Shown here piece by piece: positions 1 through 64,000 of a stretch of DNA of 64,000 nucleotides (the stretch's first letter is position 1; each line of letters begins with the position of its first letter). The DNA is taken from NCBI GenBank assembly GCA_000002445.1, contig CM000207.1, positions 416,001-480,000 on the forward strand, given 5' to 3'. Source of the stretch: Trypanosoma brucei. Its lineage: Eukaryota. A program made the position numbers and the translations under genes. The notes under the pieces are model-generated. The model was not told the DNA's origin and did no database searches. It saw only the letters and a list, made by a program, of their open reading frames with translations.

Positions 1-140
1 GCACAGACTGGTTGAAGTGCAACCGCGAGAATATATTTAACACGGCAATGAGTCATGAAGCTCATGGAAACAATGTGTGGCCCCACAACAACAGAATGCA
101 CAGCGCATTGCGATCCTTCTCCACGCACACCGCAGCAAAA

Positions 141-851
141 TCACTTGCTTTGTGGAAACGAAATATCCCAATACGATGAGGGTGTGCACTGCGTGCCACC
201 CTCGTCATCGCTCTCGTTGTGCTCATTATCCTCACCATAGAGCGTGGCATCCTCCAAATAATCCCGAGCACGCTGCCGAGCGGTTCGCATGCGATTAATC
301 GGTTTTCTTAGAGGGACGACTAACTGATCGTCAGACGGGTCTGCGGAGAGCTCCGAACAAGCAAGACGTGGAATTGCGGCTAATATATCCACCGCGGTGG
401 CAGAATTATTCTCGGGGTCCCTTTTTTGCATAACTGATCTCGATGGTGGATCCACACGACGGGGCCGTTTTAGCTTCTTTACAGAAAAAAAATCCTCCAA
501 CTCACGGCGTACAGGTGATGGCGTCGCATTCAACTGCCTCTCACCCCTCAATGCCTCTAGAGACGCAATGGGGGGTGACCCTTCTTGTGTCATTGCATTA
601 CTGGGTGGTGTTTCACAGACCATTGTGTCTTGCTTATACACGCATTGCTGATCTTCACAGACAGCTGTGATTTCCTGCTCCGGGAGCTCCTCAGGCAGCT
701 CATCACGTTCCAAGCAGTCCGCCAAATACTCCAGCAGAGCAGCACGGGCATTGAGAGCGGCCTCTTCCTCCTGCAATGCGCGGATTTGCTCCTCATGCAG
801 CTGTAGTAGTCCCGCAAGAGAAGACGTGACGCTGTCGCCGCGTGAATCCAT
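141..851 (-). CDS. Hypothetical protein with a predicted coiled-coil segment. The tracked ORF runs to 1010, but the first 53 codons look like 5' flank, so the start is placed at the internal Met (MDSRGDSV).
   Basis: The ORF is 289 aa. The ATG (cat on the plus strand at 849-851) gives MDSRGDSVTS. A purine-rich plus-strand tract (about 900-1060), i.e. polypyrimidine on the coding strand, sits immediately upstream. The heptad-like segment LLQLHEEQIRALQEEEAALNARAALLEYL supports a coiled coil. I recognise no family. Confidence 0.5.
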   Translation of the reverse strand: MDSRGDSVTSSLAGLLQLHEEQIRALQEEEAALNARAALLEYLADCLERDELPEELPEQEITAVCEDQQCVYKQDTMVCETPPSNAMTQEGSPPIASLEALRGERQLNATPSPVRRELEDFFSVKKLKRPRRVDPPSRSVMQKRDPENNSATAVDILAAIPRLACSELSADPSDDQLVVPLRKPINRMRTARQRARDYLEDATLYGEDNEHNESDDEGGTQCTPSSYWDISFPQSK

Positions 852-1109
852 CACGAACCCCCGACCCATGCATGTCGCTTTTGTAGCCTTGACGCTAAAG
901 CGTGCAAAACACTCAGTGGAAAAAAGGGAATAAATAAATAAGGAAATAGGTGAGCGCAAATGGAGGAAAATCACAGTTGCCACACGGAGAAGACCAAAAG
1001 CGCAAGACAAAAAAGGGGTAATAGGCGAAAATAACCGTGTTAGGGGCCATTAAAGAACACCCAAAAGAAAAGGTTAAATAAATGAACCGGTATCTCACAA
1101 TATGTCGCA

Positions 1110-1493
1110 TCAAACCTTCACGGCGTATATGCGCCTCGGGAATTTGTGGGCCATGCGGAGTTGGCGGCGGGTCTTACGGTTCTTCTCGTTGGCCTTCAGT
1201 GCTAGGCGACGCCGGTGTGTCAGCTTTGCACGAAGTGTTTTGGGCTTCGCCGACCGCAGCTTCTTGTCCGAATAAAACTTGCGGAGGTTTTCACGTTCGT
1301 TCTTGTTAAGCACCGTCATTATGCGGGCAATGCCTTTGCGAATGGTGCGAATGCGACCAAGACGAGCAGCACCAACGTTCATCTGCTGAGAGACACGAAG
1401 TTGCGACAACTCCTTCTTGAATTCAGAAAGCTGCTTCAGCAGGTCATCCTTCCCCTTTTCCTTCAGGTCACGGATTTTGACGATGTGCGACAT
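1110..1493 (-). CDS. RPL35: 60S ribosomal protein L35 (uL29 family), copy 1. The 127-aa protein starts at MSHIVKIRDL, inside the longer tracked ORF.
   Basis: The translation MSHIVKIRDLKEKGKDDLLKQLSEFKKELSQLRVSQQ...IARIMTVLNKNERENLRKFYSDKKL...RRIYAVKV aligns by eye with eukaryotic RPL35. Shared features include the LLKQL..ELSQLRV and ENLRKFY motifs and the C-terminal YAVK. The ATG is at 1491-1493 on the reverse strand. Confidence 0.9.
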   Translation of the reverse strand: MSHIVKIRDLKEKGKDDLLKQLSEFKKELSQLRVSQQMNVGAARLGRIRTIRKGIARIMTVLNKNERENLRKFYSDKKLRSAKPKTLRAKLTHRRRLALKANEKNRKTRRQLRMAHKFPRRIYAVKV

Positions 1494-1787
1494 GGTTTGT
1501 GCACCTACTCCACACCAAATCGAAAACAATGTAAAGAAAGAACAAGATAGAGAGACAAAAAGAGCGAATTATTAACTAGCACGGCCACTACATCAAACGC
1601 ACAGGTAACAATGCCCGACGCGGGTAGGGGAATGGGGGGCAATCAGCGACGTCACTGGACATCGAGATGTTACGTATGCAAATTGGCAGAAGCAATCACT
1701 AAAGGGAACTTAAAAATAAAAGAAACGAAAAGGAAGAGCGGCTGCGCGGACTACCGTACACTAAACAGTATGTCACAATATGTCGCA

Positions 1788-2171
1788 TCAAACCTTCACG
1801 GCGTATATGCGCCTCGGGAATTTGTGGGCCATGCGGAGTTGGCGGCGGGTCTTACGGTTCTTCTCGTTGGCCTTCAGTGCTAGGCGACGCCGGTGTGTCA
1901 GCTTTGCACGAAGTGTTTTGGGCTTCGCCGACCGCAGCTTCTTGTCCGAATAAAACTTGCGGAGGTTTTCACGTTCGTTCTTGTTAAGCACCGTCATTAT
2001 GCGGGCAATGCCTTTGCGAATGGTGCGAATGCGACCAAGACGAGCAGCACCAACGTTCATCTGCTGAGAGACACGAAGTTGCGACAACTCCTTCTTGAAT
2101 TCAGAAAGCTGCTTCAGCAGGTCATCCTTCCCCTTTTCCTTCAGGTCACGGATTTTGACGATGTGCGACAT
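1788..2171 (-). CDS. RPL35: 60S ribosomal protein L35 (uL29 family), copy 2, with the same 127-aa protein as copy 1.
   Basis: Its 127-aa translation is identical to copy 1. The ATG is at 2169-2171 on the reverse strand. The DNA appears identical to copy 1 across the CDS. Confidence 0.9.
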   Translation of the reverse strand: MSHIVKIRDLKEKGKDDLLKQLSEFKKELSQLRVSQQMNVGAARLGRIRTIRKGIARIMTVLNKNERENLRKFYSDKKLRSAKPKTLRAKLTHRRRLALKANEKNRKTRRQLRMAHKFPRRIYAVKV

Positions 2172-2600
2172 GGTTTGTGCACCTACTCCACTACAACCTT
2201 TACGGAGAAGTAGAAACGCGACATCGCAGTTTGAAATTGGGAAGAGACTGACAGCACTGCGTACAGAAGACAAGAACAGTGTAGGATCGTTCTCCAAATA
2301 CCTAATATAAGTGCTGATAGTGTGAACGAATTAGCGTAGTGGTAAATACGAAACAACGGTGTGAGGAGAACAAAGTGGCTCGCAGTGAAACGAACATCAA
2401 ACATGATAAATTGCTCCACAACTCAACTGTCTTTATAACGTGCCAGACCTGTACTCTCCTTCCACGCACCCCACCGTTCCTTTTTAAGTTTCTTTTTCTT
2501 CCTCACTCTTTGTGGCTCCATGATCTAACAATTTTTTTTCATTTACATAGAAGTGGTAAGTGGTAGATGAGCGGGCAAATATACAGAAAAACACATGAAC

Positions 2601-4310
2601 CTACAGATACGTAATACCTGGCGTTATGTCTACAGGAATCACGCGGTCCATTTGAACCGCAAAGGCGGCGGGGCCCGGCGCAATCGCCATAGCCAGTACC
2701 GGTTCATCGCCAATGACTTTGTAGCTTGTAAAGCTTAGCCGAAAAAACTTATCACGCGGCGTGTCATATGTGGCGGTTGAGACGCTTTTCATAGCCTCAC
2801 TTCGTTTCTCTACTGCCTCACGTAAATCGGCCAGCTCAGCATTGCGCTCCTTCTCCCTCTCCTGGGTAAACTCAGATAGTTCCTTCTTCTGCTGTTCATC
2901 TAGAAGTTCAAGAGGGTCATCTTCTTCACTCTGCTCCTCCTCATCTTCAAGCTCCTCCTCCTCCTCAGCAAACTCATCGTCCCCTTCCTCCATCTCATCT
3001 TCTTCTTCGTCTTCCTCATCTTCCTCAGCGGCTCGGGCCTTCCGCTCCGCACGAGCTGCGGCGCGCGCTGCAGCGCGCTCCTTTCTCTCTTCAGCCCTCT
3101 TCGCAGCCCGTGCCTTCCTAGCAGCCTTCACCAACTCCTTCTTCTTTTGGGCAACGGCCTTCCGACAGCGACGAAAAATCACCCGTTTGGCAATAAGGAG
3201 CGTTTGACGCATCTCACGAGTATCCATCCGTACGCACGACGAGTTTCGCGAAAGAAATTGGAGCACCGTCTTTGACAGTGCGCGCACATCTATACCCAAA
3301 ACGTATCCCTCCGAGGCGCCCACGAAGCAAAAAGCAGCCTCCTCACGTCTGGCAGCCACGGTGTGTGGCGTTATTGGAATTTCAACGGTACCAACAGCGT
3401 CGACCCTCTGGATAGGGGGTTCAGGTCGCCCCTTTAGAGCAGACTTCAACGAGGATTTATTACCTTCAGCCGCCTGGGAGTTAGAAACACTAAGCGACCC
3501 GCTCCTTACCAGTCCGTCAGTTTGGGGAGCTACGTTCTCCGAATGTGACAACGCACCTTCCGCCAGTTCTCCCTGGCTTTCAAGGTCATTCTCATCTTCA
3601 TCTGCACCTGGTTCTTTAAAGGATACAGTCGCTTGACGATTCAGGATGCCTGATATGTACAAGGCCTCATTTTGATCCATCTCACTAGGATCTGGTAGCC
3701 GCCATATTTTCATTGTGAGATCACGGCTGAAGGAAAAGAGTAGCTGCCCCTCCGCTACAACACGCAGGCACTTGACGTGATTAGTGTGGCCAATAAGCAC
3801 CCGAACAGTTTTCCCCGTTCTGCCGTCCCACACGCGTATTTGATTATCGTATCCACCAGTAACAATAATCTGTGCCTCCTCTGAGGCACATGCGATGCAG
3901 GAAAGAACATCTTTGTGACCCGGCAACGCAGAACGCCGTTCCCCTGATATCACTTGCAGGCATCCATTGTCATCGCCAGCGTAGAGGCGGTCACCGCACA
4001 TCGCAAGACAGCGCAAAGGAACAACAATTTTAATTAACTTTAAGCACCGTTGTGGTGTCTCTTGCTCGGGGTCAACTGACCACTGTCGAATGTTGCCGTC
4101 CATAGCACAAGTAAACACCTGATCCAACGCCGGGGCCACAATTGCAGTGACAGTTTTAGTATGGCCGTAGAATGTCACGATAGGTGTTCCCCCACGCGTG
4201 ATATCCGACAGTTTGTAATAGTCAACCGTGCCATCCTCTCTACCAACGAATAGTGGCACGGGATCCTCCTCGGGAATAGTACAAAGAGCTGTGACTGTGC
4301 GTTTAGCCAT
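2601..4310 (-). CDS. WD40-repeat protein with a central hyper-charged segment (a basic K/R/A stretch followed by a long D/E run).
   Basis: The ORF is 569 aa. The N-terminal half shows WD40-type signatures (IRVWDGRTGKTVRVLIGHTNHVKCLRV, TMKIWRL, GHTKTVTAI...FTCAMDGNIRQW). The charged segment is KKKELVKAARKARAAKRAEERKERAAARAAARAERKARAAEEDEEDEEEDEMEEGDDEFAEEEEELEDEEEQSEEDD. Confidence 0.7.
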   Translation of the reverse strand: MAKRTVTALCTIPEEDPVPLFVGREDGTVDYYKLSDITRGGTPIVTFYGHTKTVTAIVAPALDQVFTCAMDGNIRQWSVDPEQETPQRCLKLIKIVVPLRCLAMCGDRLYAGDDNGCLQVISGERRSALPGHKDVLSCIACASEEAQIIVTGGYDNQIRVWDGRTGKTVRVLIGHTNHVKCLRVVAEGQLLFSFSRDLTMKIWRLPDPSEMDQNEALYISGILNRQATVSFKEPGADEDENDLESQGELAEGALSHSENVAPQTDGLVRSGSLSVSNSQAAEGNKSSLKSALKGRPEPPIQRVDAVGTVEIPITPHTVAARREEAAFCFVGASEGYVLGIDVRALSKTVLQFLSRNSSCVRMDTREMRQTLLIAKRVIFRRCRKAVAQKKKELVKAARKARAAKRAEERKERAAARAAARAERKARAAEEDEEDEEEDEMEEGDDEFAEEEEELEDEEEQSEEDDPLELLDEQQKKELSEFTQEREKERNAELADLREAVEKRSEAMKSVSTATYDTPRDKFFRLSFTSYKVIGDEPVLAMAIAPGPAAFAVQMDRVIPVDITPGITYL

Positions 4311-5156
4311 AAGCGAGTTTCACTCAAAATAAAAAGGGAAACAAATCACCTCGACAAAGGTGACTCTAATTGCTTGCTGCTACAGCGGTCGTCACAACTT
4401 TCCCCTTCCCCTTTCTGCCCGATGTTCGCTGAGCCTGTTTTTCTGTAAACAAATGCAACAACAGAAAACCTGGCTTTGCCGCAGTCCTCACAAACTAAGC
4501 ACGCCAGTCTGTACGGTTTAATGCTTTTCCTATTGGCACTTGTGTAGGAGCTGGACCCACTTTCCCAAACAGCGAGAAAACATAACAAAGGGGGAGCATT
4601 AACAAGTATTTTGTTAGCGTCAAATTCATTCTCTGTGTAGCAGCCTCTGCAAAATTATGATAAGAAGAAATGGAAACACAGTTTCGGGTAAGAACCGGCA
4701 CGAGGCGTTTGTTGTGTCAACCATCATCCACACCTTTTCACGCAAAAGCAGGTCCGCCAAAAAGGCATGTACCTTAGGTTGGCGTCGTCAACGTGCGAAA
4801 ACGGATGTTAACGCCAACATGAATCCCATGCCAACAACAAAAAAAAAAAGGGACAACCAAAAGCAACCGCAACAAGCACGTACCAAATGCGTTAAACATC
4901 AATTAGAAGGGTGAATCAGTCATATATCTCTTTTTTTTCTTTCCCCCGCACCCAAAGCCACTGTGCTCCTACTGGCAGAGCAGCAAAAAGAGACCAACAA
5001 GAAGGAGCGGTATGCAAAGTACCTTGATCACAGAGAATATGTTTGCTCCGCTGGCACATCCCTCCTTGCTTTTGGTCGCTGCAGTTGCTCTCTCTCTTTC
5101 AAAAGAAATGGTACAGCGGAAAACTGAACTAAACTAAAAGAACGCTGAGGAGAGGT

Positions 5157-5804
5157 TCAACATTTGTTAACCCTTTCGGTCGGTCGTAGGGGCTTCGCGA
5201 GTCGCGCCAGATACCCCAAATCCGGAGGCCGCTCTTTACTTGTAGACTTAACATTTCCACCGGAAACAAGGAGAAGCTTTCCATCGTTGTATTTCGCACG
5301 TGATGACGGCGTGCGCCACCCCGACTCAAGTGACCGATGTATGTCGCGTTGTCTTAACATCCTCCTTCCGCGCCTTGTTTCAGCGAGGACCTCGTCGGAT
5401 AATACCACTTGTCGTTGCCGGGCTTCTTTCTTTCGCTCTGTCATGTTTTGCATTTGTTGTTCATACATGCGCTTTACCAGTGACCTGAGCTCTTCACTGC
5501 TAAGACGTTTTGGGGGAACTGGTTTGTATACGTCCCATGCTAACTTCGTCATGTTTTTCTGCCGCCGAAGCATCTCCTGGTAAACCATCCTATTGGCGTG
5601 TTCTTCTATTTGCTGCCTTGAACGTATTGGTGCTGCAGGACACGTGTGTTTTTGGTGGGCGGACTCTGCACGGCGCAGAGCGTCCATGTGTCGCTGAATA
5701 CTAACCGTATGCAACCGATGAACAGAGTCCCGCAGCATCTGAGCTGAGGCGTAGTACTCCACGAAGCGGGCTGCTTCATAATTTCCGGTGTACGGGTTAG
5801 GCAT
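5157..5804 (-). CDS. Hypothetical protein of 215 aa with the start reassigned to MPNPYTGNYEAARFVEYY; the upstream 25 codons of the tracked ORF are probably 5' flank.
   Basis: The ATG is at 5802-5804 on the reverse strand. The protein is charged and helical (many R/Q/E residues). No family-level motif is recognised. The call rests on ORF length and position in the unidirectional gene array. Confidence 0.45.
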   Translation of the reverse strand: MPNPYTGNYEAARFVEYYASAQMLRDSVHRLHTVSIQRHMDALRRAESAHQKHTCPAAPIRSRQQIEEHANRMVYQEMLRRQKNMTKLAWDVYKPVPPKRLSSEELRSLVKRMYEQQMQNMTERKKEARQRQVVLSDEVLAETRRGRRMLRQRDIHRSLESGWRTPSSRAKYNDGKLLLVSGGNVKSTSKERPPDLGYLARLAKPLRPTERVNKC

Positions 5805-6767
5805 CGCTTCCCTCACGGGAATAAGGCAAACACGTGAGCTCGGCTCTATCGTAAAAAGAAAAAAGTTGCAAATCCACAATTAAAAAAAAAAAAATAGGGG
5901 CGCACAAAAGTTCTAAAACTTATGATTTCTATCGGTATTGGCCGTATGAGAATTTCTTTCCTCACACCTTTCCCTCCCGCAAGTACCTGTATGGAATATA
6001 TCTATACGTGGAAAGGCAACGACGCCTTATCTCACAGCCAGACGCAATCTTTTGTGCCTACACAGCCCTCCCTAAGCTATCTAACCCCCTAGCTTCAACC
6101 AATAACACGCTTCAGTCCGAAGGCGCAAGACGTTGTCTTTAAGTACATAAACCAACCGATAGCAGAGAGGCAAAAGATTAAGAGATATAATGCAGATGCA
6201 CAACAATATGTCAGTAACCCCCAAAAGGGATAAAGCACAGAGTTATGCGGAAAGTAGTAAAAACGCCGATGTAATCCCAGTCGTGTAGGAACGCTTATCC
6301 GATATCTTTCTCCGTGAGGGTGTTCCTACAAGCTCCTTCATTCCATAATCTAGTGTAGGCCACATGCAAAGCGTCCATCTAGTCACTCGGATACGTGGCT
6401 ACTAAAAATTAAAGAAAACGTTTTGACACATATCCCCTGCGAAAAGATGGAAACAAAAAAAGAGCGTCGCCGCTACACAGTCACCATCGTACTAATTATA
6501 ACAAAAATTATTCAAATCGCTAATACCCTACGAAAACAAAACAAAAAGCCTCTCCACAGCAAACGGTGAGACACACTTCCACATTCACTTTCTCACGTAG
6601 CGTCCCGCTCCATCCCACCTTTCAGATGTTGTGCCTCAAGTAACTAGTAAAGAATATGAGAAAAGAGACGACACAAAAAATAAGGGAAAGTTGATGGTGA
6701 CGGACACAGCCGGTTCCCACCATTCCCACCGCGTACCAGCAGACCACCACCAAAATAATCACCACAT

Positions 6768-7361
6768 TTACCGCATCTTCGGAAAAAAACAAGACATCAC
6801 CATGCGCCCGATGCCCCATAATTCCATCAAACGTAGAAATCCTACCCTCATGGGCGCGATACACTCAAGATAATTCGATAGCAGCACTGGATCGAACTCG
6901 GCCGTTTCAAGCATCGGCATCGTTGGTGTCGTGGACTGCACCAACGGTATCACTGACCGGGTTGCCGTTGCCATTGCGGGTAGCAGTGGCACTAAGCTTG
7001 GTAACCTCCTCCGGGCCTGCGCTTGAGAACAGATGCGAAGTTTGGTGTACATTGCTAACGGAATAGCCGCGCTCCCAAAAATGCGTCGACTGTGCATATA
7101 TATTGGTCTTAATGAAAACGGCCCTGTAAATCTATACGGCTTTGCGTCTGGATGCAAAAGTTTCTCCAAAGGAGGAAGATGAGATAAAGCGACGAGATAG
7201 ATCCAACTTCCCTCCCAGCTTTGTTTCGCGCCTTCGCGTGGTCCTCTTACTCCTTTCTCCGTCCGTGCGCGTCCTTGCCGCGACTGATGAGCCTTCTGTA
7301 ATCTAGGGGCACTGCTGTTGGTGGCACCTTCCTCAGCAACAACAGTAAAAGAAGATGGCAC
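6768..7361 (-). CDS. Doubtful 197-aa ORF on the gene-array strand in an otherwise gene-free 1.8-kb gap. It could be a short hypothetical protein or a chance ORF.
   Basis: The only support is ORF length and strand. It has no recognisable domain and its composition is unremarkable. Confidence 0.2.
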   Translation of the reverse strand: MPSSFTVVAEEGATNSSAPRLQKAHQSRQGRARTEKGVRGPREGAKQSWEGSWIYLVALSHLPPLEKLLHPDAKPYRFTGPFSLRPIYMHSRRIFGSAAIPLAMYTKLRICSQAQARRRLPSLVPLLPAMATATRSVIPLVQSTTPTMPMLETAEFDPVLLSNYLECIAPMRVGFLRLMELWGIGRMVMSCFFPKMR

Positions 7362-7684
7362 GAAAGAAGTTTAATAGGGGAAATGTTAAATTAACAGAAA
7401 AGAAATAACCACCACCCCCCCAATAGAGGAAAATTAACTCCCGCCGGTAGTGGGGGATATACTTTCGTTGTTGAACCCCATCAGATAGCTGCCCTGATAG
7501 CTACAGAAATGATCTTTAAAAGCGTCAAGAAGAACCTTGGACGCACTCTTCCAACACGCCAGTACAAACAGTCACCAGCCCTTTCAACCAAGGGCGCAAA
7601 CATGGAGTAATAATCAAGCAACAAAGAGAAATAAAGGGAATTCGCCTTGTGGTTAAGCAGGACGGGCACGTTACACTAGTGCCA

Positions 7685-10600
7685 TCATCCCATCAAACCA
7701 AGAAGCAACTCACGCACTTCGGTGATGCGCACGCGCTCGCCAATGGCACAGTTCAACTCACGGCGGAGAGTATCAACGCGGACGTCGACATCCTCAAGGA
7801 TAGAACGCTGCAAGTCTACCATCTTTTCATCGATTACCTCTTGGTCTTCCTTTCGTGCGAGTAGCGCAACAAATGATGCCCAAAGGCTCTCGAACCGGCT
7901 GTCAAGCTGGGACTTTGTATACAAAGCGCAAAGGTCATTCCTCTGCGCTAGCAACCCTTGTTGAACCTCGGAAACGGCAGCCTCCGCAGTCACTAAGCGC
8001 TCCACAACGGTGCCTAAGGTGGTATTGCCATCTTTCGCTAATGGAGTGTCGGTTATTACTGGTGTCGTCTCCTCTTCCACTGCGTGGTGGACAGCACCGG
8101 TCTTTAAGTGTTTTTCTATATATTTTATCTGCTCGTGGCAGAGAGAAAGACTCACTTTTGTCTCCATAAAGCCGTCCGAACAAGCGGTGAGAGCCCGTTC
8201 TAATGACAATATGCGGTCCAAAACTGTATCACCAACTGGCTGAGAAGCAATGATTGTTCCACCACCACGTAACTCTGTTACCTCGTTCTCTACCCTCTGC
8301 AGGCGCCCCCCAAGCGTAACTAGTTGATCTGACACACCGTCTGCCGTTGGCAAAGAAGGGGGGGCCGACAGCTTAGTGTCAATATCGTCCACAGCTGTTG
8401 CTAACATCCCTAGACAACTTCTCATAAAATCTAACGCATCGTTCAAATGCACTGATACAAGCGTATGCACTGCCCCTAGATTCTCCTCTGCACAATCAAT
8501 CCGCTGCTCCAGTGACAAAAGTGAAGACTGATGAACAGAACAATCTCCTTCGGGACGCGGTTCAAGCTGAGTGCTGTTCTCCACTGACCTCCGAGTTTCT
8601 TCGAATTGTGCTGTTAAACCCAGCCAGCTGCTGCGCAGCCGAGACAATTCCTCCTCGCAAATAACCAACCTTCCTTCAATAGGTGCAAACTTATCAAGTA
8701 CTGCATTCCTTTCATGTTTATGTTTCTCTAGGAACGTGGAGAACGCAGCCACGCTCGCCGAAACGTCACTCCACTCCTCAGATGCCTTCCTTATGCAACC
8801 CAAAAAAGCCTTCTCAAGCTTCTTCGTCTCAGTATGCAAAGTCTCAACGGACGCACCCAATTTTAATATGTCGGATGCGTTCATATCACTAGACTTTTTG
8901 TTTAGTGACGTAATACCTTCCAGTGTGTTAAGTTTTTCTTCTAACATGCAGAAACGGGACCGAAGCTTCTCATGTTCGTCTCGAAGATCAGAAGAGTCCC
9001 GGCGCAACTTCTCCTCATTTGCACAGACTCTATCCAACACACTCGCTACACTCTGCGACATTAACTTCATGTTGCTTTCGAATCCGTTTAAAACGGTTTG
9101 AATAGATCCGAACCTCGAATCGGTAGCCCAAGCCTGCTCCTGAACACACAAAAGGGTGTGGGGTGGTTGCGCATTATAAGGACGTGCATCAGCGCCTTTT
9201 CCCTCATCGACACACCCATACGGACTGCTCGGTTCCTTGAAGGGGTATGCAGATGTACTTTGCGCTCCCAGTGTCACTGTTTGCTCACGCAGAAAAGCGG
9301 AGTTGGACAAGGCCGCTGATAGCTTTTTGTCCATGGAAGTAACAAAGCGATAATATGAATTAGTGTGCTCCTCCACAACATTTTCACAACTGACAAGTAA
9401 CCGAAACATCTCTTTTAACTGTGCCTCGTGCTGAACCAATTTGGTCTGATTCCCATGAACTAGCAATTTTAACTCACAAATCTGGTTTTCGGTTAGGGCC
9501 ATAACCATCTCCCTGAGATGTTGAACCGCACTGCAGTTCGCCTTACCAGTGGCGGAGCCGACATGCACTGAATCATCCATTGAAGGCATAGCTGCCAGAC
9601 TGCCGTAAACACCTACGATATTTTTGAAGGCATTTACTTCGTCGCGGAGGTTCGTAATACTGCTGTCATGACTACCGACTTTCTCTATTACGGAACGTAA
9701 CCTTTCATCCATGTACCTATTACGGTTAACATCACTCAAGACGCTACCGAATTTATTGTTCAGGTTCTCGAGTTCATGTCTCACGTCACCGACATCATCC
9801 CTCGCTTTCATCTGTTGTTCTGATATCAAACTACACAAATCTTGATATTTTCTTTCGAGCGCGGCTCGTTCGTGCCTCATCGATTCCTCTAGTAGATTCT
9901 CAACCTCTCCTCGAATGTACCCCTTCGAAATTACGAGCTCCAGTGCATCAAGCCTTCGGAAGGCATCTTCAATCTTCGCCTTGGCCCCACTGGGCGCGCC
10001 AAAGTGATTTAATTGCCTAGTCACCTCACCAGTTGCGCGACGCATTTCATCCACTTTTATATTTAGTTGATCAGTTTCCTTTGTGACTTCATCGAACTTT
10101 TGGTTGATTGCATCTCTTAGTTCCACAGCCATCACATCATGCGCACCTCTTATTTCTTGAATAATGCTCGCTAGGGAGCGCTGCGCCAGTGTGCTTTGAC
10201 TGGGCGGTGTAGAAAGCTTTCCAGTTAAAGCTTGGAGCCTTCTTAGGGCGGTGAATATAGTTTCAAAACGATCATCAGTAGATATCCCGCTGTCCCTAAC
10301 CAGGGAAACCATGGTATCGAGTCTGTCGTTAAGCGCCGAGACGTTTTTGTCGTGCATGGAAACCACTGCACTAACTTTGGTATTATCTTCATTAACTGCA
10401 TCCAACAGTTTCCTGTGGTCCTGTAACTGAGCCTTGATGGCGTTGATTTCCCCAAATACCGAATTCTCAAGCTGGCGCAACGCGGCGTTTACACATTGTA
10501 TATCTTCTCTGTATTTTGATGATAGGTCAAGTTGTTTTCTGGATACAAGGGCAATTTCTTCCCTTAGTTGGTTGATATCTCTACTTACACTAGAACTATC

Positions 10601-11128
10601 ATTGCTGATTTGCCCTCTCAGTTCGGCGAAACCACGGCTCATCATTTTGGAGAGAGCTTCCGCCTCTGTATTTGAGCATTCTTGTCCTGTAGACGCGCTC
10701 GGTTTCTGTTTCTCGAGTTTGTGGACGCGATCGCGCAACCTTCTGCTCTCCTCCCTCAGATCACGTACTTCACACATAATTCCATTCACGGTGTTACAGA
10801 CAGACGATGTAGATTCTTGCCGACGATGTTGCGTCAAAAGCACTATTTTAGACATTTCATCGGTATTCTCCCTTTGTTTGCAAATAATGTCCTTAAGAAT
10901 TTTGTCATTATCCCGCTGGTATTTCAGGAAACCTTCGCATAACGAATGAGTGTTGCTTATGTCGTTGTTTAACTGGCGTAAAAATATTCGTAAAACGGCT
11001 GGAATGTTCAACCACTCCTCATCATTATTTAGTGTTGCCTCCCTTGCGCTAAACGTCATCGAACAAAGTTTAGAAGAGTAACTAATAGACAAGTGGGCGG
11101 TAAATTTTACCAGTTTCCTCAGCAACAA
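7685..11128 (-). CDS. Large hypothetical coiled-coil protein of 1147 aa.
   Basis: The ORF is long, uninterrupted and rich in E/L/R/K/Q with heptad-like periodicity throughout (for example DINQLREEIALVSRKQLDLSSKYREDIQ, LRDRVHKLEKQK). I recognise no enzymatic motifs. The upstream gap to the next gene is only about 84 bp (11129-11212), so the true start may be the internal Met at MTFSAREATL (about 11059). Confidence 0.65.
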   Translation of the reverse strand: MLLRKLVKFTAHLSISYSSKLCSMTFSAREATLNNDEEWLNIPAVLRIFLRQLNNDISNTHSLCEGFLKYQRDNDKILKDIICKQRENTDEMSKIVLLTQHRRQESTSSVCNTVNGIMCEVRDLREESRRLRDRVHKLEKQKPSASTGQECSNTEAEALSKMMSRGFAELRGQISNDSSSVSRDINQLREEIALVSRKQLDLSSKYREDIQCVNAALRQLENSVFGEINAIKAQLQDHRKLLDAVNEDNTKVSAVVSMHDKNVSALNDRLDTMVSLVRDSGISTDDRFETIFTALRRLQALTGKLSTPPSQSTLAQRSLASIIQEIRGAHDVMAVELRDAINQKFDEVTKETDQLNIKVDEMRRATGEVTRQLNHFGAPSGAKAKIEDAFRRLDALELVISKGYIRGEVENLLEESMRHERAALERKYQDLCSLISEQQMKARDDVGDVRHELENLNNKFGSVLSDVNRNRYMDERLRSVIEKVGSHDSSITNLRDEVNAFKNIVGVYGSLAAMPSMDDSVHVGSATGKANCSAVQHLREMVMALTENQICELKLLVHGNQTKLVQHEAQLKEMFRLLVSCENVVEEHTNSYYRFVTSMDKKLSAALSNSAFLREQTVTLGAQSTSAYPFKEPSSPYGCVDEGKGADARPYNAQPPHTLLCVQEQAWATDSRFGSIQTVLNGFESNMKLMSQSVASVLDRVCANEEKLRRDSSDLRDEHEKLRSRFCMLEEKLNTLEGITSLNKKSSDMNASDILKLGASVETLHTETKKLEKAFLGCIRKASEEWSDVSASVAAFSTFLEKHKHERNAVLDKFAPIEGRLVICEEELSRLRSSWLGLTAQFEETRRSVENSTQLEPRPEGDCSVHQSSLLSLEQRIDCAEENLGAVHTLVSVHLNDALDFMRSCLGMLATAVDDIDTKLSAPPSLPTADGVSDQLVTLGGRLQRVENEVTELRGGGTIIASQPVGDTVLDRILSLERALTACSDGFMETKVSLSLCHEQIKYIEKHLKTGAVHHAVEEETTPVITDTPLAKDGNTTLGTVVERLVTAEAAVSEVQQGLLAQRNDLCALYTKSQLDSRFESLWASFVALLARKEDQEVIDEKMVDLQRSILEDVDVRVDTLRRELNCAIGERVRITEVRELLLGLMG

Positions 11129-11212
11129 GACTCAATCACACTCAGTTTTCTTTTTTTCGCATACTTCGCCAAAATGGGAGAAGTACCCAGGAAACAATAT
11201 CAAGAATTGGGT

Positions 11213-12436
11213 CTAGTGTAGACCGTACCCACTCTCAGTTACCATTTTAATGTTGTGCTGGCGGAAAAAATTCATGTAATTCCAGAACTCGTATGGGTTT
11301 ATGGCATAATAAACCTGGTGATCTCTGACGTCAGCAAAATGGACATTCCTTAAGGCGGGTCTTACACGACCCATATCCATCATGAATTTGAATTTGTAGT
11401 ACCAGTCTTGTTTCCGTAGCAACCCAGGAACAAATACTAAGCTGTGCACTCCATTAAGATTCCGTATCTTGTCCTGCGGACGATCCAATGGCCTGAAGGG
11501 TGTGCCAGACCGTCCCAGGATCGCAGTGACACTGATTGCCACATCTTTATGCTCCATAACAGTACGTAGAGCAACATATGCTCCATTCCCCTTCCCAAAT
11601 AAATGAACTCTTCCGTGCTCAACATTGAAATTTTCCACAATCCAATCACAGAATCGAGCGACTATAGCCTCCACTGGAATTTGAAAATTGTGCTTAATAT
11701 TGATCACTGGGGCAACGACAACCCACTTTTGCTCCGTCATTAACTGTCGATGCACCGGCCTTTCAAAGAAATTGGCACACACATCCTCAAAATCTCTTGC
11801 AACACCTCGGTGGTCTGGGAGGACAACCATGTATGGGCACTGGTCCGTTTTTGACCAACCAGAGGGAACAATCATGCTAAAAACCATCGGAGAGGGGTCT
11901 TCGTCTGGACTGAAGGCACTGTGATCAACACAATCAGCCTGTCCTTCAACGAGGGCTAAACCGGTGCTCATCGGATATAAGGCACGCAACTCGTACTCAT
12001 TAGGAATTCGCGTATTTTTTGGAAGTCTGCGGAAAGATGTCTCGTTCGGGACATAGCTCACCTCCGGCTGAGGAACCCGAACAACCTTACGCCGACCACG
12101 GTCGCTAACGGAATCAGAGGTTGCATCTTTTCTCTTAGAACCGATGTATGGTCCCTCCTGGGAGAAAAGGTACTTCAGTTGGTTCATCTCAACAAAAACA
12201 TTTTCCTTCTCTGATACGGGGTGGACATCGCCTAATTTAATTCCCCCATGTTTGTCCTCATATATTTGATTAGGAATGTTAACCTCGCTGATAACGACAG
12301 CCTCACGGACAGATGAGTCTTTCAGAGAATCCTCGCCAACAGGATCTACATTTTCTACGCAACTTGTCCGCAACAGGCGCACGTGCATGAGCAAACTTTG
12401 CCTAATACAGCTTCTCGCACATAGCCTACGATACAT
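11213..12436 (-). CDS. Hypothetical protein, possibly alpha/beta-hydrolase-fold-like. The start is uncertain; the tracked ORF begins at 12547, and MYRRL (12436) or MHVRLL (12388) are alternative starts.
   Basis: The segment KWVVVAPV...GRVHLFGKGNGAYVALRTVMEHKDVAISVTAILGRSG resembles an esterase/lipase strand-elbow-helix, but with GKGNG where the GxSxG nucleophile elbow would be. The first about 37 codons of the tracked ORF cover a CA/TG-rich low-complexity stretch (about 12440-12470) that looks like flank. Confidence 0.5.
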   Translation of the reverse strand: MYRRLCARSCIRQSLLMHVRLLRTSCVENVDPVGEDSLKDSSVREAVVISEVNIPNQIYEDKHGGIKLGDVHPVSEKENVFVEMNQLKYLFSQEGPYIGSKRKDATSDSVSDRGRRKVVRVPQPEVSYVPNETSFRRLPKNTRIPNEYELRALYPMSTGLALVEGQADCVDHSAFSPDEDPSPMVFSMIVPSGWSKTDQCPYMVVLPDHRGVARDFEDVCANFFERPVHRQLMTEQKWVVVAPVINIKHNFQIPVEAIVARFCDWIVENFNVEHGRVHLFGKGNGAYVALRTVMEHKDVAISVTAILGRSGTPFRPLDRPQDKIRNLNGVHSLVFVPGLLRKQDWYYKFKFMMDMGRVRPALRNVHFADVRDHQVYYAINPYEFWNYMNFFRQHNIKMVTESGYGLH

Positions 12437-13131
12437 CTTCAAGGGCGTATGTGCGTGTGTGTATGTGTGTTTAAAAGCAAACAAAGAAGGTAATATCACG
12501 GACTTTCTATCAGGACAACTGGAGGGTGAGACAACAATTGAAAACAAATAGCAAAGTGCTTGAAGTCACCAAACGATATTAATTTCAAATGCGTTATAAA
12601 ACTAAGCTACCATAAAATTGAAGCATATCACCGTTTGAAATAAATCACTAATTACAAAGCCGTAGTTTACTACCCCCTGTCCTCATGTCCGGCAGGTGGT
12701 GTCAGTAACTATACAGCACTCTCAACAATGGAAACGAAAACAATGTTGCACACCTCCTAGCACAGTGGAAAAAACTACGGGCAAAAGTGGCTTCAAATTT
12801 TCGTGTGCAGTAAAACGAATGAAAAAATAGAGAGCACGTAACAACTTTCTCGTGTACGAGACCTCTTTCAGAATTTACGAATACCAAGAAGTACACTAGA
12901 TAACAGTTTTAGCTCGTACACTACGCTAATATAAAATAAAGTGGCACAAAGGAGAAACCCGGGATGCTCCGGCACAAGTGGTTCAAAAACATAGCATAAA
13001 CAAATAAGGGTTACCTAACCGACAAGGGCGCTGAGGCAATAATGGAATTTAAAAACATTCTGAATGTAGTTACACACATACCAGCTACACCATCAGGTCA
13101 AGGAACATAGTTTCGTTTTTTCCCGGCTTCG

Positions 13132-13953
13132 CTACTTCCAAGTTAAAGAATAAAGATCATGACGGACTCCACTCAGTATTGGAATCATGTTTCTTGTTGT
13201 TTTGACCATGTTTATGTCCAAATCCGCATCAAAATAAGTTTCTCCCTCATCAGCCATGGCAATTACCCTCCCCATTGGGTCCACAATTATCGAATGACCC
13301 CATGCCACGTACTCTCCCCCTGCATCACGAGCAGGGGAACACATGATAACAAACTGTTGGTTGTCCACAGCACGAGACTTGGCAGCGATTTCCCAGTGCG
13401 CTGGCCCAGTTACCATGTTAAACGCAGCGGGGTAAACCAGGAAAGAGGTTCCCTCCGCTGCGTACTTCCACGCCAAAAACGGAAACCGCACATCAAAACA
13501 TATACCAAGTCCGAACTTTACGTCGCCCTCGATAGTGACGGGTGTGGCGTCCGATCCCGCAGAGAGGACTTCTCCCTCATCCATTTTGAGTGTATCGGTA
13601 TTGATTCGAAAGAGGTGGACCTTGCGGTGGATATGCTTTAAGTCTCCTCTAGGGTCGAATACCATCGCCGAGTTAAACAGCTTCCCTTCCAACCTTTCCG
13701 GTATGCTCCCTGCAACAACCCAAACCGAGTTCTCCCTTGCTACTTTGGACATAGCATCAAATGTAGGAAACCCCGCTTGTACCTCCTCCGAATACTCCGC
13801 GAAGTACTTCGTCCCATATGGGCAATTGAAGCACTCGGGCAACACCACAAAGTCAGTACCGCGCTTCGCTGCAGCAGCAATCATTTCCACAGCTTTGCGA
13901 ATATTGGCTTCCTTGGACTTACCAACAGTCATCTGACACAAAGTAACGCGCAT
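13132..13953 (-). CDS. Carbon-nitrogen hydrolase (nitrilase superfamily), omega-amidase / Nit2-like.
   Basis: The 273-aa protein has the Glu-Lys-Cys catalytic triad in canonical contexts: VVLPECFN (Glu), HRKVHLF (Lys) and GLGICFDVRFP (Cys). Its overall length and motif order match Nit2/omega-amidases. Confidence 0.85.
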   Translation of the reverse strand: MRVTLCQMTVGKSKEANIRKAVEMIAAAAKRGTDFVVLPECFNCPYGTKYFAEYSEEVQAGFPTFDAMSKVARENSVWVVAGSIPERLEGKLFNSAMVFDPRGDLKHIHRKVHLFRINTDTLKMDEGEVLSAGSDATPVTIEGDVKFGLGICFDVRFPFLAWKYAAEGTSFLVYPAAFNMVTGPAHWEIAAKSRAVDNQQFVIMCSPARDAGGEYVAWGHSIIVDPMGRVIAMADEGETYFDADLDINMVKTTRNMIPILSGVRHDLYSLTWK

Positions 13954-14695
13954 TCTGACTTACCTCCCCCTTTAACTCCTAGTGGAACCAATATTTTGTG
14001 TTTGTCCTATTGTATTTCTAGTTTTTTCTTTTTTGTAATCGTATAAATTGATTTATCCCTTCGCAGTAACAAATGATGTCTGAAGCCCCTTTATTACCTC
14101 CTCTAACTGAAAGGTCCTTGAAAAGCTTAGACAAGATCGAAGAGGAATATTTTCCATTATAGTATCTACGGCGCTTCTCGAAGGAAGTCTCATCGAATTA
14201 TGCATTACAAAACAAACCAGAAAGTAAGCACAACAAATTCATTAGTCACATAGCACTTTATACAGGCAGCTGCGCATGTTACGCCAATGCAACCATACTT
14301 GATAACGGTGAAGGAAGAGCGGCTTCTCCACAAAAAACTCCAGGGTCGATCATACACAAGACCCCGTCCACGGTTCCACTGGGCCGGTTCGTCGTAAAGA
14401 CACTCGCTATTGCAGTGCAGAAAATATAAGATAACTTAAAGCAGCGGGCACACAATCACAGCAACAACGCCTTGTGTGCATAAAACCGGGGGGAAAAGCA
14501 GCGACGCAACGTTAATCTAGCGCATTCATGTAGCATTTTCTGCTGCTGACGCAAGCGTTCACGTAGCATTCCCCAGTGAACTTCCCTACTAGTCACTTTT
14601 GCAAAACAAAAAAATCGACACCACCTTGCAACTCCCAATAAATCACAAAACCGACTCAAATATTGCTCAAACACCACAAAGCCATCTTCGCGCAG

Positions 14696-14745
14696 TGCCA
14701 GGGTCCAGCACCCCGCCTCATCGGGGGAAGCCAAGAGTCAGCAGA
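14696..14745 (+). promoter_or_regulatory. Pr77-like internal promoter/5' hallmark of L1Tc-family retroelements, partial because the first about 25-30 nt appear missing or diverged.
   Basis: The sequence tgccagggtccagcaccccgcctcatcgggggaagccaagagtcagcag is compared from memory with the published Pr77 consensus (..TGCCAGGGTCCAGTACCCCGTATCATCGGGGGAAGCCAAGAGCCAGCAGC). An exact alignment against L1Tc/ingi references is needed. Confidence 0.5.
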
Positions 14746-14813
14746 GTTCCTTTCATGGGGAACACTGCTGTGCTCCGGCTACGGCATCATACAGCACAGG
14801 GATCAGCAGCGTC

Positions 14814-15473
14814 TTGCTGGGACACCGTTTTTTATTTGTCGATCCCTGGGCACGTGCCATCAGTAGTATCATCCGCACTAAGATGCTGCTGTCCGGTGAT
14901 GTGGAAGAGAATCCCGGCCCGTCGTTTCGCGGGATGCAGTGGAACTGCGCCGGGCTATCTCAAGGAAAGAGATTAGCACTCCACAAAACCCTTGTTGATG
15001 AGCGGATTGCCTTTTGTCTGTTGAGCGAGACAAGGATGACGCCTGGAGAGGCGGCTTGCTTTAGCGTTGCTGGCTACCAACATCACGTAATAGCTCGTAA
15101 CTGCAAAGGAGGTGCTATATCAATACTAGTGAGGGAGGACCTGCCAGTCGAGACCGGTATGGTCGTCGTTGGTCGCATTGAACAAGTGCATGCAACAATT
15201 CACCTTGCACGTGGAACGGCGCTGACTGTCACGTCGGCACACATCCCACCAAAACACACCTTCACGGCAACTGACCTAGATACGCTTCTGACGACTGACG
15301 GTGCCCAGCTCATCGGTGCAGACGCTAACGCACACGCGTTGGCATGGGATCGCGCGAGCCCACCAAATACCAAGGGTGAAACCCTCACACAGTGGTGCAT
15401 TGACAACCAGTTTCTGGTCTGCAACACTGGTGAGTGCACAAGATACGCGCCACCACGGGGAGTCCACCCCTGA
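14814..15473 (+). pseudogene. Retroelement ORF fragment carrying an N-terminal 2A peptide plus an AP (apurinic/apyrimidinic) endonuclease domain. It is frame-disrupted relative to the downstream RT ORF.
   Basis: The 219-aa ORF reads MLLSGDVEENPGPSFRGMQWNCAGLSQGKRLALHKTLVDERIAFCLLSETR..., an exonuclease-endonuclease-phosphatase fold signature. It ends at a TGA while the alternate frame continues (..HHGESTPDVTLSRNCRVYTWISLYSPDSDHH), which indicates a 1-nt indel. Confidence 0.75.
14898..14921 (+). other. Viral-type 2A 'ribosome-skipping' motif D-V-E-E-N-P-G-P near the N-terminus of the retroelement polyprotein.
   Basis: The sequence gatgtggaagagaatcccggcccg encodes DVEENPGP, preceded by LLSG; the canonical 2A C-terminal consensus is D(V/I)ExNPGP. 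Functional 2A sequences are established at this position in L1Tc/ingi elements. Confidence 0.7.
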
Positions 15474-17640
15474 TGTGACACTGTCAAGGAATTGTAGAGT
15501 GTACACGTGGATATCGCTGTATTCTCCCGATAGCGATCACCATCACATATTTTTCGACGTTATCGTTGGAGACGAAACAGATGCGCTGAGCTGCCCGCGG
15601 CCTCGAAAGCCCATGTACGCATGGCTAAAAGCTGACTGGAGGAATTTCCGTCTGAAGGTTGACGAGTACTGCAGGAAAATTGGTAGAAAGAAGAACGTCA
15701 ACACCCTGGAACAGAAATTGAGCTCCGCCATCCGCATTGCGACGAAGGTCTCCGTCCCCCGTGGCTGCAGAGCAACGCCACCACATTGGACACCTGCGCT
15801 CGCGAAACTCGATGAAGAGATCGCTGGATGCGGACCCTCCCACCGAAGGGAAAAGTTGGTAGCCACGCGTAAGCAGATCCTGGACCGTACCACAAAGAAG
15901 AGATGGAGCACGCTATGCTCCAGACTTGCGGTGTCAGACCGCTGCAGTTGGCACATTGTCAAGAAGGTATATGCACCACGACCACTAACCACACCGGCGG
16001 CGCTGGTTGATAACGCGGCCATCACGGACTACCGTCAAGCTGAGAGGTTCATTAAACTGTACTCGTCCCGCGCAAGAAGACACCCCGACTCACACCCACC
16101 GGCACCCATAAAGACGACAGCGAGTGAGTTCAGTCCCATCACGATGGCTGAACTACGGAGATCGATCAAACTGCTACCGAGTGGATCCGCAGCCGGACCT
16201 GATTGCTTATACAACGAGGCACTACAACATATCGGTAGAACAGCGCTGAATGTTGTTCTGAGGCTATTCAACGAGAGCCTACGAACGGGAGTCGTGCCGC
16301 CTGCATGGAAGACTGGTGTTATCATCCCCATCCTGAAGGCCGGAAAAAAGGCGGAGGACCTCAAATCTTACAGGCCTATGACACTCACGAGCTGTCTCTG
16401 CAAAGTCATGGAACGCATAATTGCCGCGAGGCTTAGAGACACTGTTGAGTCCCAGCTGACGCCGCAGCAATCAGGCTTTCGCCCCGGATGCTCAACGCTC
16501 GAACAACTCCTGCACGTCCGTGCTGCCCTCTGCCGTCCCACGCACCAATATCGTACGGGTGCTGTATTCGTCGACTACTCGAAGGCATTCGATACAGTAG
16601 ACCATGACAAAATTGCGAGGGAAATGCACAGAATGAAGGCATCACCCCACATTGTGAAGTGGTGCGTATCATTTCCGAGTAACCGAACTGGCAGAGTGAG
16701 ATTCAAGGAGAAGCTTTCCAGAAGCAGAACATTTGAGCGAGGAGTGCCACAAGGAACTGTCCTTGGCCCAATCATGTTCATTATTGTCATGAACTCGTTG
16801 AGCCAATGCCTTGCAGAAGTGCCGTTACTGCAGCACGGATTCTTTGCAGACGACCTAACGCTACTTGCGAGGCACACAGAGAGGGATGTCATCAACCACA
16901 CGCTACAATGCGGCCTAAACGTGGTGTTACAGTGGTCAAAAGAGTACTTCATGTCTATCAATGTAGCGAAAACAAAGTTCACACTCTTCGGGTGTATAGA
17001 GCGCCACCCCCTTACATTACAACTGGACGGCGAAAGAATAGGAGCTGACAGGACACCGAAGCTTCTAGGAGTAACATTCCAGTGTCTGCAAGGGATGGCA
17101 ACACATGCGACCGAAACGGGACGCAAGATGGACTTCAGACTACTGCAGATAGCGGCCATCTCAGCTTCTACATGGGGGCCAAGAAGACAAGTACTGAGAG
17201 CTTTTTATCTAGCACTCGTACAGGCACACACCATGTATGGCATTGAGGTATGGTACTGGTATGCTTGGAAACGAAGTCGCGACCTCCTTGCAGCAGCGCA
17301 ACACAAAGCCAGTCGCATCATAGCTGGCATACCGCATGGGACGCGCGAAGAGGACTCTCTGCTGGAAGAAAACCTCCTGCCACTCAAGACGACCACTCTT
17401 GTGCGCAGCATGAAATTCATGCTGATGTGTGAGTCACGAGGCGGATGTTTGCGCTGCAGTGCTGAGGAAGTATACCGCAGCAAACACCCAGTCAGAGCCC
17501 TACATTCCCGCAGCATGCGGTCCTACCCCCACCTCCGCATTGAGCCATGGAAACAACCACTTTGGCCGGCGGTTCTTCAATGTAACTGCAGGACGATATT
17601 TTACACATGGGACAAGCCCGTGGGCAACGGGCACCCCTGA
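15301..17640 (+). pseudogene. Retroelement reverse-transcriptase ORF (non-LTR RT domain). Its N-terminus carries the tail of the APE domain in a shifted frame, and it stops before any recognisable RNase H/zinc-finger region.
   Basis: The ORF is 779 aa. RT motifs are visible in order: PILKAGKK..YRPMTLTSCLCKVMERI (finger/palm), a central motif at FVDYSKAFDTVDH, and the catalytic F/YxDD at HGFFADDLTLLA (16841-16870). Downstream frames (17429-18550) are fragmented. Confidence 0.8.
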
Positions 17641-19980
17641 CGATATGAAAAAGGAAGCTTCTGAGAAATGTGTAAAAAGCAAACGCAAAAGACAAATGGA
17701 GGAGGGTTCATACGCCGAAAAAAATAGGGATATTCAATAAGATGGACTCAAAAGTTTCAACAGATGGTGAGTTTAGGCAGTTCGTCCGGCGCAGAAATGG
17801 TAATCTTCGGCAACATGGAAAAATACAGAATTAAAGGGATAGCGGAATATTGGGATGCAGTCATTGTGCGGAAGCAGTGCCAATGGAAAAGATGCTAAAC
17901 ACGGTACTGGACACAATGAAAGGCAGAGTCGCGTGGAGGATGGAATCCCGAGCCGCGTATGGAAGGGTGATTTTCACAGTCAGTTAAAAGAATGAGGTGA
18001 TTTCTATGCAGCTTATTTTCTTCCACCACGTTGTTTGGAAAGAGAGTGCAATATCAGATGAGATTACAGTCAAAAACAACTGCAGAAAGGCACACCTAAC
18101 GTGTAAAGTTGATATTTTGGTGGGAGACATGAAACAGAAGCGTAACAAAAGAACACGCTGCATTCGAAGCTGGATAAGGGCGAAACGCGCACAGCAGTCT
18201 TGGCGGCACTCAACTCGACCCGAGGAAGCTGCAACCCACCAGCATGGAGAAAATTATATCCGACTTGTTCCGTGCAGGTGCCCCCAAGCACCTTGTGCGA
18301 TTCCGAAGGACTACCGTTCCTAATAAGCAGGGGAACAAATGCGGATGCCACAGCATTCAAGAAGAAATTGAGAGAAAACGGCCCTACACATATCGAAAGA
18401 ACTAGGCGCAACGTGGCTATTCCTGAACTTAGAGGGAAGAATTCGGCTTCTGGTGACGTTGCCAGAGTGCAGTTTGATATGATAATGACGACATGCGGCG
18501 GACAACCACGCGGTAAAAAGGCACGATCATATGGTATTCTTCACTGATATGTTAAACGTGAAGTACACGGACAAACATGAGGGAGTAACCATATCAGGAA
18601 AGGTGAGCAGAAGGAAGCGGAGGGAATAAGAAGGTTAGCGCCGTGAAGGTGCAACGGTGCTTCCCTGGTGGCGGAAGAGTTGCTGGAAATATGGGCGGCG
18701 AAACCATCACATTGCGTCCAAACGTAATGCTAATGGGAGGGACTCCGTACGGCAAAGCAATGTGGGGAGGGGGACGGAATGCAGCAGCCATAAGAACGTT
18801 TACAGAAGAGGGAACGAGGATATTAACCGTGCCATTTGAACATCACACTCTATTGGCGTGTTTAAGTTCACGTCTCAAAAAGGTTGGTCTGGCGAGGCGC
18901 CTGTGATGAGTGCGCGGTTGCGGAGGGAAGTCCGCGACCATTAAAAAACCAGGGTCCCAAAGACCCTCCGGCGGTCCGCACAGAAAGTCAGCAGTACAAA
19001 CGCTAGGGAATAAAATAGGGCACGTGAGTGCAGGAGAGCAGCAGCTACGCTCGCACGTAAAACTGGCAGCGTTCCAACTGAAGCTCTACAGGTCGCTGAA
19101 CGGGCACAAAACCATCATCGCGGACAACGGAACGGAATCAAAGGAAAGGAGCTGTCCAATGACCTCTCGCCTTCTTTTGGCAACCATTCTCGACCCTACT
19201 CCACAGCAGTATCGCACTCTTGAACGGCGTCAAAGGTTCCCTGCCTAAATGAACGCGTTTTCAAGGTAATCGAAGGTTGTCCAGTGGCTTCGGGGGTGCA
19301 CGTGTGCGAAGCGGTCTTACTTGCTCGAGGTTTTGTATAATGAAGTGGTTTTCACTGTGATGGGGCACCGACGGCCGCACAGGTTAAGCGCCTAACTTGA
19401 AAAAGTATTTACTCTCTTTTTTTTTTTTTTGCATCAACCTTTACTAACTGTTGATTGCAATGCACTGCCGCCATTGAGCTACCTAATCGCACTGCTGTGC
19501 CGTGGTGGGGGATTTCCCCTCTCCGTGGTTGGTGCCTTTTTGTAAACATCAACAAACGGTAGTGGAGGTGGTGTTAGGGAGAAACGTACCAACAGTTTAC
19601 GAAGGGGTAAGGAGAGATGCAGTCAGCCGGGAACGACGATAGTGTCCGATCCGGTTCATGACTGAGGGAACGAGAGAACATGCGACACAGGACGCCCACT
19701 TCGCAATTTTTTTAAAAAATTGGTGCGTGTTTATAACTATAAGCAAAACACTTGTAATTGTTCACTCATGTGGGTGCGCACTACCCACATATCTGTCTAG
19801 GAAGAGGTAAAAGACGTGGGAAATATGATTTTCATGAAGCTGAATCTCGGTGGCGCTTGAGGACGGAAATCGCCTTCCCACCGCGGTTTGTAGACTGTAT
19901 GGCTTTTCCTCCCTTAGTAGCAATCGCTGCACACGTACACACACAAAAAAAAAAGGAACATTAGACCGAGAATCTTCCGA

Positions 19981-21909
19981 TTATTCACTCAGTACCTTAA
20001 CAAACTCATTCGGCCGAAGCAAGGACGTCCCTCCAATGATAAACTCGCACCCAAGTTTCTTTGTTGCCTCATACGCTGCTCGAATTTCACTGAAGGTAAT
20101 TCCACCCAACACAAAAAATACGAAGCGCTGTTTGCTCGACCGCCCACCAACGTTCCCAGTGCCCGCCAAATCGTGTACTGCCTTCGGTAGCGGGGGGAGC
20201 GCGGCAATAGCGGCGAGAGGTTTTTCACTGGCGCTGCTAAGCGTATCGCTTATGGCGGATCCTTTGTCACTCCATAACGCACTCGACCCCAGAGCCACAC
20301 GCAATGACTTTTTTGTGTTCGCACCGCCGGAAGGGGCGGTATTGGAAGTGGCATCCCCGCTGGACTCATCTGACCGTGTCACATACTTATAGTCCGCCGT
20401 GTCAAGTTTGTTCCCTGCCAAGGCTTCCATAATCTGATATGTCTGCGTGATGAAAGGGTCTTTTTCCGCCGAAGTTTTTGCATTCCGCCCCTCGGGATTA
20501 AGTTTTCCTACTCTGCTCGTCAGTTGTTCTAGTTTAGAGAAGGCGCCAGCTACCTCCGTTAGTTCTGACTGTTTGATAAGCGTTTGTTTCTTTGCCTCTG
20601 AGTATTCAGAGGTGTCAGTTGCAGCGGACAGCAACAAAAGCAGCCGCAGTCGCACATCCCTCGGCACTGCCTGATCCTTTATGATGTGCCGCACCGTTTC
20701 AAAGTTCGTTTTGAACGACTTACGACCAGCAGCTATATCCTGCTCTGCTTCGCAGACAACATCGAGGCATTGTTCCCGATAAAGATTAAAAATTTTTGTG
20801 CAGATATCAATGTGTACAGACAACCTTCCTTGATCCTTCTGAAACGTAGAGAGCACCCGCGTGACATTGCTAAGTTCCGTGATGCTTGGTGATGCTTCCC
20901 TCGTGTTAACCAGATGGGGATTCTCATTGTGGAGTTTCTTGAGTTCTGCAGGAAACTCTTCCATGCACTCGGCGAAAAACCGATGTCGGTACTGACACCA
21001 GTAGGGGTCCTCTTCATCGACGGAGAGTTCACGCGTGGAGCGCTCCCCCGAGCGTGTTTCAAACTTTTGCACGTACATATCGTTTTCGAGGGGCATCAAA
21101 TCTTCCAGTAAACATTGGTATGTTCTGTGGTGCATCAGCGGGGTAACGGTGTCGAACGACCTATCGAGAATAATCAACACGGGTTTACTGCTGTCCACCC
21201 CGTCGTCGTCAACCCCATTTTCAAAGTTTGGTACACTGATGGCCAACTTGGCCAGTTCGTCTAGCAGTAATCGAGAGAATACCTCGCAGCTCTGGCTTCT
21301 CCCCTGGGCGCGGACAACAGGAATACCACCTCCCATTGCATGAAGTACTTGTGTTAGCCGCGCTGCGGCTTCAGACAGAAAACTCTCACACTGTGGTGAC
21401 TGCATGGGTAACATCAGTCTTGATAAATCATTCTGCATATTGAAGTGGAAGACTAATCGCTCGGGGACCAAGAAATTCAGCATCATATCTTTAAAACCGG
21501 TCACTCTCTGCGCAACTCTTGCGCGCGCAAGTCGTTGCATGTAACTGTCAGGGGTCGTTCCCAGGGCAAAAAGGTGAACCTCCTTGTACGGGTCCTTTTC
21601 TTCCCAGTCATCAATGATGCGCTCCACCGACTCGTCGTTGGGATCAAAGAAGTACATGGCGGGTAGGCAGATTAAGGGTTGCCGTTTCTTTTTAAGGTCC
21701 TCCACTAACGCGACTCCATGTTCCATGAGGTCATTCATTCTCGCAAAACTATTGAGAACCACCGCTGAGGGGGGGTCGCAAATGATAACTTTATATTTCC
21801 CGGGAACGGCGTCTAGCATGTTTTTAAACACATACCTTTGCACGCAGCTGCGTATGCCCGGACTTTCAGGCGGTTTCTGTTTCGACAGCTTTGCATGGTT
21901 GCTCATCAT
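19981..21909 (-). CDS. Sec1/Munc18 (SM) family protein (syntaxin-binding; vesicle-fusion regulator). The paralogue (Sec1, Vps45, Sly1 or Vps33) is not assignable by eye.
   Basis: The 642-aa protein has SM-family hallmarks: PVLIILDRSFDTVTPLMHHRTYQCLLEDL (the ILDR...D..TP..H..TYQ motif) and the C-terminal FVFFVLGGITFSEIRAAYE (the VGG.T..E motif). A purine-rich tract lies upstream at 21930-22010. Confidence 0.85.
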   Translation of the reverse strand: MMSNHAKLSKQKPPESPGIRSCVQRYVFKNMLDAVPGKYKVIICDPPSAVVLNSFARMNDLMEHGVALVEDLKKKRQPLICLPAMYFFDPNDESVERIIDDWEEKDPYKEVHLFALGTTPDSYMQRLARARVAQRVTGFKDMMLNFLVPERLVFHFNMQNDLSRLMLPMQSPQCESFLSEAAARLTQVLHAMGGGIPVVRAQGRSQSCEVFSRLLLDELAKLAISVPNFENGVDDDGVDSSKPVLIILDRSFDTVTPLMHHRTYQCLLEDLMPLENDMYVQKFETRSGERSTRELSVDEEDPYWCQYRHRFFAECMEEFPAELKKLHNENPHLVNTREASPSITELSNVTRVLSTFQKDQGRLSVHIDICTKIFNLYREQCLDVVCEAEQDIAAGRKSFKTNFETVRHIIKDQAVPRDVRLRLLLLLSAATDTSEYSEAKKQTLIKQSELTEVAGAFSKLEQLTSRVGKLNPEGRNAKTSAEKDPFITQTYQIMEALAGNKLDTADYKYVTRSDESSGDATSNTAPSGGANTKKSLRVALGSSALWSDKGSAISDTLSSASEKPLAAIAALPPLPKAVHDLAGTGNVGGRSSKQRFVFFVLGGITFSEIRAAYEATKKLGCEFIIGGTSLLRPNEFVKVLSE

Positions 21910-22088
21910 TTCCTTTCACAACAAAGTGTATAGTTAATAGATCACGAAGAAAGAAAAGGAACAAGAAAAAGAGAGCCGATTTTTTTTTGTTTTTCCAGAC
22001 TTGACATGGCGAAGGTTCTACCACCATTGTTGTGAGGTTCTTGTCGCAGATTTTACGGTGACAGGCGGCCGCCAGCCGTTACCAAAAC

Positions 22089-22089
22089 G

Positions 22090-22128
<39 letters not shown>
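22089..22128. repeat. Compound microsatellite (CA)n(TA)n in the intergenic region upstream of the Sec1-family gene.
   Basis: The tract acacacacacacacatatatatatatatatatatatat is read directly. Confidence 0.95.
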
Positions 22129-22454
22129 GGATACGTGCACGCGTGAAGACGGGATATGTAGGGTTCATACCTGCCAGTGACAGAATGGACAAGTACATAG
22201 CGCGTTTGTGCGCACATCTGTGGTGATTTTGTTTTTTTTTGAAATATTTTCTCGTACATAAGAGAGGAAAAAGAAGACGTATACAAGAAAAGGACAGGGA
22301 AATGTTTTATCTACATGTTTTCGTTGAGATACTTTTCTTCATTTTACTTTTCTTCTCCCATTTTCCCCCTTTTCTACTCTGGTGGAAGAGATGCCTGGTA
22401 GCGTTAACGCCGCCCCCCCCCCACAAAAAGAAATTAACCTGCGCACGGTGGCCT

Positions 22455-24569
22455 CTACCGACTCGTCATGTTGTATGACACGTTATAATGCCCAGGACCA
22501 GGCGCCCGGGGGTTCTTGCGTTCCCACCTCTCGGACTGCAATCGATGACCACAGAACTGTGTCTCTTTGGTTATTTGCCTCTCAAAAAGCGGAACCGACT
22601 TGCATTTGTAGGGGATGTCAACATTGTAGACTGCCTGGGCACCGCATCCACCGGTGTTGAATAATCGCGCACGTTTTTCGCGCGAAACGTGTGTTTCAAT
22701 CATCGGGTTCCCCACCACACGAGGTTCTACTAGTCGGCGATTGCTGGTATCATAGCAAAGGTCATGCATCACTTGCCAGGTCGCAGGCGGCCGCGAGCTC
22801 CCATTTATTTTTGCTGCACGCTCTGTTGTTGGTTTCACCCATTTGTAATTCGGTACCTCGCCAATCTCCGCTGGGTTCGGTTGGTGCAATGGCGTGTGAC
22901 CAGGGGCCTTCGGGTTTATATACACCGCTACCGAACGTTTTGTCACAGGAGCCAAATTAACATTCTCCGGGGCCTCTGGCGCAACTGAAGTTGGTGCAAA
23001 GGAGCTCCGACCTTTCATCCTGGAAAACTGCCGTACCCGCGGGGCGTCACAACGATCGAACATGCCGCGAGGGAATGAGGTGTCGCGCTCGATCGACACG
23101 GAGCGGTCCACATTCTTCATCCGCTGCTGCTTCTCCAATTGCTCTTCAGTCGACAGCCGCGGTGCCATTAGTACGTTGCGAGTGCGCCGCCTCACGGCGT
23201 TCAATGCATTATCCACATCGGCGACATCCGGCACTGCTCTGTACGGGGGAGCCTTATTCAACCAGTGTTTCTCCCGTGTACTCTCACGGTCCATGGCGAC
23301 AATACGGTGGGGATTGTGCGCGATGTCACCTCCGACGTCGTACATACCCACCGCCGCCGCTGCCGCGACCGCCTCACGTTTTCGCTCAGTCACAGTAAAA
23401 GCGAACTTTGCGGGGCAGCGGACACGCTTAACAGTGGAACGAACATCGGCGTACGGGAAGTAGTCCAAGTCTGCTGCGGCACTCCGTGCACTGGCGACAG
23501 ATCGCGGCGTTTTAGATGTGAAGAAATAGCTCCCTGTGTTTGCCGGAGCCAACCGCTCGCGCACAACGAACGCGGGTTCCGGGACGCGGTAAGTAACACT
23601 CACTGCGAAGTCCCGCACGCTCTCCGCGCCGTGGATAGAAGGTGTCTGACAATCGAACACAGTTTTAGGGCGCGACAAACTGAGTTCCTCTGGTTGTTCC
23701 TCTTCTTTAACAGTTCGGGTACGTGGAGGGGCAATATACCCGCCAGTTACCCGTGGTTCCACCTGGCTGAAGCGCAGGTGGTAGTGTCCCAGTTCCGGAT
23801 GCCACACCCCAGGCAATGAGGACCCGTCGTGGAAGCGTTTCGCACGCTTGAAACTTGGTGATACCGACCTACCTGTCTCCCTCGGCGACTTCGCGCGACC
23901 TGAAAGCGTGGTTGCCCCCATTCCGTTTGCTGTTGCGGACAGCTGCGCCTCAGGGAGAATCGCAGCATTAAATTCAGAGGCCGTGGTCCAGTGCTCACGG
24001 CCCACGGCGTCAGAAACCGCGTCCGCATCGATGAGCCTATTCGCTGGAAGCATGAAGAGCGTAGTCTCCAGTTGCCGCGCGTCATCGGGATGTGGGGCGT
24101 TCTCAGTCGTCTTTTGCGCCATACGAGCCGTCCGTAACGCATCGATGCGGTAGGGACGAAAACTACTAATCAGTTCGTCGTTGTCTGCTATGTGTTTGAT
24201 CGTCTCCGCTGTGGGTACCATATCAACGATGGTGTTGTACCCGGCGCCCTCGATGATGGTGCCGCCCAGGTCGTTATTTACGTCAGCCGCCGCCTTTGTG
24301 CACGAAGGCGCCATGGTGCGGAGCTCTGGTAATACAAGACGGAATTCTGCCGCTACGTCCCAAGCTTTTTGGGACTCCCTTTGGAGCTGTAGCAGCCGCT
24401 CCCGCTCCTTTTTGCCGACGGACTGCACATTCTGAGAGATGCCGGCGCGACGGAGAAACGCATCACTTTTGTCGATTGAACAACCAACGCGGCTGAGACT
24501 CGGCTGGATGGTTGTCACGATCCGATTCAACATCTGCACGTCATCTAGAGCATTGTCCACAACCACCAT
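22455..24569 (-). CDS. Hypothetical protein of 704 aa with weak, scattered P-G-rich motifs that might be sperm-tail PG-rich (STPGR)-type repeats.
   Basis: The ORF is long with a purine-rich upstream tract (24800-24960). The motifs PGPGHYNVSY, PRVTGGYIAPP and APGHTPLHQ recall PGPGxY repeats of flagellar STPGR proteins, but the resemblance is weak. No enzymatic motif is recognised. Confidence 0.55.
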   Translation of the reverse strand: MVVVDNALDDVQMLNRIVTTIQPSLSRVGCSIDKSDAFLRRAGISQNVQSVGKKERERLLQLQRESQKAWDVAAEFRLVLPELRTMAPSCTKAAADVNNDLGGTIIEGAGYNTIVDMVPTAETIKHIADNDELISSFRPYRIDALRTARMAQKTTENAPHPDDARQLETTLFMLPANRLIDADAVSDAVGREHWTTASEFNAAILPEAQLSATANGMGATTLSGRAKSPRETGRSVSPSFKRAKRFHDGSSLPGVWHPELGHYHLRFSQVEPRVTGGYIAPPRTRTVKEEEQPEELSLSRPKTVFDCQTPSIHGAESVRDFAVSVTYRVPEPAFVVRERLAPANTGSYFFTSKTPRSVASARSAAADLDYFPYADVRSTVKRVRCPAKFAFTVTERKREAVAAAAAVGMYDVGGDIAHNPHRIVAMDRESTREKHWLNKAPPYRAVPDVADVDNALNAVRRRTRNVLMAPRLSTEEQLEKQQRMKNVDRSVSIERDTSFPRGMFDRCDAPRVRQFSRMKGRSSFAPTSVAPEAPENVNLAPVTKRSVAVYINPKAPGHTPLHQPNPAEIGEVPNYKWVKPTTERAAKINGSSRPPATWQVMHDLCYDTSNRRLVEPRVVGNPMIETHVSREKRARLFNTGGCGAQAVYNVDIPYKCKSVPLFERQITKETQFCGHRLQSERWERKNPRAPGPGHYNVSYNMTSR

Positions 24570-24799
24570 GATGGTCGCACTCGTCTAGATAATGTCTCAC
24601 CCTACCCCTGCTGTGTAAAACCTAACGAGAAACAATGAACTCTTCTCACCGTTGCCGTTCAGTTATCTCCTTTCCCGCGCGCAAATGTGGCTCCGGGCTC
24701 TACTCTAAAGAACAGTCAGAAGCAACAACAACAACAACAACAAAGTCGTGCTGCTGCAGAAACACGGCGTTTCCTTCCTCCCTTTATTTGCCTTCACAA

Positions 24800-24960
24800 T
24801 AGTTGTTGGGGAAAAGAAAGAAGGAGTGGGGGGCAATAATGGGCAGGAAAAAAAAAGAAAAGACCGCGGGTAAATGATGGGCTAAGGGATAGTAAGGCAG
24901 AGGCGGACCGCACCGATAGGAGGTTGCACCTCCGTTGAAGAGGAGAAGAAAAAAGAGTGA
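24800..24960 (-). promoter_or_regulatory. Polypyrimidine tract (on the coding, minus strand) upstream of the 22455-24569 gene, a candidate trans-splicing/polyadenylation signal region.
   Basis: The plus strand here is strongly purine-rich (ggggaaaagaaagaaggagtggggggcaataatgggcaggaaaaaaaaagaaaag...). The same pattern appears upstream of the other supported genes (for example 900-1060, 21930-22010, 37500-37640, 55620-55710). Confidence 0.5.
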
Positions 24961-25165
24961 AGACGGCTACACGTTCGTTTTGGTTGTTCGTTCGCTTGCC
25001 CCCCCCCGTCACAACTCGGGAGGAGAATAGAAATGCGATGGAACGCACAGGGGGGAGGGAGTAATTTCGTGGGTAGTGTGCGCGCGCGTGGGGAAGGGGA
25101 AAAGATGCAGCTGCTTGTTGTAGAGAGAGGAAGATCACAAAAGGTAAAAACAAACAATCGAAAAC

Positions 25166-25189
25166 ATATATATATATATATATATATAT
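25166..25189. repeat. (TA)12 microsatellite within a 2.2-kb ORF-free gap.
   Basis: The tract atatatatatatatatatatatat is read directly. Confidence 0.95.
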
Positions 25190-26830
25190 GCATTAAAATA
25201 CGTGGAGCTACATACTTTAAAAGTAAAAATTAAATAAACATACCACGTTTCGGCTTTTTTTTCTTCAAAGGGGGGATGAGCGGGACCGTTAGTGTTGTCC
25301 CTGGGCACACACACAAAAAAAAAACGACAGCAGCAACCAAGTACAAGGAGTTGCGCAGTTGGGGAGGGATGCGATAGGGACGGAGTAGACAAACCGACAC
25401 ACACACACACACACTCACGGGCAGGTGTTTGATACAAGAGTAACAATCAAGAAGGTAGTGGCAACAACGCAAAGAACAAAGACAGTGATAAATAGACGGA
25501 GCGCAAGCCCCTCCCCGCCACAGCAACCCACATTAAAACATCACTCTCTTCACTTCCCTTAGAACTCTCCCACTTTCATGTATTCCTGCCTGTTTAACTT
25601 TCTTTTCCTTTTGATTCCTCTGCCCCGCCCTTCCAACCACTTGGGTCGTTGCCCACGCAACCCAAATTCAACCACATGCCTTTCCGAGTATTTCCTTCAC
25701 CACTCAACGTGGCCAAAAGATCCCCCACCATTTTTACTTGTTTATTCCTCTCCAGCGATAATGGAGGTGCCGCCCAACTCCCTTTTGCTTTCCGCTGCTG
25801 CCACCATTACTGCTCCCATGCACTGCATTTTGGTCATACGGAAGAGGGAGTTGGAGAGGAGTGCGGTGAAGGGTGTTATGAGTCGAAATCGTAACAACTG
25901 GTGGGGCGATGCGGATAAATGGTAGTGAAACAAAACACACAGAGTAAATAGCATGCGACCAAGCACAAGTACCAAACGCAAAAGTTATAATAGAGAGATG
26001 GCGAGAAGAAAGGAGTGACACTAATAACTACTAACGGATAAGAATAAAGGATATGGTAGGTGTGTTTGTTGAAACGAACCCCCTTCCCCAATCATTTGCC
26101 CTCACCGTCATTAATGAAACACCATAACCAAGCCGAATACCAGCGAAAAAAAGGAAACACCTACCAGCGAACAGACGACGACACAAACCGAATACGGCAA
26201 CGCGAAGAAATAGTTTCTTTGTTTTTCTTCAGCCTTCCGGGCACATGCCCACCCTTCCCCATCTCATACAGCTACCGACACATTTCCCTATGCGTGAGAC
26301 GTGCCGTTTACAAAGCGAAAGCACACACACACACACAAAAAAAAACACAACCGAAACATAACCAATCGTACACACACTCACATTGTAGTAGAAAGTTCCC
26401 CCTCCCGTTTAGTTTTTGCTCACGCGTAAATATATTTGTCCAGCAACCTCTCCTCACTCGGGCTGCTTTTTTTTTTTGCATGTTTCGCTGCCCCTACCCT
26501 GTTTTCCTTTATCAGCATCCACAGCCCTCTACACCTCCTGATGCTTTCCACCAGTTGCACACCCTCACAAAAATGAAAGAAATAATAAAAAAAAAAGAAA
26601 CAACAGCTGATCGCTACAATTTGCTTCAAAGTTCCCAGTTTCTCTTCATATCTATCGACCCCTCATCTCACTCTGATACCCCATGATCCAAACTTAGTCA
26701 GCCCCGCGTGTGAGCACCTCAGTTCCGAAACATTACCAACCCTTTCACACTAATGGATTCCCCCCCCTTTCCATTTATCTTTTCCTCACACCTGCCACCT
26801 AAAAGTCCCCGTCCACAAACTCCCAGGGAC

Positions 26831-28222
26831 TTAAAAACACTCGGCTATGGCACGCGCGGCAAGCAGCACATCCTTGAAAGTGTTGTACAACGGCACTGGA
26901 GCGAGGAAGACAAGGTCCGTCGAGCACGTACTAACAATAATACCGACATCACGCAGATACCGCTCCATGCACTCCGCGTCACTTTCACTCTCACCCCCAT
27001 ATGAGGCCCGTGGCGTAAGGCTCGCTGACAATTTATTGGGTAGTATACGAATAGTCAACTGTGCTCCGCGCTGGCTTGGGTCGACGGAGGTCAAAAGGCG
27101 GATGGAGCCAGGCGGAACCAACTCACCGAGCAATAACTCCAAATAGGATGTCAGCAAAAGTGATTTCTCGCGTAGTGAGTCCATGCCAACCTTTGCTATG
27201 AGGCGCACACTTGGTAACAGGGCCATCATGCCAAGCACTGACACATTACTGAGCTGAAACCCTGCAGCGCCTTCCGCAGGCTCAAATTTATAGGACGGAT
27301 CAATGAGATCCCGCGGTTCGTGACCCCTACAGCCACGGAGCGTCTTGAGCTCACTCCCAACCTGCGTATGCTTCGTGTGCACAAAGGCACCAGCAAGGTT
27401 TCCTGGCCCGCTGTTTAGGTATCTATAAGTGCACCAACTTGCAAAATCCACCTCCCACTCGTGCAATTTGAGAGGCACGTTACCCACGGCGTGCGCACAA
27501 TCCACACCCACGATGATGCCTTTGGCGTGCGCGGCCTTCGTTATGGCCTGCACGTCAACCAGTTGCCCCGTAATAAAGTGGAGGGCGCTGAGTAGTATCA
27601 CCGCAATCTCACTCCCCCGCTTGTCGATGATGGAGAGGTATTCGGTCATTGGTATGTGTGCTGGGGAATCTTTCCCATCCTCATCTTTAGGAGCACACAC
27701 AGTGATGAGGTCCTCCGCTGGGTTAAGGCCCCGGGCCTCCAATTGCGACATCACCGCATAAACATTGTTGGGAAGGGCATAGTTCCCCATCATCACTAGC
27801 CGCCGATTTCCTTTCGGCTTGTAGAAGGCTATTAGCAACAAATGCAAGTTCACCGTGTAGGAATTCATTGTGATTACCTCACTCTCCTGCGCCCCGACAA
27901 TTTCCGCGATCTCCTTCCGGCCAAGGCGATCGACCTCAGCCCACGGGTTAGGGTGTTGGAATTCAGCGAGCACGCCGAGCTCACGCCACCGCTTCAGGGC
28001 ACCAGCAACACTCGACTCCACGTCCTTGTGCTGCAAACCAAGTGTTTGCCCACAGAGGTAAACGTGATCGGAACCGTCGCGCCGCTTTGGAATATTAAAG
28101 GCGTCGCGATGCACTTGCAGTGGGTCATTGCGGTCCATGCACTCAGCAAAACCATCTTCGGTGAGCGCAAGACCCTCGGCTCGTGCGGTGCTAAGAAGTT
28201 TTTCCGCTGCGTTATTGCGCAT
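26831..28222 (-). CDS. Kynureninase-like PLP-dependent enzyme (class V aminotransferase fold), with Arg where the PLP Schiff-base Lys is expected.
   Basis: The 463-aa protein has an N-terminal FNIPK...VYLCGQTLGLQ and the family core ...VDFASWCTYRYLNSGPGNLAGAFVHTKH, which corresponds to kynureninase ..[24 protein letters not shown]. The expected Lys codon reads AGA (Arg) here. Confidence 0.8.
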   Translation of the reverse strand: MRNNAAEKLLSTARAEGLALTEDGFAECMDRNDPLQVHRDAFNIPKRRDGSDHVYLCGQTLGLQHKDVESSVAGALKRWRELGVLAEFQHPNPWAEVDRLGRKEIAEIVGAQESEVITMNSYTVNLHLLLIAFYKPKGNRRLVMMGNYALPNNVYAVMSQLEARGLNPAEDLITVCAPKDEDGKDSPAHIPMTEYLSIIDKRGSEIAVILLSALHFITGQLVDVQAITKAAHAKGIIVGVDCAHAVGNVPLKLHEWEVDFASWCTYRYLNSGPGNLAGAFVHTKHTQVGSELKTLRGCRGHEPRDLIDPSYKFEPAEGAAGFQLSNVSVLGMMALLPSVRLIAKVGMDSLREKSLLLTSYLELLLGELVPPGSIRLLTSVDPSQRGAQLTIRILPNKLSASLTPRASYGGESESDAECMERYLRDVGIIVSTCSTDLVFLAPVPLYNTFKDVLLAARAIAECF

Positions 28223-28483
28223 ATAGGCGTCGAATGTATTGGAAGCGGTGTACTTGCACTTGGGTGCACGTTATACCCTCCGCTACTTCGGCTACTTCTT
28301 TGGCGACCTGCTCCGTCTCTGTTATGTACGTAAGCTATGCGTTCCAGGTGCTTAACTTTACACCAGTTGATGTATAAGGTTACCCGATACGATTCTACTT
28401 TTTCACCCTTCCCTTAGTTGTCAGCCCCCAGGATACCGGAGAATAATGACTAATTTCCTCCCTTACCCCGCTTCCCTTACGTT

Positions 28484-28506
28484 TTATTATTATTATTATT
28501 ATTATT
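28484..28506. repeat. (TTA)n microsatellite at the start of an approximately 300-bp CT-rich tract.
   Basis: The tract ttattattattattattattatt is read directly. Confidence 0.9.
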
Positions 28507-29471
28507 TTTTACTTCCTCAAAGTTCAAGCGCACTATTTGCCTGTGTAAATGCTTCTTTCCTTATTTATTTGCTTAGTTTTCACAACTTCTGTGCTTCCTC
28601 CCCTTTGTTTGCTTCTCTCTGCTTTTTTTTCCCCCTTCACCTTTCCCTACTTATTTCCCCTCGTTTCTACTGTATTTTGTTTTTCCCCCTTATTATTTTT
28701 GTCTTCCTTTTATTTCCTTTCCTTACCAAAAAGGTTTGAGACAAGTTCCTTGGCGACGCCGTGACGGAGGAAAAAGGGGGGAAAAGGGGTAAGTGTATGT
28801 ATTTATGTATGTGTGTGTGTGTGACGTAACGTGACATGTACACACGTATGGCGACACCGCAACGAGTGATAAAAAGAAGAGGAGGATAACGACAGACGAA
28901 AAAAGGGAATAAAAAAATGAGAGCAGGCGATGGTAATGATGGAGCGCGTCATCTCAGTGGTGAGGGCCCTTCTTCTCCACCCCTCCCCCTCAACTTCATA
29001 CCCAATTTCAACCGAATTAGTTCAGTGCTGCGGCGATTAGAAAATATATAACCAAGTGGTTGTAGGCGGCTGCATCCAAACGACACTATCAATAGCTTTT
29101 GTCTGTGTCGAATATCCGGGTGAGAATGCTCATGGGGGGGGGGGGGAACTTGGGTACTACTACTACTTCAACTTCATACATGCATGAAAAAGTAAGAGAT
29201 GAATAAGAGAATTGGAATTCTAAAGGTATGAGCTTTTTTGTAGCGCAAGTAGGAGACACCCCTCAATGCTCCTCTTTTTCGATGGTTGCTAAATTATATT
29301 AAAAATTAGGAAAATACCGCATAGGAGGGAGGGGACGGGGGGACCAAAACCGAAAGAGACGCTAGCACAGTTGACCGATTCATATGGATGCACACGTGCT
29401 TACCGCATGTGTTTCCTTCCTTCTGTTTTTGCATTCTCAGTGTTCTCAGCATTCACTTGCTTCCTCGATCC

Positions 29472-29720
29472 TCATTTGCTCGGTGTGTTCTTGTTGGCGT
29501 GCGAACGGGAAGTGACGGTGATCTTCTTTACGGATGGATGGATGGAGCGTTCGATCTTGTCAGCCTTCTTTTTGTCAGCCATCACGAGGGTGTAAAGGTG
29601 GCGACTGCAACGGACCTTGAATTTGGTCACCTTCGGGTTGTGCTTCACCTTCACACAACGGGCATCCTTGCGACTGCAAATAGCAAGGAACTCCTTGAGG
29701 TTCTTGATCTCACGCGGCAT
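29472..29720 (-). CDS. RPL38: 60S ribosomal protein L38 (eL38).
   Basis: The 82-aa protein [59 protein letters not shown]... is collinear with eukaryotic RPL38 ([53 protein letters not shown]). Confidence 0.9.
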
Positions 29721-30710
29721 TTCTGCCCCTTAGGGGTAACGTTGCAAGGTATAAGTTGCCATTTGTGTGATGCACAACGGCGGCACACAGAAGGACATGA
29801 TGGAATGGGTGGGGGTTTTGTGTGTGTGTGTGTTGGGGGAACAAGTGAAGAAAATGGAAGGAGAAAATTAATAGAAAATAATCGTGTAGTAAGTTGGGGG
29901 ACACATCAAGCACAAAATGAAAGAAATGGCAGCTCAGAGCCCTTTGCACACAAGGGCAACAACATTAGGGCCACGGGTAAAAAAACAACGTCCTCGTTCG
30001 GTGAGTTCGTGTATATATAATATTTTGTGAGCTCGAGCCGATTAAACAAAGAAAAAAATTGTGAAAAAACCAACGGAAGTAACGACAGTTGCGGGTGAAA
30101 ACGAGCAATTGCATGAGTTTGAAGCGTTTCCTTGTTTTTTTTCCCCGCTACCTGTTGTTTCCTTCACAGCGCACCTGCACAATTTGAAGCTTCAGTTTCT
30201 TTCAGTCTGCTCAATTATCAGTTTCATTCGCATCTTTCCAACGTGTGCACGACCACACTCAGTGCTCAAATATAGTAGTTTGCATATCTAAAAAAAACAA
30301 AAAGAGAAGTTATTTATGCACGCGTCCGAACGTTAACAAACAGAATGAAGGGAAAATATAACCGTAAGAGGGGAAATACATCGAGCGCTGCATTCATTCA
30401 CCCGAGTGGGTGAATAATGTCAGGTCATCACTGTACGATTCTATGTGAGGGAACCTCCGACCGAAAGGCCCCAGTAAGAAATGACGGGGTGAAAGGAGAG
30501 GAGTACCAACTCTTCCGTCGTCAGGCTCGTTAAAACGCGCCTCAACCCCCCCCCCCCCAAAAAAAAAAAAGAAACAAACAAACGAAAAAGGGACGGAGAA
30601 TAGAGGAAAAAACAATTACTCCCTCATGTATGTAAAAAGCGATACAAAATCCGGTATTGCAACGGTGCTCATAATGCGAGACACAATATGGCGAGTGTGA
30701 GCCTCTCTCA

Positions 30711-32528
30711 TCACAGGGATAAAATGCCCTTGAGTTCCCGCAGCACTTCTTCAAAACGATTCTCTGCAGAATCCAGTCCACAATCCACTCGTTCCTGTCG
30801 TAGTGCCTCCCCGCGCGCTGTGAGAGCGGCTTGCATGGACTCTAGTGTCCAGGTTCCATTAAAGGAGAAAACTTCTTCATTCCCACGGCGTTGTGGGCGG
30901 GAGATGATGCCAATGTCCGCAAAACCATCGATGGCCGACGAAATCCCTGCCGCATTCATTGACGGGAATCTTTGTTGGCCCATTAGTGCTGTATACAGGC
31001 GGTGCACAACCCGCGTCGTGAAGGTGCCGGGAACTACTGGACCCGGCTCTGCCGCGGAGTATGAGCCGAACGAAGACCCAATGGCCGTTTTGTTTTGCCG
31101 CCGCCCAACAGCGGAGGTGCTACCGATGCTCACCTTTGCGATTTGACTGTCTCGTTGTTGCCGCAGCATAAGTACAACGAGACAACTAAGGACGTAGAGC
31201 ATTTGCTCCGGCATTGCCGACACATATTCGAAGACACGGTCGCCAACAGAGTCGGGTCCACGGAGTATTTTTTGGCTCTGAGCCAATGTGATGAGCGCCG
31301 CTGGGACCCCGGGAGAGTTTCCACCAGGAGCAGTTGCCCCCGCCAGTTCACGGCTGCCCCGCGGCGTCTCACCGCCCTCGGTGGACACACGCCCCTTAGG
31401 AGGGACACTTTTCTTCTGTTCCTCTACGGCCGTGTGAATCAATCGTCGGCACATGACGGCCACTTGCCGCACATCACCCGAAAACTCAACAAGGGCCTTA
31501 CGAGCGATGTATCTAATGAGTCCCGGACTAAGCTGCACCTGTTCCTTCTCCTTCCGTGTGAAATGGGCAGCGGCGACGATGTGATTACCAATACTTTCTA
31601 ACATCTCGGCGCTGTAAGCCTCAAAAGGCAACTCCTTTAGTAACATGTGGGGGACGTGCACGAACTCCCGCTGGTTCGATATGAATACGAGGGCGAGTTG
31701 TGAGGCGTACTCAGCCGATAGTTCGGCTAGGGATGCAAGCGCTCCGCGTGCGGCGGCGCGAACGTATTCCACCTCATCGAGTACAAGAACATGCAGTGGT
31801 GTCTTCACCGTAGTCTTTGTCAACCCCGCAGTTGGGAGTCCCTCTTCTATTGGTTGTTGGTCGTAGTGCTTAAGTAGTTCGCGGCTGCGGCGCCTCATTG
31901 CCGAAACTCGCTTCGGAATACCCCCGACCGCATTTACGAGGGTGCGAGTCTGCGCATCCAAGCGAACCTGTGAACTGCAAAATGTTTCACTAATGGAATC
32001 ACAAAGCTGTTGCGCTGTCATATCCGCACAGTTGACGTAGTGACACTGCACTCGCCGACCCTTCCCAAACAAGTGTGGGAACAGTACAGTTGGATCGCCT
32101 GGGGTTGCTGCATTCCCAATGCTGCGGAAATGGCCGTCTTTAACGTTATCAGCGCTCACTGCCGCAGCACCCGCAGCATTCCCTTCGGTCTCGGACCCCC
32201 GTTGGCGCTTTGTTGGTCGCTGCCGCTCCATTTGCTTCTGTTGCTTTCGTCCCGCTGCTGGCGGAGGCGAATCGCTGAGGCCCCCACCACCGTTGCTGCT
32301 ATTGCTACCGGTGCTGGAGCGACCAGCCGCTTTATCATAAGTCATCACTCTATGCGTAACCCGGCGCATGGCCCGAATTATCGTTGACGTCTTACCAGAC
32401 CCGCAAGCACCAAAGACAAATAGCGACTTGCAGTGCTGAATCAGCAGACGTTCCTCGATGAACCGAAGTACATCGTTATATTCTTGTTCCCGTCCCAATA
32501 GCGGGGTATTTTCCATCATTCCTCTCAA
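30711..32528 (-). CDS. ORC/CDC6-family AAA+ ATPase-like protein, a candidate origin-recognition-complex subunit (ORC1b- or ORC4-like). It has a long low-complexity insertion between Walker A and Walker B.
   Basis: The N-terminus LLGREQEYNDVLRFIEERLLIQHCKSLFVFGACGSGKTSTII shows the L.GRE.E....FI...L motif followed by a GxxGSGKT P-loop, as in ORC1/CDC6/ORC4. Walker B is hhhhDE at HVLVLDEVEYV, about 210 aa later (the usual spacing is about 70-80 aa). A G/S/N-rich insert lies between them. Confidence 0.6.
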   Translation of the reverse strand: MRGMMENTPLLGREQEYNDVLRFIEERLLIQHCKSLFVFGACGSGKTSTIIRAMRRVTHRVMTYDKAAGRSSTGSNSSNGGGGLSDSPPPAAGRKQQKQMERQRPTKRQRGSETEGNAAGAAAVSADNVKDGHFRSIGNAATPGDPTVLFPHLFGKGRRVQCHYVNCADMTAQQLCDSISETFCSSQVRLDAQTRTLVNAVGGIPKRVSAMRRRSRELLKHYDQQPIEEGLPTAGLTKTTVKTPLHVLVLDEVEYVRAAARGALASLAELSAEYASQLALVFISNQREFVHVPHMLLKELPFEAYSAEMLESIGNHIVAAAHFTRKEKEQVQLSPGLIRYIARKALVEFSGDVRQVAVMCRRLIHTAVEEQKKSVPPKGRVSTEGGETPRGSRELAGATAPGGNSPGVPAALITLAQSQKILRGPDSVGDRVFEYVSAMPEQMLYVLSCLVVLMLRQQRDSQIAKVSIGSTSAVGRRQNKTAIGSSFGSYSAAEPGPVVPGTFTTRVVHRLYTALMGQQRFPSMNAAGISSAIDGFADIGIISRPQRRGNEEVFSFNGTWTLESMQAALTARGEALRQERVDCGLDSAENRFEEVLRELKGILSL

Positions 32529-33746
32529 ACGCGAAATAAGTGAGACAAAAGGGAAGAAAGGGCCGCGTGATGTGGGAAGCTGAATGCACAGCTTTGCTTT
32601 TTTCCCCCCTCCAGAGTGAGGAATATATTTCGTCTTCTTGTATCTATGTATGAATGCGAAGATGACCTTCTTCTTCTCTGTATGTTTTGATATTGTGATG
32701 GTTGTGATATCTATGCCACGGCAATCTTTTCTATAAGAGAAACAATACTGTGGTTACAGAAGCGAGTGTGTTACAAAAAAACTGGCGCGCACTCACTTAT
32801 GTCGTCTAAACGTGTGTGTTTTCGTTTTTTTCTATGCGTGTAGCTTCCGCCTTCGATAGTGTGTGTATGTGTTGAAGCCCGTACGGGGTGAAAATAAATT
32901 CTATTTCTTTTCCACCTTCCTCGGGGTATGTTCACTTCCCCTTTATTCGTGCTTCTCTCAGCTTAACTGCGTTGCGGCGAATTTTACCGAATGAGTTGTG
33001 CAGTAAGCCTAAGCTACAGCAGCGCTACGTGTGCACAAGATCCGCAAAAAAAAAAAACGAAAGTGACTCAGATTGAGAACAGAACAGGCCAGGGGGGGGG
33101 ACAGTAGCAAAAAAATAATAATAATAGCAAAGGATGCCATTGCAAATGAATCAGGGGGGGGGGAGGAAAAAGCGACACAACCACCCGCTAGTGGCGACGA
33201 GGCGCGCACTACTTACTTACAGAGCTACAGTCCATTACCATTATACCGGGGCAATGCCGACAGCTAACCCGCTCATTACAGTGCGTTCCACCTGAAATTC
33301 AAAATGTCATGCAGTGGCGGTAGGTGATGATCCTTGTTTTGTTTGTTGATTTGTGTGTACACCGGGAGGAGGTTTGGGGTTCAGAATCGAAGGAAGACAA
33401 AGAAAGCGCAAATGTAAAAGGAGGGGGATATACAACTGAAAGGAGTACAGACATTGGAAAGAGTTCACCACTTTTCCACTTAAACTCCGCTCCCGCCACC
33501 ACTCCATGTGCAAACAAACAAACAAACGCACAGGACACACACCACGGGCGGTAGTTGCTTTCTCTCCCCCTCTTCTTTTCATTCCCATGCGTGAAAACAC
33601 TTCCATCCGTTCCTCGATGCAGTTCAGCAACAGCAGACTGGATCTTTTTCCTCAACCAAAAGAGAGGCAAAACGGACGGGATGCAAGGTGTGACGGTCAC
33701 TGGACGTAAGTTGTGGAGTAGTAACGCCCAGGTACTAAGCACGCTT

Positions 33747-34997
33747 CTAAAATATTGTTAGTGTGGCGAAGACCGCGTAGAAGAGGGACAGTGGGTACAT
33801 GATGAGATATCTCTGCTTCTCCATGTGGAAACCTCTCACCAACATCGACGTTGCGCACCACGCGGACCAAAGAACGGCCAACAAGGCAGGCACCAACATC
33901 GTTTTACCGACATACCCAAATAACCAATACATCAGTGACTGCGAAGCTGCGAGAAAAACATTAGGAATCAAACCATAGCCTAACGCGCTGATGACGAACT
34001 GCAACGACACCGCATTTTCTGTCATGAGCGAGAGCAGGACTCTCATGAATATAACACCAATAACGAACTGCCCGTAAATGGTACTGAACCGCATGCTGCC
34101 CCGAAGTGAAAGCAAAATCGCAAGAAGAACGGCGAATACTATGGGTCCTGCGAGATCCATGCTGTCAGAAACGTTTTCCCCCATCTCTCTAAATGGGTTA
34201 AGGACGGCAAGTGCGTTGGCCCGTATTTCGTGAGGAAATATTCCCAGTTCGTCCAGTAGTGGAAGATCATCTTCGGGGTATCCGAAACGCTGCTGGTGCA
34301 GTGGAACTTGTCCTTGTGAGGTGTCGACTCCGCTTTCGTTGTTAAAGGCTGTCATCATATTCCGCAATGCAAGTGTCTGCAACAAATTCCCGAAGAATCC
34401 CGGTTGGGTTGGGGAATACGACGTTGGGGGTGGTGTTGGTGGTGGACCCGTTGAGGAGGTTCGTTGGTGCCACGACGTGCCCTGCAAGGGGAGCTGTTGA
34501 CCTTTTGGGGAATAGTCATGGAACACCGGTACCGCTGGATTCATTAGAGGCACAGTCGTTGCTACCGGCATCTGAATGAATGGATGAGCAGCAGTAGGTT
34601 TCGGTGATTGGGTTCCACTCACGAAATGGGAGGGGCTACTTTGGAAGCTGTTCCTATCTGAGCCTGTGCGAAAGGCTTTGGGCGATGCGCACGATGCCGG
34701 CCGTGAAAAGTACGGCGTTGCCGAAGCTACTTTAGGAGGTTGCGCTTGCATTTGTTGCTGCGGGTACTGATACGGATGCTGGTATTGTTGCTGTTGCTGT
34801 TGCTGTTGTTGCCGTATTGGGTTCATGTGGTTTGCGTCCCCTCCATTATAGAAGAAATCTTCTGGTCGTGCACCAGCTGACTGGTTGGGCCACGGCGCAA
34901 ACGGCGGCGGTTGCTGGTAGTAGTTACTGTTGTTGGCCCCATTAACTTCACCTTGATTCCCCTGGGGAAAGTATAAACCGTTTGGTTGCGGTTGCAT
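33747..34997 (-). CDS. Yip1-domain (YIPF) Golgi membrane protein with an N-terminal Q/P/Y-rich low-complexity region.
   Basis: A conserved Yip1 core DDLPLLDELGIFPHEIRANALAVLNPF is followed by several hydrophobic helices (IVFAVLLAILLSL, FVIGVIFMRVLLSLM, ALGYGLIPNVFLAASQSLMYWLFGYV, LVPALLAVLWSAWCATSML). The N-terminal region includes a polyQ run (QQQQQQQQQQY). Confidence 0.8.
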   Translation of the reverse strand: MQPQPNGLYFPQGNQGEVNGANNSNYYQQPPPFAPWPNQSAGARPEDFFYNGGDANHMNPIRQQQQQQQQQYQHPYQYPQQQMQAQPPKVASATPYFSRPASCASPKAFRTGSDRNSFQSSPSHFVSGTQSPKPTAAHPFIQMPVATTVPLMNPAVPVFHDYSPKGQQLPLQGTSWHQRTSSTGPPPTPPPTSYSPTQPGFFGNLLQTLALRNMMTAFNNESGVDTSQGQVPLHQQRFGYPEDDLPLLDELGIFPHEIRANALAVLNPFREMGENVSDSMDLAGPIVFAVLLAILLSLRGSMRFSTIYGQFVIGVIFMRVLLSLMTENAVSLQFVISALGYGLIPNVFLAASQSLMYWLFGYVGKTMLVPALLAVLWSAWCATSMLVRGFHMEKQRYLIMYPLSLFYAVFATLTIF

Positions 34998-35376
34998 GGG
35001 GATAGTGACCGCTTCCTAAAAGGGATGAGAAACCTTTACTAAACTCGCCTGGCAACTCCGAATGAATGAAAATTAGGGCAAAAGCAGTCACGATTCAAAT
35101 GCAATAATTACAAAGAAAATAAGCAATGCACATGGTCAATGTTCGGTCGCCGTCCCGAGAACAACGTGGCCCCCCTTCTCCGTACTTAAGCAACAGACGC
35201 CAACAACTCATTTCACTTTCGTGTGTTTACTCGATAGTAACACAAAAATCAGACGACCTCTGTTCCCCTTCTTCCTTGTCCTCTTCGCCACACCACCCTG
35301 CCCATTCATGTGATGATTGCACCTTTGCACAGTGGATTTCGTAAGCTCATTTCTCATTTAACGTGATGATTGACCA

Positions 35377-35703
35377 TTAATCCAACTGCGTTTCACCGCT
35401 TCTCGCCGATCCGGTGTTGTTTTTCCTACGAAACGACACCCTCCAGACACCACCGTCCATTAGAGCCAACACCAAACATGTGCCCCAACGCACTCCGTAG
35501 CGAGTTGCGACGGCCAAGGCGTAAGCTATTAACACCGTGGCAGTAAGCTGTAGGATGCCGTAAGCAAATGGAAGGGGTCCGAATAGTAAAAGAATACTGC
35601 AGTAACCGGCAACCAACCCGAGTAACACGGAGGACATCTGCCGCAGCAAGAACTGGGGGGTGGAGTAAATGACAGTAGAGAGAACATCCTTCCAACTGAA
35701 CAT
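35377..35703 (-). CDS. Small hypothetical membrane protein of 108 aa with 2-3 predicted transmembrane helices.
   Basis: Hydrophobic segments are present (VLLGLVAGYCSILLLFGPLPFAYGILQLTATVLIAYALAVA, LVLALMDGG). A purine-rich upstream tract lies at about 35790-35820. Support is only ORF length and context. Confidence 0.35.
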   Translation of the reverse strand: MFSWKDVLSTVIYSTPQFLLRQMSSVLLGLVAGYCSILLLFGPLPFAYGILQLTATVLIAYALAVATRYGVRWGTCLVLALMDGGVWRVSFRRKNNTGSARSGETQLD

Positions 35704-36426
35704 TGGAAGAAGTCCACTGCCGTGGCTCAGTTCCTTATAACTGACAAAATCGTTAGAGATGACAGCATGTGTTTGTTGGTGATACCGTGGAAAATAGCGA
35801 AAAAAAAAAAGAAACAGTGTTCAAAGGGATCGATTTCATCATAGCTTAAAAAGTATTAAGAGAAACAGAAGCGTAAGTGCCCTCTTTGGAGCACTGAATA
35901 CTCTAAACGACTCGTGTCATATGGCACTGACGAGGGGGAGGGGTCGAGAGCGCGAAGCGGCAGAAAGTATTCCCAGTTTACCGCCACGTGTGAAATTCAA
36001 GGATATAATCAAACGTGGAAGTATGTCCACTCAGTAAACATAATTTTTTTAAAAAAATATGTATCCCTGGTAAAATATCAAAAAACAGTTCAGTTTTCAT
36101 ACACACAGAAAGAGGGATACAGATATAAAGAAAGAGAGTAACCAATCGACGCGGTATATATGTATGTATATATGTATATATTTCGTTGAAGAACGCCGCT
36201 ATAACACTGAGCGGTCTTCGGAACCTCTATTCCTTTCTTCGAAACGTTTAAACTTTTTCGTTGATAATACCCCATGACGGCCAACCAAACCAGCACACCC
36301 CCCCCCAACGAAACTTGAGTAGCAAGTGTACAAGCGAAGAATCTAAGGGAGCCATCTGCAAGCCGGGGGTAGCGTAGCGGTGACGGAGAAAAATGCTGGA
36401 GATGCGCTGACCAAAATACGAAAGAA

Positions 36427-37488
36427 TTATTTACCATCATCTGGTAGTGGCTGCCTTCCGCTATCACGCATCTGCGCAACAAGCCAATTCATCCCGTCAA
36501 CAACTCCTGTGCCATGCAGCGCGCTCATCTCAACGAGTCGCATTACTCTATTTCCAATACCACTTGAACCCGGTGGGGGCGTGGCCACACCACCAAACGA
36601 TTTTTCGTTTGAAAGTTTGTCATATGCCGACCGATCCGGCGGACCCTCATAATCCCCCTCACCATTCCTGTGCAACTCGCCATAAACGGGCTCACCCACC
36701 ACACAATCGTCTGCGTAGAATTCATCCATCAGTGCCACATCAACTAATCGCAGCGCGTCCTGAATTTCTACGAGAGTATGATGGTTTGCTGCATCCACCT
36801 TGTTCGATACAATTAGGAGTGGGGCGCCAGCTAGTAATGGATGACTGAACATCTGGCGGAGGATGAGCGCATCCTTCGCATACAATTTACGGAGGAATTG
36901 GGATCGCTCTCCTTCACGTACATCCCCTATAGGTGAGTTGGGTTGGGCACCTACATCACTTTCGTCATCTTCACTCGTACCAACTTGATCAGGTGAAGTT
37001 TTCCTGCCTCCTTCACTGCAACCATTTGATGTGGCCTCACCTAACGTGCTGTCCACAACAAATATAACACCATGACATGTACCAAAAAAGTTTCCCCAAA
37101 GAGGTCGTAATGACCCTCCTATATCCCATAATATAAGTGGCGTCGTTAAGGGTGTGAGCGAGACATTTGGTGTCTCATGCTGCGGTGGCGTTGTTACGTG
37201 CGTGACGCTCGACCTATTCAATCCTGTAGTTGGCCTAATTTTTTTCCTCAAAGACTCCACCGGGGCCGGTGTGGGAAAATTATAGTTTACCTCACTTGCA
37301 GTTGCGTCACCACTATTTTCTTCCGTAGTGGAACTGTTGGCACCATTCTTGCTACTTTCCGTCGCGTACATGTGCTTGAGCTGCTCTGATAGCGTTGTCT
37401 TCCCAGATGACTCCAACCCAACGATCAGAACTTTCCTGGTGTCATCGGCGAAGATGGAACTGTAAAGACCCCGGACAAGCGAAAACAT
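36427..37488 (-). CDS. ARF-like (ARL) small GTPase with unusually long loop insertions. Its 353 aa compare with about 180 for typical ARF/ARL proteins. The start is reassigned to MFSLVRGLYSSIF.
   Basis: The motifs appear in order: G1 VLIVGLESSGKTTL, a switch-I-like RPTTGLN, G3 LILWDIGGSLR, G4 LLIVSNKVDA, and the ARF C-terminal SALHGTGVVDGMNWL. S/T/P/E/D-rich inserts sit between G1 and switch I, between G3 and G4, and between G4 and the SAL motif. The ATG is at 37486-37488 on the reverse strand. A purine-rich tract lies upstream at 37500-37640. Confidence 0.75.
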   Translation of the reverse strand: MFSLVRGLYSSIFADDTRKVLIVGLESSGKTTLSEQLKHMYATESSKNGANSSTTEENSGDATASEVNYNFPTPAPVESLRKKIRPTTGLNRSSVTHVTTPPQHETPNVSLTPLTTPLILWDIGGSLRPLWGNFFGTCHGVIFVVDSTLGEATSNGCSEGGRKTSPDQVGTSEDDESDVGAQPNSPIGDVREGERSQFLRKLYAKDALILRQMFSHPLLAGAPLLIVSNKVDAANHHTLVEIQDALRLVDVALMDEFYADDCVVGEPVYGELHRNGEGDYEGPPDRSAYDKLSNEKSFGGVATPPPGSSGIGNRVMRLVEMSALHGTGVVDGMNWLVAQMRDSGRQPLPDDGK

Positions 37489-38461
37489 TGCGTCGTCGGA
37501 GCTCTTTCGCAAAACGGTTACCTTCGTCGTGTGGAAGAGAACCAAAATAAAATCGAGCAAAAAAAATAATAATAATATAAATAACAGAGGTTTCAAGGGA
37601 AGCGATATATAGATAACCAGCACGAACACCCATACATTGCACTGCGAACTCCCACAGCATTCATAATGCGGCAGCAATTTGACACGGGTAATAAGCCGAT
37701 ATTCACTGGCATATGCCGCTCACAACAATAACTTCACACGACACGAGGCAACTCCAGGTCCCTTTGTTGATTGCTCCACGGTTGAAGTTAGTAAACAAGC
37801 CAACATGCCTTGGAAAGTTCCAATCCCCCCCCGTTATTTCCCCAGTCTCCGACAACTTCGCATGTGGACGTATGTGCATAAGAAATGGCGGGTCGACTTG
37901 GTGGAGTTTTTCTTTCTTTTAAAAAAATCAACATCTCGAAGGGGAGGGGAGTTCACATGTTAATGCATTCAACGCTTGTTGGAGTTGTGCCGTCTGCTCC
38001 GCCCTTCCCGTCAACTCCAAACATGAATTTACACAAAAGCCGCTACCATCCAGTTGAAATGAGGACTTGAAAGGTGTGTTTGCCACCACTTTACCTCCCT
38101 TTACACGGCATGTGCATTCCTTTTCCCATACAAGTGCGCGGACATACAGAATAAAGTCCCACTGATATATTCTGTTTACCTTTTCCTTCAAATGTATGAA
38201 GGCATGAAGCATGACCCGCCTCTCTTCCAAATCCTTAGACAATCTAACACATGATATTCCTATATAGACACTACAGTGAAGTAAAAGAGCGACTAGGGTT
38301 AAATCAGCAGTCCCATTAACTCACTACAATGGAGAACCACAGCCTCTCTTACAACCCTTACCCAAACGGGAGAAACCACTCTAGATACAATGTTAGAAAA
38401 TGCAGAGAAAGGAAATCAACATAAAAACAGTGATAATATCGTTTCCACGCCAACGCTGCCT

Positions 38462-40810
38462 TCATGAGGGTTTGGGCATTCGTTGACACGTCCAATAATC
38501 GTAATAGTTGCGTCGCGGAGAAGGCTCCAATGGCACAGCATTGTGCGTCTGCCCGCTAGCGGCCGCTTGCCTTTTCCTGGCCGGCTGTGGCTGCTGCGTA
38601 TCAAGCAGAAGTGACGCCTCCCACGTTAATAGGCAACGTTGAGCGTAAGTTAGGGCGGAGAAAGGGCAGGATTGGTGCATCAGTGGGCTGCTGCTCTCAG
38701 GGTTGCACACGTCAGAGCGACCGGTCTTTTCAACATCGGTTGTCACCTTTTCCACCCCATTTGTGCACAGAACGGAGGGACCCGCCTGTTGTCCCTCCAA
38801 TTCTTCCTCATTTGTTGATGGCCGAGTTTGTTGCCGCGCTTCGTTCTTAACGTTCTCCTCGTCAAATTTCACCAATGGGATTGACGGAGTTGAGGAACCC
38901 GTGTGGTAGTAGCGAAGCAACTGAATGAGCGAGGGGTGCATGCCGTGCTCAACTTCAGATTCAGTTTCTTTCGTATCGTGATTTTGAGAGCCGTCTTCTA
39001 CCTTAGTTGAATTTTTGTTGTTTTGTGGGAATGCTGTAAACAGCGCCGCGTACACAGGATCATCTTCCATACGTTCGTGAATGCGTTCAACAACGGCACT
39101 GCACGAAGCTACGTAGTTTGGGGGCTTCAATCCACCGGTCGCTACCCCATCCTGCACAGAATCAATGGTGCCACCGACCTGCGCACTGCGTCTTCGCGTA
39201 GGGCGGATAGACCTCCAGATTTCTGCCAAACACGCCGACCGCGGTGGTCGAAGGCGCTTCGCAGCGTCCGGTGCTTCTGCCACATCGCTGACCGGAGGAT
39301 CCTTCTTCTCATTCGACTCAGCAGCCGCTGCAGGAGCGGATACCCTGCTGCTACGTGCGATGGTACGGGATTCTACGGTTGCCTTCACAACTTCTGTGGC
39401 CTTCTCCTTCGTCCCTGTAGCTAACTTCGCGGAAGATCGAGTATGACCGCTCGCTTCCCAAGTTTTGTTAGGGCCGCTGCCGGTGGGTTTTGTGGCAGAC
39501 CTCACTTCACTGACTTCCCCACCAGTGCTACTTTCTTTTGGTCGGTGCCCGCGGTGCCGACTGCGTGTGCCCGGGGGTGGAGGTCCGTTTCGTGTTGAAT
39601 CAAACCGGGTTCTCAGACGCGGTTTCTCTTCGTCATTTTCCTCTTCTTCTTCCGCTACGTTATTTTCGGTTGCCTCGGCTTTGCGCTGCGGTGGCGCTCG
39701 CTTCCGAGTAGCTTGAGTGTTTGGAAGTTTGTCCTCCTCCCCACCGCCCTCATCCGTCTCTTCTACCTTTTGCTTTGCGGCTACTGAGAGGGTGTTGCTA
39801 GGTTCCTGCGGGACGCTTTTCTTGGGGTGGAAATTTGAGAGCAGTTCATAGTAGAAGTGCCGCAGAGAAATCAGAAGCGTGTCACGGCGGGTGGGGCCAA
39901 CGTGGTTCTTTAACACCTCAACGTCCATGTTGCGGCACACAACCCACCATGAGAAGGCAAGGTCTTTCGAGCTAAACCTGTCTAAGACAACACCGCGTGT
40001 CAACAGAGATTGGTAGTAGGACACTATAGTGTCAACGATAGCGCAAGAGAACTTCACCACATCCGATTTTCCACTTACCTGGCGAGAGGTTTTTCTATCG
40101 GAGCTTGCGCCTCCCCCCTGGCCCACAGCAACTGGGAGAGAGCGCTCCGGCAGCTGCGGCGATGGCGTTCCCCCATTTCCCTCTGTAATTACTCGCTTAA
40201 GTGGCGTTGCACCAGCTTCAAACGCGTCACTTTGTTCCCGCAACCTTTTGTTGCCATCGCTACTCGAGCTCACCCTCCCTCCTCCATTTTCTTCATCCTT
40301 GCTTACAACTAGCAGAGACGCTCTCGAGGTTTCTTCGACATTGTCAGTATCCCCTCTGCTGCCGCTATGGCTCGTAATGTGTGGAGAAGCGGTCATGCGA
40401 CCTGCTGATGTTTTAGAAACAAAAGCCATAGGGCCGAAGAAGATGATGCGAGCCATGTCAACTGCACAGCCGTCCTCTGACGTGCAAATTCTTTCATCTG
40501 GCTCCGCTGCGAGTAGGAGGTGAAGGTTCTTTGCCCGTGCAGCGTTTATTGGCTCTACAGGAAGCGTGGTGTTGGCGTGATATGAACGCAAACGCTGAAT
40601 TGTATTGAGTGCAATGAAGTCTCTGCACCGGTCGTCTTTCCATGGGTCCATTTCGTACACATTGGAGGCATCCAGCGATATGCCCATTCGCCTCGTCTGT
40701 CGACTCATGTTTTGTAGCCACCGAGACACGCTGCCCGCCGATGTCCGCCGCTTTTCAGCCTGTGCTCTGTTCCACCTAACGCTAACCTCACCACCAACTT
40801 TCTCTAACAC
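38462..40810 (-). CDS. Hypothetical protein of 782 aa, largely low-complexity/disordered (S/P/E/R-rich), with no recognisable domain.
   Basis: The ORF is long on the gene-array strand, with an acidic run EEEEENDEEK and basic stretches. The C-terminal segment includes VERIHERMEDDPVYAALFTAF. No family-level motif is identified. Confidence 0.55.
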   Translation of the reverse strand: MLEKVGGEVSVRWNRAQAEKRRTSAGSVSRWLQNMSRQTRRMGISLDASNVYEMDPWKDDRCRDFIALNTIQRLRSYHANTTLPVEPINAARAKNLHLLLAAEPDERICTSEDGCAVDMARIIFFGPMAFVSKTSAGRMTASPHITSHSGSRGDTDNVEETSRASLLVVSKDEENGGGRVSSSSDGNKRLREQSDAFEAGATPLKRVITEGNGGTPSPQLPERSLPVAVGQGGGASSDRKTSRQVSGKSDVVKFSCAIVDTIVSYYQSLLTRGVVLDRFSSKDLAFSWWVVCRNMDVEVLKNHVGPTRRDTLLISLRHFYYELLSNFHPKKSVPQEPSNTLSVAAKQKVEETDEGGGEEDKLPNTQATRKRAPPQRKAEATENNVAEEEEENDEEKPRLRTRFDSTRNGPPPPGTRSRHRGHRPKESSTGGEVSEVRSATKPTGSGPNKTWEASGHTRSSAKLATGTKEKATEVVKATVESRTIARSSRVSAPAAAAESNEKKDPPVSDVAEAPDAAKRLRPPRSACLAEIWRSIRPTRRRSAQVGGTIDSVQDGVATGGLKPPNYVASCSAVVERIHERMEDDPVYAALFTAFPQNNKNSTKVEDGSQNHDTKETESEVEHGMHPSLIQLLRYYHTGSSTPSIPLVKFDEENVKNEARQQTRPSTNEEELEGQQAGPSVLCTNGVEKVTTDVEKTGRSDVCNPESSSPLMHQSCPFSALTYAQRCLLTWEASLLLDTQQPQPARKRQAAASGQTHNAVPLEPSPRRNYYDYWTCQRMPKPS

Positions 40811-41929
40811 TTCATATTAATGAAAACGAATTCGAAAAATGAGAGTTGATGTCCGTATTAACTTCCTCCAGTGGTGGGGATGTTGACCAGCATAATTCGC
40901 TAAGATACGTAAGACAGTAACCAAGTTATGCAAAATAGTGTATCCCATGATGCCTGTCCCATCCCCACTCCCCTTCCAACTCCTTGCGACGGGAGCACGC
41001 ATATTCTCTCTCAGTGTTGTGCGTCTCATTGTTATAATTTAGGGGCGTAGCTAACAAGCGTGTTGAGGTGAGTCGGCACACGGGCAGTAAAGGGGGAAGG
41101 ATCAGAAAGGAATCAGAAGAGTAAGAACGCATTTCCATGAATCCATCTACCCGATGAAGCCGCGCCTTCCTCCTCCTTGTTTCCCACCGTCCTGAACTTC
41201 ATTTTCTTGCCACACCTCTTTCTAGCCGTGCAGGGTTCACTAATAGTTTAGCAAGCACGACCTCGGCTATAATGTGGCTTCCTTCTACTGTTCATGTCCT
41301 TGGGTGCCCACATCCCGCGTTAGCGGGTACTGTGCATGAACGCTTCAAAAATTATCGGCAAGAGCGAAAGGAACAATAATAATCTCCGATGCACTTCAAG
41401 TTTGTCAGCGGAACCGACTGCAGGACGGAAAGGAAAGTAATGATGGATGCATCCAAGAGCAGCACACCGACGCCGAGCTGACGTGTAAAGGGTAATAGAA
41501 AATCACCAAACGGTTAAGTGAAACAACGGTCCAATAATCACGACTGTGTGAAAAAAAAAAAGGAACCCGACACGCAGCAAAAACTGAAAACAGCAACAAC
41601 ATACCGACACCACCAAAAGCTACTTCGCTACTATTGTCATTTTCGCTCATTTACATTGGAGAAATGGGATAAAGGTACATCATCTTGTGACGTCTCACAT
41701 TTTGTCTCTTGTCAAAGGGAGCGTCAGGTGAAATAAACAAACCGTAACATTCGCAACACCTAAACAAAACAGACGGAAGACTGCACGCACATATATGCAC
41801 ACATTTTTTATTTATCGCAATCTCCTGTCCTGCCTTTTTTTTTCTGAACTCCGCCGCACACTAATAAACATCGTAAATCAATAAGTCGAGTTGCTCATCA
41901 ACGTGTATGACTCCTCCTTTACGTGTATA

Positions 41930-41932
<3 letters not shown>

Positions 41933-41968
<36 letters not shown>
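41933..41968. repeat. (TA)18 microsatellite in the intergenic region upstream of the gene at 38462-40810.
   Basis: The 36-nt tract atatatatat... is read directly. Confidence 0.95.
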
Positions 41969-41971
<3 letters not shown>

Positions 41972-42518
41972 CCGACGGAGTGAACAAACGAAATAAAAAC
42001 CCACTCAGCCGTGTCTTTGTCACGCCATGCCAGCTGCTTTCATGTAATGGGTGCTGCTTCCTTTACGTGCTCGACTACTCAAGGCAAAATAAGAAGATAA
42101 CAAACACAACCCAAATCCCCAGCGGCTCCAAACTTACCTTCCGCATTACAAATTGAATGAATTCACCCCAATAATGTTTCGGAGTCGATACCTCCCTGTA
42201 CTCAAGTAAACGTATGTATTAGTGTACATGCACTCTGGTGAATTGTAAACATCAGTTACATCTTCTTCCTCCTGTCAACCCTAAAGGCGGCTCTACACAT
42301 GCCATTAGGGAGGGAGGGTGAGGGGGTAAAAACGCGAACATTTATATGGTTTCCATTTTAACAGGTTTGCATATCGCTCGAGTGTTTCTAGTCTGCGACT
42401 TATCACCGTCACCAACTAAATCACACATAATCGGTGGTGTTCCTTTACCCTGTCTTCACTTCCTTCGCAACAGTTTAAGCATTTGGAATTGAAGTAAATA
42501 CACCTCCAGGTGTGTAAA

Positions 42519-42537
42519 AAATAATAATAATAATAAT
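42519..42537. repeat. (ATA)n microsatellite just downstream of the giant repeat-protein gene.
   Basis: The tract ataataataataataataa is read directly. Confidence 0.9.
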
Positions 42538-42697
42538 TAAGAACTAGCGTGTCCCTCTTGTATGTATGTACAAATATGGAAGAGGATTCACACTTTTAAC
42601 GAGGACATGCGTCTGCAGCACACGAGTGTCACGTTTCTAAAGGGTTGGACATACTAAGACCAGTGCAAAGTATGCAGAATCTTTCACCACAAGCCCC

Positions 42698-45600
42698 TCA
42701 TCGTTCATTGTAAAGGTGAATGGCATTTTCCTGCGGTGTGTACCTGCTGGGGACCCAAGAACGAACTTGAACCCTCGAGGCCACGGGTTGGACCCGAGTC
42801 ATCGAGAACCGCGAGGGTGTAGGACCGACAGGTGTGCAGTGGTAATGCGCATTGGCGACTCGTGAAGCGATCCTCCCCAACCTCCTCGCAGTTTGGGACG
42901 TCGAATCCACTGTTGTACTCAAAGCGTTAGAACCGGTTGGAGAATATGGTGGTCCCCAACTGCTGGAGTGGTGCGACGGAGAACCAGGGGAAAGGCGATT
43001 CCAGCCATCCCTTTCCGTTAGCGTTGACGTACTGTCTTGGTAACTCTGTTGAGTGAATACAGGAGAAGGCATCCTTCCGCTTGGCGCCGCTCTCATGGCT
43101 GATTGAAGTGTTGGTGCCCATGAATTTGGCACCTGTTGTTGGGGGGATAGGGAGCGCGAAGCTCCCTGCACTATTTCACGTTGGTGTTCTGAGAAGGATA
43201 GGCTAAGGCGTTTTCTTTGCGGAGGTGGGTGGGGTTGCAGATATTCACCGCGACCCAGCTGGCCAGGCCCCGGTTGGGTACTCATAAAAGCTGAGCCTTC
43301 TGAGTGCGGTTCGTACAAACCACTGGTTTCACTACGCACCTCAGCGACGGGCGGTAAAGTAACGCGCTGACGACCCAACTCACCACCCAGTCCGCTGTTG
43401 GCTTTATTTTGATGTTGCTTTGATCGATTATAAGCATTGGAGATGGTGCTTCTCTTGGCTGGTAACCGCGGTGGCCGTAAGTTGACACCATCACCAAACC
43501 CTAGGTCTGGATACAGCCCAAGATACACAAGCCGCTCACCCTGGAAATCGGGACCAAAAGGCTCAGAGTTGCCGGTGTCTTGTGCAAGATTCAGTTTTCG
43601 AGAGCTCCCTGATGATGACGGACGTGCGGCAGAAGCTATCGCATCCCTTGCAGCAACAGCTCTCAAACAAGATATACTACTTGCGGGTCTCTCACCAGTG
43701 ACAGAGGGGGTGAAACGACTCGAAGTGCGGAGGGCGGGGGAACCCAAAGATTCACTTCGGCCAGCACCTGGACGAAGGGAGCAGGGCGACCCACCATCGA
43801 CCACCCACGGACGCCGATTTTCAGCTTCTGCAGACTGCAAAGACACGTTACGACCAGTATTCTCCTCTTTCGTATCGTGAAGAACTCCATCGCAGCTGAA
43901 AACAACAGAGGGAGATGCAGCTGATTGATTCTTTTCGCGGTAATCAAATGGGGAACTGCCGACATCCCGCGCATTCAGGACGCAGTGTTGGAGATCACGG
44001 CGCCGCGGTGCAGAAAAACGTGACGGTGTCCCCGACAATTTCGAGTGACTACGCATAGATGATGACACATCGGGCAGAGCGCTAACACCTCCAGCTTCTT
44101 TATCGCTGACGTTAGCAATGTCACCGCTCATACTGATAGTTGAACCTACCCGTTCCGTGGACACTCCTTCCGCTTTTGGTGAGTCATCGGCATTGTTATT
44201 GGCTTCAGCAGTTTGACACCGCCTTCGATTATTTGGCAGTCGCGCAGTTTTTTCCTTTGATGATACACCGGCAGAGGCACACCCACTACCCAAAGCATTG
44301 TTCAGTGTGGTAATCACGGCATCACGTGCAGCGTCAACAGCCGAGTTTTTCACAGCACTCCTCAAAGTTGATCTAACAGCAGAGACTCCACCCCCCGTAG
44401 GGGCACCATCATAAATCATATTTGACATTTCTTCCGACGACCAGCGTATAAACTCCTCACCATCAACAACTAGCTGAGCGCAGACATCAACAGAAACGAC
44501 GATTGCTTCACCAAATACAACAGGTTCCACAACAGCAGATGAAAAACTTGTTAACTTACCGCCCCTCCGAGTGTCAACAGATCCCACTTCACCCCCCTTC
44601 ACCGACAACACATCAACATCCTTTGACAACGAGGAAATCTCTCGCATTTCATTGCAGGCATCAGCCTCAAAACGAAATACTTTCCCCTCAACACCAGAAT
44701 TATCTAATGTAAGGCGATTAGCAGAAGAGACGTCACTACCAACAGATGGTACACCATCAATTTCAAAATCCTCAACATCTTCAGGAGCAGCTGTTCCTGT
44801 AACATCAGTTTTACTTCCCTCGCCATCACAAACAAATCCATCACTTCCACCATCCTCTTTGCTCAGTTCCTTTGCATCAACATCAGCTGTGGGAATAGCT
44901 GCATCCTCTTTGCTCAGTTCCTTTGCATCATCATCAGCTGTAGGAATAGCTGCATCCTCTTTGCTCAGTTCCTTTGCATCATCATCGGCTGTGGGAATAG
45001 CTGCATCCTCTTTGCTCAGTTCCTTTGCATCATCATCAGCAGTGGGAATAGCTGCATCCTCTTTGCTCAGTTCCTTTGCATCATCATCAGCTGTAGGAAT
45101 AGCTGCATCCTCTTTGCTCAGTTCCTTTGCATCAACATCAGCTGTGGGAATAGCTGCATCCTCTTTGCTCAGTTCCTTTGCATCAACATCAGCTGTGGGA
45201 ATAGCTGCATCCTCTTTGCTCAGTTCCTTTGCATCATCATCAGCTGTAGGAATGGCTGCATCCTCTTTGCTCAGTTCCTTTGCATCATCATCAGCTGTGG
45301 GAATGGCTGCATCCTCTTTGCTCAGTTCCTTTGCATCATCATCAGCTGTAGGAATAGCTGCATCCTCTTTGCTCAGTTCCTTTGCATCATCATCGGCTGT
45401 GGGAATAGCTGCATCCTCTTTGCTCAGTTCCTTTGCATCATCATCAGCTGTGGGAATAGCTGCATCCTCTTTGCTCAGTTCCTTTGCATCATCATCGGCT
45501 GTGGGAATAGCTGCATCCTCTTTGCTCAGTTCCTTTGCATCAACATCAGCTGTGGGAATGGCTGCATCCTCTTTGCTCAGTTCCTTTGCATCATCATCAG

Positions 45601-48600
45601 CTGTGGGAATAGCTGCATCCTCTTTGCTCAGTTCCTTTGCATCATCATCAGCTGTAGGAATAGCTACATCCTCTTTGCTCAGTTCCTTTGCATCATCATC
45701 GGCTGTGGGAATAGCTGCATCCTCTTTGCTCAGTTCCTTTGCATCATCATCAGCTGTGGGAATGGCTGCATCCTCTTTGCTCAGTTCCTTTGCATCATCA
45801 TCGGCTGTGGGAATAGCTGCATCCTCTTTGCTCAGTTCCTTTGCATCATCATCAGCTGTGGGAATAGCTGCATCCTCTTTGCTCAGTTCCTTTGCATCAT
45901 CATCAGCTGTGGGAATGGCTGCATCCTCTTTGCTCAGTTCCTTTGCATCATCATCAGCTGTAGGAATAGCTGCATCCTCTTTGCTCAGTTCCTTTGCATC
46001 ATCATCGGCTGTGGGAATAGCTGCATCCTCTTTGCTCAGTTCCTTTGCATCAACATCAGCTGTGGGAATGGCTGCATCCTCTTTGCTCAGTTCCTTTGCA
46101 TCATCATCGGCTGTGGGAATAGCTGCATCCTCTTTGCTCAGTTCCTTTGCATCAACATCAGCTGTGGGAATGGCTGCATCCTCTTTGCTCAGTTCCTTTG
46201 CATCATCATCAGCTGTGGGAATAGCTGCATCCTCTTTGCTCAGTTCCTTTGCATCATCATCAGCTGTAGGAATAGCTACATCCTCTTTGCTCAGTTCCTT
46301 TGCATCATCATCGGCTGTGGGAATAGCTGCATCCTCTTTGCTCAGTTCCTTTGCATCAACATCAGCTGTGGGAATAGCTGCATCCTCTTTGCTCAGTTCC
46401 TTTGCATCATCATCAGCTGTGGGAATAGCTGCATCCTGTTTGCTCAGTTCCTTTGCATCATCATCGGCTGTGGGAATAGCTGCATCCTGTTTGCTCAGTT
46501 CCTTTGCATTATCATCAGCTGTGGGAATAGCTGCATCCTCTTTGCTCAGTTCCTTTGCATCAACATCAGCTGTGGGAATAGCTGCATCCTCTTTGCTCAG
46601 TTCCTTTGCATCAACATCAGCTGTGGGAATAGCTGCATCCTCTTTGCTCAGTTCCTTTGCATCAACATCAGCTGTGGGAATGGCTGCATCCTCTTTGCTC
46701 AGTTCCTTTGCATCAACATCAGCTGTGGGAATAGCTGCATCCTCTTTGCTCAGTTTCTTTGCATCAACATCAGCTGTGGGAATAGCTGCATCCTCTTTGC
46801 TCAGTTTCTTTGCATCAACATCAGCTGTGGGAATAGCTGCATCCTCTTTGCTCAGTTCCTTTGCATCATCATCAGCTGTGGGAATAGCTGCATCCTCTTT
46901 GCTCAGTTCCTTTGCATCATCATCAGCTGTGGGAATAGCTGCATCCTCTTTGCCCAGTTCCTTTGCATCATCATCAGCTGTGGGAATAGCTGCATCCTGT
47001 TTGCTCAGTTCCTTTGCATTATCATCAGCTGTGGGAATAGCTGCATCCTCTTTGCTCAGTTCCTTTGCATCATCATCAGCTGTGGGAATAGCTGCATCCT
47101 CTTTGCTCAGTTCCTTTGCATCAACATCAGCTGTGGGAATAGCTGCATCCTCTTTGCTCAGTTTCTTTGCATCAACATCAGCTGTGGGAATAGCTGCATC
47201 CTCTTTGCTCAGTTCCTTTGCATCAACATCAGCTGTGGGAATAGCTGCATCCTCTTTGCTCAGTTCCTTTGCATCAACATCAGCTGTGGGAATAGCTGCA
47301 TCCTCTTTGCTCAGTTCCTTTGCATCAACATCAGCTGTGGGAATAGCTGCATCCTCTTTGCTCAGTTCCTTTGCATCAACATCAGCTGTGGGAATAGCTG
47401 CATCCTCTTTGCTCAGTTTCTTTGCATCAACATCAGCTGTGGGAATGGCTGCATCCTCTTTGCTCAGTTCCTTTGCATCAACATCAGCTGTGGGAATGGC
47501 TGCATCCTCTTTGCTCAGTTCCTTTGCATCAACATCAGCTGTGGGAATAGCTGCATCCTCTTTGCTCAGTTTCTTTGCATCAACATCAGCTGTAGGAATA
47601 GCTGCATCCTCTTTGCTCAGTTCCTTTGCATCATCATCAGCTGTGGGAATAGCTGCATCCTCTTTGCTCAGTTCCTTTGCATCATCATCAGCTGTGGGAA
47701 TAGCTGCATCCTGTTTGCTCAGTTCCTTTGCATCATCATCAGCTGTGGGAATGGCTGCATCCTGTTTGCTCAGTTCCTTTGCATCAACATCAGCTGTGGG
47801 AATAGCTACATCCTCTTTGCTCAGTTCCTTTGCATCATCATCAGCTGTGGGAATAGCTACATCCTCTTTGCTCAGTTCCTTTGCATCATCATCAGCTGTG
47901 GGAATAGCTACATCCTCTTTGCTCAGTTCCTTTGCATCATCATCAGCTGTGGGAATAGCTGCATCCTCTTTGCTCAGTTCCTTTGCATCAACATCAGCTG
48001 TGGGAATAGCTACATCCTCTTTGCTCAGTTCCTTTGCATCATCATCAGCTGTGGGAATAGCTGCATCCTCTTTGCTCAGTTCCTTTGCATCAACATCAGC
48101 TGTGGGAATAGCTGCATCCTCTTTGCTCAGTTCCTTTGCATCAACATCAGCTGTGGGAATAGCTGCATCCTCTTTGCTCAGTTCCTTTGCATCATCATCG
48201 GCTGTGGGAATAGCTACATCCTCTTTGCTCAGTTCCTTTGCATCATCATCAGCTGTGGGAATGGCTGCATCCTGTTTGCTCAGTTCCTTTGCATCAACAT
48301 CAGCTGTGGGAATAGCTACATCCTCTTTGCTCAGTTCCTTTGCATCATCATCAGCTGTGGGAATAGCTACATCCTCTTTGCTCAGTTCCTTTGCATCATC
48401 ATCGGCTGTGGGAATAGCTGCATCCTGTTTGCTCAGTTCCTTTGCATCATCATCGGCTGTGGGAATAGCTGCATCCTGTTTGCTCAGTTCCTTTGCATCG
48501 TGAGCTGCATCATTATTTGTTTTATCGTTATCACTTCCTTTATTTTTCTGTTGGAGTTCAGTGATTGTGATGTTGTCAATGACCTTTTGCGCGTTGTCAG

Positions 48601-51229
48601 ATACGGCTTTATCCATTGATTGTTGTATTAGATTGGTTAAAATTGTTTCTTTACCTTCTTGTTCGCCATTTGTGTCCAAATGTTGCTGTTTGTTTATTGT
48701 TTTGCCGTGTTGTGGTGAGTCAAATTGATTGTGTACCGTGTGCTCATTTTCGTGTGTGGTAAGCGGTTTTTCTTGCTGGTTATTGTTTGTTTCTTTAGTT
48801 GTGAAGTCGTCGCAAGTTTCTGTACCCTCTTGTTTAATTTTGTCACTGGCTCGCCGGCTTGGAACTATTTCTTGAGTGGCAACGGTATCGTTAAGGGACG
48901 GAGTGCCACCCTCGCTACCTGTTGACCCCTTCAAAACCGTGTTTTCCCCTGCGTTGTTCAAGAGTGTTTGTTCCGCTGACAGGGCATCCCCTGGTTGTTG
49001 ATGCATGGGCTCTGTTGCTTGTATTGACAGCCGATTAGAAGAATTGATTTTGTGTTCTAAATTTGTCGGTGTTGTCCCCCCAGTTTGTTTTCCTGTATCT
49101 TGTTCTTTTGATGTCCTTTCCTCTCCCTCCACTATCGTGGTAGGCTGCATACCGTTCGCCAGTTCTTGTTCTGCATGTCGTTGATTCGGTGATTCGCGTG
49201 TCTGCCGCTCTTTCTCATCTATATTTTGGCATTTTCCCACAGGAGTGAGTTGATCCCTTGTGACAGTGGTGTGCTCTTGGCAATTTCCATTGTTAATTAA
49301 CAGTTGAGAAGTATTCACCCCTTGACAACCGTTGAATTGTTGCTCAGTTGCTTGACAAGGTGGCTGTTGGTACTGCTGGAGAGCCAGCCGAAGAGACATG
49401 ACCTCTTTCTGTATAGCAGTGGTTGCACTCATTATGTATTGTTCAGAGCTCTCCGTCGCGGTGGTTCCTGCAAATTGTTCTTCGGAGCAAACATTTGTTT
49501 CGTGTTCAACTGCACTAGGTACCGATTTTTCATTTCCTGGGACCAGTGCGTCTTCGTTGAACCCCAAAACTCTGTTAACTTGCGGGGCAAACACCTGCTC
49601 CACTTTATGTGTGTGTAGTGTCTGTTGTTGTTGGTTGCCCTTATTAGTCTCGACTTCGGTGGCCGTTCTCACATCACCGAGATGCCCATGCAGATATTCT
49701 GTGGTAACACTACTGCTGTGTTCTTCCCAAAAAGGCTGAGAAGTAGGCGGCTCCTTCGTTTTCACACTTTGTACTTGGCTCCTTTGGTTCTGTGAGGATT
49801 TCCTCCTTTTCCCCTCCAGAAGTTCATACAACTTGTGAACGTTGTTCAGTTCACATGTAGTAATGATGTCGCGAATTGCAGCATCACTGAGTTTGCCGTC
49901 GTGTTGTATGGATACCTCCACCATATTTGAATTTCTACAATTAAGTGCTACCGAAACATTTCCATGCGGTACCCCAAGAGAGTGTGCGATATCTTTTTCA
50001 TATGCCTGACATAGGTGAAACGGTACCACGCGCAACGACGTGTTTTGCTTGCTCTTGGGAAGGTCAAGGAGGAACATTGACTCTCTGGGGACCAACTTGG
50101 GCACCATCGCCCTTCGTGACATCTTTTGTCCCCTGCCTTCTCCCTTTTTAGGAGACATCTCACTGAGGGGCGAGGGAGTGCTCCGTTGCGACAACAGACA
50201 TGGCTTTCTAGGGCTTGAGCACGCTAATGTTGCTGTCAATGAGAACGTGTCACCCAACGCGTCATACTTGAGGCGTCGCAACTTGTACCGTATATGCTGC
50301 TCCGCCGTATACAGTGCCTCCCTATTTAATGTTTCCTCGAACGCTACATATTGTATGTCGTCAAGCATATCTTGACTCATTTCCTCCCATGCTTCTGCCG
50401 CGTCACCTGCACTGCTGGAGCGCTGTGAAGAGCAAGTAGCAGCGAACCCCGGGCACCCCCCTTTTGCTTCCATTTGGCTACTGCTCACTGCACCTGGGCT
50501 GGGGGTTCCCGTCCACCGGGATGTGTCGAATGTCTTCCCGGTGCTGTTCAATTTGTTTAAAACTTTACTGACTATTGCCCCTGTCTCCCCCTCGTCGCCA
50601 GCTGCACCACCCATATACACTTCGTTTCGCTGCGGCGAGCCTTCTTTCCTATCGCTGCCGCTCCGTTGATTTCCCTGTGTATTTCGGTCCTGTGCCACCA
50701 CAGCAATTTTGTACAAGTTCCCAACATGTCGTACGTTATCAGGCGTCAGAAGAGTGTAGGCGCCCTTGTTTTTATCAAAATATGTGATAAACACCACGCT
50801 TAGTTGTAAGAGCTCTGCGTTCTTCTGTATAGTTTCCAATACTGTCTCTATTGTCAGGGGGCCGTCGACATGCGGTGCCCCAACTAGCATAGAACCAACC
50901 AGCTCACCCGAGTCGGATATAAACTCGAGAGACCAGTTTTCTCCATTTATTGTGCCCTCCAGACGGCTTCCACTCGCACCCTGAGATCGGGGGTAACCCC
51001 CTTTGCCCCACGTGCCATCGTAGGTTGATTGCAGCGATATGTCACCCGACTGTTTTTCGAAACGAGACAATGGCCTACTGTAAGGTTCCAATAAATCCGC
51101 ACTGTACGTTGAAGGCGTGTCCCTGCCACTGTGTAGGTTTCTGCCGGCTTGGTTGGGGCGTTCGCTGCCGGTAGCTACACGACCATCTAAATGTCCGTCT
51201 CCCGGATGTGCCCTAGAGGTAAAATACAT
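42698..51229 (-). CDS. Giant repetitive protein of 2843 aa. It has a unique N-terminal region of about 900 aa, a central array of about 72 tandem 17-aa repeats (consensus AKELSKEDAAIPTADDD), and a C-terminal region of about 700 aa that is S/P/G-rich and disordered.
   Basis: The uninterrupted 8.5-kb ORF is the largest in the window. The repeat array is near-perfect, with a few recurring substitutions (DDD/DVD, KED/KQD, DAA/DVA, KEL/KKL) plus synonymous third-position variants. No known repetitive-antigen repeat that I can recall matches it. Confidence 0.75.
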   Translation of the reverse strand: MYFTSRAHPGDGHLDGRVATGSERPNQAGRNLHSGRDTPSTYSADLLEPYSRPLSRFEKQSGDISLQSTYDGTWGKGGYPRSQGASGSRLEGTINGENWSLEFISDSGELVGSMLVGAPHVDGPLTIETVLETIQKNAELLQLSVVFITYFDKNKGAYTLLTPDNVRHVGNLYKIAVVAQDRNTQGNQRSGSDRKEGSPQRNEVYMGGAAGDEGETGAIVSKVLNKLNSTGKTFDTSRWTGTPSPGAVSSSQMEAKGGCPGFAATCSSQRSSSAGDAAEAWEEMSQDMLDDIQYVAFEETLNREALYTAEQHIRYKLRRLKYDALGDTFSLTATLACSSPRKPCLLSQRSTPSPLSEMSPKKGEGRGQKMSRRAMVPKLVPRESMFLLDLPKSKQNTSLRVVPFHLCQAYEKDIAHSLGVPHGNVSVALNCRNSNMVEVSIQHDGKLSDAAIRDIITTCELNNVHKLYELLEGKRRKSSQNQRSQVQSVKTKEPPTSQPFWEEHSSSVTTEYLHGHLGDVRTATEVETNKGNQQQQTLHTHKVEQVFAPQVNRVLGFNEDALVPGNEKSVPSAVEHETNVCSEEQFAGTTATESSEQYIMSATTAIQKEVMSLRLALQQYQQPPCQATEQQFNGCQGVNTSQLLINNGNCQEHTTVTRDQLTPVGKCQNIDEKERQTRESPNQRHAEQELANGMQPTTIVEGEERTSKEQDTGKQTGGTTPTNLEHKINSSNRLSIQATEPMHQQPGDALSAEQTLLNNAGENTVLKGSTGSEGGTPSLNDTVATQEIVPSRRASDKIKQEGTETCDDFTTKETNNNQQEKPLTTHENEHTVHNQFDSPQHGKTINKQQHLDTNGEQEGKETILTNLIQQSMDKAVSDNAQKVIDNITITELQQKNKGSDNDKTNNDAAHDAKELSKQDAAIPTADDDAKELSKQDAAIPTADDDAKELSKEDVAIPTADDDAKELSKEDVAIPTADVDAKELSKQDAAIPTADDDAKELSKEDVAIPTADDDAKELSKEDAAIPTADVDAKELSKEDAAIPTADVDAKELSKEDAAIPTADDDAKELSKEDVAIPTADVDAKELSKEDAAIPTADDDAKELSKEDVAIPTADDDAKELSKEDVAIPTADDDAKELSKEDVAIPTADVDAKELSKQDAAIPTADDDAKELSKQDAAIPTADDDAKELSKEDAAIPTADDDAKELSKEDAAIPTADVDAKKLSKEDAAIPTADVDAKELSKEDAAIPTADVDAKELSKEDAAIPTADVDAKKLSKEDAAIPTADVDAKELSKEDAAIPTADVDAKELSKEDAAIPTADVDAKELSKEDAAIPTADVDAKELSKEDAAIPTADVDAKKLSKEDAAIPTADVDAKELSKEDAAIPTADDDAKELSKEDAAIPTADDNAKELSKQDAAIPTADDDAKELGKEDAAIPTADDDAKELSKEDAAIPTADDDAKELSKEDAAIPTADVDAKKLSKEDAAIPTADVDAKKLSKEDAAIPTADVDAKELSKEDAAIPTADVDAKELSKEDAAIPTADVDAKELSKEDAAIPTADVDAKELSKEDAAIPTADDNAKELSKQDAAIPTADDDAKELSKQDAAIPTADDDAKELSKEDAAIPTADVDAKELSKEDAAIPTADDDAKELSKEDVAIPTADDDAKELSKEDAAIPTADDDAKELSKEDAAIPTADVDAKELSKEDAAIPTADDDAKELSKEDAAIPTADVDAKELSKEDAAIPTADDDAKELSKEDAAIPTADDDAKELSKEDAAIPTADDDAKELSKEDAAIPTADDDAKELSKEDAAIPTADDDAKELSKEDAAIPTADDDAKELSKEDAAIPTADDDAKELSKEDVAIPTADDDAKELSKEDAAIPTADDDAKELSKEDAAIPTADVDAKELSKEDAAIPTADDDAKELSKEDAAIPTADDDAKELSKEDAAIPTADDDAKELSKEDAAIPTADDDAKELSKEDAAIPTADDDAKELSKEDAAIPTADDDAKELSKEDAAIPTADVDAKELSKEDAAIPTADVDAKELSKEDAAIPTADDDAKELSKEDAAIPTADDDAKELSKEDAAIPTADDDAKELSKEDAAIPTADDDAKELSKEDAAIPTADVDAKELSKEDGGSDGFVCDGEGSKTDVTGTAAPEDVEDFEIDGVPSVGSDVSSANRLTLDNSGVEGKVFRFEADACNEMREISSLSKDVDVLSVKGGEVGSVDTRRGGKLTSFSSAVVEPVVFGEAIVVSVDVCAQLVVDGEEFIRWSSEEMSNMIYDGAPTGGGVSAVRSTLRSAVKNSAVDAARDAVITTLNNALGSGCASAGVSSKEKTARLPNNRRRCQTAEANNNADDSPKAEGVSTERVGSTISMSGDIANVSDKEAGGVSALPDVSSSMRSHSKLSGTPSRFSAPRRRDLQHCVLNARDVGSSPFDYREKNQSAASPSVVFSCDGVLHDTKEENTGRNVSLQSAEAENRRPWVVDGGSPCSLRPGAGRSESLGSPALRTSSRFTPSVTGERPASSISCLRAVAARDAIASAARPSSSGSSRKLNLAQDTGNSEPFGPDFQGERLVYLGLYPDLGFGDGVNLRPPRLPAKRSTISNAYNRSKQHQNKANSGLGGELGRQRVTLPPVAEVRSETSGLYEPHSEGSAFMSTQPGPGQLGRGEYLQPHPPPQRKRLSLSFSEHQREIVQGASRSLSPQQQVPNSWAPTLQSAMRAAPSGRMPSPVFTQQSYQDSTSTLTERDGWNRLSPGSPSHHSSSWGPPYSPTGSNALSTTVDSTSQTARRLGRIASRVANAHYHCTPVGPTPSRFSMTRVQPVASRVQVRSWVPSRYTPQENAIHLYNER
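44850..48498. repeat. A 51-bp tandem repeat array of about 71.5 copies lying inside the giant CDS.
   Basis: The period is measured directly: gctgtgggaatagct recurs at 44885, 44936 and so on. The unit is tgcatcctctttgctcagttcctttgcatcatcatcagctgtgggaatagc, with variants atcaacatc, tcctgttt, agctacatc and cagtttctt. Confidence 0.9.
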
Positions 51230-52295
51230 GTATCCCCGCTAAGGGGGCGATAGAACCACTGCTTGTTGCCTATAAATGGGCAATCCTTACCTCCTCTTTT
51301 TCTTACCCTCCCCTCTCTCCTACTACCACGCAGTCAATGCTTTCTAATGTGAAGCCGCTCACCGCGTTAAATGAACGGGTTTGCCGAGCGAAAGGAACAA
51401 ATAATACTGTGCGAGTGCGCTTTTTTCCGTGGCCGTATGTTCATGCAACGCCAAGAAGCGTGTAGGGAGCACGAAGTCCCTCTCCGTCACTTCAGTCGGG
51501 AGGGTTGCTCGTATTGTTACAAGACAAAGGTGCTGGAAAAGAAGGTGTTGCGGAGGTTTTTTCTTCCTATTATTTCGACTTCTGACCCTGAGTGTGGAGA
51601 GAAGCACATAGTTCACACAGAAATTAGTGAGGAAAAACGGGTGGTGTGAGCGAAAAGGAGAGTGTCGGTGTGGTAAAATATACACATCCATCCAGTTTTC
51701 CCAAACATAATTAGAACCAAACTTATTTTGTTGTCTGTGAAAAAAAAAATACGTTGTACTGTTGGATATTCTACACACTTTTAAATTTCGGGGTCCGTGC
51801 AGGCATGTTATTGACGACTGTAGTGTTCGTACCCGTTGCGTGGTCCGGTAAGGTGCTCGGCAGTCCCAGTTCCACCCCTTGTGAGAGGCGTGGGTAAGAT
51901 GTGTAAAATTTCATAAATCACCAACTCGTTGGCTTAGTGATGGACGCAACGGAATGTCCCTCTCTCTTTGCATTTGCCCCCACATTGGGTTCAAATGGAT
52001 GCATGCCGTTGACGGTGGGGAAGATCGAAATAAACGGTGGTAATATAGGAGGAGATTAATGGGTTACCAGCGATTTTAATCTCGTTCCGTAAATATAAGG
52101 CTTTCCCCACTCCGCGCCAGCAAGTCACAGAAGAAGAAACTTCGAGCAGGTGGTTACTAAGCTGAAACCGCGCCAGATATACGGTTCTTCGTGGAACAGA
52201 GTACTGATTACAGAAGTATGAAGAAACATTTATCGCTTTGTTCGTAGGGGTGAAACTTGGCATGTAGCACAGCCAACTAACATCGTCGCCGTGGT

Positions 52296-53702
52296 TTACC
52301 GGGCATCCTCTTCCCTTGTGCGCTTTGCCGTTCTCCCACTCTCGTTCCATTGCATCGCCCTCTCTGCGCTGCGTCGACGCCGTTGCAAGAATTCAAAGCT
52401 CCTTTCCCACACCTTCTCCAACTCCAACCGATGCCGCTGAAAGCCAACCCTCGCCAGCTCCAGTGATTCGTCGGTATTCCCTAACCAATACTCCCTGGAA
52501 CCCTCTGTGAGAAGTTTCAGCAGGCGGTCCCAAGCCTCACAGGTGCCCATCGTGCGGGTTACGCGTACTCCCGTCAGAAGAACATAGACGGGAGTTTTGG
52601 CTGCGTGCATTGTCTCCATAATGTGAATAGAACCAGCAACTAATGGGCGGAGGTGTGCAAGTAGGATAGGAAAGCTCGCGCACTCCGGACGACCAAAGAC
52701 AAACATGATTACTCCGCCATCACGAACATGTTTGACAGCGATCTGCAGCTGCGGAACAAGGAAACTAAACCATGGCAACACAGGATGCCCGTCATTCGTG
52801 GGTAGTTCACCGCTGTCGCCACTCGTTTCTTCCTCGCGCTGACCGTAGTCCTGCACGGCACCCCCGTTGACGAAGTAAAAATCCCTTCCCTTGATCGCAC
52901 GGTGCTGTTGCCAGTCCTCCTCCAGTATACTCCCTTCAATTAACTCGAAGCGTCCCTTTGATGTGGGAAAATTTCTCCATGAGGAATCGAAGGCAATCCC
53001 ACCACGGTCAACAGGAAGCGAAACGCCTATCCCAGACCATCGAAGTTCTGTCACAAGGTACTTCGAAACCCCTCCGGGTGCGCATCCAAGATCAAGGAAC
53101 GTAGGTGCCGCCGTGGCATCTCCCGCTGACTGCTGCGTCGGGCGAGAGAGTGCTGGAGGAGCGGTACAGAAGTATTCCGGCGCCACTGTGCGTAAGACAC
53201 GCTTCGCATGATCACAGTACCGCTGGCAGAGTTTACTAACATCGGTTCTCGCAAAGGAGGTAACCGGTGCCACATGTGTGCCGCTGCTCGCCTTCTTGGA
53301 GTCCTCCTCAGGCCCGCCTTGGGTTGAGTGCCTTTGACGTCGCTGATACCACATATCCAGTGCCTCAGACCTCCAACCCTCGTCGCGTTCGGCAATGAGC
53401 GCGCGGTACGCAGTGGACACGGTCAGAAGATAATCCCTCCATCGGCAGCACCGACTACTACCACTGTTAACAACGGGAGCAGAGTTGAGATTCATGGTTT
53501 GCCCATTTTTTTCAAGAACAACGTTATCGGGGGTTTCCATCCAGTGGTACCTCAACCACTTTCCTTCCCTTCCTATAGTGTTTGCAGTCGGTGGTGAACA
53601 CGCTAAAGGATTCCACAGAGGAGGTGTGTGTGTTCGAGTGGGGAGTGGGGCAGGCACCCAACCGAAAAGAGGCACTGCGGATAGAATAGGGTGCACGTCC
53701 AT
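52296..53702 (-). CDS. FtsJ/RrmJ-like S-adenosylmethionine-dependent RNA 2'-O-ribose methyltransferase domain protein, possibly a cap-modifying MTase. The start is uncertain: the tracked ORF runs to 53879 but overlaps the upstream gene, so MDVHPIL (53702) or METPDNVV (about 53543) are candidate starts.
   Basis: The SAM-binding motif I reads FLDLGCAPGGVSKYL (FtsJ consensus DLGAAPGGW), with the MTase core located in the C-terminal half. The first 21 codons of the tracked ORF overlap the 3' end of the twin-Cx9C gene. Confidence 0.65.
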   Translation of the reverse strand: MDVHPILSAVPLFGWVPAPLPTRTHTPPLWNPLACSPPTANTIGREGKWLRYHWMETPDNVVLEKNGQTMNLNSAPVVNSGSSRCCRWRDYLLTVSTAYRALIAERDEGWRSEALDMWYQRRQRHSTQGGPEEDSKKASSGTHVAPVTSFARTDVSKLCQRYCDHAKRVLRTVAPEYFCTAPPALSRPTQQSAGDATAAPTFLDLGCAPGGVSKYLVTELRWSGIGVSLPVDRGGIAFDSSWRNFPTSKGRFELIEGSILEEDWQQHRAIKGRDFYFVNGGAVQDYGQREEETSGDSGELPTNDGHPVLPWFSFLVPQLQIAVKHVRDGGVIMFVFGRPECASFPILLAHLRPLVAGSIHIMETMHAAKTPVYVLLTGVRVTRTMGTCEAWDRLLKLLTEGSREYWLGNTDESLELARVGFQRHRLELEKVWERSFEFLQRRRRSAERAMQWNESGRTAKRTREEDAR

Positions 53703-53814
53703 CGTCGCACAACTGCAACAGGATGAGGGAAAGCAACGGAAGGAGTTCTTCGGATGTTGTGAGTTAACGTTACAGTTCGTTCGCTGAGAAAAACATCTCC
53801 ACTGACTCATTATT

Positions 53815-54156
53815 TCAGTTCGCTTCGGGATTCTTCTTACTCCTCTCGATATTGTAAATGTATAATTTCTTGAGGGCACCGTCGGTGCACTGACCGAAGG
53901 CTACGTTCTCCTGAAAGCAGTCCGTTGCCCACCGCTCCCCGGCCTTTTCTTGACATTTCACACCAGTGTTGTACTCTTTTGAACAGAACACCTCCGCGAT
54001 GCCCAACAAGTAGGCGCCCTTCTGCCTTTGGCATACAAAGTTGATATCATCGTTAACACGTGACTGGAGGCATTGTTCAAGGTCGCGGCGCTGCTGATCG
54101 TACGTCTGGGAGAACTTGTCTGCTAGTTGGTTAAATTCCTTTGTATTGCGTGACAT
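53815..54156 (-). CDS. Small twin-Cx9C (CHCH-domain-like) protein of 113 aa, probably mitochondrial intermembrane-space.
   Basis: Cysteine spacing in VFCSKEYNTGVKCQEKAGERWATDCFQENVAFGQC is C-x9-C, then x11, then C-x9-C. A purine-rich tract lies upstream at 54157-54250. Confidence 0.6.
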   Translation of the reverse strand: MSRNTKEFNQLADKFSQTYDQQRRDLEQCLQSRVNDDINFVCQRQKGAYLLGIAEVFCSKEYNTGVKCQEKAGERWATDCFQENVAFGQCTDGALKKLYIYNIERSKKNPEAN

Positions 54157-54652
54157 TCCCGCCCATTCATTTAAATAGGAAACGAATCGGTCCGATAAAA
54201 GTCAAATAAGTAAATTGAATGAACGAACGATTTATCGCGTCACTCCTGCTCACCTCACCACGCAGTGAAGGTGGTTCTTTGGTCTAAGTATGGGAAATGG
54301 GTGAAATACAGAAAGCACGCATAACAGTACACGGAAGGAGAACGAAGGTTGCTTGAAATGGTACAATGATGTTGCAGTTAAAGTGGTTACGCGTGAAGTC
54401 GATCAAGGAAGTAGGGAATCACGTACGAGAAAGCATAAGGCATTATTTTCGCTTCCCCCTTCACCATCCTCTCATTGAGAGTTTACTTGCTTACGTTAGG
54501 TTTAATCGCCAATTCTTACACACAACGGAAATGCATGCTTGGAGCACCCAAGCTGGCCCCGCGTTGTGCTCCAAAGGGACCTGAAAACACATAACAGCCG
54601 CTACACCGCAATTTTTGCGCGCCACAACGTAGTCCTCTGGATTCCTCACTGA

Positions 54653-55483
54653 CTAGCGATGTCTTTCCAAGAACATGCGCACGCCAGACGTCCCTATCAG
54701 CCTACCAGAAAGGACAGCACGCGCGTTCTGAGCACTCCCCTCATCCACAAAGGAAGCCAATACTCGTTCTTCCAAATCCACGGCGCCGTTATTTCCATTG
54801 GTCGCTTCGTTGAAAGAGGGGTCGAGCGGAAAGGACCTGTTGCTATCAATTTCGCTATCCACGCTTTCCCTTTCGGTGGGCACACTTACGGGGGTGGCGA
54901 TTACAGTGTCCTCAACATCCACTAGTGAAAGAAATCCCTTTGCTCCATTCAATGCTCGGAGTACAAGCGTGCGCGGTGCAGGAGGGACCAGCAGAACATC
55001 AACTAGACATGCCTCTTTCGAACATTGTGTTTCCTTTAATGGAAATATCTCAACCTTCCACTGGCGGCCGCATACCACAGTGTTCTGCAACCGGTCACGC
55101 ATGGCTATGGCTGCTCCCTTGTTCTGCACCTCAAATGTGAGCGTCGCGCCATCTGCCTCCTCCATTATACCCGCCTCCGATATGAACTTGCTTTGAGTTG
55201 GCAGCATGCGCCGGACCATGTGAGTATAAATAGTGTCCATCCTAGTTTGCAAATCGGAGGCGATGAATGAACCGTGGAGGATGTCCGCGTCTGGGGGCTC
55301 ACGTTCTCTTTTGCAGGGACACTTCCTTATACCTTTGGGTTGTTCGACAGAACTGGCGCATTGTTTTCCATCTTCCCGATGTCCGCTACTGTGATCCTCA
55401 CGCTCCAGTTTTTCCATGTTGTGTTTGCCTCTCCTTTTTTCAGGCGAGCCTTTGATACTGTGAATTCGTTCACCACGGGGCAT
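54653..55483 (-). CDS. Hypothetical protein with two RRM-like segments (a possible RNA-binding protein). The start is reassigned to MPRGERIHS, because the tracked ORF's first 74 codons run through a poly-pyrimidine flank.
   Basis: The segments ATLTFEVQNKGAAIAMRDRLQNTVVCGRQWKVEIFP and ERVLASFVDEGSAQNARAVLSGRLIGTSGVRMFLE resemble the RNP2...RNP1 beta-alpha-beta layout of RRMs. The ATG is at 55481-55483 on the reverse strand. A purine-rich tract lies upstream at 55620-55710. Confidence 0.45.
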   Translation of the reverse strand: MPRGERIHSIKGSPEKRRGKHNMEKLEREDHSSGHREDGKQCASSVEQPKGIRKCPCKREREPPDADILHGSFIASDLQTRMDTIYTHMVRRMLPTQSKFISEAGIMEEADGATLTFEVQNKGAAIAMRDRLQNTVVCGRQWKVEIFPLKETQCSKEACLVDVLLVPPAPRTLVLRALNGAKGFLSLVDVEDTVIATPVSVPTERESVDSEIDSNRSFPLDPSFNEATNGNNGAVDLEERVLASFVDEGSAQNARAVLSGRLIGTSGVRMFLERHR

Positions 55484-56128
55484 TTCCGACGAGAATACTT
55501 CAGTTGGGTGACAAAGGTTATTCGTTGAGAGGAATTGATGCGCACTCTCCCTGCACGTTATTCTGGCCTTTTTGTCTGGGTGTGCGTGCGGAGCCGCTTC
55601 ACACGATCTGTGTACAACTACAGCAAACAAATAGATGGGTATTGATAGGAAAGAAAGCGGCGGTATTGGAACCAACAATGCCCACAAAAAGAAAAAAAAA
55701 AACACCGCCTACGGCGGTTTGTGGAGAACAAATAGCGTAGTAACACTAGGATGGAAGCGGAGCACATCCGCAGGGTGTAAAAACGGACAAAAAAACGATG
55801 ATCAGCATCTTCTTCCGTCATATGTGAGGTGTGTTTTCCCATTTTTTTTCTTTTGTGTGTGCGAAAAGAAAGAGGAGAGGGGGAAGAAGTTTCATCACTC
55901 TAGCTAGAGACTATTCCTCCCCCCGTTCAATTCGTACAACTTAGTTTATTCCTACCCCCACCCACTTCGTCTCTGATGGACCAGCGATGCGTCCACCAAT
56001 AAAAGCTCGCGGAGTACAGAGGAGTACGCTTTTTCTATGATGAGCAGGAATACATGGAATAAGTAACGTCACCAACAGCGCGGTTGCAAACGTCGTTTGT
56101 GTGCTTCTTCCATCCTTTTTTTCTTTGT

Positions 56129-59100
56129 TTACTTCTTTTCATCTCCCCCACTTAGTCGCTTTGTCAGTTGTTGTTGTTGCTGCTGCTGTTGCTGCTGCAG
56201 CACCCACGAAGTGGTGATACACCATTTCCCCAGCATATAGTTGTGAAAGGCTGTAGGGCTCACATCTGGGTGTTGCTTTTGCTGTGGTTGCTGCTGCGGT
56301 GAGGAAAAGGAAACGTGTGACCCCTTTATGTTGAATGAATTTGCACTCGCCTCATTTGCGGCTGCGCCTCCACAAACTTCTTGATTGGCGGCTCCCACAA
56401 AACAATCCCGACTACCTGGTTGTTTAGCGCCCGTACCCCCTGCATCGGTGAAGAATGGTAATGTCTCATTTGTAACGAACGGCATTACGCACTCCACCAT
56501 CCTGTTGTCTTGTCGCATGTGTTTCATTAGTGTGACACACCACACATCCGTAGCCAACCGGCACTCCCTATTTAAGTTCCAGAAGGCCTGCATGAGCTCA
56601 CTGAGCAGTTCGTGCTGTCTGGAGTGGGATATACAATCGCCATTTCCTGTGGACCCTGTTTCATACGGTGGTGAAATCTGACGGCAAGAGCTCGGGCAAG
56701 TTCTGCCACCAAGTGTTCCTTTTTTGGGGGTTTCTGCTTCTAAAGGCTCCACATAGCCGCATGCCTCTAATGCCAAACTTAATGCGCCAATAAAAAAGGG
56801 TTGAGGCGAGTGAAACGAACCCCCTTCAGTCTCACTGCTGTCACTCCCGTCTTTTGTAGTGTGGGACTCATCCACACCCGTAGTTGCCGTTGTTTGTGTG
56901 TCGTAATAATCGTCCGTGTTCCTTTCATCCTCTTCTCCAGACGCCATCGGGACTGGATGGGTTTTTGGCAGCCCAACCCTACCGCGGCCTCCACTCTTAC
57001 GTTTCCTTCTGCCATTGCTGCCACCACTCCCGCGGCTGCTGCCCCTACTGCTGATTCTTGTGGGTGACGCCACTTCATGCCGTTCAGAAGTTTGTTTCCC
57101 CACCCTTTCCTGTGCTTGTTTTTCCCCCATCATGCTCAAGCTACAAATTTCCTTCCTGTTATTATTAAGAGAAGGGATGGAGTCACCGCATCCCGACAAA
57201 GAGTTAACGGTGTTCGAGTGCTGACAGCGAGAATACCACTCCTCCGCTAATTCATGATACTCCAGCATAATGTCGACAAAAGCACGATGACAGGGACGTT
57301 TCAGAGAGATGTCGGCGGCACCACTGCCGGTCTGCTGCGGTTTTTGTGACGCTGCCGCCGTCGGTGTTTGCCTTCCTTCCTCTCCGCTTTTATCAAGTAA
57401 TGCGCAGTCGAACCATTTGTCCAGTAACAGCTCTTTAGCACTTGGTCGCCCCGTCTCTGCCGCGCATACGCAGCGCTGCACAAAGGAGGCGAAACTTAGC
57501 GACCACCTCCCCCTCCGTAACCGTGGGAGAGGTCTGTGATGAAGCCGCATCCACCATGGACACGCACCGTCAGCAAGGTGAATGGCAAGTAAGCCAAGCA
57601 TCCAAATGTCGTGCGCGGGTGTGAGAGGGCATCTGGGGTTGTGTGTGTTATGTGTTGCTCGAATCCTTGGACCAGTGGTGTTGAATGCAGCTTTTTTGCT
57701 TGTATTACTCCCGTCTCCATGGGAGGGACGAAGCTTTGAAGTTGGGATCGGGTCGTTATGTGAAGAGGAATCGATGCTTCCACTGTTACCGGTAGAGTTG
57801 ATTGTATTCTCCTCTGTAATGCACTCTGGTGGGGGCAAATACTCTTGTTCCTTAACAGTAAATAAGTGGAGCGCATCCATCGTTGGCGAGTTTCTGAAAC
57901 CCTCGACTGCTTTCAGTGGTAGAGGGTATGCGCTTGAGTAGCAGGAACTTCCACGCAATTGCTCGCAATAACCGCGCGGTCCACTGACCGTTTCTTCACG
58001 GTCTACGCTGTTGCAACATTTTGCGAAAGTGCTAAACAGAGCTTGCTCAACCCTTCCGTAGTATCCGTCGGAAAGAATGACATGGTTAGAAAGCTCTAGC
58101 ATAGCGTCGTTATCCTCTGAATTCGAAATGACTTCTGCAGACGCCCTAGCAGAGGTTGCAGCCTCGTCAAATATTACGGCTGAGCTCCTTCCACTGCTGC
58201 TTCTGGAATGTGTGTGTCTGACGGTAACACTACTATAACGCCTCGTGCCACTGTTTCCCAGTTCGGCGGTTATTGAGGAGGTGAGGGTGCATCCCTTTGG
58301 AGTTAGCGGGGCAACACCATCTTCATTTGCCGCCGCGACAGCTTCCACGACGTGAGAAGTGAGAAAGATGTTTGTTGCCTTCACACTTCCATGCGCTCTG
58401 CCCATGGCGTGAAGAGTCGCAAGTTGTCTTAAAACACTACGGATAATGTTTCGAATAACCACCTCACGGAGCACGTTAGATGGTTGGTTGGTGATCGACC
58501 AGTTAAGAAAAACATCATACACATTTCCTTGCGGAACGAGTGGCAAGGATAACGCAATGGCAAATTGGGGAACCGTTTTTCCTTCTTGTGGCACAGGTGC
58601 ACCGGGTAGGTCACCCCTTGTGGCACTTGGCGTTGTGGTGTCGTGCGCAGGACCAGTTGTACCAATTTTGAAAGTGGAAGCCGTGGTGCCAGTATGCAGT
58701 CGGTCCACAACGGCCCCTTTGCCGTAGTCGAGAGAACTGGGGTAACTTGTACTTTTACTCCTATCCTTTGTACGCGGTACCGAATCGTTGGATGGTCTGC
58801 GAACTCCGGTGGCACCCTTTTTCACGGCTTGGAGCGAGATACCAGATTTGCAAGTCGTATCAGAACTTGGGTTAATGTTTGTCGTCGGAGCCCTGTTGAC
58901 TGAACTTTTCTGTTTTAAGGATGTGCTGAAAGCCTTGGATGCCTTGTTCCCAAAACGAGTAACAGGTTCGGCCTTCACCGTTGGTCCTTGTGGGCATGCA
59001 TCTTCTTTGGTCACCGAAGTTTTGATTTCACCAAGAGAAAAAACCGAGAGACCCAGAATGGGCATCTGACCGCTCAGTATGTTACTGTCCAATCCATCAC

Positions 59101-60466
59101 TTTCCTTGGGTCCGCTTTTCTCGTTGGGAATTGTAGTGGAAAAAGTAAAGTCCCCAATGTCGCCGTCGACTGACGTGGTTACGCCCGCTTGGTATTGGAC
59201 GGTCGGACCCGGTTGGCTGGAAAAACTGCCCCCCGGGCTGTATCCCCTCGCGCCACTTATCACTGATTCCTTCCCACCTCCCACACTCATTTGGTTTCGC
59301 ACGTTCGCGCAACTGTTATTACTAGCAGTGTCTGACACTCTCATCGAAAGCGCAGAAAGTGGCGAGGCCACCACGTCATGTGCCATTTCTCTTGTTACCG
59401 CTAAGCCAACCCGACGTGAAGTTGCCTGGGGACTTACAAAGAACTCCGCGCCCCCAATTTCGCCAATCCTCTTATTGGTCTTCACTAAAGTGTCCACAGA
59501 GTTCATGCCAGTTCCATTCGCCTCTGCAGAAGCTAGTGTAATCCCCTCTCTGCTGCAATGAGTAGTAGATTCCGGTGAAAGGAGGATTTCCTTTAGTTGG
59601 AGTTCCAGTAACTGAGGAAAATCAGCTGGCAAGTTTCCAAAGGCCAGTTCTTCTCCCTCTTGCAAACCGCCACTATTGCGGAGTGGGCTCCCGGGGTCGC
59701 AGCCACCACTGCAACGGTCACGTTGAGGCGTGGGTGAAACTGCCGCACTGTCTGTGCGTGAATTAGGATTAGTTACCACCACTGTCCCATTAAGGGTATC
59801 AGAGAGCTTAGAGAGTCGATGTAACAGGACACCATCAACTACAAATACCCGCACGACACAAGCGGTGTGATTCTTGCACAAAGTACCACGTACAATCCTG
59901 CTTCCACGCCGCACGTTCCGTTGATAATCGGTACCACAAGGCGCATGGGTCTCATTCGGGACTGGAGGCTCGCTCGCGAGACTCGGGTAAATTCCTACGC
60001 TGTTGGTTTGGTGCAGAGGTGGTGGTCGCAGATTTAGATTTGCATATGGAGAAGGCTGCAGAGTCTCACTGTGGGAGGGTCTCGCGAACGTTGCCTTCTC
60101 GGGTGAGCCATTACTCCAGCACTGACGGGTCACGTTCCGCACAATAGACGGGAGACGTTCCTGAGGCCGACGTTTGTTAATTTCCACACCAGCGTAAGCT
60201 TCGTCAAAGATGCGACAGAAAAAACCATTACCCATGCACACCTTCTCCTTCTCCACTGGTGTGGACACGCACTGCTGGTGTTCGGCTACAGACGAAGAAA
60301 ATGTTACCTGTGCTTTGAAAGAACTCGAGAATTGTGGGAGTTGGCGCGGCCGCTGTTTTCGAGGGCCCTTCCCTATTTTCCGCTGCATTTTACTGTTAGT
60401 CAACATCAAGCAGCCAGGATACCCTCCCACAAATCGGGACGAGCTCACAACAACACTAGTCCACAA
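56129..60466 (-). CDS. Large kinase-like protein of 1445 aa. It is a probable pseudokinase, with HGS replacing HRD in the catalytic loop, a very long insert before the subdomain IX-XI region, and a C-terminal polyQ.
   Basis: The catalytic-loop-like segment reads LHAMGRAHGSVKATNIFL (an HRDLKPENIL-like context with Asp changed to Ser). A later clear C-lobe reads HDIWMLGLLAIHLADGACPW...RPSAKELLLDKWF. No obvious GxGxxG/VAIK is seen upstream. The polyQ QQQQQQQQQQQ lies at the C-terminus (CAG/CAA run at 56165-56215). Confidence 0.65.
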   Translation of the reverse strand: MWTSVVVSSSRFVGGYPGCLMLTNSKMQRKIGKGPRKQRPRQLPQFSSSFKAQVTFSSSVAEHQQCVSTPVEKEKVCMGNGFFCRIFDEAYAGVEINKRRPQERLPSIVRNVTRQCWSNGSPEKATFARPSHSETLQPSPYANLNLRPPPLHQTNSVGIYPSLASEPPVPNETHAPCGTDYQRNVRRGSRIVRGTLCKNHTACVVRVFVVDGVLLHRLSKLSDTLNGTVVVTNPNSRTDSAAVSPTPQRDRCSGGCDPGSPLRNSGGLQEGEELAFGNLPADFPQLLELQLKEILLSPESTTHCSREGITLASAEANGTGMNSVDTLVKTNKRIGEIGGAEFFVSPQATSRRVGLAVTREMAHDVVASPLSALSMRVSDTASNNSCANVRNQMSVGGGKESVISGARGYSPGGSFSSQPGPTVQYQAGVTTSVDGDIGDFTFSTTIPNEKSGPKESDGLDSNILSGQMPILGLSVFSLGEIKTSVTKEDACPQGPTVKAEPVTRFGNKASKAFSTSLKQKSSVNRAPTTNINPSSDTTCKSGISLQAVKKGATGVRRPSNDSVPRTKDRSKSTSYPSSLDYGKGAVVDRLHTGTTASTFKIGTTGPAHDTTTPSATRGDLPGAPVPQEGKTVPQFAIALSLPLVPQGNVYDVFLNWSITNQPSNVLREVVIRNIIRSVLRQLATLHAMGRAHGSVKATNIFLTSHVVEAVAAANEDGVAPLTPKGCTLTSSITAELGNSGTRRYSSVTVRHTHSRSSSGRSSAVIFDEAATSARASAEVISNSEDNDAMLELSNHVILSDGYYGRVEQALFSTFAKCCNSVDREETVSGPRGYCEQLRGSSCYSSAYPLPLKAVEGFRNSPTMDALHLFTVKEQEYLPPPECITEENTINSTGNSGSIDSSSHNDPIPTSKLRPSHGDGSNTSKKAAFNTTGPRIRATHNTHNPRCPLTPAHDIWMLGLLAIHLADGACPWWMRLHHRPLPRLRRGRWSLSFASFVQRCVCAAETGRPSAKELLLDKWFDCALLDKSGEEGRQTPTAAASQKPQQTGSGAADISLKRPCHRAFVDIMLEYHELAEEWYSRCQHSNTVNSLSGCGDSIPSLNNNRKEICSLSMMGEKQAQERVGKQTSERHEVASPTRISSRGSSRGSGGSNGRRKRKSGGRGRVGLPKTHPVPMASGEEDERNTDDYYDTQTTATTGVDESHTTKDGSDSSETEGGSFHSPQPFFIGALSLALEACGYVEPLEAETPKKGTLGGRTCPSSCRQISPPYETGSTGNGDCISHSRQHELLSELMQAFWNLNRECRLATDVWCVTLMKHMRQDNRMVECVMPFVTNETLPFFTDAGGTGAKQPGSRDCFVGAANQEVCGGAAANEASANSFNIKGSHVSFSSPQQQPQQKQHPDVSPTAFHNYMLGKWCITTSWVLQQQQQQQQQQLTKRLSGGDEKK

Positions 60467-60676
60467 AAACGGCAGTCAGCGGAAAGAAGTCAACGGGGTA
60501 GAGCACAAAAGAAACACTTAACTAGTGACAGGGATGGTAAAAGGAATGCATAACACCGGCGATGGAAAGACAACCGAAGAGATCAACGATAGTAGCAATC
60601 AGGGTTAAAAAAAAAAAAGAGGTGTGGGTGCGGCACCCTTTTTTTTTGTACTACTTGAGGCCCTGTTGTACGCACA

Positions 60677-60695
60677 AATATATATATATATATAT
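60677..60695. repeat. (TA)n microsatellite upstream of the kinase-like gene.
   Basis: The tract atatatatatatatatata is read directly. Confidence 0.9.
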
Positions 60696-61522
60696 TTGTG
60701 CAAGCTTATCATCGCCACCTCATACCCTTCGGAGAGAACTGACAGTCTACCTCACAACCGTGCTGAAACAAATGCGTGGACCGCTATCCCGTCCCCATTC
60801 TCGCCTCATTCCAATCGTTTCAACTCTCTTCCCTCTTCAAAATGCATGAAAGCAACAAACCAAAGCAAATGTGAGAAATTATTGGAAAAAAAAAAGGGAA
60901 AAGAAAGGAGGCCTTTGGGTGAAGCGAAAATAACATTAAAAAGAGATTGATGGGAACTAATGCGACTCAAACTTCCGGGGTGTGTCGCCGCGGTCAGTTA
61001 ATAATATACCGCCTTTTATGTACTGCCTTCTCACCGGTGGACAAAAGGAAGCAACCGAGATGAGGGAACAGCACCAAAAGACAAAAGACAAAAAGAGAAA
61101 AGCTGCGTCGGCATACACTAGATAAAGAGGGAAAAAAACATTGAAAAGGGGAAAACAAGTGCGATCAAGGAGGCAAAAAAAGAAAAATAAAGGAAAATCA
61201 TCGAACTGGGCAACAAAAAAAAAACGCCATCCGACCCTAGTACAAGAACTAAGCAAACAAAGAGAAAGGGTGAGCGACAACGACAGCAAAGATACTATAA
61301 ACGATTGACGCACATATACACATACATCGAACGTGCTAGCAAGACCTACGCCGTAACAAAAAAAACATGTTAACTCGAAAATTAAGCGAGGACTCTCTTT
61401 CTCCTCTTTTCACCACTCAGAGGTTATAAATAACCGCACAACTGCATCTCCCCCCTTTCGTCGTTTCGCATCCACACAAGTGATTCCCGTTCATTCCGGC
61501 ACTTTCACTACTACTGACTCCG

Positions 61523-64000
61523 TTACTCCGACATTATCTTTTCGTACAGAAAAGCAAACATATCCGCCATTCCCTCATCCACGTCGGGTTTCGCTTGACC
61601 GAACTGTTTGTTCCCCACTTCCTGGCAATCATATGTCTCAGTGAGTTGGGCGGGACGTTGCTCTTCACCTACGCGATGCATAAACGACAAACGGGGTCCT
61701 TCAGACTCAAGTTTGCTACTCAATTTTCCTGACCCCGCTGTGCTGTGAACTGTTAAGGCTCCGTTATCCGCACATGTGAGCTCGGTTGATACACACACCG
61801 CTGAGCACGTACGCCGATGTGGGCAACCAATCGCGGAATGGCGGGGTGCACTACTGGCGCGACCATCGCCAGTTTGTTCCTTCTGGGTTTTTGGATGGCT
61901 ACCATCCCCTCCGGTGGCATGAGAACCAACGGAGGGTGTATGGACAGGCCCATCACAAATTAATGAGGATGCTGAGGTGGACAGCCGAGAAACCACTCGG
62001 GGAAGCTGGCGGTTGCTCCTTTCTTTTTCCTCCTCCCCTTCCCCCAAATTGGCGTCTGCAACCATGGAATGTGGAACAAGCGACAGCTTCTTCGCTAGTA
62101 GCGCCCCTTGGCGCATCCACGGATGGGTGAGCGCCTCACAAAGCTCAAACCGCGTGCGTGGCTGGGGATCTAGGAGAGATTGAACGAATGAGATGGCCAC
62201 TGTGCTGACATTTTCCCAGCGGCTGCTGTTGCACGCCGGCACGCAAAGCTTCTGTTGCCACATCGTCGCCCGAGATGTTCCATTAAAGGGGAAACAGCCA
62301 CTCAAGAGCACATACGTCACAATGCCAACCGCATAAGCATCCAACTTGCGGGCCTCACAGACAGCTATGGTCTTCTGCTTCCACCCCCTCTGCAAAATCC
62401 ACTGCAATATTTCTGGTGGCAAATACCTTTCAGTACCACAAGGTGTGAACGATAAAAGTGTATCATCGTGGTGATGTGAATCATCCTCCAGCAGTGAGGA
62501 AGGTGCAGGACACTCATGATCAGTAAGCGGAACCGACGCACTTCCCTGCGCTCCGGCGATAGCGCGCGTAGGCATGGCACCCTTCGGCTGTCGGTCCTGC
62601 TGTGTCCCATCCTCTTCATCACCCACCAAAAGGGTGGTTGGAATTTTTGCTGTTGAATCACTTGTCGACCCCGCTCGACTGAGGACTGGTGGAGTGTTAT
62701 TTGAAATTGCAACCGGGACCGTTACCCTGTGAGACAACCCCTCGTCGTCTTCTGATTCTTCTTGTTTGCTCTCAAGTGTCCCTTCTCCACCAGCGACATC
62801 ATCCACGCGCCTCGGTTCTTTTTCCACCTTACCACATGAGGCGAAGGATAACTCAGGGAGATTGAAACCCCCACCAACTGCCACAGTGCCACTGCTCTTG
62901 GGACTTCCTTTTCGGATTATGGGCTTCCGTGTGTCGCTCCCCTCTTCCATCTTCTTTTCTACTGAGGGATTTCCAGTGCCGCTACACCTTGACATATGCA
63001 TTGACAGGCCAAAATCGATGAGGGTTACCTTCAACAGCCGTTCCATCTCATCGGTAGCAGTAGAAACGTTGACGGAAACTGGCTCCCACCACCTATAAGA
63101 CGAAGACCGTGCTTTACTGTCCGCAACTTCGGTGCGGTTGCCGCGTTCACACCCATCTCCCGTTCTCTTGGTGTGCTCCTTCTCGGTCCTTCCAGACACA
63201 TCCTCCTCGTTGTGAGTGTGACTTCGGTTTTTCGACCTCGGAGAAGACTCCACACTACCACCCGTTTCCATAGCTTTCCGGATAATACTTATTGATTGAT
63301 CGACTCGGGAAAGCAGTATATTCTCCAGTTTTATGTCTCGATGCAGGACCTCCTTGACATTGTGCAGGTAATTGACCGCTTCCACAAGCTGATAAACTAT
63401 TAACGAAGCATGCGCCTCATTAAGTGGTCCATGCGCGCGAACGTAGCGCAGGGCATCGATATTACCTTTACCCATGTCCATAACAATTGCAAACTCCTCT
63501 GGAGTTTGCAGTGTTCCAATAAGGTGGGAGCATCCGCTGTGCTCGAGAGCAGCGAGGATTGATACCTCTTCTGCGATTCTTTGCAGTTGTCGCCACTCTG
63601 CGTCACTTTCACTTTGTCGAGGATATTTGCCACACGCGCAATGTTGCGCGGAAGTGCTCGAAACCACGTGCCTCCCCATGTCACTTTCCCCCCTTCTCGC
63701 TGCATGGGGCGCAACCTTGTAACGGCCGCCTCGCTCCGAACGCACACGAGGAATTACTTTTATCGCCACAAAGGAATCACTTGGTCCAGCACTACGGTTG
63801 CAGTTGTTTGCCCCACATGAGCGGCCACCGGTTCCTTGAAACAGGGGAACGGCCCGATACACTCGCGAAAAAGCACCACAGTCAATGTAGTCCCTACCTG
63901 GATGAAAAGCATAGAGATCCTGTAAAGAGTCCACTATCTTGCATTCGTGCAGTGCCGATAATACCCCGGCTCCGTTCTTGTTGCTAACAGAGCCGGTCAC
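61523..64000 (-). CDS. Ser/Thr protein kinase. It is 5'-truncated by the window edge; the N-terminus continues beyond 64000.
   Basis: Canonical motifs appear in order: GAFSRVYRA (Gly-loop), VAIKVI (beta3 Lys), HRDIKLENILL (catalytic loop), LIDFGLS (DFG), PCGTERYLPPEIL (APE) and DAYAVGIVTYVLLSGCFPF (subdomain IX). Very large inserts lie between the catalytic loop and DFG (about 90 aa) and between DFG and APE (about 190 aa). The first codon at the window edge is GTG, so the ORF is open at the boundary. Confidence 0.8.
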   Translation of the reverse strand: MTGSVSNKNGAGVLSALHECKIVDSLQDLYAFHPGRDYIDCGAFSRVYRAVPLFQGTGGRSCGANNCNRSAGPSDSFVAIKVIPRVRSERGGRYKVAPHAARRGESDMGRHVVSSTSAQHCACGKYPRQSESDAEWRQLQRIAEEVSILAALEHSGCSHLIGTLQTPEEFAIVMDMGKGNIDALRYVRAHGPLNEAHASLIVYQLVEAVNYLHNVKEVLHRDIKLENILLSRVDQSISIIRKAMETGGSVESSPRSKNRSHTHNEEDVSGRTEKEHTKRTGDGCERGNRTEVADSKARSSSYRWWEPVSVNVSTATDEMERLLKVTLIDFGLSMHMSRCSGTGNPSVEKKMEEGSDTRKPIIRKGSPKSSGTVAVGGGFNLPELSFASCGKVEKEPRRVDDVAGGEGTLESKQEESEDDEGLSHRVTVPVAISNNTPPVLSRAGSTSDSTAKIPTTLLVGDEEDGTQQDRQPKGAMPTRAIAGAQGSASVPLTDHECPAPSSLLEDDSHHHDDTLLSFTPCGTERYLPPEILQWILQRGWKQKTIAVCEARKLDAYAVGIVTYVLLSGCFPFNGTSRATMWQQKLCVPACNSSRWENVSTVAISFVQSLLDPQPRTRFELCEALTHPWMRQGALLAKKLSLVPHSMVADANLGEGEEEKERSNRQLPRVVSRLSTSASSLICDGPVHTPSVGSHATGGDGSHPKTQKEQTGDGRASSAPRHSAIGCPHRRTCSAVCVSTELTCADNGALTVHSTAGSGKLSSKLESEGPRLSFMHRVGEEQRPAQLTETYDCQEVGNKQFGQAKPDVDEGMADMFAFLYEKIMSE

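What the first reader, a model, noticed from the sequence alone, without database searches (positions are those of the whole stretch)
14690..19400. Degenerate L1Tc-like non-LTR retrotransposon inserted antisense inside a unidirectional polycistronic unit, retaining a Pr77-like promoter
This is the only plus-strand coding feature in 64 kb. Its Pr77-like 5' end at 14696-14745 is a known RNA-pol-II-dependent internal promoter in L1Tc. An intact copy here would drive transcription rightwards, antisense to the Sec1-family gene and against the flow of the host transcription unit. The APE and RT ORFs are out of frame, with a slip near 15430-15470 where one frame reads ..PPRGVHP* and the other ..HHGESTPDVTLS. 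The RNase H/zinc-finger tail is not recognisable, so it is a dead copy of the kind called DIRE in this lineage. It sits between the omega-amidase and Sec1 genes, so it may supply antisense or unspliced transcripts or act as a regulatory/insulating element in the inter-CDS region. A 5' truncation of the Pr77 region of about 25-30 nt is suggested.
Basis: partly seen in the sequence, partly recalled or inferred. Interest (0 to 1): 0.6.

Follow-up and report, generated by a model that had tools for sequence, protein, structure and literature searches.

The report
Dead ingi retroelement, half refreshed
This is an immobile copy of the well-known Trypanosoma brucei "ingi" jumping gene lying backwards between two host genes; its front 2.85 kb looks young, its rear is an ancient wreck, and the remnant of its internal promoter lacks the bases shown to be essential, so it is an ordinary relic rather than a new regulatory element.

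Summary
Window 14695-17545 (+) is 94.7% identical to a canonical 5.26-kb T. brucei ingi. It carries the Pr77 remnant (+29..+79), an intact 2A peptide, and APE and RT ORFs split by a private 2-bp deletion near 15445. It lies antisense between a CN-hydrolase (omega-amidase-like) gene and a Sec1 gene in an otherwise minus-strand gene array.

The organism is the T. brucei group, so the element is Tbingi, not L1Tc.

Identity to ingi collapses within 90 nt, from 92% to 54% at about 17545. A stop-riddled RNase H remnant is detectable only to 17921. No zinc fingers, 3' RIME half or poly(A) were found.

The young/old junction sits at about 17545 here and in T. equiperdum OVI, but at about 17635 in T. 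b. gambiense. The ingi part is 93-98% identical to every copy compared, while the tail is 98-99% identical between strains. The best reading is an old DIRE partly overwritten by ectopic recombination or gene conversion with active ingi copies.

The promoter idea is not supported. Pr77 +1..+14 is unrecognisable, and the essential DPE (CGTG, +25..+28) reads CGCA.

In gambiense and T. b. equiperdum IVM-t1 a 41-59 kb VSG-containing segment separates the two halves of this element. This is either real polymorphism or an assembly effect.

The element is a known kind and of low interest.

The parts
13132..13953 (-). Left flanking host gene: carbon-nitrogen hydrolase (nitrilase / omega-amidase-like)
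   Evidence: Pfam CN_hydrolase, E=3e-56. Rounds to 100% identity with the T. equiperdum nitrilase P0133.
14681..14694 (+). Diverged 14 nt aligned to Pr77 +15..+28 (8 of 14). The DPE position reads CGCA instead of CGTG. Alternatively, this is part of a target-site-like direct repeat.
   Evidence: nhmmer alignment; identity counts; direct repeat 14674-14694 vs 19104-19124, 17 of 21. The same junction is present in T. equiperdum OVI, T. b. gambiense and IVM-t1.
14695..14745 (+). Pr77-hallmark remnant, ingi positions 29-80
   Evidence: 45 of 52 columns identical to the canonical ingi. An exact CCAGGGTCCAGNACCCCG match occurs only here in the window.
14862..14921 (+). 2A-like peptide coding sequence SSIIRTKMLLSGDVEENPGP, with the motif intact
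   Evidence: Translation. The alignment shows NPGP here and NPRP in the reference copy L002. 2A in L1Tc: PMC5814959.
14853..15452 (+). AP-endonuclease coding region
   Evidence: tblastn with T. vivax ingi-like P0003, aa 22-221, 42% identity. Pfam PF14529 and PF03372.
15444..15447 (+). Private 2-bp deletion that shifts the frame between APE and RT
   Evidence: Pairwise and three-way alignments: the canonical ingi and the gambiense copy keep the 2 nt. The HSP frame change lies between 15452 and 15463.
15463..17545 (+). Reverse-transcriptase region of the young part. It is open in one frame and retains the FADD motif.
   Evidence: Pfam RVT_1, E=3e-44. 90% aa identity to T. b. equiperdum ingi protein P0001. 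95.2% nt identity. dN/dS 0.37 against the reference copy.
17546..17921 (+). Old, degenerate continuation (RT C-terminus and start of RNase H), colinear with ingi but only 40-70% identical, with stops and frameshifts
   Evidence: Identity falls from 92% to 54% between adjacent 90-nt blocks, Fisher p=8e-9. nhmmer reaches 17876. tblastn P0003 aa 948-1032, E=2e-5. Profile HMM E=2e-6.
17922..19103 (+). Purine-rich tail of undetermined origin. It may be the further-decayed DIRE 3' part and/or native intergenic or Sec1 3'UTR sequence.
   Evidence: No significant match to ingi DNA or to ingi-clade C-terminal profiles. A frameshift-tolerant alignment exceeded only 98-99 of 100 shuffles. There are 19-28 stops per frame. 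It is 98-99% identical between strains.
19104..19124 (+). Copy of the sequence that precedes the element (possible vestigial target-site duplication)
   Evidence: 17 of 21 matches to 14674-14694; the 12-mer 19113-19124 matches 14683-14694 at 10 of 12. Not conclusive.
18596..18635 (-). Strong polypyrimidine tract on the host-sense (minus) strand, a candidate trans-splicing/polyadenylation signal
   Evidence: Composition scan. Function is inferred only.
19981..21909 (-). Right flanking host gene: Sec1/Munc18 family (syntaxin-binding protein 1)
   Evidence: Pfam Sec1, E=4e-102. 99% identical to the T. b. gambiense protein P0121.

Best explanation
The feature is an immobile relic of the T. brucei ingi retroposon family. 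It sits in the Sec1-amidase intergenic region, on the strand opposite to the host polycistronic unit, and it is a mosaic.

The mosaic. An ancient ingi-related insertion (DIRE grade) occupies the locus. Its 5' 2.85 kb (14695-17545) now carries young Tbingi sequence. The most likely cause is ectopic homologous recombination or gene conversion with active ingi copies. The rest (17546 onward) keeps the old, decayed sequence.

Why it cannot move. The APE-RT frame is broken by a 2-bp deletion. RNase H is wrecked. The zinc-finger/chaperone domain, the 3' RIME half and the poly(A) tail are all missing.

Why it cannot start its own transcription. Pr77 positions +1..+14 are absent, and the essential downstream promoter element reads CGCA instead of CGTG. 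The same loss removes the 5' part of the HDV-like ribozyme.

How it is transcribed (inferred). It is transcribed passively by read-through of the host unit. That produces antisense-ingi RNA, which can pair with sense ingi RNA from other copies and feed the DCL/AGO1 siRNA pathway.

Its other likely effect (inferred). It offers a block of homology for recombination. In two other T. brucei assemblies its two halves are separated by 41-59 kb of VSG-containing DNA.

Shown here: identity, anatomy, lesions, the step in divergence, and the differences between strains. Inferred: the gene-conversion mechanism, promoter death (extrapolated from T. cruzi L1Tc mutagenesis), and the antisense-siRNA contribution.
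For: Identity and organism:
- 94.7% nt identity to a canonical 5256-bp ingi over positions 29-2890.
- 90% aa identity to a T. b. equiperdum ingi protein.
- The flanks are 99.3-99.6% identical to T. equiperdum OVI contigs.

Lesions:
- 2-bp deletion.
- The tail has 19-28 stops per frame.
- No ingi homology beyond 17921.
- No poly(A) and no convincing TSD.

Mosaic structure:
- Identity drops from 92% to 54% in adjacent 90-nt blocks, p=8e-9, while staying in colinear register.
- The junction lies at about 17545 in the window and OVI, about 17557 in IVM-t1 and about 17635 in gambiense.
- The ingi part is 93-98% identical to every compared copy, with star-like site patterns (54/38/46 unique sites of 2248). 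The adjacent tail is 98-99% identical between strains.
- dN/dS of 0.37 in the RT region indicates that the donor lineage was under selection.

Promoter:
- The DPE CGTG at +25..+28 and positions +1..+4 are essential, and G28A abolishes activity (PMC4748587).
- The window has CGCA, and 1 of 14 matches at +1..+14.

siRNA context:
- ingi yields 52% of AGO1-bound small RNAs, with equal sense and antisense reads (PMC3447711).
- ingi transcripts are silenced by RNAi and by RBP33 (PMC4162612).

Host strand:
- All Pfam-supported neighbouring genes are on the minus strand.
Against: - Repeats are error-prone in assemblies. The gambiense copy has a 100-N gap inside the ingi, and the OVI contigs break inside it. 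Read mis-placement or polishing could therefore create part of the between-strain differences and junction shifts.
- Gene conversion was not tested with a formal method or with the full set of genomic ingi copies, and no donor was identified.
- Homology of the tail beyond 17921 to ingi is not significant, so the size of the 'old DIRE' is unknown.
- Promoter death is extrapolated from T. cruzi L1Tc to T. brucei ingi.
- No expression or small-RNA data were available.
Confidence: 0.75

Rival explanations
1. First reader's model. The retained Pr77-like 5' end is a working Pol II internal promoter that fires rightwards. It would make plus-strand, unspliced transcripts antisense to Sec1, or act as an insulator or regulator of the intergenic region.
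For: Pr77 positions 29-80 are well conserved, 45 of 52. Pr77 of L1Tc is a proven promoter, and the hallmark is shared by ingi/RIME/DIRE (PMC1874656 abstract; PMC4748587).
Against: Positions +1..+14, including the start site, are unrecognisable. The DPE reads CGCA. Substitution of +1..+4 abolishes L1Tc Pr77 activity, as does complete or partial DPE substitution including G28A. Promoter activity has been shown for T. cruzi L1Tc; none of the papers read here reported a test of T. brucei ingi Pr77. ingi transcripts in T. brucei are removed by RNAi.
Confidence: 0.06
2. Single-age element. One 5'-truncated Tbingi inserted here and simply lost or decayed its 3' half. No gene conversion occurred, and the tail is unrelated intergenic DNA.
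For: The high-identity block ends near 17545-17670, and nothing significant is found beyond 17921. A TSD-like repeat (17 of 21) flanks 14695-19103.
Against: Beyond the junction the sequence stays colinear with ingi at 54-71% identity, and with the RNase H of T. vivax ingi at E=2e-5 to 2e-6. A plain deletion would not leave this. The junction position differs between strains. The ingi part diverges 3-7% between strains against about 1-2% for the tail.
Confidence: 0.1
3. Assembly or deletion chimera. The single element in the window is a fusion of two separate ingi fragments. Copy A (positions 29-1707) lies next to the amidase gene. Copy B (positions about 650 to 2890 plus the tail) lies next to Sec1. 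In other strains these flank a 41-59 kb VSG-containing island. The fusion arose either by real unequal recombination that deleted the island or by collapse during assembly.
For: In gambiense and IVM-t1 the amidase and Sec1 genes are about 41 and 59 kb apart. Copy A ends at ingi 1707 (window 16363), and copy B reaches back to about 617-653. The OVI contigs stop at 14850 and 17467, so only the window's own assembly spans 14850-15272.
Against: T. theileri has Sec1 and the amidase gene 7 kb apart on the same strand, so adjacency is ancestral. In T. melophagium both genes lie on a 129,690-bp contig, but their spacing was not examined. The TREU927 nitrilase and Sec1 proteins carry consecutive accessions, EAN76308 and EAN76309. 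The window's ingi shows no Ns or discontinuity. A real recombinational deletion would be compatible with the best explanation rather than a rival to it.
Confidence: 0.15

Closest known systems
Tbingi (T. brucei ingi, ingi4 subclade; 5.25-kb autonomous retroposon flanked by RIME halves)
   Same: 94.7% nt identity over ingi positions 29-2890. Same order: Pr77 hallmark, 2A peptide, APE, RT. RT FADD motif present.
   Different: It lacks +1..+28 of the hallmark in recognisable form. It has a 2-bp frameshift. It has no intact RNase H, no C2H2 domain, no 3' RIME half, no poly(A), no clear 12-bp TSD and no ingi4 upstream target motif.
DIRE (degenerate ingi/L1Tc-related elements of trypanosomatids)
   Same: The region from 17546 onward is DIRE-like: ingi-related, full of stops and frameshifts, and conserved only as a trace. 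The definition is taken from PMC3820030.
   Different: The 5' 2.85 kb is far too well preserved for a DIRE, with one frameshift, no in-frame stops and dN/dS of 0.37 against another copy. The element is therefore a young/old mosaic rather than a uniformly decayed DIRE.
L1Tc of T. cruzi with its Pr77 promoter and L1TcRz ribozyme
   Same: Same clade and same domain order. It shares the 2A peptide and the 3' two-thirds of Pr77.
   Different: The species and subclade differ: no T. cruzi protein appeared among the best 120 hits. The start site and the DPE needed for promoter activity are missing, as is the 5' part of the ribozyme. Rfam has no model for this ribozyme, so folding could not be tested.
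Endogenous siRNA-producing ingi loci of T. brucei
   Same: It is an ingi sequence placed antisense to Pol II read-through. This is the configuration expected to give antisense ingi RNA, and ingi siRNAs come equally from both strands (PMC3447711).
   Different: No small-RNA or RNA-seq data were examined for this locus. Any contribution from it is inferred.

Membership tests
Tbingi / ingi-L1Tc clade retroposon | Nucleotide and protein homology to ingi APE-RT | tested here: met
   94.7% nt identity over 2.86 kb. 90% aa identity to P0001. Pfam RVT_1 E=3e-44 and Exo_endo_phos_2.
Tbingi / ingi-L1Tc clade retroposon | Complete 76-79-nt 5' signature (Pr77 hallmark) | tested here: not met
   Positions 29-80 are present (45 of 52). 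Positions 15-28 match at 8 of 14 and positions 1-14 at 1 of 14.
Tbingi / ingi-L1Tc clade retroposon | Single long ORF (about 1657 aa) with APE, RT, RNase H and C2H2 domains | tested here: not met
   Frameshift at about 15445. The ORF ends at 17640. Only an RNase H remnant to 17921 was found, and no zinc-finger homology.
Tbingi / ingi-L1Tc clade retroposon | N-terminal 2A-like peptide (D-x-E-x-NPGP) | tested here: met
   SSIIRTKMLLSGDVEENPGP at 14862-14921.
Tbingi / ingi-L1Tc clade retroposon | 3' RIME half and poly(A) tail | tested here: not met
   nhmmer and blastn with the full ingi find nothing beyond 17876. The only A-runs of at least 6 in the tail are 17718-17724, 18943-18948, 19714-19719 and 19945-19954, none next to ingi 3' sequence.
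Tbingi / ingi-L1Tc clade retroposon | 12-bp target-site duplication | tested here: inconclusive
   The best candidate is 14683-14694 vs 19113-19124 (10 of 12, extending to 17 of 21). By a rough calculation of mine, not a tool result, a few 10-of-12 matches are expected by chance.
Tbingi / ingi-L1Tc clade retroposon | ingi4 upstream target motif AxxxxxxxTxxxGTxGGxTxxx^xTxTxxTxxxxx | tested here: not met
   Motif taken from PMC3820030. By my reading of the sequence, none of the 10 specified positions match upstream of 14695, and about 2 of 10 match upstream of 14667.
DIRE | Long ingi-related sequence that has lost coding capacity through many stops and frameshifts | tested here: inconclusive
   Met for 17546 onward (19-28 stops per frame). 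Not met for 14853-17545, which has one frameshift and open stretches of 206 and 751 codons.
Pr77 promoter / L1TcRz dual element | Transcription start nucleotides +1..+4 (CCCT) | tested here: not met
   The window has no recognisable +1..+14 (1 of 14 matches). Substitution of +1..+4 abolishes activity in L1Tc.
Pr77 promoter / L1TcRz dual element | Downstream promoter element CGTG at +25..+28 | tested here: not met
   The aligned bases 14691-14694 read CGCA. The DPE is essential, and G28A is inactivating.
Pr77 promoter / L1TcRz dual element | Promoter activity and ribozyme self-cleavage | not testable with these tools
   No expression data were available. Rfam has no model that recognises even the canonical ingi 5' end.

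The most novel reading that the evidence does not exclude
An ancient DIRE fixed between the amidase and Sec1 genes is repeatedly 'rejuvenated' by ectopic gene conversion from whichever ingi copies are active. It also acts as a recombination gateway. In some T. brucei lineages its two halves flank a 41-59 kb chromosome-internal VSG island that can be gained or lost through the element. Its antisense placement makes it a standing template for antisense ingi RNA that primes RNAi silencing of the family. The presence of a Tvingi in the same relative position and orientation upstream of the T. vivax amidase gene would then reflect an old, shared hotspot.
Probability: 0.25. Interest if true: 0.45.

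Novelty: already known. Interest (0 to 1): 0.22.

Why it matters
As a retroelement call it adds nothing new. ingi, RIME and DIRE in T. brucei, their Pr77 hallmark and their RNAi control are all well described.

Three points have some value. First, the promoter inference from a partial Pr77 match can be rejected on published mutational data, which is a useful caution for annotating 'Pr77-bearing' relics as promoters. Second, the sharp young/old boundary and its different position between strains give a concrete, checkable example of ectopic recombination reshaping a dead retroelement. Third, the same element marks a point where T. brucei assemblies differ by a 41-59 kb VSG-containing segment. 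If that difference is real, it bears on how internal VSG islands are gained and lost.

Tried and rejected
- Rfam scan of 14000-20000 found nothing. It also finds nothing on a canonical ingi 5' end, so the negative result says nothing about the ribozyme.
- Search for a TSD and poly(A): only short or imperfect repeats were found. The best is 17 of 21 at 14674-14694 / 19104-19124.
- The ingi4 target motif upstream of the element is absent (motif; my reading).
- Attempts to extend ingi homology into 17922-19400 all failed to reach significance. nhmmer, sensitive blastn and tblastn with T. brucei and T. vivax proteins were tried. Two profile HMMs of ingi-clade C-termini gave nothing significant past 17921. 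My own frameshift-tolerant aligner gave a score of 56 against a shuffle mean of about 40, and 1-2 of 100 shuffles reached it. This is suggestive only.
- Tested whether the tail is a pseudogene of the 259-aa gene that lies between Sec1 and the amidase gene in T. theileri. There was no tblastn hit.
- Looked for ingi-like sequence at the orthologous interval. None was found in T. theileri, none downstream of T. vivax Sec1, and none within 10 kb upstream of the T. cruzi amidase gene.
- A second Pr77-like motif at 18949-18995 does not pass a 3-mismatch search and was left as a curiosity.
- The gambiense 'VSG flank' of the ingi 5' end was first read as a synteny break. It is joined through a 100-N gap, so it was re-examined with the IVM-t1 long-read contig.
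- Bringaud et al. 2009 (PMC2756862) is not held in the library. I found no paper describing DIRE/ingi conversion mosaics.

Full report
**What is there.** The window carries long minus-strand ORFs with Pfam support: WD40, CN_hydrolase, Sec1, AAA and Yip1. Aminotransferase and ribosomal protein L38e appear as Pfam marks on genes called in the orthologous T. equiperdum locus L001. The only plus-strand ORFs with a protein family are 14814-15473 (Exo_endo_phos_2 and Exo_endo_phos) and 15301-17640 (RVT_1, E=3e-44). Two other plus-strand ORFs have no family. A third, 44571-48503, is the antisense of a 51-bp x 71.5 tandem repeat inside a FAZ1-like minus-strand ORF. The flanks are a carbon-nitrogen hydrolase gene (13132-13953, minus) and a Sec1 gene (19981-21909, minus).

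**Which organism and which element.** The RT ORF is 90% identical to a T. brucei equiperdum 'reverse transcriptase' and about 40% identical to T. congolense and T. vivax ingi-like proteins. The flanks are 99.3-99.6% identical to T. equiperdum OVI contigs. I recovered a canonical ingi from T. b. equiperdum: L002 4513-9768, 5256 bp, starting CCCTGGCG and ending in poly(A). Window 14695-17670 aligns to it at 93.5%. nhmmer extends the match to 14681-17876, which is ingi positions 15-3204. No other ingi-like sequence exists in the 64 kb. The element is thus Tbingi of the ingi/L1Tc clade, not L1Tc itself. It also encodes an intact 2A-like peptide, SSIIRTKMLLSGDVEENPGP (14862-14921), a known feature of L1Tc (PMC5814959).

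**Lesions.** Relative to the canonical copy and to the T. b. gambiense copy, the window has a private 2-bp deletion at about 15445. From the 2A peptide to 17545 there is no in-frame stop other than the one created by this shift: the open stretches are 206 and 751 codons. The RT keeps its FADD motif. dN/dS against the reference copy is 0.37 (28 synonymous and 34 non-synonymous differences in 1401 nt). Much of the 4-5% divergence therefore arose in lineages under selection rather than by decay in place.

**The step.** Identity to ingi is 94.7% over 14695-17545. It then falls to 54% in 17546-17635, is 71% in 17636-17680, and about 40% up to 17876. Adjacent 90-nt blocks differ at 83 of 90 against 49 of 90 matches (Fisher p=8e-9). 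The alignment nevertheless stays colinear. The T. vivax ingi-like protein still matches 17676-17921, the start of RNase H, at E=2e-5, and a three-sequence profile gives E=2e-6. Base composition also changes at 17600: C drops from about 0.28 to 0.17 and purines rise to 0.60-0.65. Beyond 17921 nothing is significant by nhmmer, tblastn, two profile HMMs or a frameshift-tolerant aligner, which was reached by 1-2 of 100 shuffles. There is no zinc-finger region, no 3' RIME half and no poly(A). The tail has 19-28 stops per frame. The secure 3' limit of ingi homology is 17921.

**Comparison between strains.** The T. equiperdum OVI contigs confirm both unique-to-repeat junctions, and both contigs end inside the repeat, at window 14850 and 17467. 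T. b. gambiense DAL972 and the long-read T. b. equiperdum IVM-t1 assembly carry the same old tail next to Sec1, 98-99% identical to the window.
- The switch from canonical to old sequence lies at about 17545 in the window and OVI, about 17557 in IVM-t1 and about 17635 in gambiense.
- Across 15272-17521 the window, gambiense and an unrelated ingi are equidistant: 54, 38 and 46 private sites of 2248.
- The window's ingi part is 93-98% identical to every copy examined, and none is at orthologue grade.

I read this as an old ingi-related insertion whose 5' part has been overwritten, more than once, by ectopic recombination with younger ingi copies.

The caveat is serious. These are repeats, the gambiense copy contains a 100-N gap, and polishing or read mis-placement can produce such patterns.

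**A structural difference at the same place.** In gambiense and IVM-t1 the amidase and Sec1 genes are about 41 and 59 kb apart, with VSG genes between them.
- Next to the amidase gene is a fragment with exactly the window's 5' junction. It ends at ingi position 1707, which is window 16363.
- Next to Sec1 is the tail plus ingi sequence reaching back to about position 617-653.
- In IVM-t1 this second fragment abuts, head to head, a full-length ingi whose 3' TSD (TTGTTGTTTCCA) equals the 12-mer that precedes the gambiense ingi 5' end.

T. theileri has Sec1 and the amidase gene 7 kb apart on the same strand. The TREU927 proteins carry consecutive accessions. The compact arrangement of the window is therefore plausibly real and ancestral. 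Only the window's own assembly spans 14850-15272, however, so a collapse cannot be excluded.

**Promoter question.** Macias et al. (PMC4748587) showed for L1Tc that the 4-nt DPE CGTG at +25..+28 is essential, that G28A alone is inactivating, and that substitution of +1..+4 abolishes transcription. In the canonical ingi these features are present. In the window the bases aligned to +25..+28 are CGCA, +15..+28 match at 8 of 14, and +1..+14 match at 1 of 14. The same truncated junction is fixed in all four assemblies. The hallmark remnant is therefore predicted to be dead as a promoter, and it also lacks the 5' part of the 77-nt HDV-like ribozyme domain (PMC3185411 abstract; PMC4035085). This prediction extrapolates from T. 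cruzi, and Rfam cannot test the ribozyme.

**Most likely behaviour.** The element is immobile and silent on its own strand. Host Pol II read-through on the minus strand would copy it as antisense-ingi RNA. Candidate processing signals on that strand are polypyrimidine tracts at 19823-19799 and 18635-18596. In T. brucei, ingi gives 52% of AGO1-bound small RNAs, with equal sense and antisense reads along the whole element (PMC3447711). ingi transcripts accumulate when RNAi or RBP33 is removed (PMC4162612). A contribution of this locus to that pool is a reasonable inference but is not shown.

**Comparison with what is known, and verdict.** The 5' part meets the homology criteria of Tbingi but fails on the complete 5' signature, the single ORF, the 3' end, the TSD and the target motif (motif from PMC3820030). 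The 3' part fits the definition of a DIRE. Both families, their hallmark and their RNAi control are established. Interest is low.

Noticed in passing
window 18943-18995: An A6 run is followed by CCAGGGTCC and, about 30 nt later, AGTCAGCAG. These are the same two blocks, at the same spacing (within 1 nt), as Pr77 positions about 32-77. This could be the trace of a second, very degenerate retroposon 5' end, or chance. It fails a 3-mismatch search.
   Followed up: partly
window 14674-14694 and 19104-19124: An imperfect direct repeat (17 of 21) lies immediately upstream of the element and again 4.4 kb downstream. It could be a vestigial target-site duplication, which would put the old element's 3' end near 19103, but it is longer than the 12-bp TSD typical of ingi.
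   Followed up: partly
L012/L003 (T. b. gambiense FN554972) and L011/L010 (T. b. equiperdum IVM-t1 QSBY01000014), relative to window 14695-17545: In these assemblies the amidase and Sec1 genes are 41 and 59 kb apart, with VSG genes between them. The element is split into an amidase-side fragment (ingi 29-1707) and a Sec1-side fragment (ingi about 650-2890 plus the old tail). This is either a real indel mediated by the element or an assembly difference.
   Followed up: partly
L010 14244-21869 (T. b. equiperdum IVM-t1): The Sec1-side ingi fragment abuts, across 8 nt, a full-length ingi in inverted orientation. This gives a head-to-head inverted repeat of about 2.4 kb. The full-length copy's 3' TSD TTGTTGTTTCCA matches the 12-mer upstream of the gambiense ingi 5' end.
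   Followed up: partly
L007 996-2700 (T. vivax Y486 CAEX01001325): A Tvingi with a complete 5' signature, truncated after aa 542, lies 2.9 kb upstream of the T. vivax amidase gene and antisense to it. This is the same relative position and orientation as in T. brucei. A surface-protein-like ORF lies between them.
   Followed up: partly
window 44851-48499: A 51-bp unit is repeated 71.5 times (96% matches) inside a 2843-aa minus-strand ORF with a FAZ1 conserved-domain hit. The repeat creates a spurious 1310-aa ORF on the plus strand.
   Followed up: yes
L005 10597-16920 (T. theileri): Between Sec1 and the amidase gene, T. theileri has a 259-aa gene (faint MRP-S34 hit) and 5.5 kb without called genes. 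The 259-aa gene has no counterpart anywhere in the window.
   Followed up: partly
window 19405-19436 and 19945-19954: A T14 run within a 32-nt pyrimidine tract lies on the plus strand, and an A10 run lies 510 nt further right. They form an inverted pair just downstream of the Sec1 stop. No explanation was sought.
   Followed up: no
L002 4700-4780 and 8900-8910: The 'canonical' reference ingi used here is itself not intact. Its 2A motif reads NPRP instead of NPGP, it has a 2-nt deletion near ingi position 1047, and it has an in-frame TAG before the last zinc fingers.
   Followed up: yes

What the first reader, a model, noticed from the sequence alone, without database searches (positions are those of the whole stretch)
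26831..28222. Kynureninase-like gene with Arg (AGA) at the position of the PLP Schiff-base lysine
The family core reads DFASWCTYRYLNSGPG, whereas kynureninases that I recall (human, Pseudomonas) read [16 protein letters not shown], with that Lys forming the internal aldimine with PLP. I verified on the DNA that the codon is AGA, not AAA. If the alignment is right this is a catalytically impaired pseudo-enzyme, a strain-specific point mutation (AAA to AGA), or a sequencing error. Trypanosomatids are also generally thought to lack a complete kynurenine/de novo NAD pathway, so an isolated kynureninase homologue is metabolically odd in either case.
Basis: partly seen in the sequence, partly recalled or inferred. 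Interest (0 to 1): 0.5.

Follow-up and report, generated by a model that had tools for sequence, protein, structure and literature searches.

The report
Lysine-less kynureninase homologue of trypanosomes
The Trypanosoma brucei gene annotated as kynureninase has arginine where the enzyme's cofactor-binding lysine should be, and because this and about a dozen other active-site losses are shared across the genus while the protein stays under strong purifying selection, it is most likely a conserved "dead enzyme" with a different, unknown job.

Summary
ORF 26831..28222 (minus strand, 463 aa) is the T. brucei "kynureninase, putative". It passes the TIGR01814 cut-off and is predicted to fold like human KYNU (TM 0.89-0.92). 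Codon AGA (27422-27424) puts Arg267 exactly at human Lys276.

The change is neither a sequencing error nor strain-specific:
- The protein is identical in T. b. gambiense and T. equiperdum records.
- Seven Trypanosoma species have Arg, encoded by AGA, CGT or CGG. T. theileri and T. melophagium have Met.
- All 87 non-trypanosomatid homologues have Lys.

T. brucei has also replaced 13 more of the 59 near-invariant family columns, including the equivalents of human H102, F165, D168, W305, R428 and R434.

The gene is not decaying. ORFs are intact, and dN/dS is 0.07-0.12, equal to or below syntenic neighbours. The former active-site columns are now the least conserved part of the protein (0.48 versus 0.70 within-genus identity).

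Best reading: an orphan, genus-wide pseudoenzyme kept for a non-kynureninase role. Leishmania and Porcisia show a parallel, independent decay.

Main caveat: a 2009 paper on recombinant T. cruzi "kynureninase" could not be read, and no activity data were available.

The parts
26831..28222 (-). Complete CDS of the kynureninase-like protein (463 aa plus TAA stop)
   Evidence: ORF list. TIGR01814 286.8 bits. 100% identical to T. brucei, T. b. gambiense and T. equiperdum entries. AF2 model pLDDT 92.3, TM 0.89-0.92 to human KYNU.
27422..27424 (-). AGA codon = Arg267, at the position of the PLP Schiff-base lysine (human K276)
   Evidence: The column is Lys in 87/87 canonical homologues and R or M in all nine Trypanosoma sequences. 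Codons are AGA, CGT or CGG in other species.
28139..28222 (-). First 28 codons (MRNNAAEKLLST...), omitted from the 435-aa TREU927 annotation, which starts at M29 (28136-28138)
   Evidence: P0001 is a suffix of the window protein. The N-terminus MRN.A.E.LLST is conserved in all trypanosomatid orthologues. The T. b. gambiense entry is 463 aa.
27962..27964 (-). Glu87 replacing the family-invariant His (human H102)
   Evidence: His in 87/87 canonical. E/E/A/N/N/E/E/N in Trypanosoma. Mapping from the alignment. Codon checked.
27854..27859 (-). Tyr122-Thr123: Tyr replaces the invariant Leu (human L137); Thr (human T138) is kept in T. brucei but is G or S in the T. cruzi and T. theileri clades
27764..27775 (-). 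Leu150-Pro-Asn152-Asn153 replacing the invariant F-P-S-D (human F165, S167, D168; the PLP-ring environment)
   Evidence: F, S and D are each 87/87 in canonical homologues. L/L/I/S/S/L/F/F and N/N/N/S/S/N/N/S in Trypanosoma.
27500..27502 (-). Asp241 (human D250, partner of the PLP pyridine N1), retained
   Evidence: Asp in all nine Trypanosoma sequences, including the partial T. grayi one. Codon checked.
27326..27331 (-). Cys298-Arg299 replacing the invariant W-W (human W305-F306)
27302..27307 (-). Leu306-Ile307 replacing the invariant R-F (human R313-F314)
26906..26932 (-). Ser431...Cys433...Phe439 replacing the invariant D, R and R (human D426, R428, R434; R434 is the substrate alpha-carboxylate binder)
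   Evidence: D, R and R are each 87/87 in canonical homologues. S/C/F in T. brucei. The role of R434 is from memory of the human KYNU structure papers.

Best explanation
The gene encodes a conserved, catalytically dead descendant of kynureninase: an orphan pseudoenzyme.

Proposed history. The ancestor of Trypanosoma inherited a normal eukaryote-type kynureninase. Free-living and early-branching kinetoplastid-like homologues, and many insect trypanosomatids, still keep every catalytic residue. The tryptophan-to-NAD pathway was lost. The Schiff-base lysine then changed to Arg at the base of the genus. After that, the residues that hold PLP and the substrate drifted apart in each lineage.

What remains. 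The fold, the length and most of the sequence are held by strong purifying selection. The protein therefore does something useful that does not need the old active site.

Most likely mode of action. It probably acts as a stable, presumably dimeric, binding or regulatory partner rather than by hydrolysing kynurenines.

Shown here:
- Arg at the lysine position, genus-wide and maintained through synonymous codon turnover.
- Loss of 9-18 of the 59 near-invariant family columns in each Trypanosoma species.
- dN/dS of 0.07-0.12.
- A predicted fold that superposes on human KYNU.
- Relaxed constraint confined to former active-site columns.

Inferred:
- Absence of kynureninase activity.
- A non-catalytic mode of action.
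- Dimerisation.
For: (1) R267 pairs with human K276 in an ungapped, high-confidence alignment. The column is K in 87/87 non-trypanosomatid homologues.

(2) The column is R in T. brucei, congolense, vivax, cruzi, conorhini, rangeli and grayi, and M in T. theileri and T. melophagium. Arg codons are AGA, CGT and CGG, so Arg has been kept through synonymous turnover.

(3) T. brucei keeps only 45 of 59 columns that are at least 86/87 invariant. Strigomonas keeps 59/59. The 13 nearest non-trypanosomatid homologues (P0034-P0046, including Trypanoplasma borreli) keep 58-59/59. Lost positions include the human H102, L137, F165, S167, D168, W305, R313, F314, D426, R428 and R434 equivalents.

(4) NG86 dN/dS is 0.068 (cruzi-conorhini), 0.098 (cruzi-rangeli), 0.118 (conorhini-rangeli) and 0.078 (melophagium-theileri). 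Syntenic neighbours in the same pairs give 0.084-0.199.

(5) The 24 canonical-invariant columns that changed have a within-genus pairwise identity of 0.476, against 0.703 for all columns. Only 1 of 10,000 random column sets is as low.

(6) AF2 model pLDDT 92.3 and pTM 0.92. Foldseek TM 0.89/0.92 and rmsd 2.0-2.3 A to human KYNU 2hzp, 3e9k and 7s3v.

(7) There is one hit per Trypanosoma species among the top 120 homologues. No live paralogue is visible.

(8) Pathway context is missing. There are no de novo NAD genes in trypanosomatids. No TDO/IDO is found in T. brucei, T. cruzi or Leishmania.

(9) The gene is transcribed in T. cruzi. The Leishmania orthologue is detected by proteomics.
Against: - No biochemical data could be consulted. 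Ecco et al. [quoted passage not shown] If it reports activity, this reading is wrong, at least for T. cruzi.
- Part of the PLP site survives: D241 (human D250) is invariant, and H244, Y266, S325 and N326 are mostly kept. Non-covalent cofactor or ligand binding is therefore not excluded.
- One metabolomics paper reports anthranilate and 3-hydroxyanthranilate in T. brucei and argues for a kynurenine pathway.
- The positive function is unknown.
- No T. brucei expression, localisation or knock-down data were examined.
- The absence of a paralogue rests on a protein search, not on a genome scan.
Confidence: 0.7

Rival explanations
1. Neofunctionalised enzyme. The protein still binds PLP, or another ligand, non-covalently in a remodelled pocket. 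It catalyses a different or much slower reaction. Arg267 would then act as an anion or carboxylate binder instead of a Schiff-base former.
For: D241 (human D250) is invariant, and H244, Y266, S325 and N326 are largely kept. Arg is preserved in 7 of 9 species through codon turnover, which suggests Arg itself matters. Overall purifying selection is strong.
Against: The pocket residues that replaced the canonical ones differ between species: position 87 is E/A/N, 122 is Y/H/F/Q, 150 is L/I/S/F, 433 is C/L/Q/Y, and 439 is F/R/L/H. These are the least conserved columns in the protein, which is not what a new conserved active site looks like. Arg is itself replaced by Met in T. theileri and T. melophagium. 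The Thr138 equivalent (phosphate binding) is Gly or Ser in the T. cruzi and T. theileri clades.
Confidence: 0.17
2. A real kynureninase, as currently annotated and assumed in the literature. It would detoxify host 3-hydroxykynurenine or feed a cryptic kynurenine pathway, working without an internal aldimine.
For: It passes the TIGR01814 equivalog cut-off. Several papers treat it as an enzyme. Kynurenine-pathway metabolites have been reported in T. brucei. T. cruzi keeps the R434 equivalent.
Against: In the kynureninase mechanism the substrate is deprotonated at C-alpha and reprotonated at C4' (described). From established PLP enzymology, the active-site lysine performs these proton transfers and also forms the internal aldimine; Arg can do neither. 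In addition, 9-18 other near-invariant residues are lost per species, including the PLP-stacking Phe, the D168 equivalent and, in T. brucei, the carboxylate-binding Arg. The lost columns now evolve freely.
Confidence: 0.06
3. A decaying pseudogene, or a strain-specific mutation or sequencing error at one codon.
For: A single A-to-G change converts AAA to AGA.
Against: The protein is identical in independent Trypanozoon genome records. Arg or Met is present in all nine Trypanosoma species, with different codons. ORFs of 463-465 aa are intact in every full-length species. dN/dS is 0.07-0.12. Transcripts are detected in T. cruzi.
Confidence: 0.02
4. A prozyme-type regulator. The dead subunit would pair with, and control, a live enzyme partner, as in T. 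brucei AdoMetDC and deoxyhypusine synthase. The partner might be another class-V aminotransferase-fold protein, such as a cysteine desulfurase.
For: Trypanosomatids repeatedly use dead paralogues as activators (papers listed: PMC3663545, PMC5201418). Kynureninase active sites are built across a dimer interface (memory of the structure papers). The next-best fold matches are SufS, CsdA and Nfs-type desulfurases.
Against: No live kynureninase paralogue is seen in any Trypanosoma. Similarity to desulfurases is remote, at 13-18% identity, so heterodimerisation is pure speculation. This is a sub-case of the best explanation rather than a true competitor.
Confidence: 0.05

Closest known systems
Kynureninase (EC 3.7.1.3; TIGR01814; human KYNU, PDB 2HZP/3E9K; Pseudomonas fluorescens, PDB 1QZ9)
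   Same: Same family by sequence: 286.8 bits against a 246.4 cut-off, and E about 1e-74 to human KYNU. Same length and domain order (Aminotran_5 plus KYNU_C). Same predicted fold, with TM 0.89-0.92. It keeps the D250, H253, Y275, S332 and N333 equivalents and the eukaryote-type N-terminal helix.
   Different: It lacks the Schiff-base Lys (K276 to R). It also lacks the H102, L137, F165, S167, D168, W305, R313, F314, D426, R428 and R434 equivalents. No upstream or downstream pathway enzymes are reported in the organism.
Orthologues in Leishmania, Porcisia and Leptomonas seymouri
   Same: The locus is syntenic: an epimerase gene lies upstream, as in T. cruzi and T. conorhini. Many of the same columns have decayed, namely the Y275, W305, R313, D426, R428 and R434 equivalents. 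ORFs are intact, with dN/dS of 0.18-0.23.
   Different: The decay is independent, because related insect trypanosomatids keep most of the set: Crithidia 56/59, Novymonas 57/59, Angomonas 57/59 and Strigomonas 59/59. Lys is still present in L. donovani, L. tarentolae and L. panamensis, but is Thr in L. martiniquensis and Porcisia and Asn in L. seymouri. Selection is weaker than in Trypanosoma.
Trypanosomatid 'prozymes' (AdoMetDC prozyme, dead deoxyhypusine synthase paralogue)
   Same: These are catalytically dead enzyme homologues conserved across trypanosomatids and kept under selection (PMC5201418 and PMC3663545, listed).
   Different: Prozymes are paralogues that activate a live sister enzyme. 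Here the gene is single-copy, with no live kynureninase to regulate, and the whole pathway is absent.
Pseudoenzymes in general (review PMC10211241, listed)
   Same: It fits the sequence-based definition: a member of an enzyme family that lacks conserved catalytic motifs, yet is conserved and expressed.
   Different: No kynureninase-family pseudoenzyme turned up in the literature searched. The function and any partners are unknown.

Membership tests
Kynureninase (EC 3.7.1.3, TIGR01814) | Whole-protein score above the curated family cut-off | tested here: met
   TIGR01814 286.8 bits against a 246.4 cut-off. Pfam KYNU_C 40 bits against 27, and Aminotran_5 34.6 against 21.5.
Kynureninase (EC 3.7.1.3, TIGR01814) | Fold-type I PLP fold superposable on solved kynureninases | tested here: met
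   AF2 pLDDT 92.3. Foldseek TM 0.89/0.92 and rmsd 2.0-2.3 A to 2hzp, 3e9k and 7s3v. TM 0.78/0.89 to 1qz9.
Kynureninase (EC 3.7.1.3, TIGR01814) | Schiff-base lysine in the Y-K-Y-L-N motif (human K276) | tested here: not met
   Arg267, codon AGA at 27422-27424. The column is Lys in 87/87 canonical homologues.
Kynureninase (EC 3.7.1.3, TIGR01814) | PLP-ring and phosphate environment (human L137/T138, F165, D168, D250, Y275, W305*, S332*/N333*) | tested here: not met
   Kept: T123, D241, Y266, S325 and N326. Lost: L137 to Y, F165 to L, D168 to N and W305 to C. Residue roles are from memory of the human KYNU structure papers.
Kynureninase (EC 3.7.1.3, TIGR01814) | Substrate-binding residues (human S75, H102, R434) | tested here: not met
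   S75 to T, H102 to E and R434 to F in T. brucei. Each of these columns is 87/87 invariant in canonical homologues.
Kynureninase (EC 3.7.1.3, TIGR01814) | Hydrolysis of L-kynurenine or 3-hydroxykynurenine | not testable with these tools
   The only paper on a recombinant Trypanosoma protein (Ecco 2009) could not be read.
Kynureninase (EC 3.7.1.3, TIGR01814) | Pathway context (TDO/IDO, KMO, HAAO, QPRT in the same genome) | not tested
   Literature only. De novo NAD genes are absent from trypanosomatids. No TDO/IDO is found in T. brucei.
Pseudoenzyme (conserved catalytically dead enzyme homologue) | Clear homologue of an enzyme family that lacks essential catalytic residues | tested here: met
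Pseudoenzyme (conserved catalytically dead enzyme homologue) | Maintained by purifying selection and not a pseudogene | tested here: met
   ORFs are intact in all eight full-length species. dN/dS is 0.07-0.12, at or below syntenic neighbours.
Pseudoenzyme (conserved catalytically dead enzyme homologue) | Constraint released at the former active site specifically | tested here: met
   Within-genus identity is 0.476 at the changed invariant columns against 0.703 overall. Only 1 of 10,000 random sets is as low.
Pseudoenzyme (conserved catalytically dead enzyme homologue) | Expressed as a protein | tested here: inconclusive
   T. cruzi transcripts are detected and differentially expressed. The L. 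braziliensis protein appears in a proteome. No T. brucei data were found.
Pseudoenzyme (conserved catalytically dead enzyme homologue) | Experimentally shown to lack the ancestral activity | not testable with these tools
   Needs an enzyme assay.
Trypanosomatid prozyme (dead paralogue activating a live enzyme) | A catalytically competent paralogue in the same genome | tested here: not met
   Only one homologue per Trypanosoma species appears among the top 120 hits. The weakest listed hit has E 5e-88, so a live paralogue would have been listed.

The most novel reading that the evidence does not exclude
The Arg (or Met) protein may not be inert. One possibility is that it still turns over kynurenines or a related host metabolite without any Schiff-base lysine, which would be an unprecedented way for a fold-type I PLP enzyme to work. 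Another is that it has become a sensor or sequestering protein for host kynurenines such as 3-hydroxykynurenine, which is toxic to T. cruzi. A link to vertebrate infection would fit the parallel remodelling seen in Trypanosoma and Leishmania, both of which infect vertebrates.
Probability: 0.12. Interest if true: 0.8.

Novelty: new variant of a known kind. Interest (0 to 1): 0.55.

Why it matters
Databases and several papers treat the trypanosome protein as a working kynureninase. It has been cited as evidence for a parasite kynurenine pathway, as a possible detoxifier of host 3-hydroxykynurenine, as a source of AhR-active metabolites, and as a possible drug target. None of the passages read mentions the missing lysine.

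If the protein is catalytically dead across the genus, those ideas need revisiting and the annotation should change.

It would also be an unusually clean evolutionary case. An orphan enzyme outlived its pathway. It lost its cofactor lysine once at the base of a genus. Its active site then drifted while the rest stayed under strong selection. Part of this happened again independently in Leishmania. That makes "what does the scaffold do?" a directly testable question in genetically tractable parasites.

Tried and rejected
Papers that could not be read:
- Ecco et al. 2009, tried by PubMed id and by DOI.
- The human KYNU structure paper PMC2531291.
- The Phillips 2011 review PMC3102132.
Residue roles are therefore given from memory and marked as such. 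The data-driven set of columns at least 86/87 invariant was used instead.

Literature searches that found nothing useful:
- Residue names.
- A T. brucei gene id.
- 'kynureninase' plus 'pseudoenzyme'.

Look-ups and computations that failed or were limited:
- The look-up of encoding contigs on the 435-aa TREU927 product returned nothing. Independent confirmation came from cluster members instead.
- dN/dS between deep pairs (T. brucei or T. vivax against the others) is unusable, because synonymous sites are saturated: NG86 returned -1 and YN00 returned nan. Only four shallower pairs were used.
- The first dN/dS script failed on a file-name assumption.
- Conserved and variable sites could not be mapped onto 3D coordinates, because model coordinates are not exposed to scripts.

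Ideas rejected:
- A displaced catalytic lysine. No conserved new Lys exists except K8 in the N-terminal helix.
- The VHTKH lysine. It aligns with human K293, which is not the PLP lysine.
- Genetic-code or frame artefacts. The ORF is clean and colinear with all orthologues.
Full report
**What is there.** The interval 26831..28222 is a single clean ORF on the minus strand, 463 codons plus TAA. Its product matches NCBIfam TIGR01814 'kynureninase' at 286.8 bits (cut-off 246.4). It also matches Pfam Aminotran_5 and KYNU_C. It hits the human kynureninase structures at E 2e-75 to 7e-74 and the Pseudomonas fluorescens enzyme at 4e-27. The window is Trypanosoma brucei. The protein is 100% identical to the TREU927 'kynureninase, putative'. 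Over all 463 residues it is identical to the entry shared by T. b. gambiense DAL972 and T. equiperdum.

**The observation.** The motif reads DFASWCTYRYLNSGPG. The codon is AGA at 27422-27424 on the minus strand. In the phmmer alignment the motif pairs without gaps with human [17 protein letters not shown], so Arg267 sits on human Lys276. In a MAFFT alignment of the window protein with 119 homologues (P0002-P0120), this column is Lys in 87 of 87 non-trypanosomatid sequences. No new conserved lysine appears in Trypanosoma apart from K8 in the N-terminal helix.

**It is not an error or a strain mutation.**
- Arg is present in T. brucei, T. congolense, T. vivax, T. cruzi (all lineages, plus T. c. 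marinkellei), T. conorhini, T. rangeli and T. grayi.
- T. theileri and T. melophagium have Met.
- At the DNA level the Arg codon is AGA in brucei and cruzi, CGT in vivax, and CGG in conorhini and rangeli. The Met is ATG.
- The amino acid has therefore persisted while its codon changed. A sequencing error or a recent point mutation cannot produce that pattern.

**The lysine is only one of many losses.** I defined 59 columns that are identical in at least 86 of the 87 non-trypanosomatid homologues.

| Group | Columns kept (of 59) |
|---|---|
| 13 nearest non-trypanosomatid homologues, P0034-P0046 (incl. Trypanoplasma borreli) | 58-59 |
| Strigomonas | 59 |
| Angomonas, Novymonas | 57 |
| Crithidia | 56 |
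| T. brucei | 45 |
| T. congolense | 41 |
| T. vivax | 43 |
| T. cruzi | 47 |
| Other Trypanosoma | 48-50 |

Using the alignment for numbering, T. brucei has these changes: S75T, H102E, L137Y, F165L, S167N, D168N, K276R, W305C, F306-position W to R, R313L, F314I, D426S, R428C and R434F. From my memory of the human and Pseudomonas structure papers, which I could not open, these residues have the following roles:
- F165 stacks on the PLP ring.
- D168 and W305* belong to the cofactor environment.
- H102 and S75 line the substrate pocket.
- R434 binds the substrate alpha-carboxylate.

D250 (the N1 partner), H253, Y275, T138, S332 and N333 are retained in T. brucei. The partial T. grayi sequence has K to R but still keeps the W-W, D426, R428 and R434 equivalents. 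This suggests that the lysine went first and the rest decayed later, lineage by lineage.

**The gene is nonetheless under strong selection.** All full-length orthologues are intact, at 463-465 aa, with a conserved start (MRNNA.EKLL) and end (AECF). Where synonymous sites are not saturated, the values are as follows.

| Gene | cruzi-conorhini | cruzi-rangeli | conorhini-rangeli | melophagium-theileri |
|---|---|---|---|---|
| KYNU-like | 0.068 | 0.098 | 0.118 | 0.078 |
| Upstream epimerase | 0.084 | - | - | 0.085 |
| Downstream gene (about 715 aa) | 0.199 | - | - | 0.146 |
| Gene two positions upstream (632-685 aa) | - | - | - | 0.174 |

The lysine-less protein is at least as constrained as its neighbours.

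The predicted structure is confident (pLDDT 92.3, pTM 0.92). It superposes on human KYNU with TM 0.89-0.92 and rmsd 2.0-2.3 A. Synteny supports orthology. T. brucei and T. vivax share the order Yip1, 605/613-aa protein, KYNU-like, 704-aa protein, Sec1. T. cruzi, T. conorhini, T. melophagium and Leishmania share an epimerase gene just upstream.

**Constraint has been inverted at the active site.** The 24 family-invariant columns that changed in at least one Trypanosoma now show a within-genus pairwise identity of 0.476, against 0.703 for all columns. Only 1 of 10,000 random column sets of that size is as low. The replacement residues differ between species:
- position 87: E/E/A/N/N/E/E/N
- position 122: Y/Y/H/F/F/H/Q/F
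- position 150: L/L/I/S/S/L/F/F
- position 433: C/C/L/C/C/Q/Q/Y
- position 439: F/F/F/R/R/L/L/H

The columns that real kynureninases never change are the ones trypanosomes change most freely, while the rest of the protein is tightly held. That is what a protein looks like when it has given up its ancestral catalysis but is kept for another reason. It argues against a newly conserved catalytic pocket.

**Context.**
- Published genome surveys report that trypanosomatids lack both de novo NAD routes and need nicotinate or nicotinamide.
- No TDO/IDO has been found in T. brucei, T. cruzi or Leishmania. A TDO homologue is reported only in Paratrypanosoma, Bodo, T. theileri and T. melophagium.
- Only one kynureninase homologue per Trypanosoma species appears among the top 120 hits. 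There is thus no live paralogue for a 'prozyme'-type arrangement like those known for T. brucei AdoMetDC and deoxyhypusine synthase (papers listed).
- The gene is transcribed in T. cruzi. The Leishmania braziliensis orthologue is seen in a proteome.

**Parallel decay elsewhere.** Leishmania donovani, L. tarentolae, L. panamensis, L. martiniquensis and Porcisia keep only 44-46 of the 59 columns. They have lost many of the same positions, namely the Y275, W305, R313, D426, R428 and R434 equivalents. L. martiniquensis and Porcisia also replaced the lysine (Thr), and Leptomonas seymouri has Asn. On the accepted phylogeny, Crithidia and Novymonas are closer relatives of Leishmania than Trypanosoma is, and they keep nearly everything. 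This decay is therefore independent. Leishmania copies are intact, with dN/dS of 0.18-0.23. That is purifying selection, but looser than in Trypanosoma.

**Interpretation.** Best supported, at about 0.7: a genus-wide, orphan pseudoenzyme derived from kynureninase.
- Shown: the residue losses, their phylogenetic spread, purifying selection, predicted fold retention, and release of constraint at the old site.
- Inferred: that it has no kynureninase activity, and that it acts through binding or scaffolding, presumably as a dimer like its relatives.

The chemical argument runs as follows. The kynureninase mechanism involves deprotonation of the substrate at C-alpha and reprotonation at C4' (described). 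From established PLP enzymology, the active-site lysine carries out these proton transfers and also forms the internal aldimine. A guanidinium group or a thioether can do neither.

Rivals:
- A remodelled enzyme or ligand binder that uses non-covalent PLP, about 0.17. It is favoured by the retained D250 equivalent and by the persistence of Arg. It is disfavoured by the species-to-species variability of the pocket and by Arg to Met in one clade.
- A real kynureninase, about 0.06.
- A prozyme-like regulator of an unrelated partner, about 0.05. This is a sub-case of the main reading.
- A pseudogene or error, about 0.02.

**Caveats.**
Citing papers call the protein 'putative' or simply assume it is active.
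- A metabolomics study argues for kynurenine-pathway metabolites in T. brucei.
- Residue roles come from memory.
- No T. brucei expression, localisation or fitness data were examined.
- The absence of paralogues and pathway genes rests on a protein search and on the literature, not on a genome scan.

**Novelty and score.** Pseudoenzymes are common, and trypanosomes are known for them. A search of the held literature for 'kynureninase' plus 'pseudoenzyme' returned only two papers, and neither title concerns a kynureninase-family pseudoenzyme; I did not open them. In the passages I read, the papers that discuss the trypanosome protein do not mention the missing lysine. I rate it a new variant of a known kind, with interest 0.55. 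It corrects an annotation that is being built on, and it offers a clean, testable case of an enzyme scaffold outliving its pathway. The positive function is still unknown, and the conclusion is computational.

Noticed in passing
window 28136-28222 (minus strand): The TREU927 GenBank/UniProt product (435 aa, Q38FV7) starts at Met29. The upstream in-frame ATG at 28220-28222 gives 463 aa. Its first 28 residues (MRNNAAEKLLST...) are conserved in all trypanosomatid orthologues and are present in the T. b. gambiense entry. The TREU927 start is probably annotated too far downstream.
   Followed up: yes
L009-L012 (Leishmania donovani, L. tarentolae, L. panamensis, L. martiniquensis), gene at 1001-2407 in each: Leishmania orthologues show an independent, partial decay of the same active-site columns, keeping 44-46 of 59. 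The lysine is kept in three species and is Thr in L. martiniquensis (and in Porcisia). ORFs are intact, with dN/dS of 0.18-0.23. The 'kynureninase' annotation is doubtful there too.
   Followed up: partly
L006 and L007 (T. melophagium, T. theileri), gene at 8001-9398: These two species have Met (ATG) instead of Arg at the lysine position. According to the literature, they are also the only trypanosomes with a TDO homologue. A TDO alongside an even less lysine-like kynureninase homologue is unexplained.
   Followed up: no
window 15301-17640 (+ strand): A 779-aa ORF has a strong reverse-transcriptase domain (RVT_1, E 3e-44). It lies on the opposite strand to the surrounding minus-strand gene array and is probably a non-LTR retrotransposon copy.
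   Followed up: no
window 30711-32528 compared with L002, L005, L006 and L009-L012: In T. cruzi, T. conorhini, T. melophagium and Leishmania, an NAD-dependent epimerase/dehydratase gene lies immediately upstream of the kynureninase-like gene. In T. brucei and T. vivax that slot is occupied by a 605/613-aa protein with only a weak AAA-ATPase match (the T. vivax protein has no Pfam hit on record). The epimerase appears to be missing or moved in these two species.
   Followed up: no
window 36427-37677 (minus strand): A 416-aa ORF has only a short Arf-family match (residues 173-212) plus weak G-alpha and SRP-receptor-beta P-loop matches. It is an unusually long, divergent small-GTPase-like protein.
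   Followed up: no
window 27429-27761 and 27842-28333 (+ strand): Two antisense ORFs of 110 and 163 aa lie inside or overlap the kynureninase-like CDS. They are most likely chance ORFs on the non-coding strand of a conserved gene.
   Followed up: no

What the first reader, a model, noticed from the sequence alone, without database searches (positions are those of the whole stretch)
42698..51229. Giant gene with about 72 near-identical 17-aa (51-bp) tandem repeats, a candidate novel repetitive surface/antigen-type protein
An 8.5-kb uninterrupted ORF contains a 3.65-kb array of 51-bp units encoding AKELSKEDAAIPTADDD. Only four recurring amino-acid variants occur (DDD/DVD, KED/KQD, DAA/DVA, KEL/KKL), together with synonymous third-position variants (gtggga/gtagga, atcagct/atcggct). 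The array is flanked by a unique N-terminal region of about 900 aa and an S/P-rich disordered tail of about 700 aa. The motif does not match any trypanosomatid repetitive antigen I can recall (SAPA, CRA, FRA, B13, TcD and others). Such arrays are typically immunodominant, copy-number polymorphic and prone to assembly collapse. Acidic amphipathic repeats with a conserved Pro-Thr could also be a cytoskeleton/flagellum-associated or glycosylated repeat. The mixture of fixed variants argues for ongoing unequal crossing-over with purifying selection on the unit.
Basis: seen in the sequence. Interest (0 to 1): 0.7.

Follow-up and report, generated by a model that had tools for sequence, protein, structure and literature searches.

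The report
Known trypanosome cytoskeletal repeat protein gene
The 8.5-kb gene with about 71 copies of a 17-amino-acid acidic repeat is real, but it is a Trypanosoma brucei chromosome 9 gene already catalogued as a flagellum-attachment-zone (internal cytoskeleton) protein, not a new surface antigen.

Summary
A 2,843-aa ORF lies on the minus strand at 42698-51229. It holds 71 full units plus one partial unit of a 51-bp / 17-aa repeat at 44851-48499.

The window is T. b. brucei TREU927 chromosome 9, because several neighbouring proteins match TREU927 entries exactly. The gene immediately upstream in window coordinates is Tb927.9.2070. [quoted passage not shown]

The protein has four parts:
- a confidently predicted beta-grasp (PB1-like) domain;
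- one FAZ1_cons (PF23398) domain;
- a polyanionic repeat array with net charge about -237;
- a basic Ser/Arg/Pro tail.

There is no signal peptide, transmembrane segment or GPI signal. Syntenic orthologues in T. theileri, T. vivax, T. cruzi and T. rangeli, mostly labelled "Gb4", keep this plan. Their acidic repeats have different periods (16 to 73 aa).

I conclude it is an intracellular cytoskeletal scaffold or spacer protein. It is not GB4, FLAM8 or PFC20. Copy number cannot be verified, because two T. equiperdum assemblies break inside the array. The gene is ordinary for trypanosomes. The minor new points are the PB1-like domain and the gene's absence from NCBI/UniProt protein sets.

The parts
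42698..51229 (-). Complete coding sequence, 2,843 aa (302 kDa, pI 4.4). Inferred to be T. brucei Tb927.9.2075.
   Evidence: ORF list and translation; composition. Gene identity comes from the exact match of the neighbouring ORF to Q38FV1 = Tb927.9.2070 and from the paper text on Tb927.9.2075.
50693..50938 (-). N-terminal beta-grasp (PB1-like) domain, aa 98-179. It is conserved in all orthologues and in the short paralogue Q38FM9.
50222..50374 (-). Long predicted alpha-helix, aa 286-336, with the conserved motif E..R..I...E.S.R.
   Evidence: AF2 model helix 227-277 in model numbering, pLDDT 82-86. Invariant R and E columns in the alignment.
49823..50086 (-). Single FAZ1_cons domain (Pfam PF23398), aa about 382-469.
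   Evidence: Pfam scores are 29.7 bits for the N-terminal fragment and 27.6 bits for the full protein, against a cut-off of 27.5. Orthologues score 53.4 (T. grayi) and 32.2 (T. theileri). The AF2 beta-alpha-beta-beta-alpha domain has pLDDT 90-96.
48497..49789 (-). Thr/Gln/Glu/Asn-rich low-complexity linker, aa 481-911.
   Evidence: Composition: T 12%, Q 11%, E 10%, N 8%; net charge -26; GRAVY -1.10. No homology was found for this region.
44851..48496 (-). Array of 71 full units plus one partial 51-bp unit encoding AKELSKEDAAIPTADDD, aa 912-2126. Net charge is -237 and pI 4.05.
   Evidence: TRF; unit census; variant map and higher-order duplication; charge.
44240..44850 (-). Val/Ser/Gly-rich acidic segment after the array, aa 2127-2330. 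It may contain a small fold, but this is unresolved.
   Evidence: Composition. The only hydrophobic stretch of the protein, aa 2237-2255, contains Glu and Asp. The single-sequence AF2 model was uninformative, pLDDT 34.
42701..44239 (-). Basic Ser/Arg/Pro-rich tail, aa 2331-2843, pI about 10, with 15 SP/TP sites.
   Evidence: Composition and motif count. It is 100% identical to the annotated T. equiperdum fragment P0026.
42845..42886 (-). Short C-terminal motif RRLGRIASRVANAH, shared with the T. vivax orthologue (KRLGEIVSRVASAH).
   Evidence: BLASTP gives 11/20 identities, E = 0.031, for this one pairwise comparison. This is weak and rests on one comparison.
51589..51660 (-). Polypyrimidine tract followed by AG, about 360 nt upstream of the ATG. 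It is a candidate trans-splice acceptor.
   Evidence: Read directly from the sequence. This is inference only, from the general rule for trypanosome mRNA processing.

Best explanation
This is the T. brucei chromosome 9 gene Tb927.9.2075. It encodes a large intracellular cytoskeletal protein of the kinetoplastid-specific FAZ1_cons domain family and is catalogued as a flagellum attachment zone (FAZ) protein.

Shown here:
- gene identity by position;
- the domain plan: PB1-like beta-grasp domain, long helix, one FAZ1_cons domain, low-complexity linker, a 1,215-aa polyanionic repeat array, and a basic Ser/Arg/Pro tail;
- conservation of that plan, at a syntenic position, in other trypanosomes.

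Inferred mechanism:
- The folded N-terminal module targets the protein and assembles it into the cytoskeletal structure. The beta-grasp domain may act as a PB1-type protein-protein or head-to-tail oligomerisation unit, with FAZ1_cons as the family's shared cytoskeleton-association domain.
- The acidic, proline-punctuated repeats act through bulk properties. They would form a long, highly charged, flexible spacer or bristle whose length is set by copy number.
- The basic tail could bind acidic partners such as tubulin tails, or be regulated by phosphorylation.

The array evolves by concerted evolution (unequal exchange or gene conversion). This explains near-identical units within a species and different units between species.
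For: Identity:
- Window proteins are exactly identical to TREU927 chromosome 9 entries: ORC1B-like EAN76315.1, nitrilase EAN76308.1, RPL38 EAN76314.1, and the 748-aa EAN76319.1 = Q38FV1.
- Q38FV1 is Tb927.9.2070.
- Literature anchors Tb927.9.1970 (Sec1/STXBP1).2020 (L38) and .2030 (ORC1B) lie in the expected order.
- Tb927.9.2075 is described as 'the flagellum attachment zone protein' with a complete transcript longer than 10 kb. Only this 8.5-kb CDS in the neighbourhood fits that length.

Family:
- FAZ1_cons is at or above the Pfam cut-off here and clearly above it in orthologues.
- The older Pfam-B domain PB000506, which I take to correspond to FAZ1_cons (not verified), was reported in nine T. 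brucei proteins that all localise to the FAZ or cytoskeleton.

Architecture and conservation:
- T. theileri synteny.
- Full-length T. vivax orthologue of 4,584 aa with the same tripartite plan.
- A fused EukProt gene model covers this gene plus its two downstream neighbours.
- All orthologue arrays are acidic (-11 to -33 per 100 aa), with periods of 16, 17, 30, 39 and 73 aa.

Intracellular location: no signal peptide, transmembrane segment or GPI signal.

Concerted evolution: clustering of variants and a 12-unit duplication.
Against: - The link to Tb927.9.2075 is positional. I could not see the TriTrypDB record or any localisation data.
- The product name comes from one sentence in one paper.
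- The FAZ1_cons score is borderline in the T. brucei protein itself (27.6-29.7 bits against 27.5).
- PB1 similarity is structural only, at moderate Z, on a predicted model. There is no sequence-level PB1 signal, and Foldseek E-values are all at least 0.02.
- Nothing here tests the roles proposed for the repeats or the tail.
- The C-terminal tail is barely conserved in T. vivax.
- Orthologues are annotated 'Gb4', a posterior-end microtubule protein, so the localisation could differ from the FAZ.
Confidence: 0.72

Rival explanations
1. The gene's main biological significance is as an immunodominant tandem-repeat B-cell antigen. The repeats would serve as an antibody target or decoy, and the protein could be a serodiagnostic candidate.
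For: The array is long and near-identical and highly charged and hydrophilic. These are properties typical of known trypanosomatid repeat antigens, many of which are intracellular cytoskeletal proteins (general knowledge). The T. cruzi antigen atlas paper contains the term 'protein Gb4' (not read).
Against: There is no export signal, so exposure would occur only after lysis. The repeat position and acidity are conserved across species with very different hosts, and the protein keeps conserved folded domains, which points to a cellular role. No serological data were accessible. This explanation is compatible with the best explanation rather than exclusive of it.
Confidence: 0.3
2. It is a GB4-type protein that caps or binds subpellicular microtubule ends at the posterior of the cell, as the 'microtubule-associated protein Gb4' label on its orthologues implies, rather than a FAZ component.
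For: The closest named homologues in T. cruzi, T. conorhini, T. rangeli and T. theileri carry the Gb4 name. GB4 was reported to contain the same Pfam-B domain.
Against: True T. brucei GB4 is a different gene, Tb427tmp.160.1200. It has 2,256 nt of unique 5' sequence, 37 repeats of 600 nt and no unique 3' end. That does not match this gene, which has 51-bp repeats and a 2.15-kb unique 3' part. The Gb4 label on the orthologues is therefore a similarity-based name. The one literature mention of Tb927.9.2075 says FAZ.
Confidence: 0.12
3. The array length, or even the continuity of the ORF, is an assembly artefact: a mis-sized or chimeric repeat region.
For: Two other Trypanozoon assemblies end inside the array. 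The OVI contig ends about 110 bp in, and the IVM-t1 contig starts 12 units before the end. The T. theileri orthologue is cut by runs of N. The gene is missing from NCBI/UniProt protein sets.
Against: The array contains 19 DNA variants in a non-periodic order and no indels, and it stays in frame across both junctions. Both junction sequences are reproduced in independent genomes. A transcript longer than 10 kb covering the whole CDS is reported. The T. vivax orthologue has an even longer intact array.
Confidence: 0.1

Closest known systems
FAZ1 (Tb927.4.3740) and the other T. brucei proteins that share the FAZ1_cons / Pfam-B PB000506 domain (FAZ8, FLAM8, GB4, PFC20, Tb927.10.870/FRW1)
   Same: All are kinetoplastid-specific. 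They share the FAZ1_cons domain, are large and mostly repetitive, and associate with the cytoskeleton or FAZ according to the literature.
   Different: This protein has one divergent FAZ1_cons copy plus an N-terminal beta-grasp domain. At sequence level that domain was found only in its own orthologues and in one short paralogue. The repeat is a 17-aa acidic unit. The gene is not FLAM8, because all five published primers are absent. It is not PFC20, which has a different start sequence and locus. It is not GB4.
T. brucei GB4 (Tb427tmp.160.1200), the posterior-end microtubule-associated repeat protein
   Same: It belongs to the same domain family, and the orthologues of the present gene are annotated with its name.
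   Different: GB4 has 37 repeats of 600 nt and no unique 3' end. This gene has 71.5 repeats of 51 nt and a unique tail of 717 aa.
Syntenic orthologues: T. vivax KAH8618592.1 (4,584 aa), T. theileri ORC92837.1, T. cruzi RNC34005.1, T. rangeli RNE98986.1, T. conorhini RNF24911.1
   Same: All share the N-terminal beta-grasp domain, helix, FAZ1_cons domain and a downstream acidic Pro-containing array. Genomic neighbours are the same in T. theileri.
   Different: Identity is only about 20-35% in the folded domains. Repeat units are unrelated in length (16, 30, 39, 73/28 aa against 17 aa). The C-terminal tail is barely alignable.
T. brucei Q38FM9 (495 aa, hypothetical) and its orthologues of about 500 aa in T. 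congolense, T. vivax, T. theileri and T. grayi
   Same: It has the same beta-grasp domain, helix and FAZ1_cons module (BLASTP E = 4e-12 and 0.004). In T. b. equiperdum its locus tag begins DPX39_09, which suggests the same chromosome.
   Different: It ends right after FAZ1_cons, with no linker, repeats or tail.
PB1 domains (p62/SQSTM1, p40phox/p67phox, Par6, NBR1)
   Different: There is no sequence-profile match to PB1. The acidic motif is only partly present. Other beta-grasp families (EAP, UBL, DIX, BILBO1 NTD) score similarly in Foldseek.

Membership tests
FAZ1_cons (PF23398) domain proteins of kinetoplastids | A match to the Pfam FAZ1_cons model at or above the gathering score | tested here: met
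   The N-terminal fragment scores 29.7 bits and the full protein 27.6 bits against a cut-off of 27.5. This is borderline. It is backed by orthologues at 53.4 bits (T. grayi) and 32.2 bits (T. theileri); T. cruzi scores 22.8 bits, below the cut-off.
FAZ1_cons (PF23398) domain proteins of kinetoplastids | A compact folded domain at the matched region | tested here: inconclusive
   AF2 predicts a beta-alpha-beta-beta-alpha domain with pLDDT 90-96. No reference structure of the family was available for comparison.
FAZ1_cons (PF23398) domain proteins of kinetoplastids | Association with the FAZ or cytoskeleton in the cell | not testable with these tools
   The only support is the product name in one paper and the published localisations of other family members.
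T. brucei GB4 | About 2.3 kb of unique 5' sequence followed by about 37 repeats of 600 nt running to the 3' end | tested here: not met
   The only tandem period found is 51 bp. There is 2.15 kb of unique 3' coding sequence.
FLAM8 (Tb927.2.5760) | Published locus-specific primer sequences present | tested here: not met
   None of five FLAM8 primers matches the window, even allowing 2 mismatches.
PFC20 (Tb10.389.0100) | ORF starts ATGGATCAATCATGCAACGAA | tested here: not met
   This ORF starts ATGTATTTTACCTCT. PFC20 is on chromosome 10.
PB1 domain | Beta-grasp fold superposable on solved PB1 domains | tested here: met
PB1 domain | Sequence-profile match, and an OPCA acidic motif or conserved basic-cluster lysine | tested here: not met
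   No Pfam PB1 hit appeared for any of the 15 domain sequences, even at E up to 10. Only partial acidic residues (Y-x-D-K-D) are seen by eye.
Surface or secreted tandem-repeat antigens (SAPA / mucin type) | N-terminal signal peptide and/or GPI-anchor signal or transmembrane segment | tested here: not met
   The N-terminus is hydrophilic and the C-terminus ends ...ENAIHLYNER. The only hydrophobic window (aa 2237-2255) contains Glu and Asp. This was a simple hydropathy scan, not a dedicated predictor.
Tb927.9.2075 (gene identity) | Lies between Tb927.9.2070 and the next gene on TREU927 chromosome 9 and is long enough for a transcript over 10 kb | tested here: met
   The adjacent 748-aa ORF equals Q38FV1 = Tb927.9.2070 exactly. 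The CDS is 8.5 kb. The database record itself could not be inspected.

The most novel reading that the evidence does not exclude
The N-terminal beta-grasp domain is a genuine PB1-type head-to-tail polymerisation module, shared by this giant protein and its 495-aa paralogue Q38FM9. The two would co-assemble into a filament of the flagellum attachment zone. The species-specific acidic array would then act as a length-tunable spacer, so that repeat copy number sets a physical dimension of the structure.
Probability: 0.12. Interest if true: 0.5.

Novelty: already known. Interest (0 to 1): 0.22.

Why it matters
The main value is clarification. A striking repeat array flagged as a possible new antigen is a catalogued cytoskeletal gene of T. 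brucei.

Three practical points follow:
- The gene is missing from the NCBI and UniProt protein sets of the T. brucei group. Only C-terminal fragments are annotated in T. equiperdum, so ordinary protein searches return nothing and the gene looks more novel than it is.
- Its orthologues carry a misleading 'Gb4' name.
- The orthologue family has an undescribed, confidently predicted PB1-like domain that could be tested as an assembly module of the trypanosome cytoskeleton.

The array is also a likely copy-number-variable marker and a possible serological target, but neither was tested.

Tried and rejected
Searches that returned nothing useful:
- Word-indexed protein search with the 911-aa N-terminus gave no hits.
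- The same tool with a 15-sequence alignment of the beta-grasp domain gave no hits, not even the input proteins, so that null is not informative.
- An exact-product look-up of the whole protein found nothing on record.
- PDB sequence searches with the N-terminus and with the domain profile found nothing.
- A full-text search for the repeat peptide found no papers.
- Supplement searches for Tb927.9.2075 found nothing.

Tools that failed or were unavailable:
- The AlphaFold database fold library was not available.
- The single-sequence AF2 model of the C-terminal segment had pLDDT 34 and is unusable.

Candidate identities tested and rejected:
- FLAM8, because its primers are absent.
- PFC20, because it has a different start and locus.
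- Tb927.10.7950, a guess based on an FtsJ/ORC neighbourhood. The Tb7980 Walker A motif and protein length did not match.
- True GB4.

Other ideas dropped:
- A doublecortin-like reading of the N-terminal domain, which I suspected from the sequence pattern. No DCX structure appeared among the top matches and there was no Pfam hit.
- The claim of purifying selection on the repeat unit, which is not significant.

Full report
**1. The observation**

The region 42698..51229 is a single open reading frame of 2,843 codons that starts with ATG. It lies on the minus strand. Tandem Repeats Finder reports one array at 44851..48499 with period 51 bp, 71.5 copies, 96% matches, no indels and score 6696. No other array scoring at least 80 exists in the 64-kb window.

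Cutting the protein in register gives 71 full 17-aa units (aa 912-2118) followed by a partial AKELSKED. There are 8 protein variants and 19 DNA variants of the unit. Ten of the 51 positions vary:
- Six are non-synonymous: E3K, S5G, E7Q, A9V, D16V, D17N.
- Four are synonymous.

There are six variable residues rather than four, and the strand was not stated. The 1,310-aa ORF on the plus strand (44571..48503) is simply the repeat read in antisense.

**2. Where the window comes from**

All long ORFs but a few lie on the minus strand, as in a trypanosomatid polycistronic unit. Exact-sequence look-ups settle the source:

| Window ORF | Exact match in T. b. brucei TREU927 |
|---|---|
| ORC1-like AAA+ protein, 602 aa | EAN76315.1 (TREU927 only) |
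| Nitrilase | EAN76308.1 |
| RPL38 | EAN76314.1 |
| 748-aa ORF at 38462..40708 | EAN76319.1 = UniProt Q38FV1 |

All of these sit on a 3,057,547-bp record. A supplementary table maps Q38FV1 to Tb927.9.2070.

Published gene numbers for the neighbours fall in the right order along the window:
- Sec1/STXBP1 = Tb927.9.1970 (Pfam Sec1).
- L38 = Tb927.9.2020 (Pfam L38e).
- ORC1B = Tb927.9.2030.

The giant gene is the next gene after Tb927.9.2070. [quoted passage not shown] Only this 8.5-kb CDS in the neighbourhood fits that. I therefore identify the gene as Tb927.9.2075. The link is positional, because I could not view the database record itself.

**3. Why ordinary searches make it look novel**

The N-terminal 911 aa found nothing in the word-indexed search. 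An exhaustive HMMER scan of 1.84 billion representative proteins found only 18 proteins, the best at 33% identity and none from the T. brucei group. The whole product is not on record.

The C-terminal 717 aa matched only two 'hypothetical' fragments from T. equiperdum: P0022 (576 aa) and P0026 (649 aa, 100% identical). Both T. equiperdum assemblies break inside the array. The OVI contig ends about 110 bp into it. The IVM-t1 contig begins 12 units before its end.

The gene is thus absent or fragmentary in the NCBI and UniProt protein sets. The non-decimal identifier (.2075) suggests it was added to the reference annotation later; that last point is inference. The same 51-bp unit and both junctions recur in independent genomes, so the array is real. 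Its copy number remains unverified.

**4. Anatomy**

Pfam finds one family, FAZ1_cons (PF23398), at aa 403-469. The score is 29.7 bits for the N-terminal fragment and 27.6 bits for the full protein, against a cut-off of 27.5. This is borderline, but the T. grayi and T. theileri relatives score 53.4 and 32.2 bits.

An AlphaFold2 model of aa 60-500, built on a 15-sequence alignment, gives three confident elements:
- A beta-beta-alpha-beta-beta-beta domain at aa 98-179, pLDDT about 90.
- A long helix at aa 286-336.
- A beta-alpha-beta-beta-alpha domain at aa 382-458, pLDDT 90-96. This is the FAZ1_cons region.

After a Thr/Gln/Glu/Asn-rich linker comes the repeat array, which has net charge -237 and pI 4.05. 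Next is an acidic Val/Ser/Gly-rich segment, and last a basic Ser/Arg/Pro tail with pI about 10.

A hydropathy scan finds no signal peptide, no GPI-type C-terminus and no credible membrane span. A polypyrimidine tract followed by AG lies about 360 nt upstream of the ATG, as expected for a trans-spliced gene (inference).

**5. Relatives**

The named homologues are 'microtubule-associated protein Gb4' entries from T. cruzi, T. conorhini, T. rangeli and T. theileri, plus hypothetical proteins of T. grayi, T. vivax and T. congolense. They fall into two groups.

The first group is a short paralogue of about 500 aa. In T. brucei it is Q38FM9. It has the same N-terminal module and nothing after FAZ1_cons.

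The second group contains the long repeat-bearing orthologues:
- The T. theileri 'Gb4, partial' gene lies directly downstream of orthologues of the same three upstream genes as in the window, and it is cut by runs of N.
- The T. vivax orthologue is complete at 4,584 aa and has the same tripartite plan.
- A fused EukProt gene model covers this gene and its two downstream neighbours in the same order.

In every orthologue the array is strongly acidic (-11 to -33 charges per 100 aa) and rich in Ala, Glu, Asp, Pro, Thr and Val. The period differs: 17 aa in T. brucei, 30 in T. cruzi, 16 in T. rangeli, 39 in T. theileri and 73/28 in T. vivax. The tail is hardly conserved, except for a short RLGxIxSRVAxAH motif shared with T. 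vivax (weak).

**6. What it is not**

- True T. brucei GB4 (Tb427tmp.160.1200) has 2,256 nt of unique 5' sequence, 37 repeats of 600 nt and no unique 3' end. This gene is not GB4, and the 'Gb4' label on its orthologues is a similarity-based name.
- All five published FLAM8 primers are absent from the window.
- PFC20 is Tb10.389.0100 and has a different start sequence.

**7. How it most likely works**

A published analysis found the older Pfam-B domain PB000506 in nine T. brucei proteins, all of them FAZ- or cytoskeleton-associated. I take PB000506 to correspond to FAZ1_cons, but I could not verify this.

Combined with the product name, the missing export signals and the conserved architecture, the best reading is a structural cytoskeletal protein:
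- The folded N-terminal module docks or polymerises it. A PB1-like domain is a classic protein-protein or head-to-tail assembly unit.
- The polyanionic, proline-punctuated array works through bulk properties as an extended spacer. This explains why charge and position are conserved while the sequence is not.
- The basic tail may bind acidic partners such as tubulin.

Only the architecture and its conservation are shown here. The roles are inferred.

Within the array, variant units are clustered (same-variant pairs within three units: 70 observed against 47.6 expected, p = 0.0003). Units 43-54 and 55-66 are a partial 12-unit duplication. Both features fit homogenisation by unequal exchange or gene conversion. 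The ratio of 6 non-synonymous to 4 synonymous variable sites does not differ significantly from the 78% non-synonymous expectation (p = 0.15). Selection on the unit is therefore not demonstrated.

**8. Rivals**

- An antigen role is compatible with the best explanation but untested.
- A GB4-like role at the posterior end is possible, but only the borrowed name favours it.
- An assembly artefact is unlikely for the existence of the array. The variant order is non-periodic, the frame is preserved, both junctions are reproduced and a full-length transcript is reported. It cannot be excluded for the exact copy number.

**9. Verdict**

This is a real feature that was correctly seen, but it is an already catalogued gene of an ordinary kind for trypanosomes. 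The modest new points are the PB1-like N-terminal domain shared with a short paralogue, the misleading Gb4 annotation of the orthologues, and the gene's absence from the mainstream protein databases.

Noticed in passing
window 14599-17740 (+ strand): A degenerate non-LTR retrotransposon lies antisense to the gene array, between the nitrilase and STXBP1 genes. It has an endonuclease ORF (Exo_endo_phos_2) followed by a 779-aa ORF with a reverse transcriptase domain (RVT_1, E = 3e-44). It is probably an ingi-type element.
   Followed up: partly
window 44571-48503 (+ strand): A 1,310-aa open frame is produced simply by reading the repeat array in antisense. It is not a gene.
   Followed up: yes
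window 42701-44647; proteins P0026 (TEOVI_000174600) and P0022 (DPX39_000016800): Two T. equiperdum 'hypothetical/uncharacterized proteins' of 649 and 576 aa are C-terminal fragments of this gene. Both assemblies break inside the repeat array.
   Followed up: yes
T. brucei Q38FM9 (P0015, 495 aa), outside the window: This short paralogue has the same PB1-like, helix and FAZ1_cons module and no repeats. It is conserved in T. congolense, T. vivax, T. theileri and T. grayi. In T. theileri it lies on the same contig as the long gene, 47 accession numbers away.
   Followed up: partly
protein P0017 (EukProt gene3965-2828_t, 3,640 aa): This is a fused gene model from an unidentified kinetoplastid. It joins the orthologue of this gene to the orthologues of the 748-aa protein and the ARL GTPase. 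That shows conserved gene order and a gene-model error. Its version of the protein carries acidic repeats of about 73 aa and extra FAZ1_cons-like domains.
   Followed up: partly
window 33747-34997, 19981-21909, 26831-28222, 22455-24569 (- strand): The first-ATG ORFs for YIP1 (416 aa), STXBP1 (642 aa), kynureninase (463 aa) and a 704-aa protein are longer than the TREU927 GenBank models (359, 641, 435 and 692 aa). They equal the T. equiperdum or T. b. gambiense models exactly. This suggests inconsistent start-codon choices between annotations.
   Followed up: no
window 38462-40708 (- strand): The immediate neighbour is Tb927.9.2070 (Q38FV1). It is a 748-aa low-complexity protein reported as the top HDAC1 interactor and is enriched with CRD1.
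   Followed up: no
window 41933-41968: A perfect (AT)18 microsatellite lies in the intergenic region downstream of the giant gene.
   Followed up: no
proteins P0014/P0019 (T. vivax), P0016/P0020 (T. melophagium), P0018/P0021 (Angomonas deanei): In these other family members the FAZ1_cons domain itself is the tandemly repeated unit, for example 7 copies in 970 aa. Such proteins may be the true GB4-type relatives.
   Followed up: no
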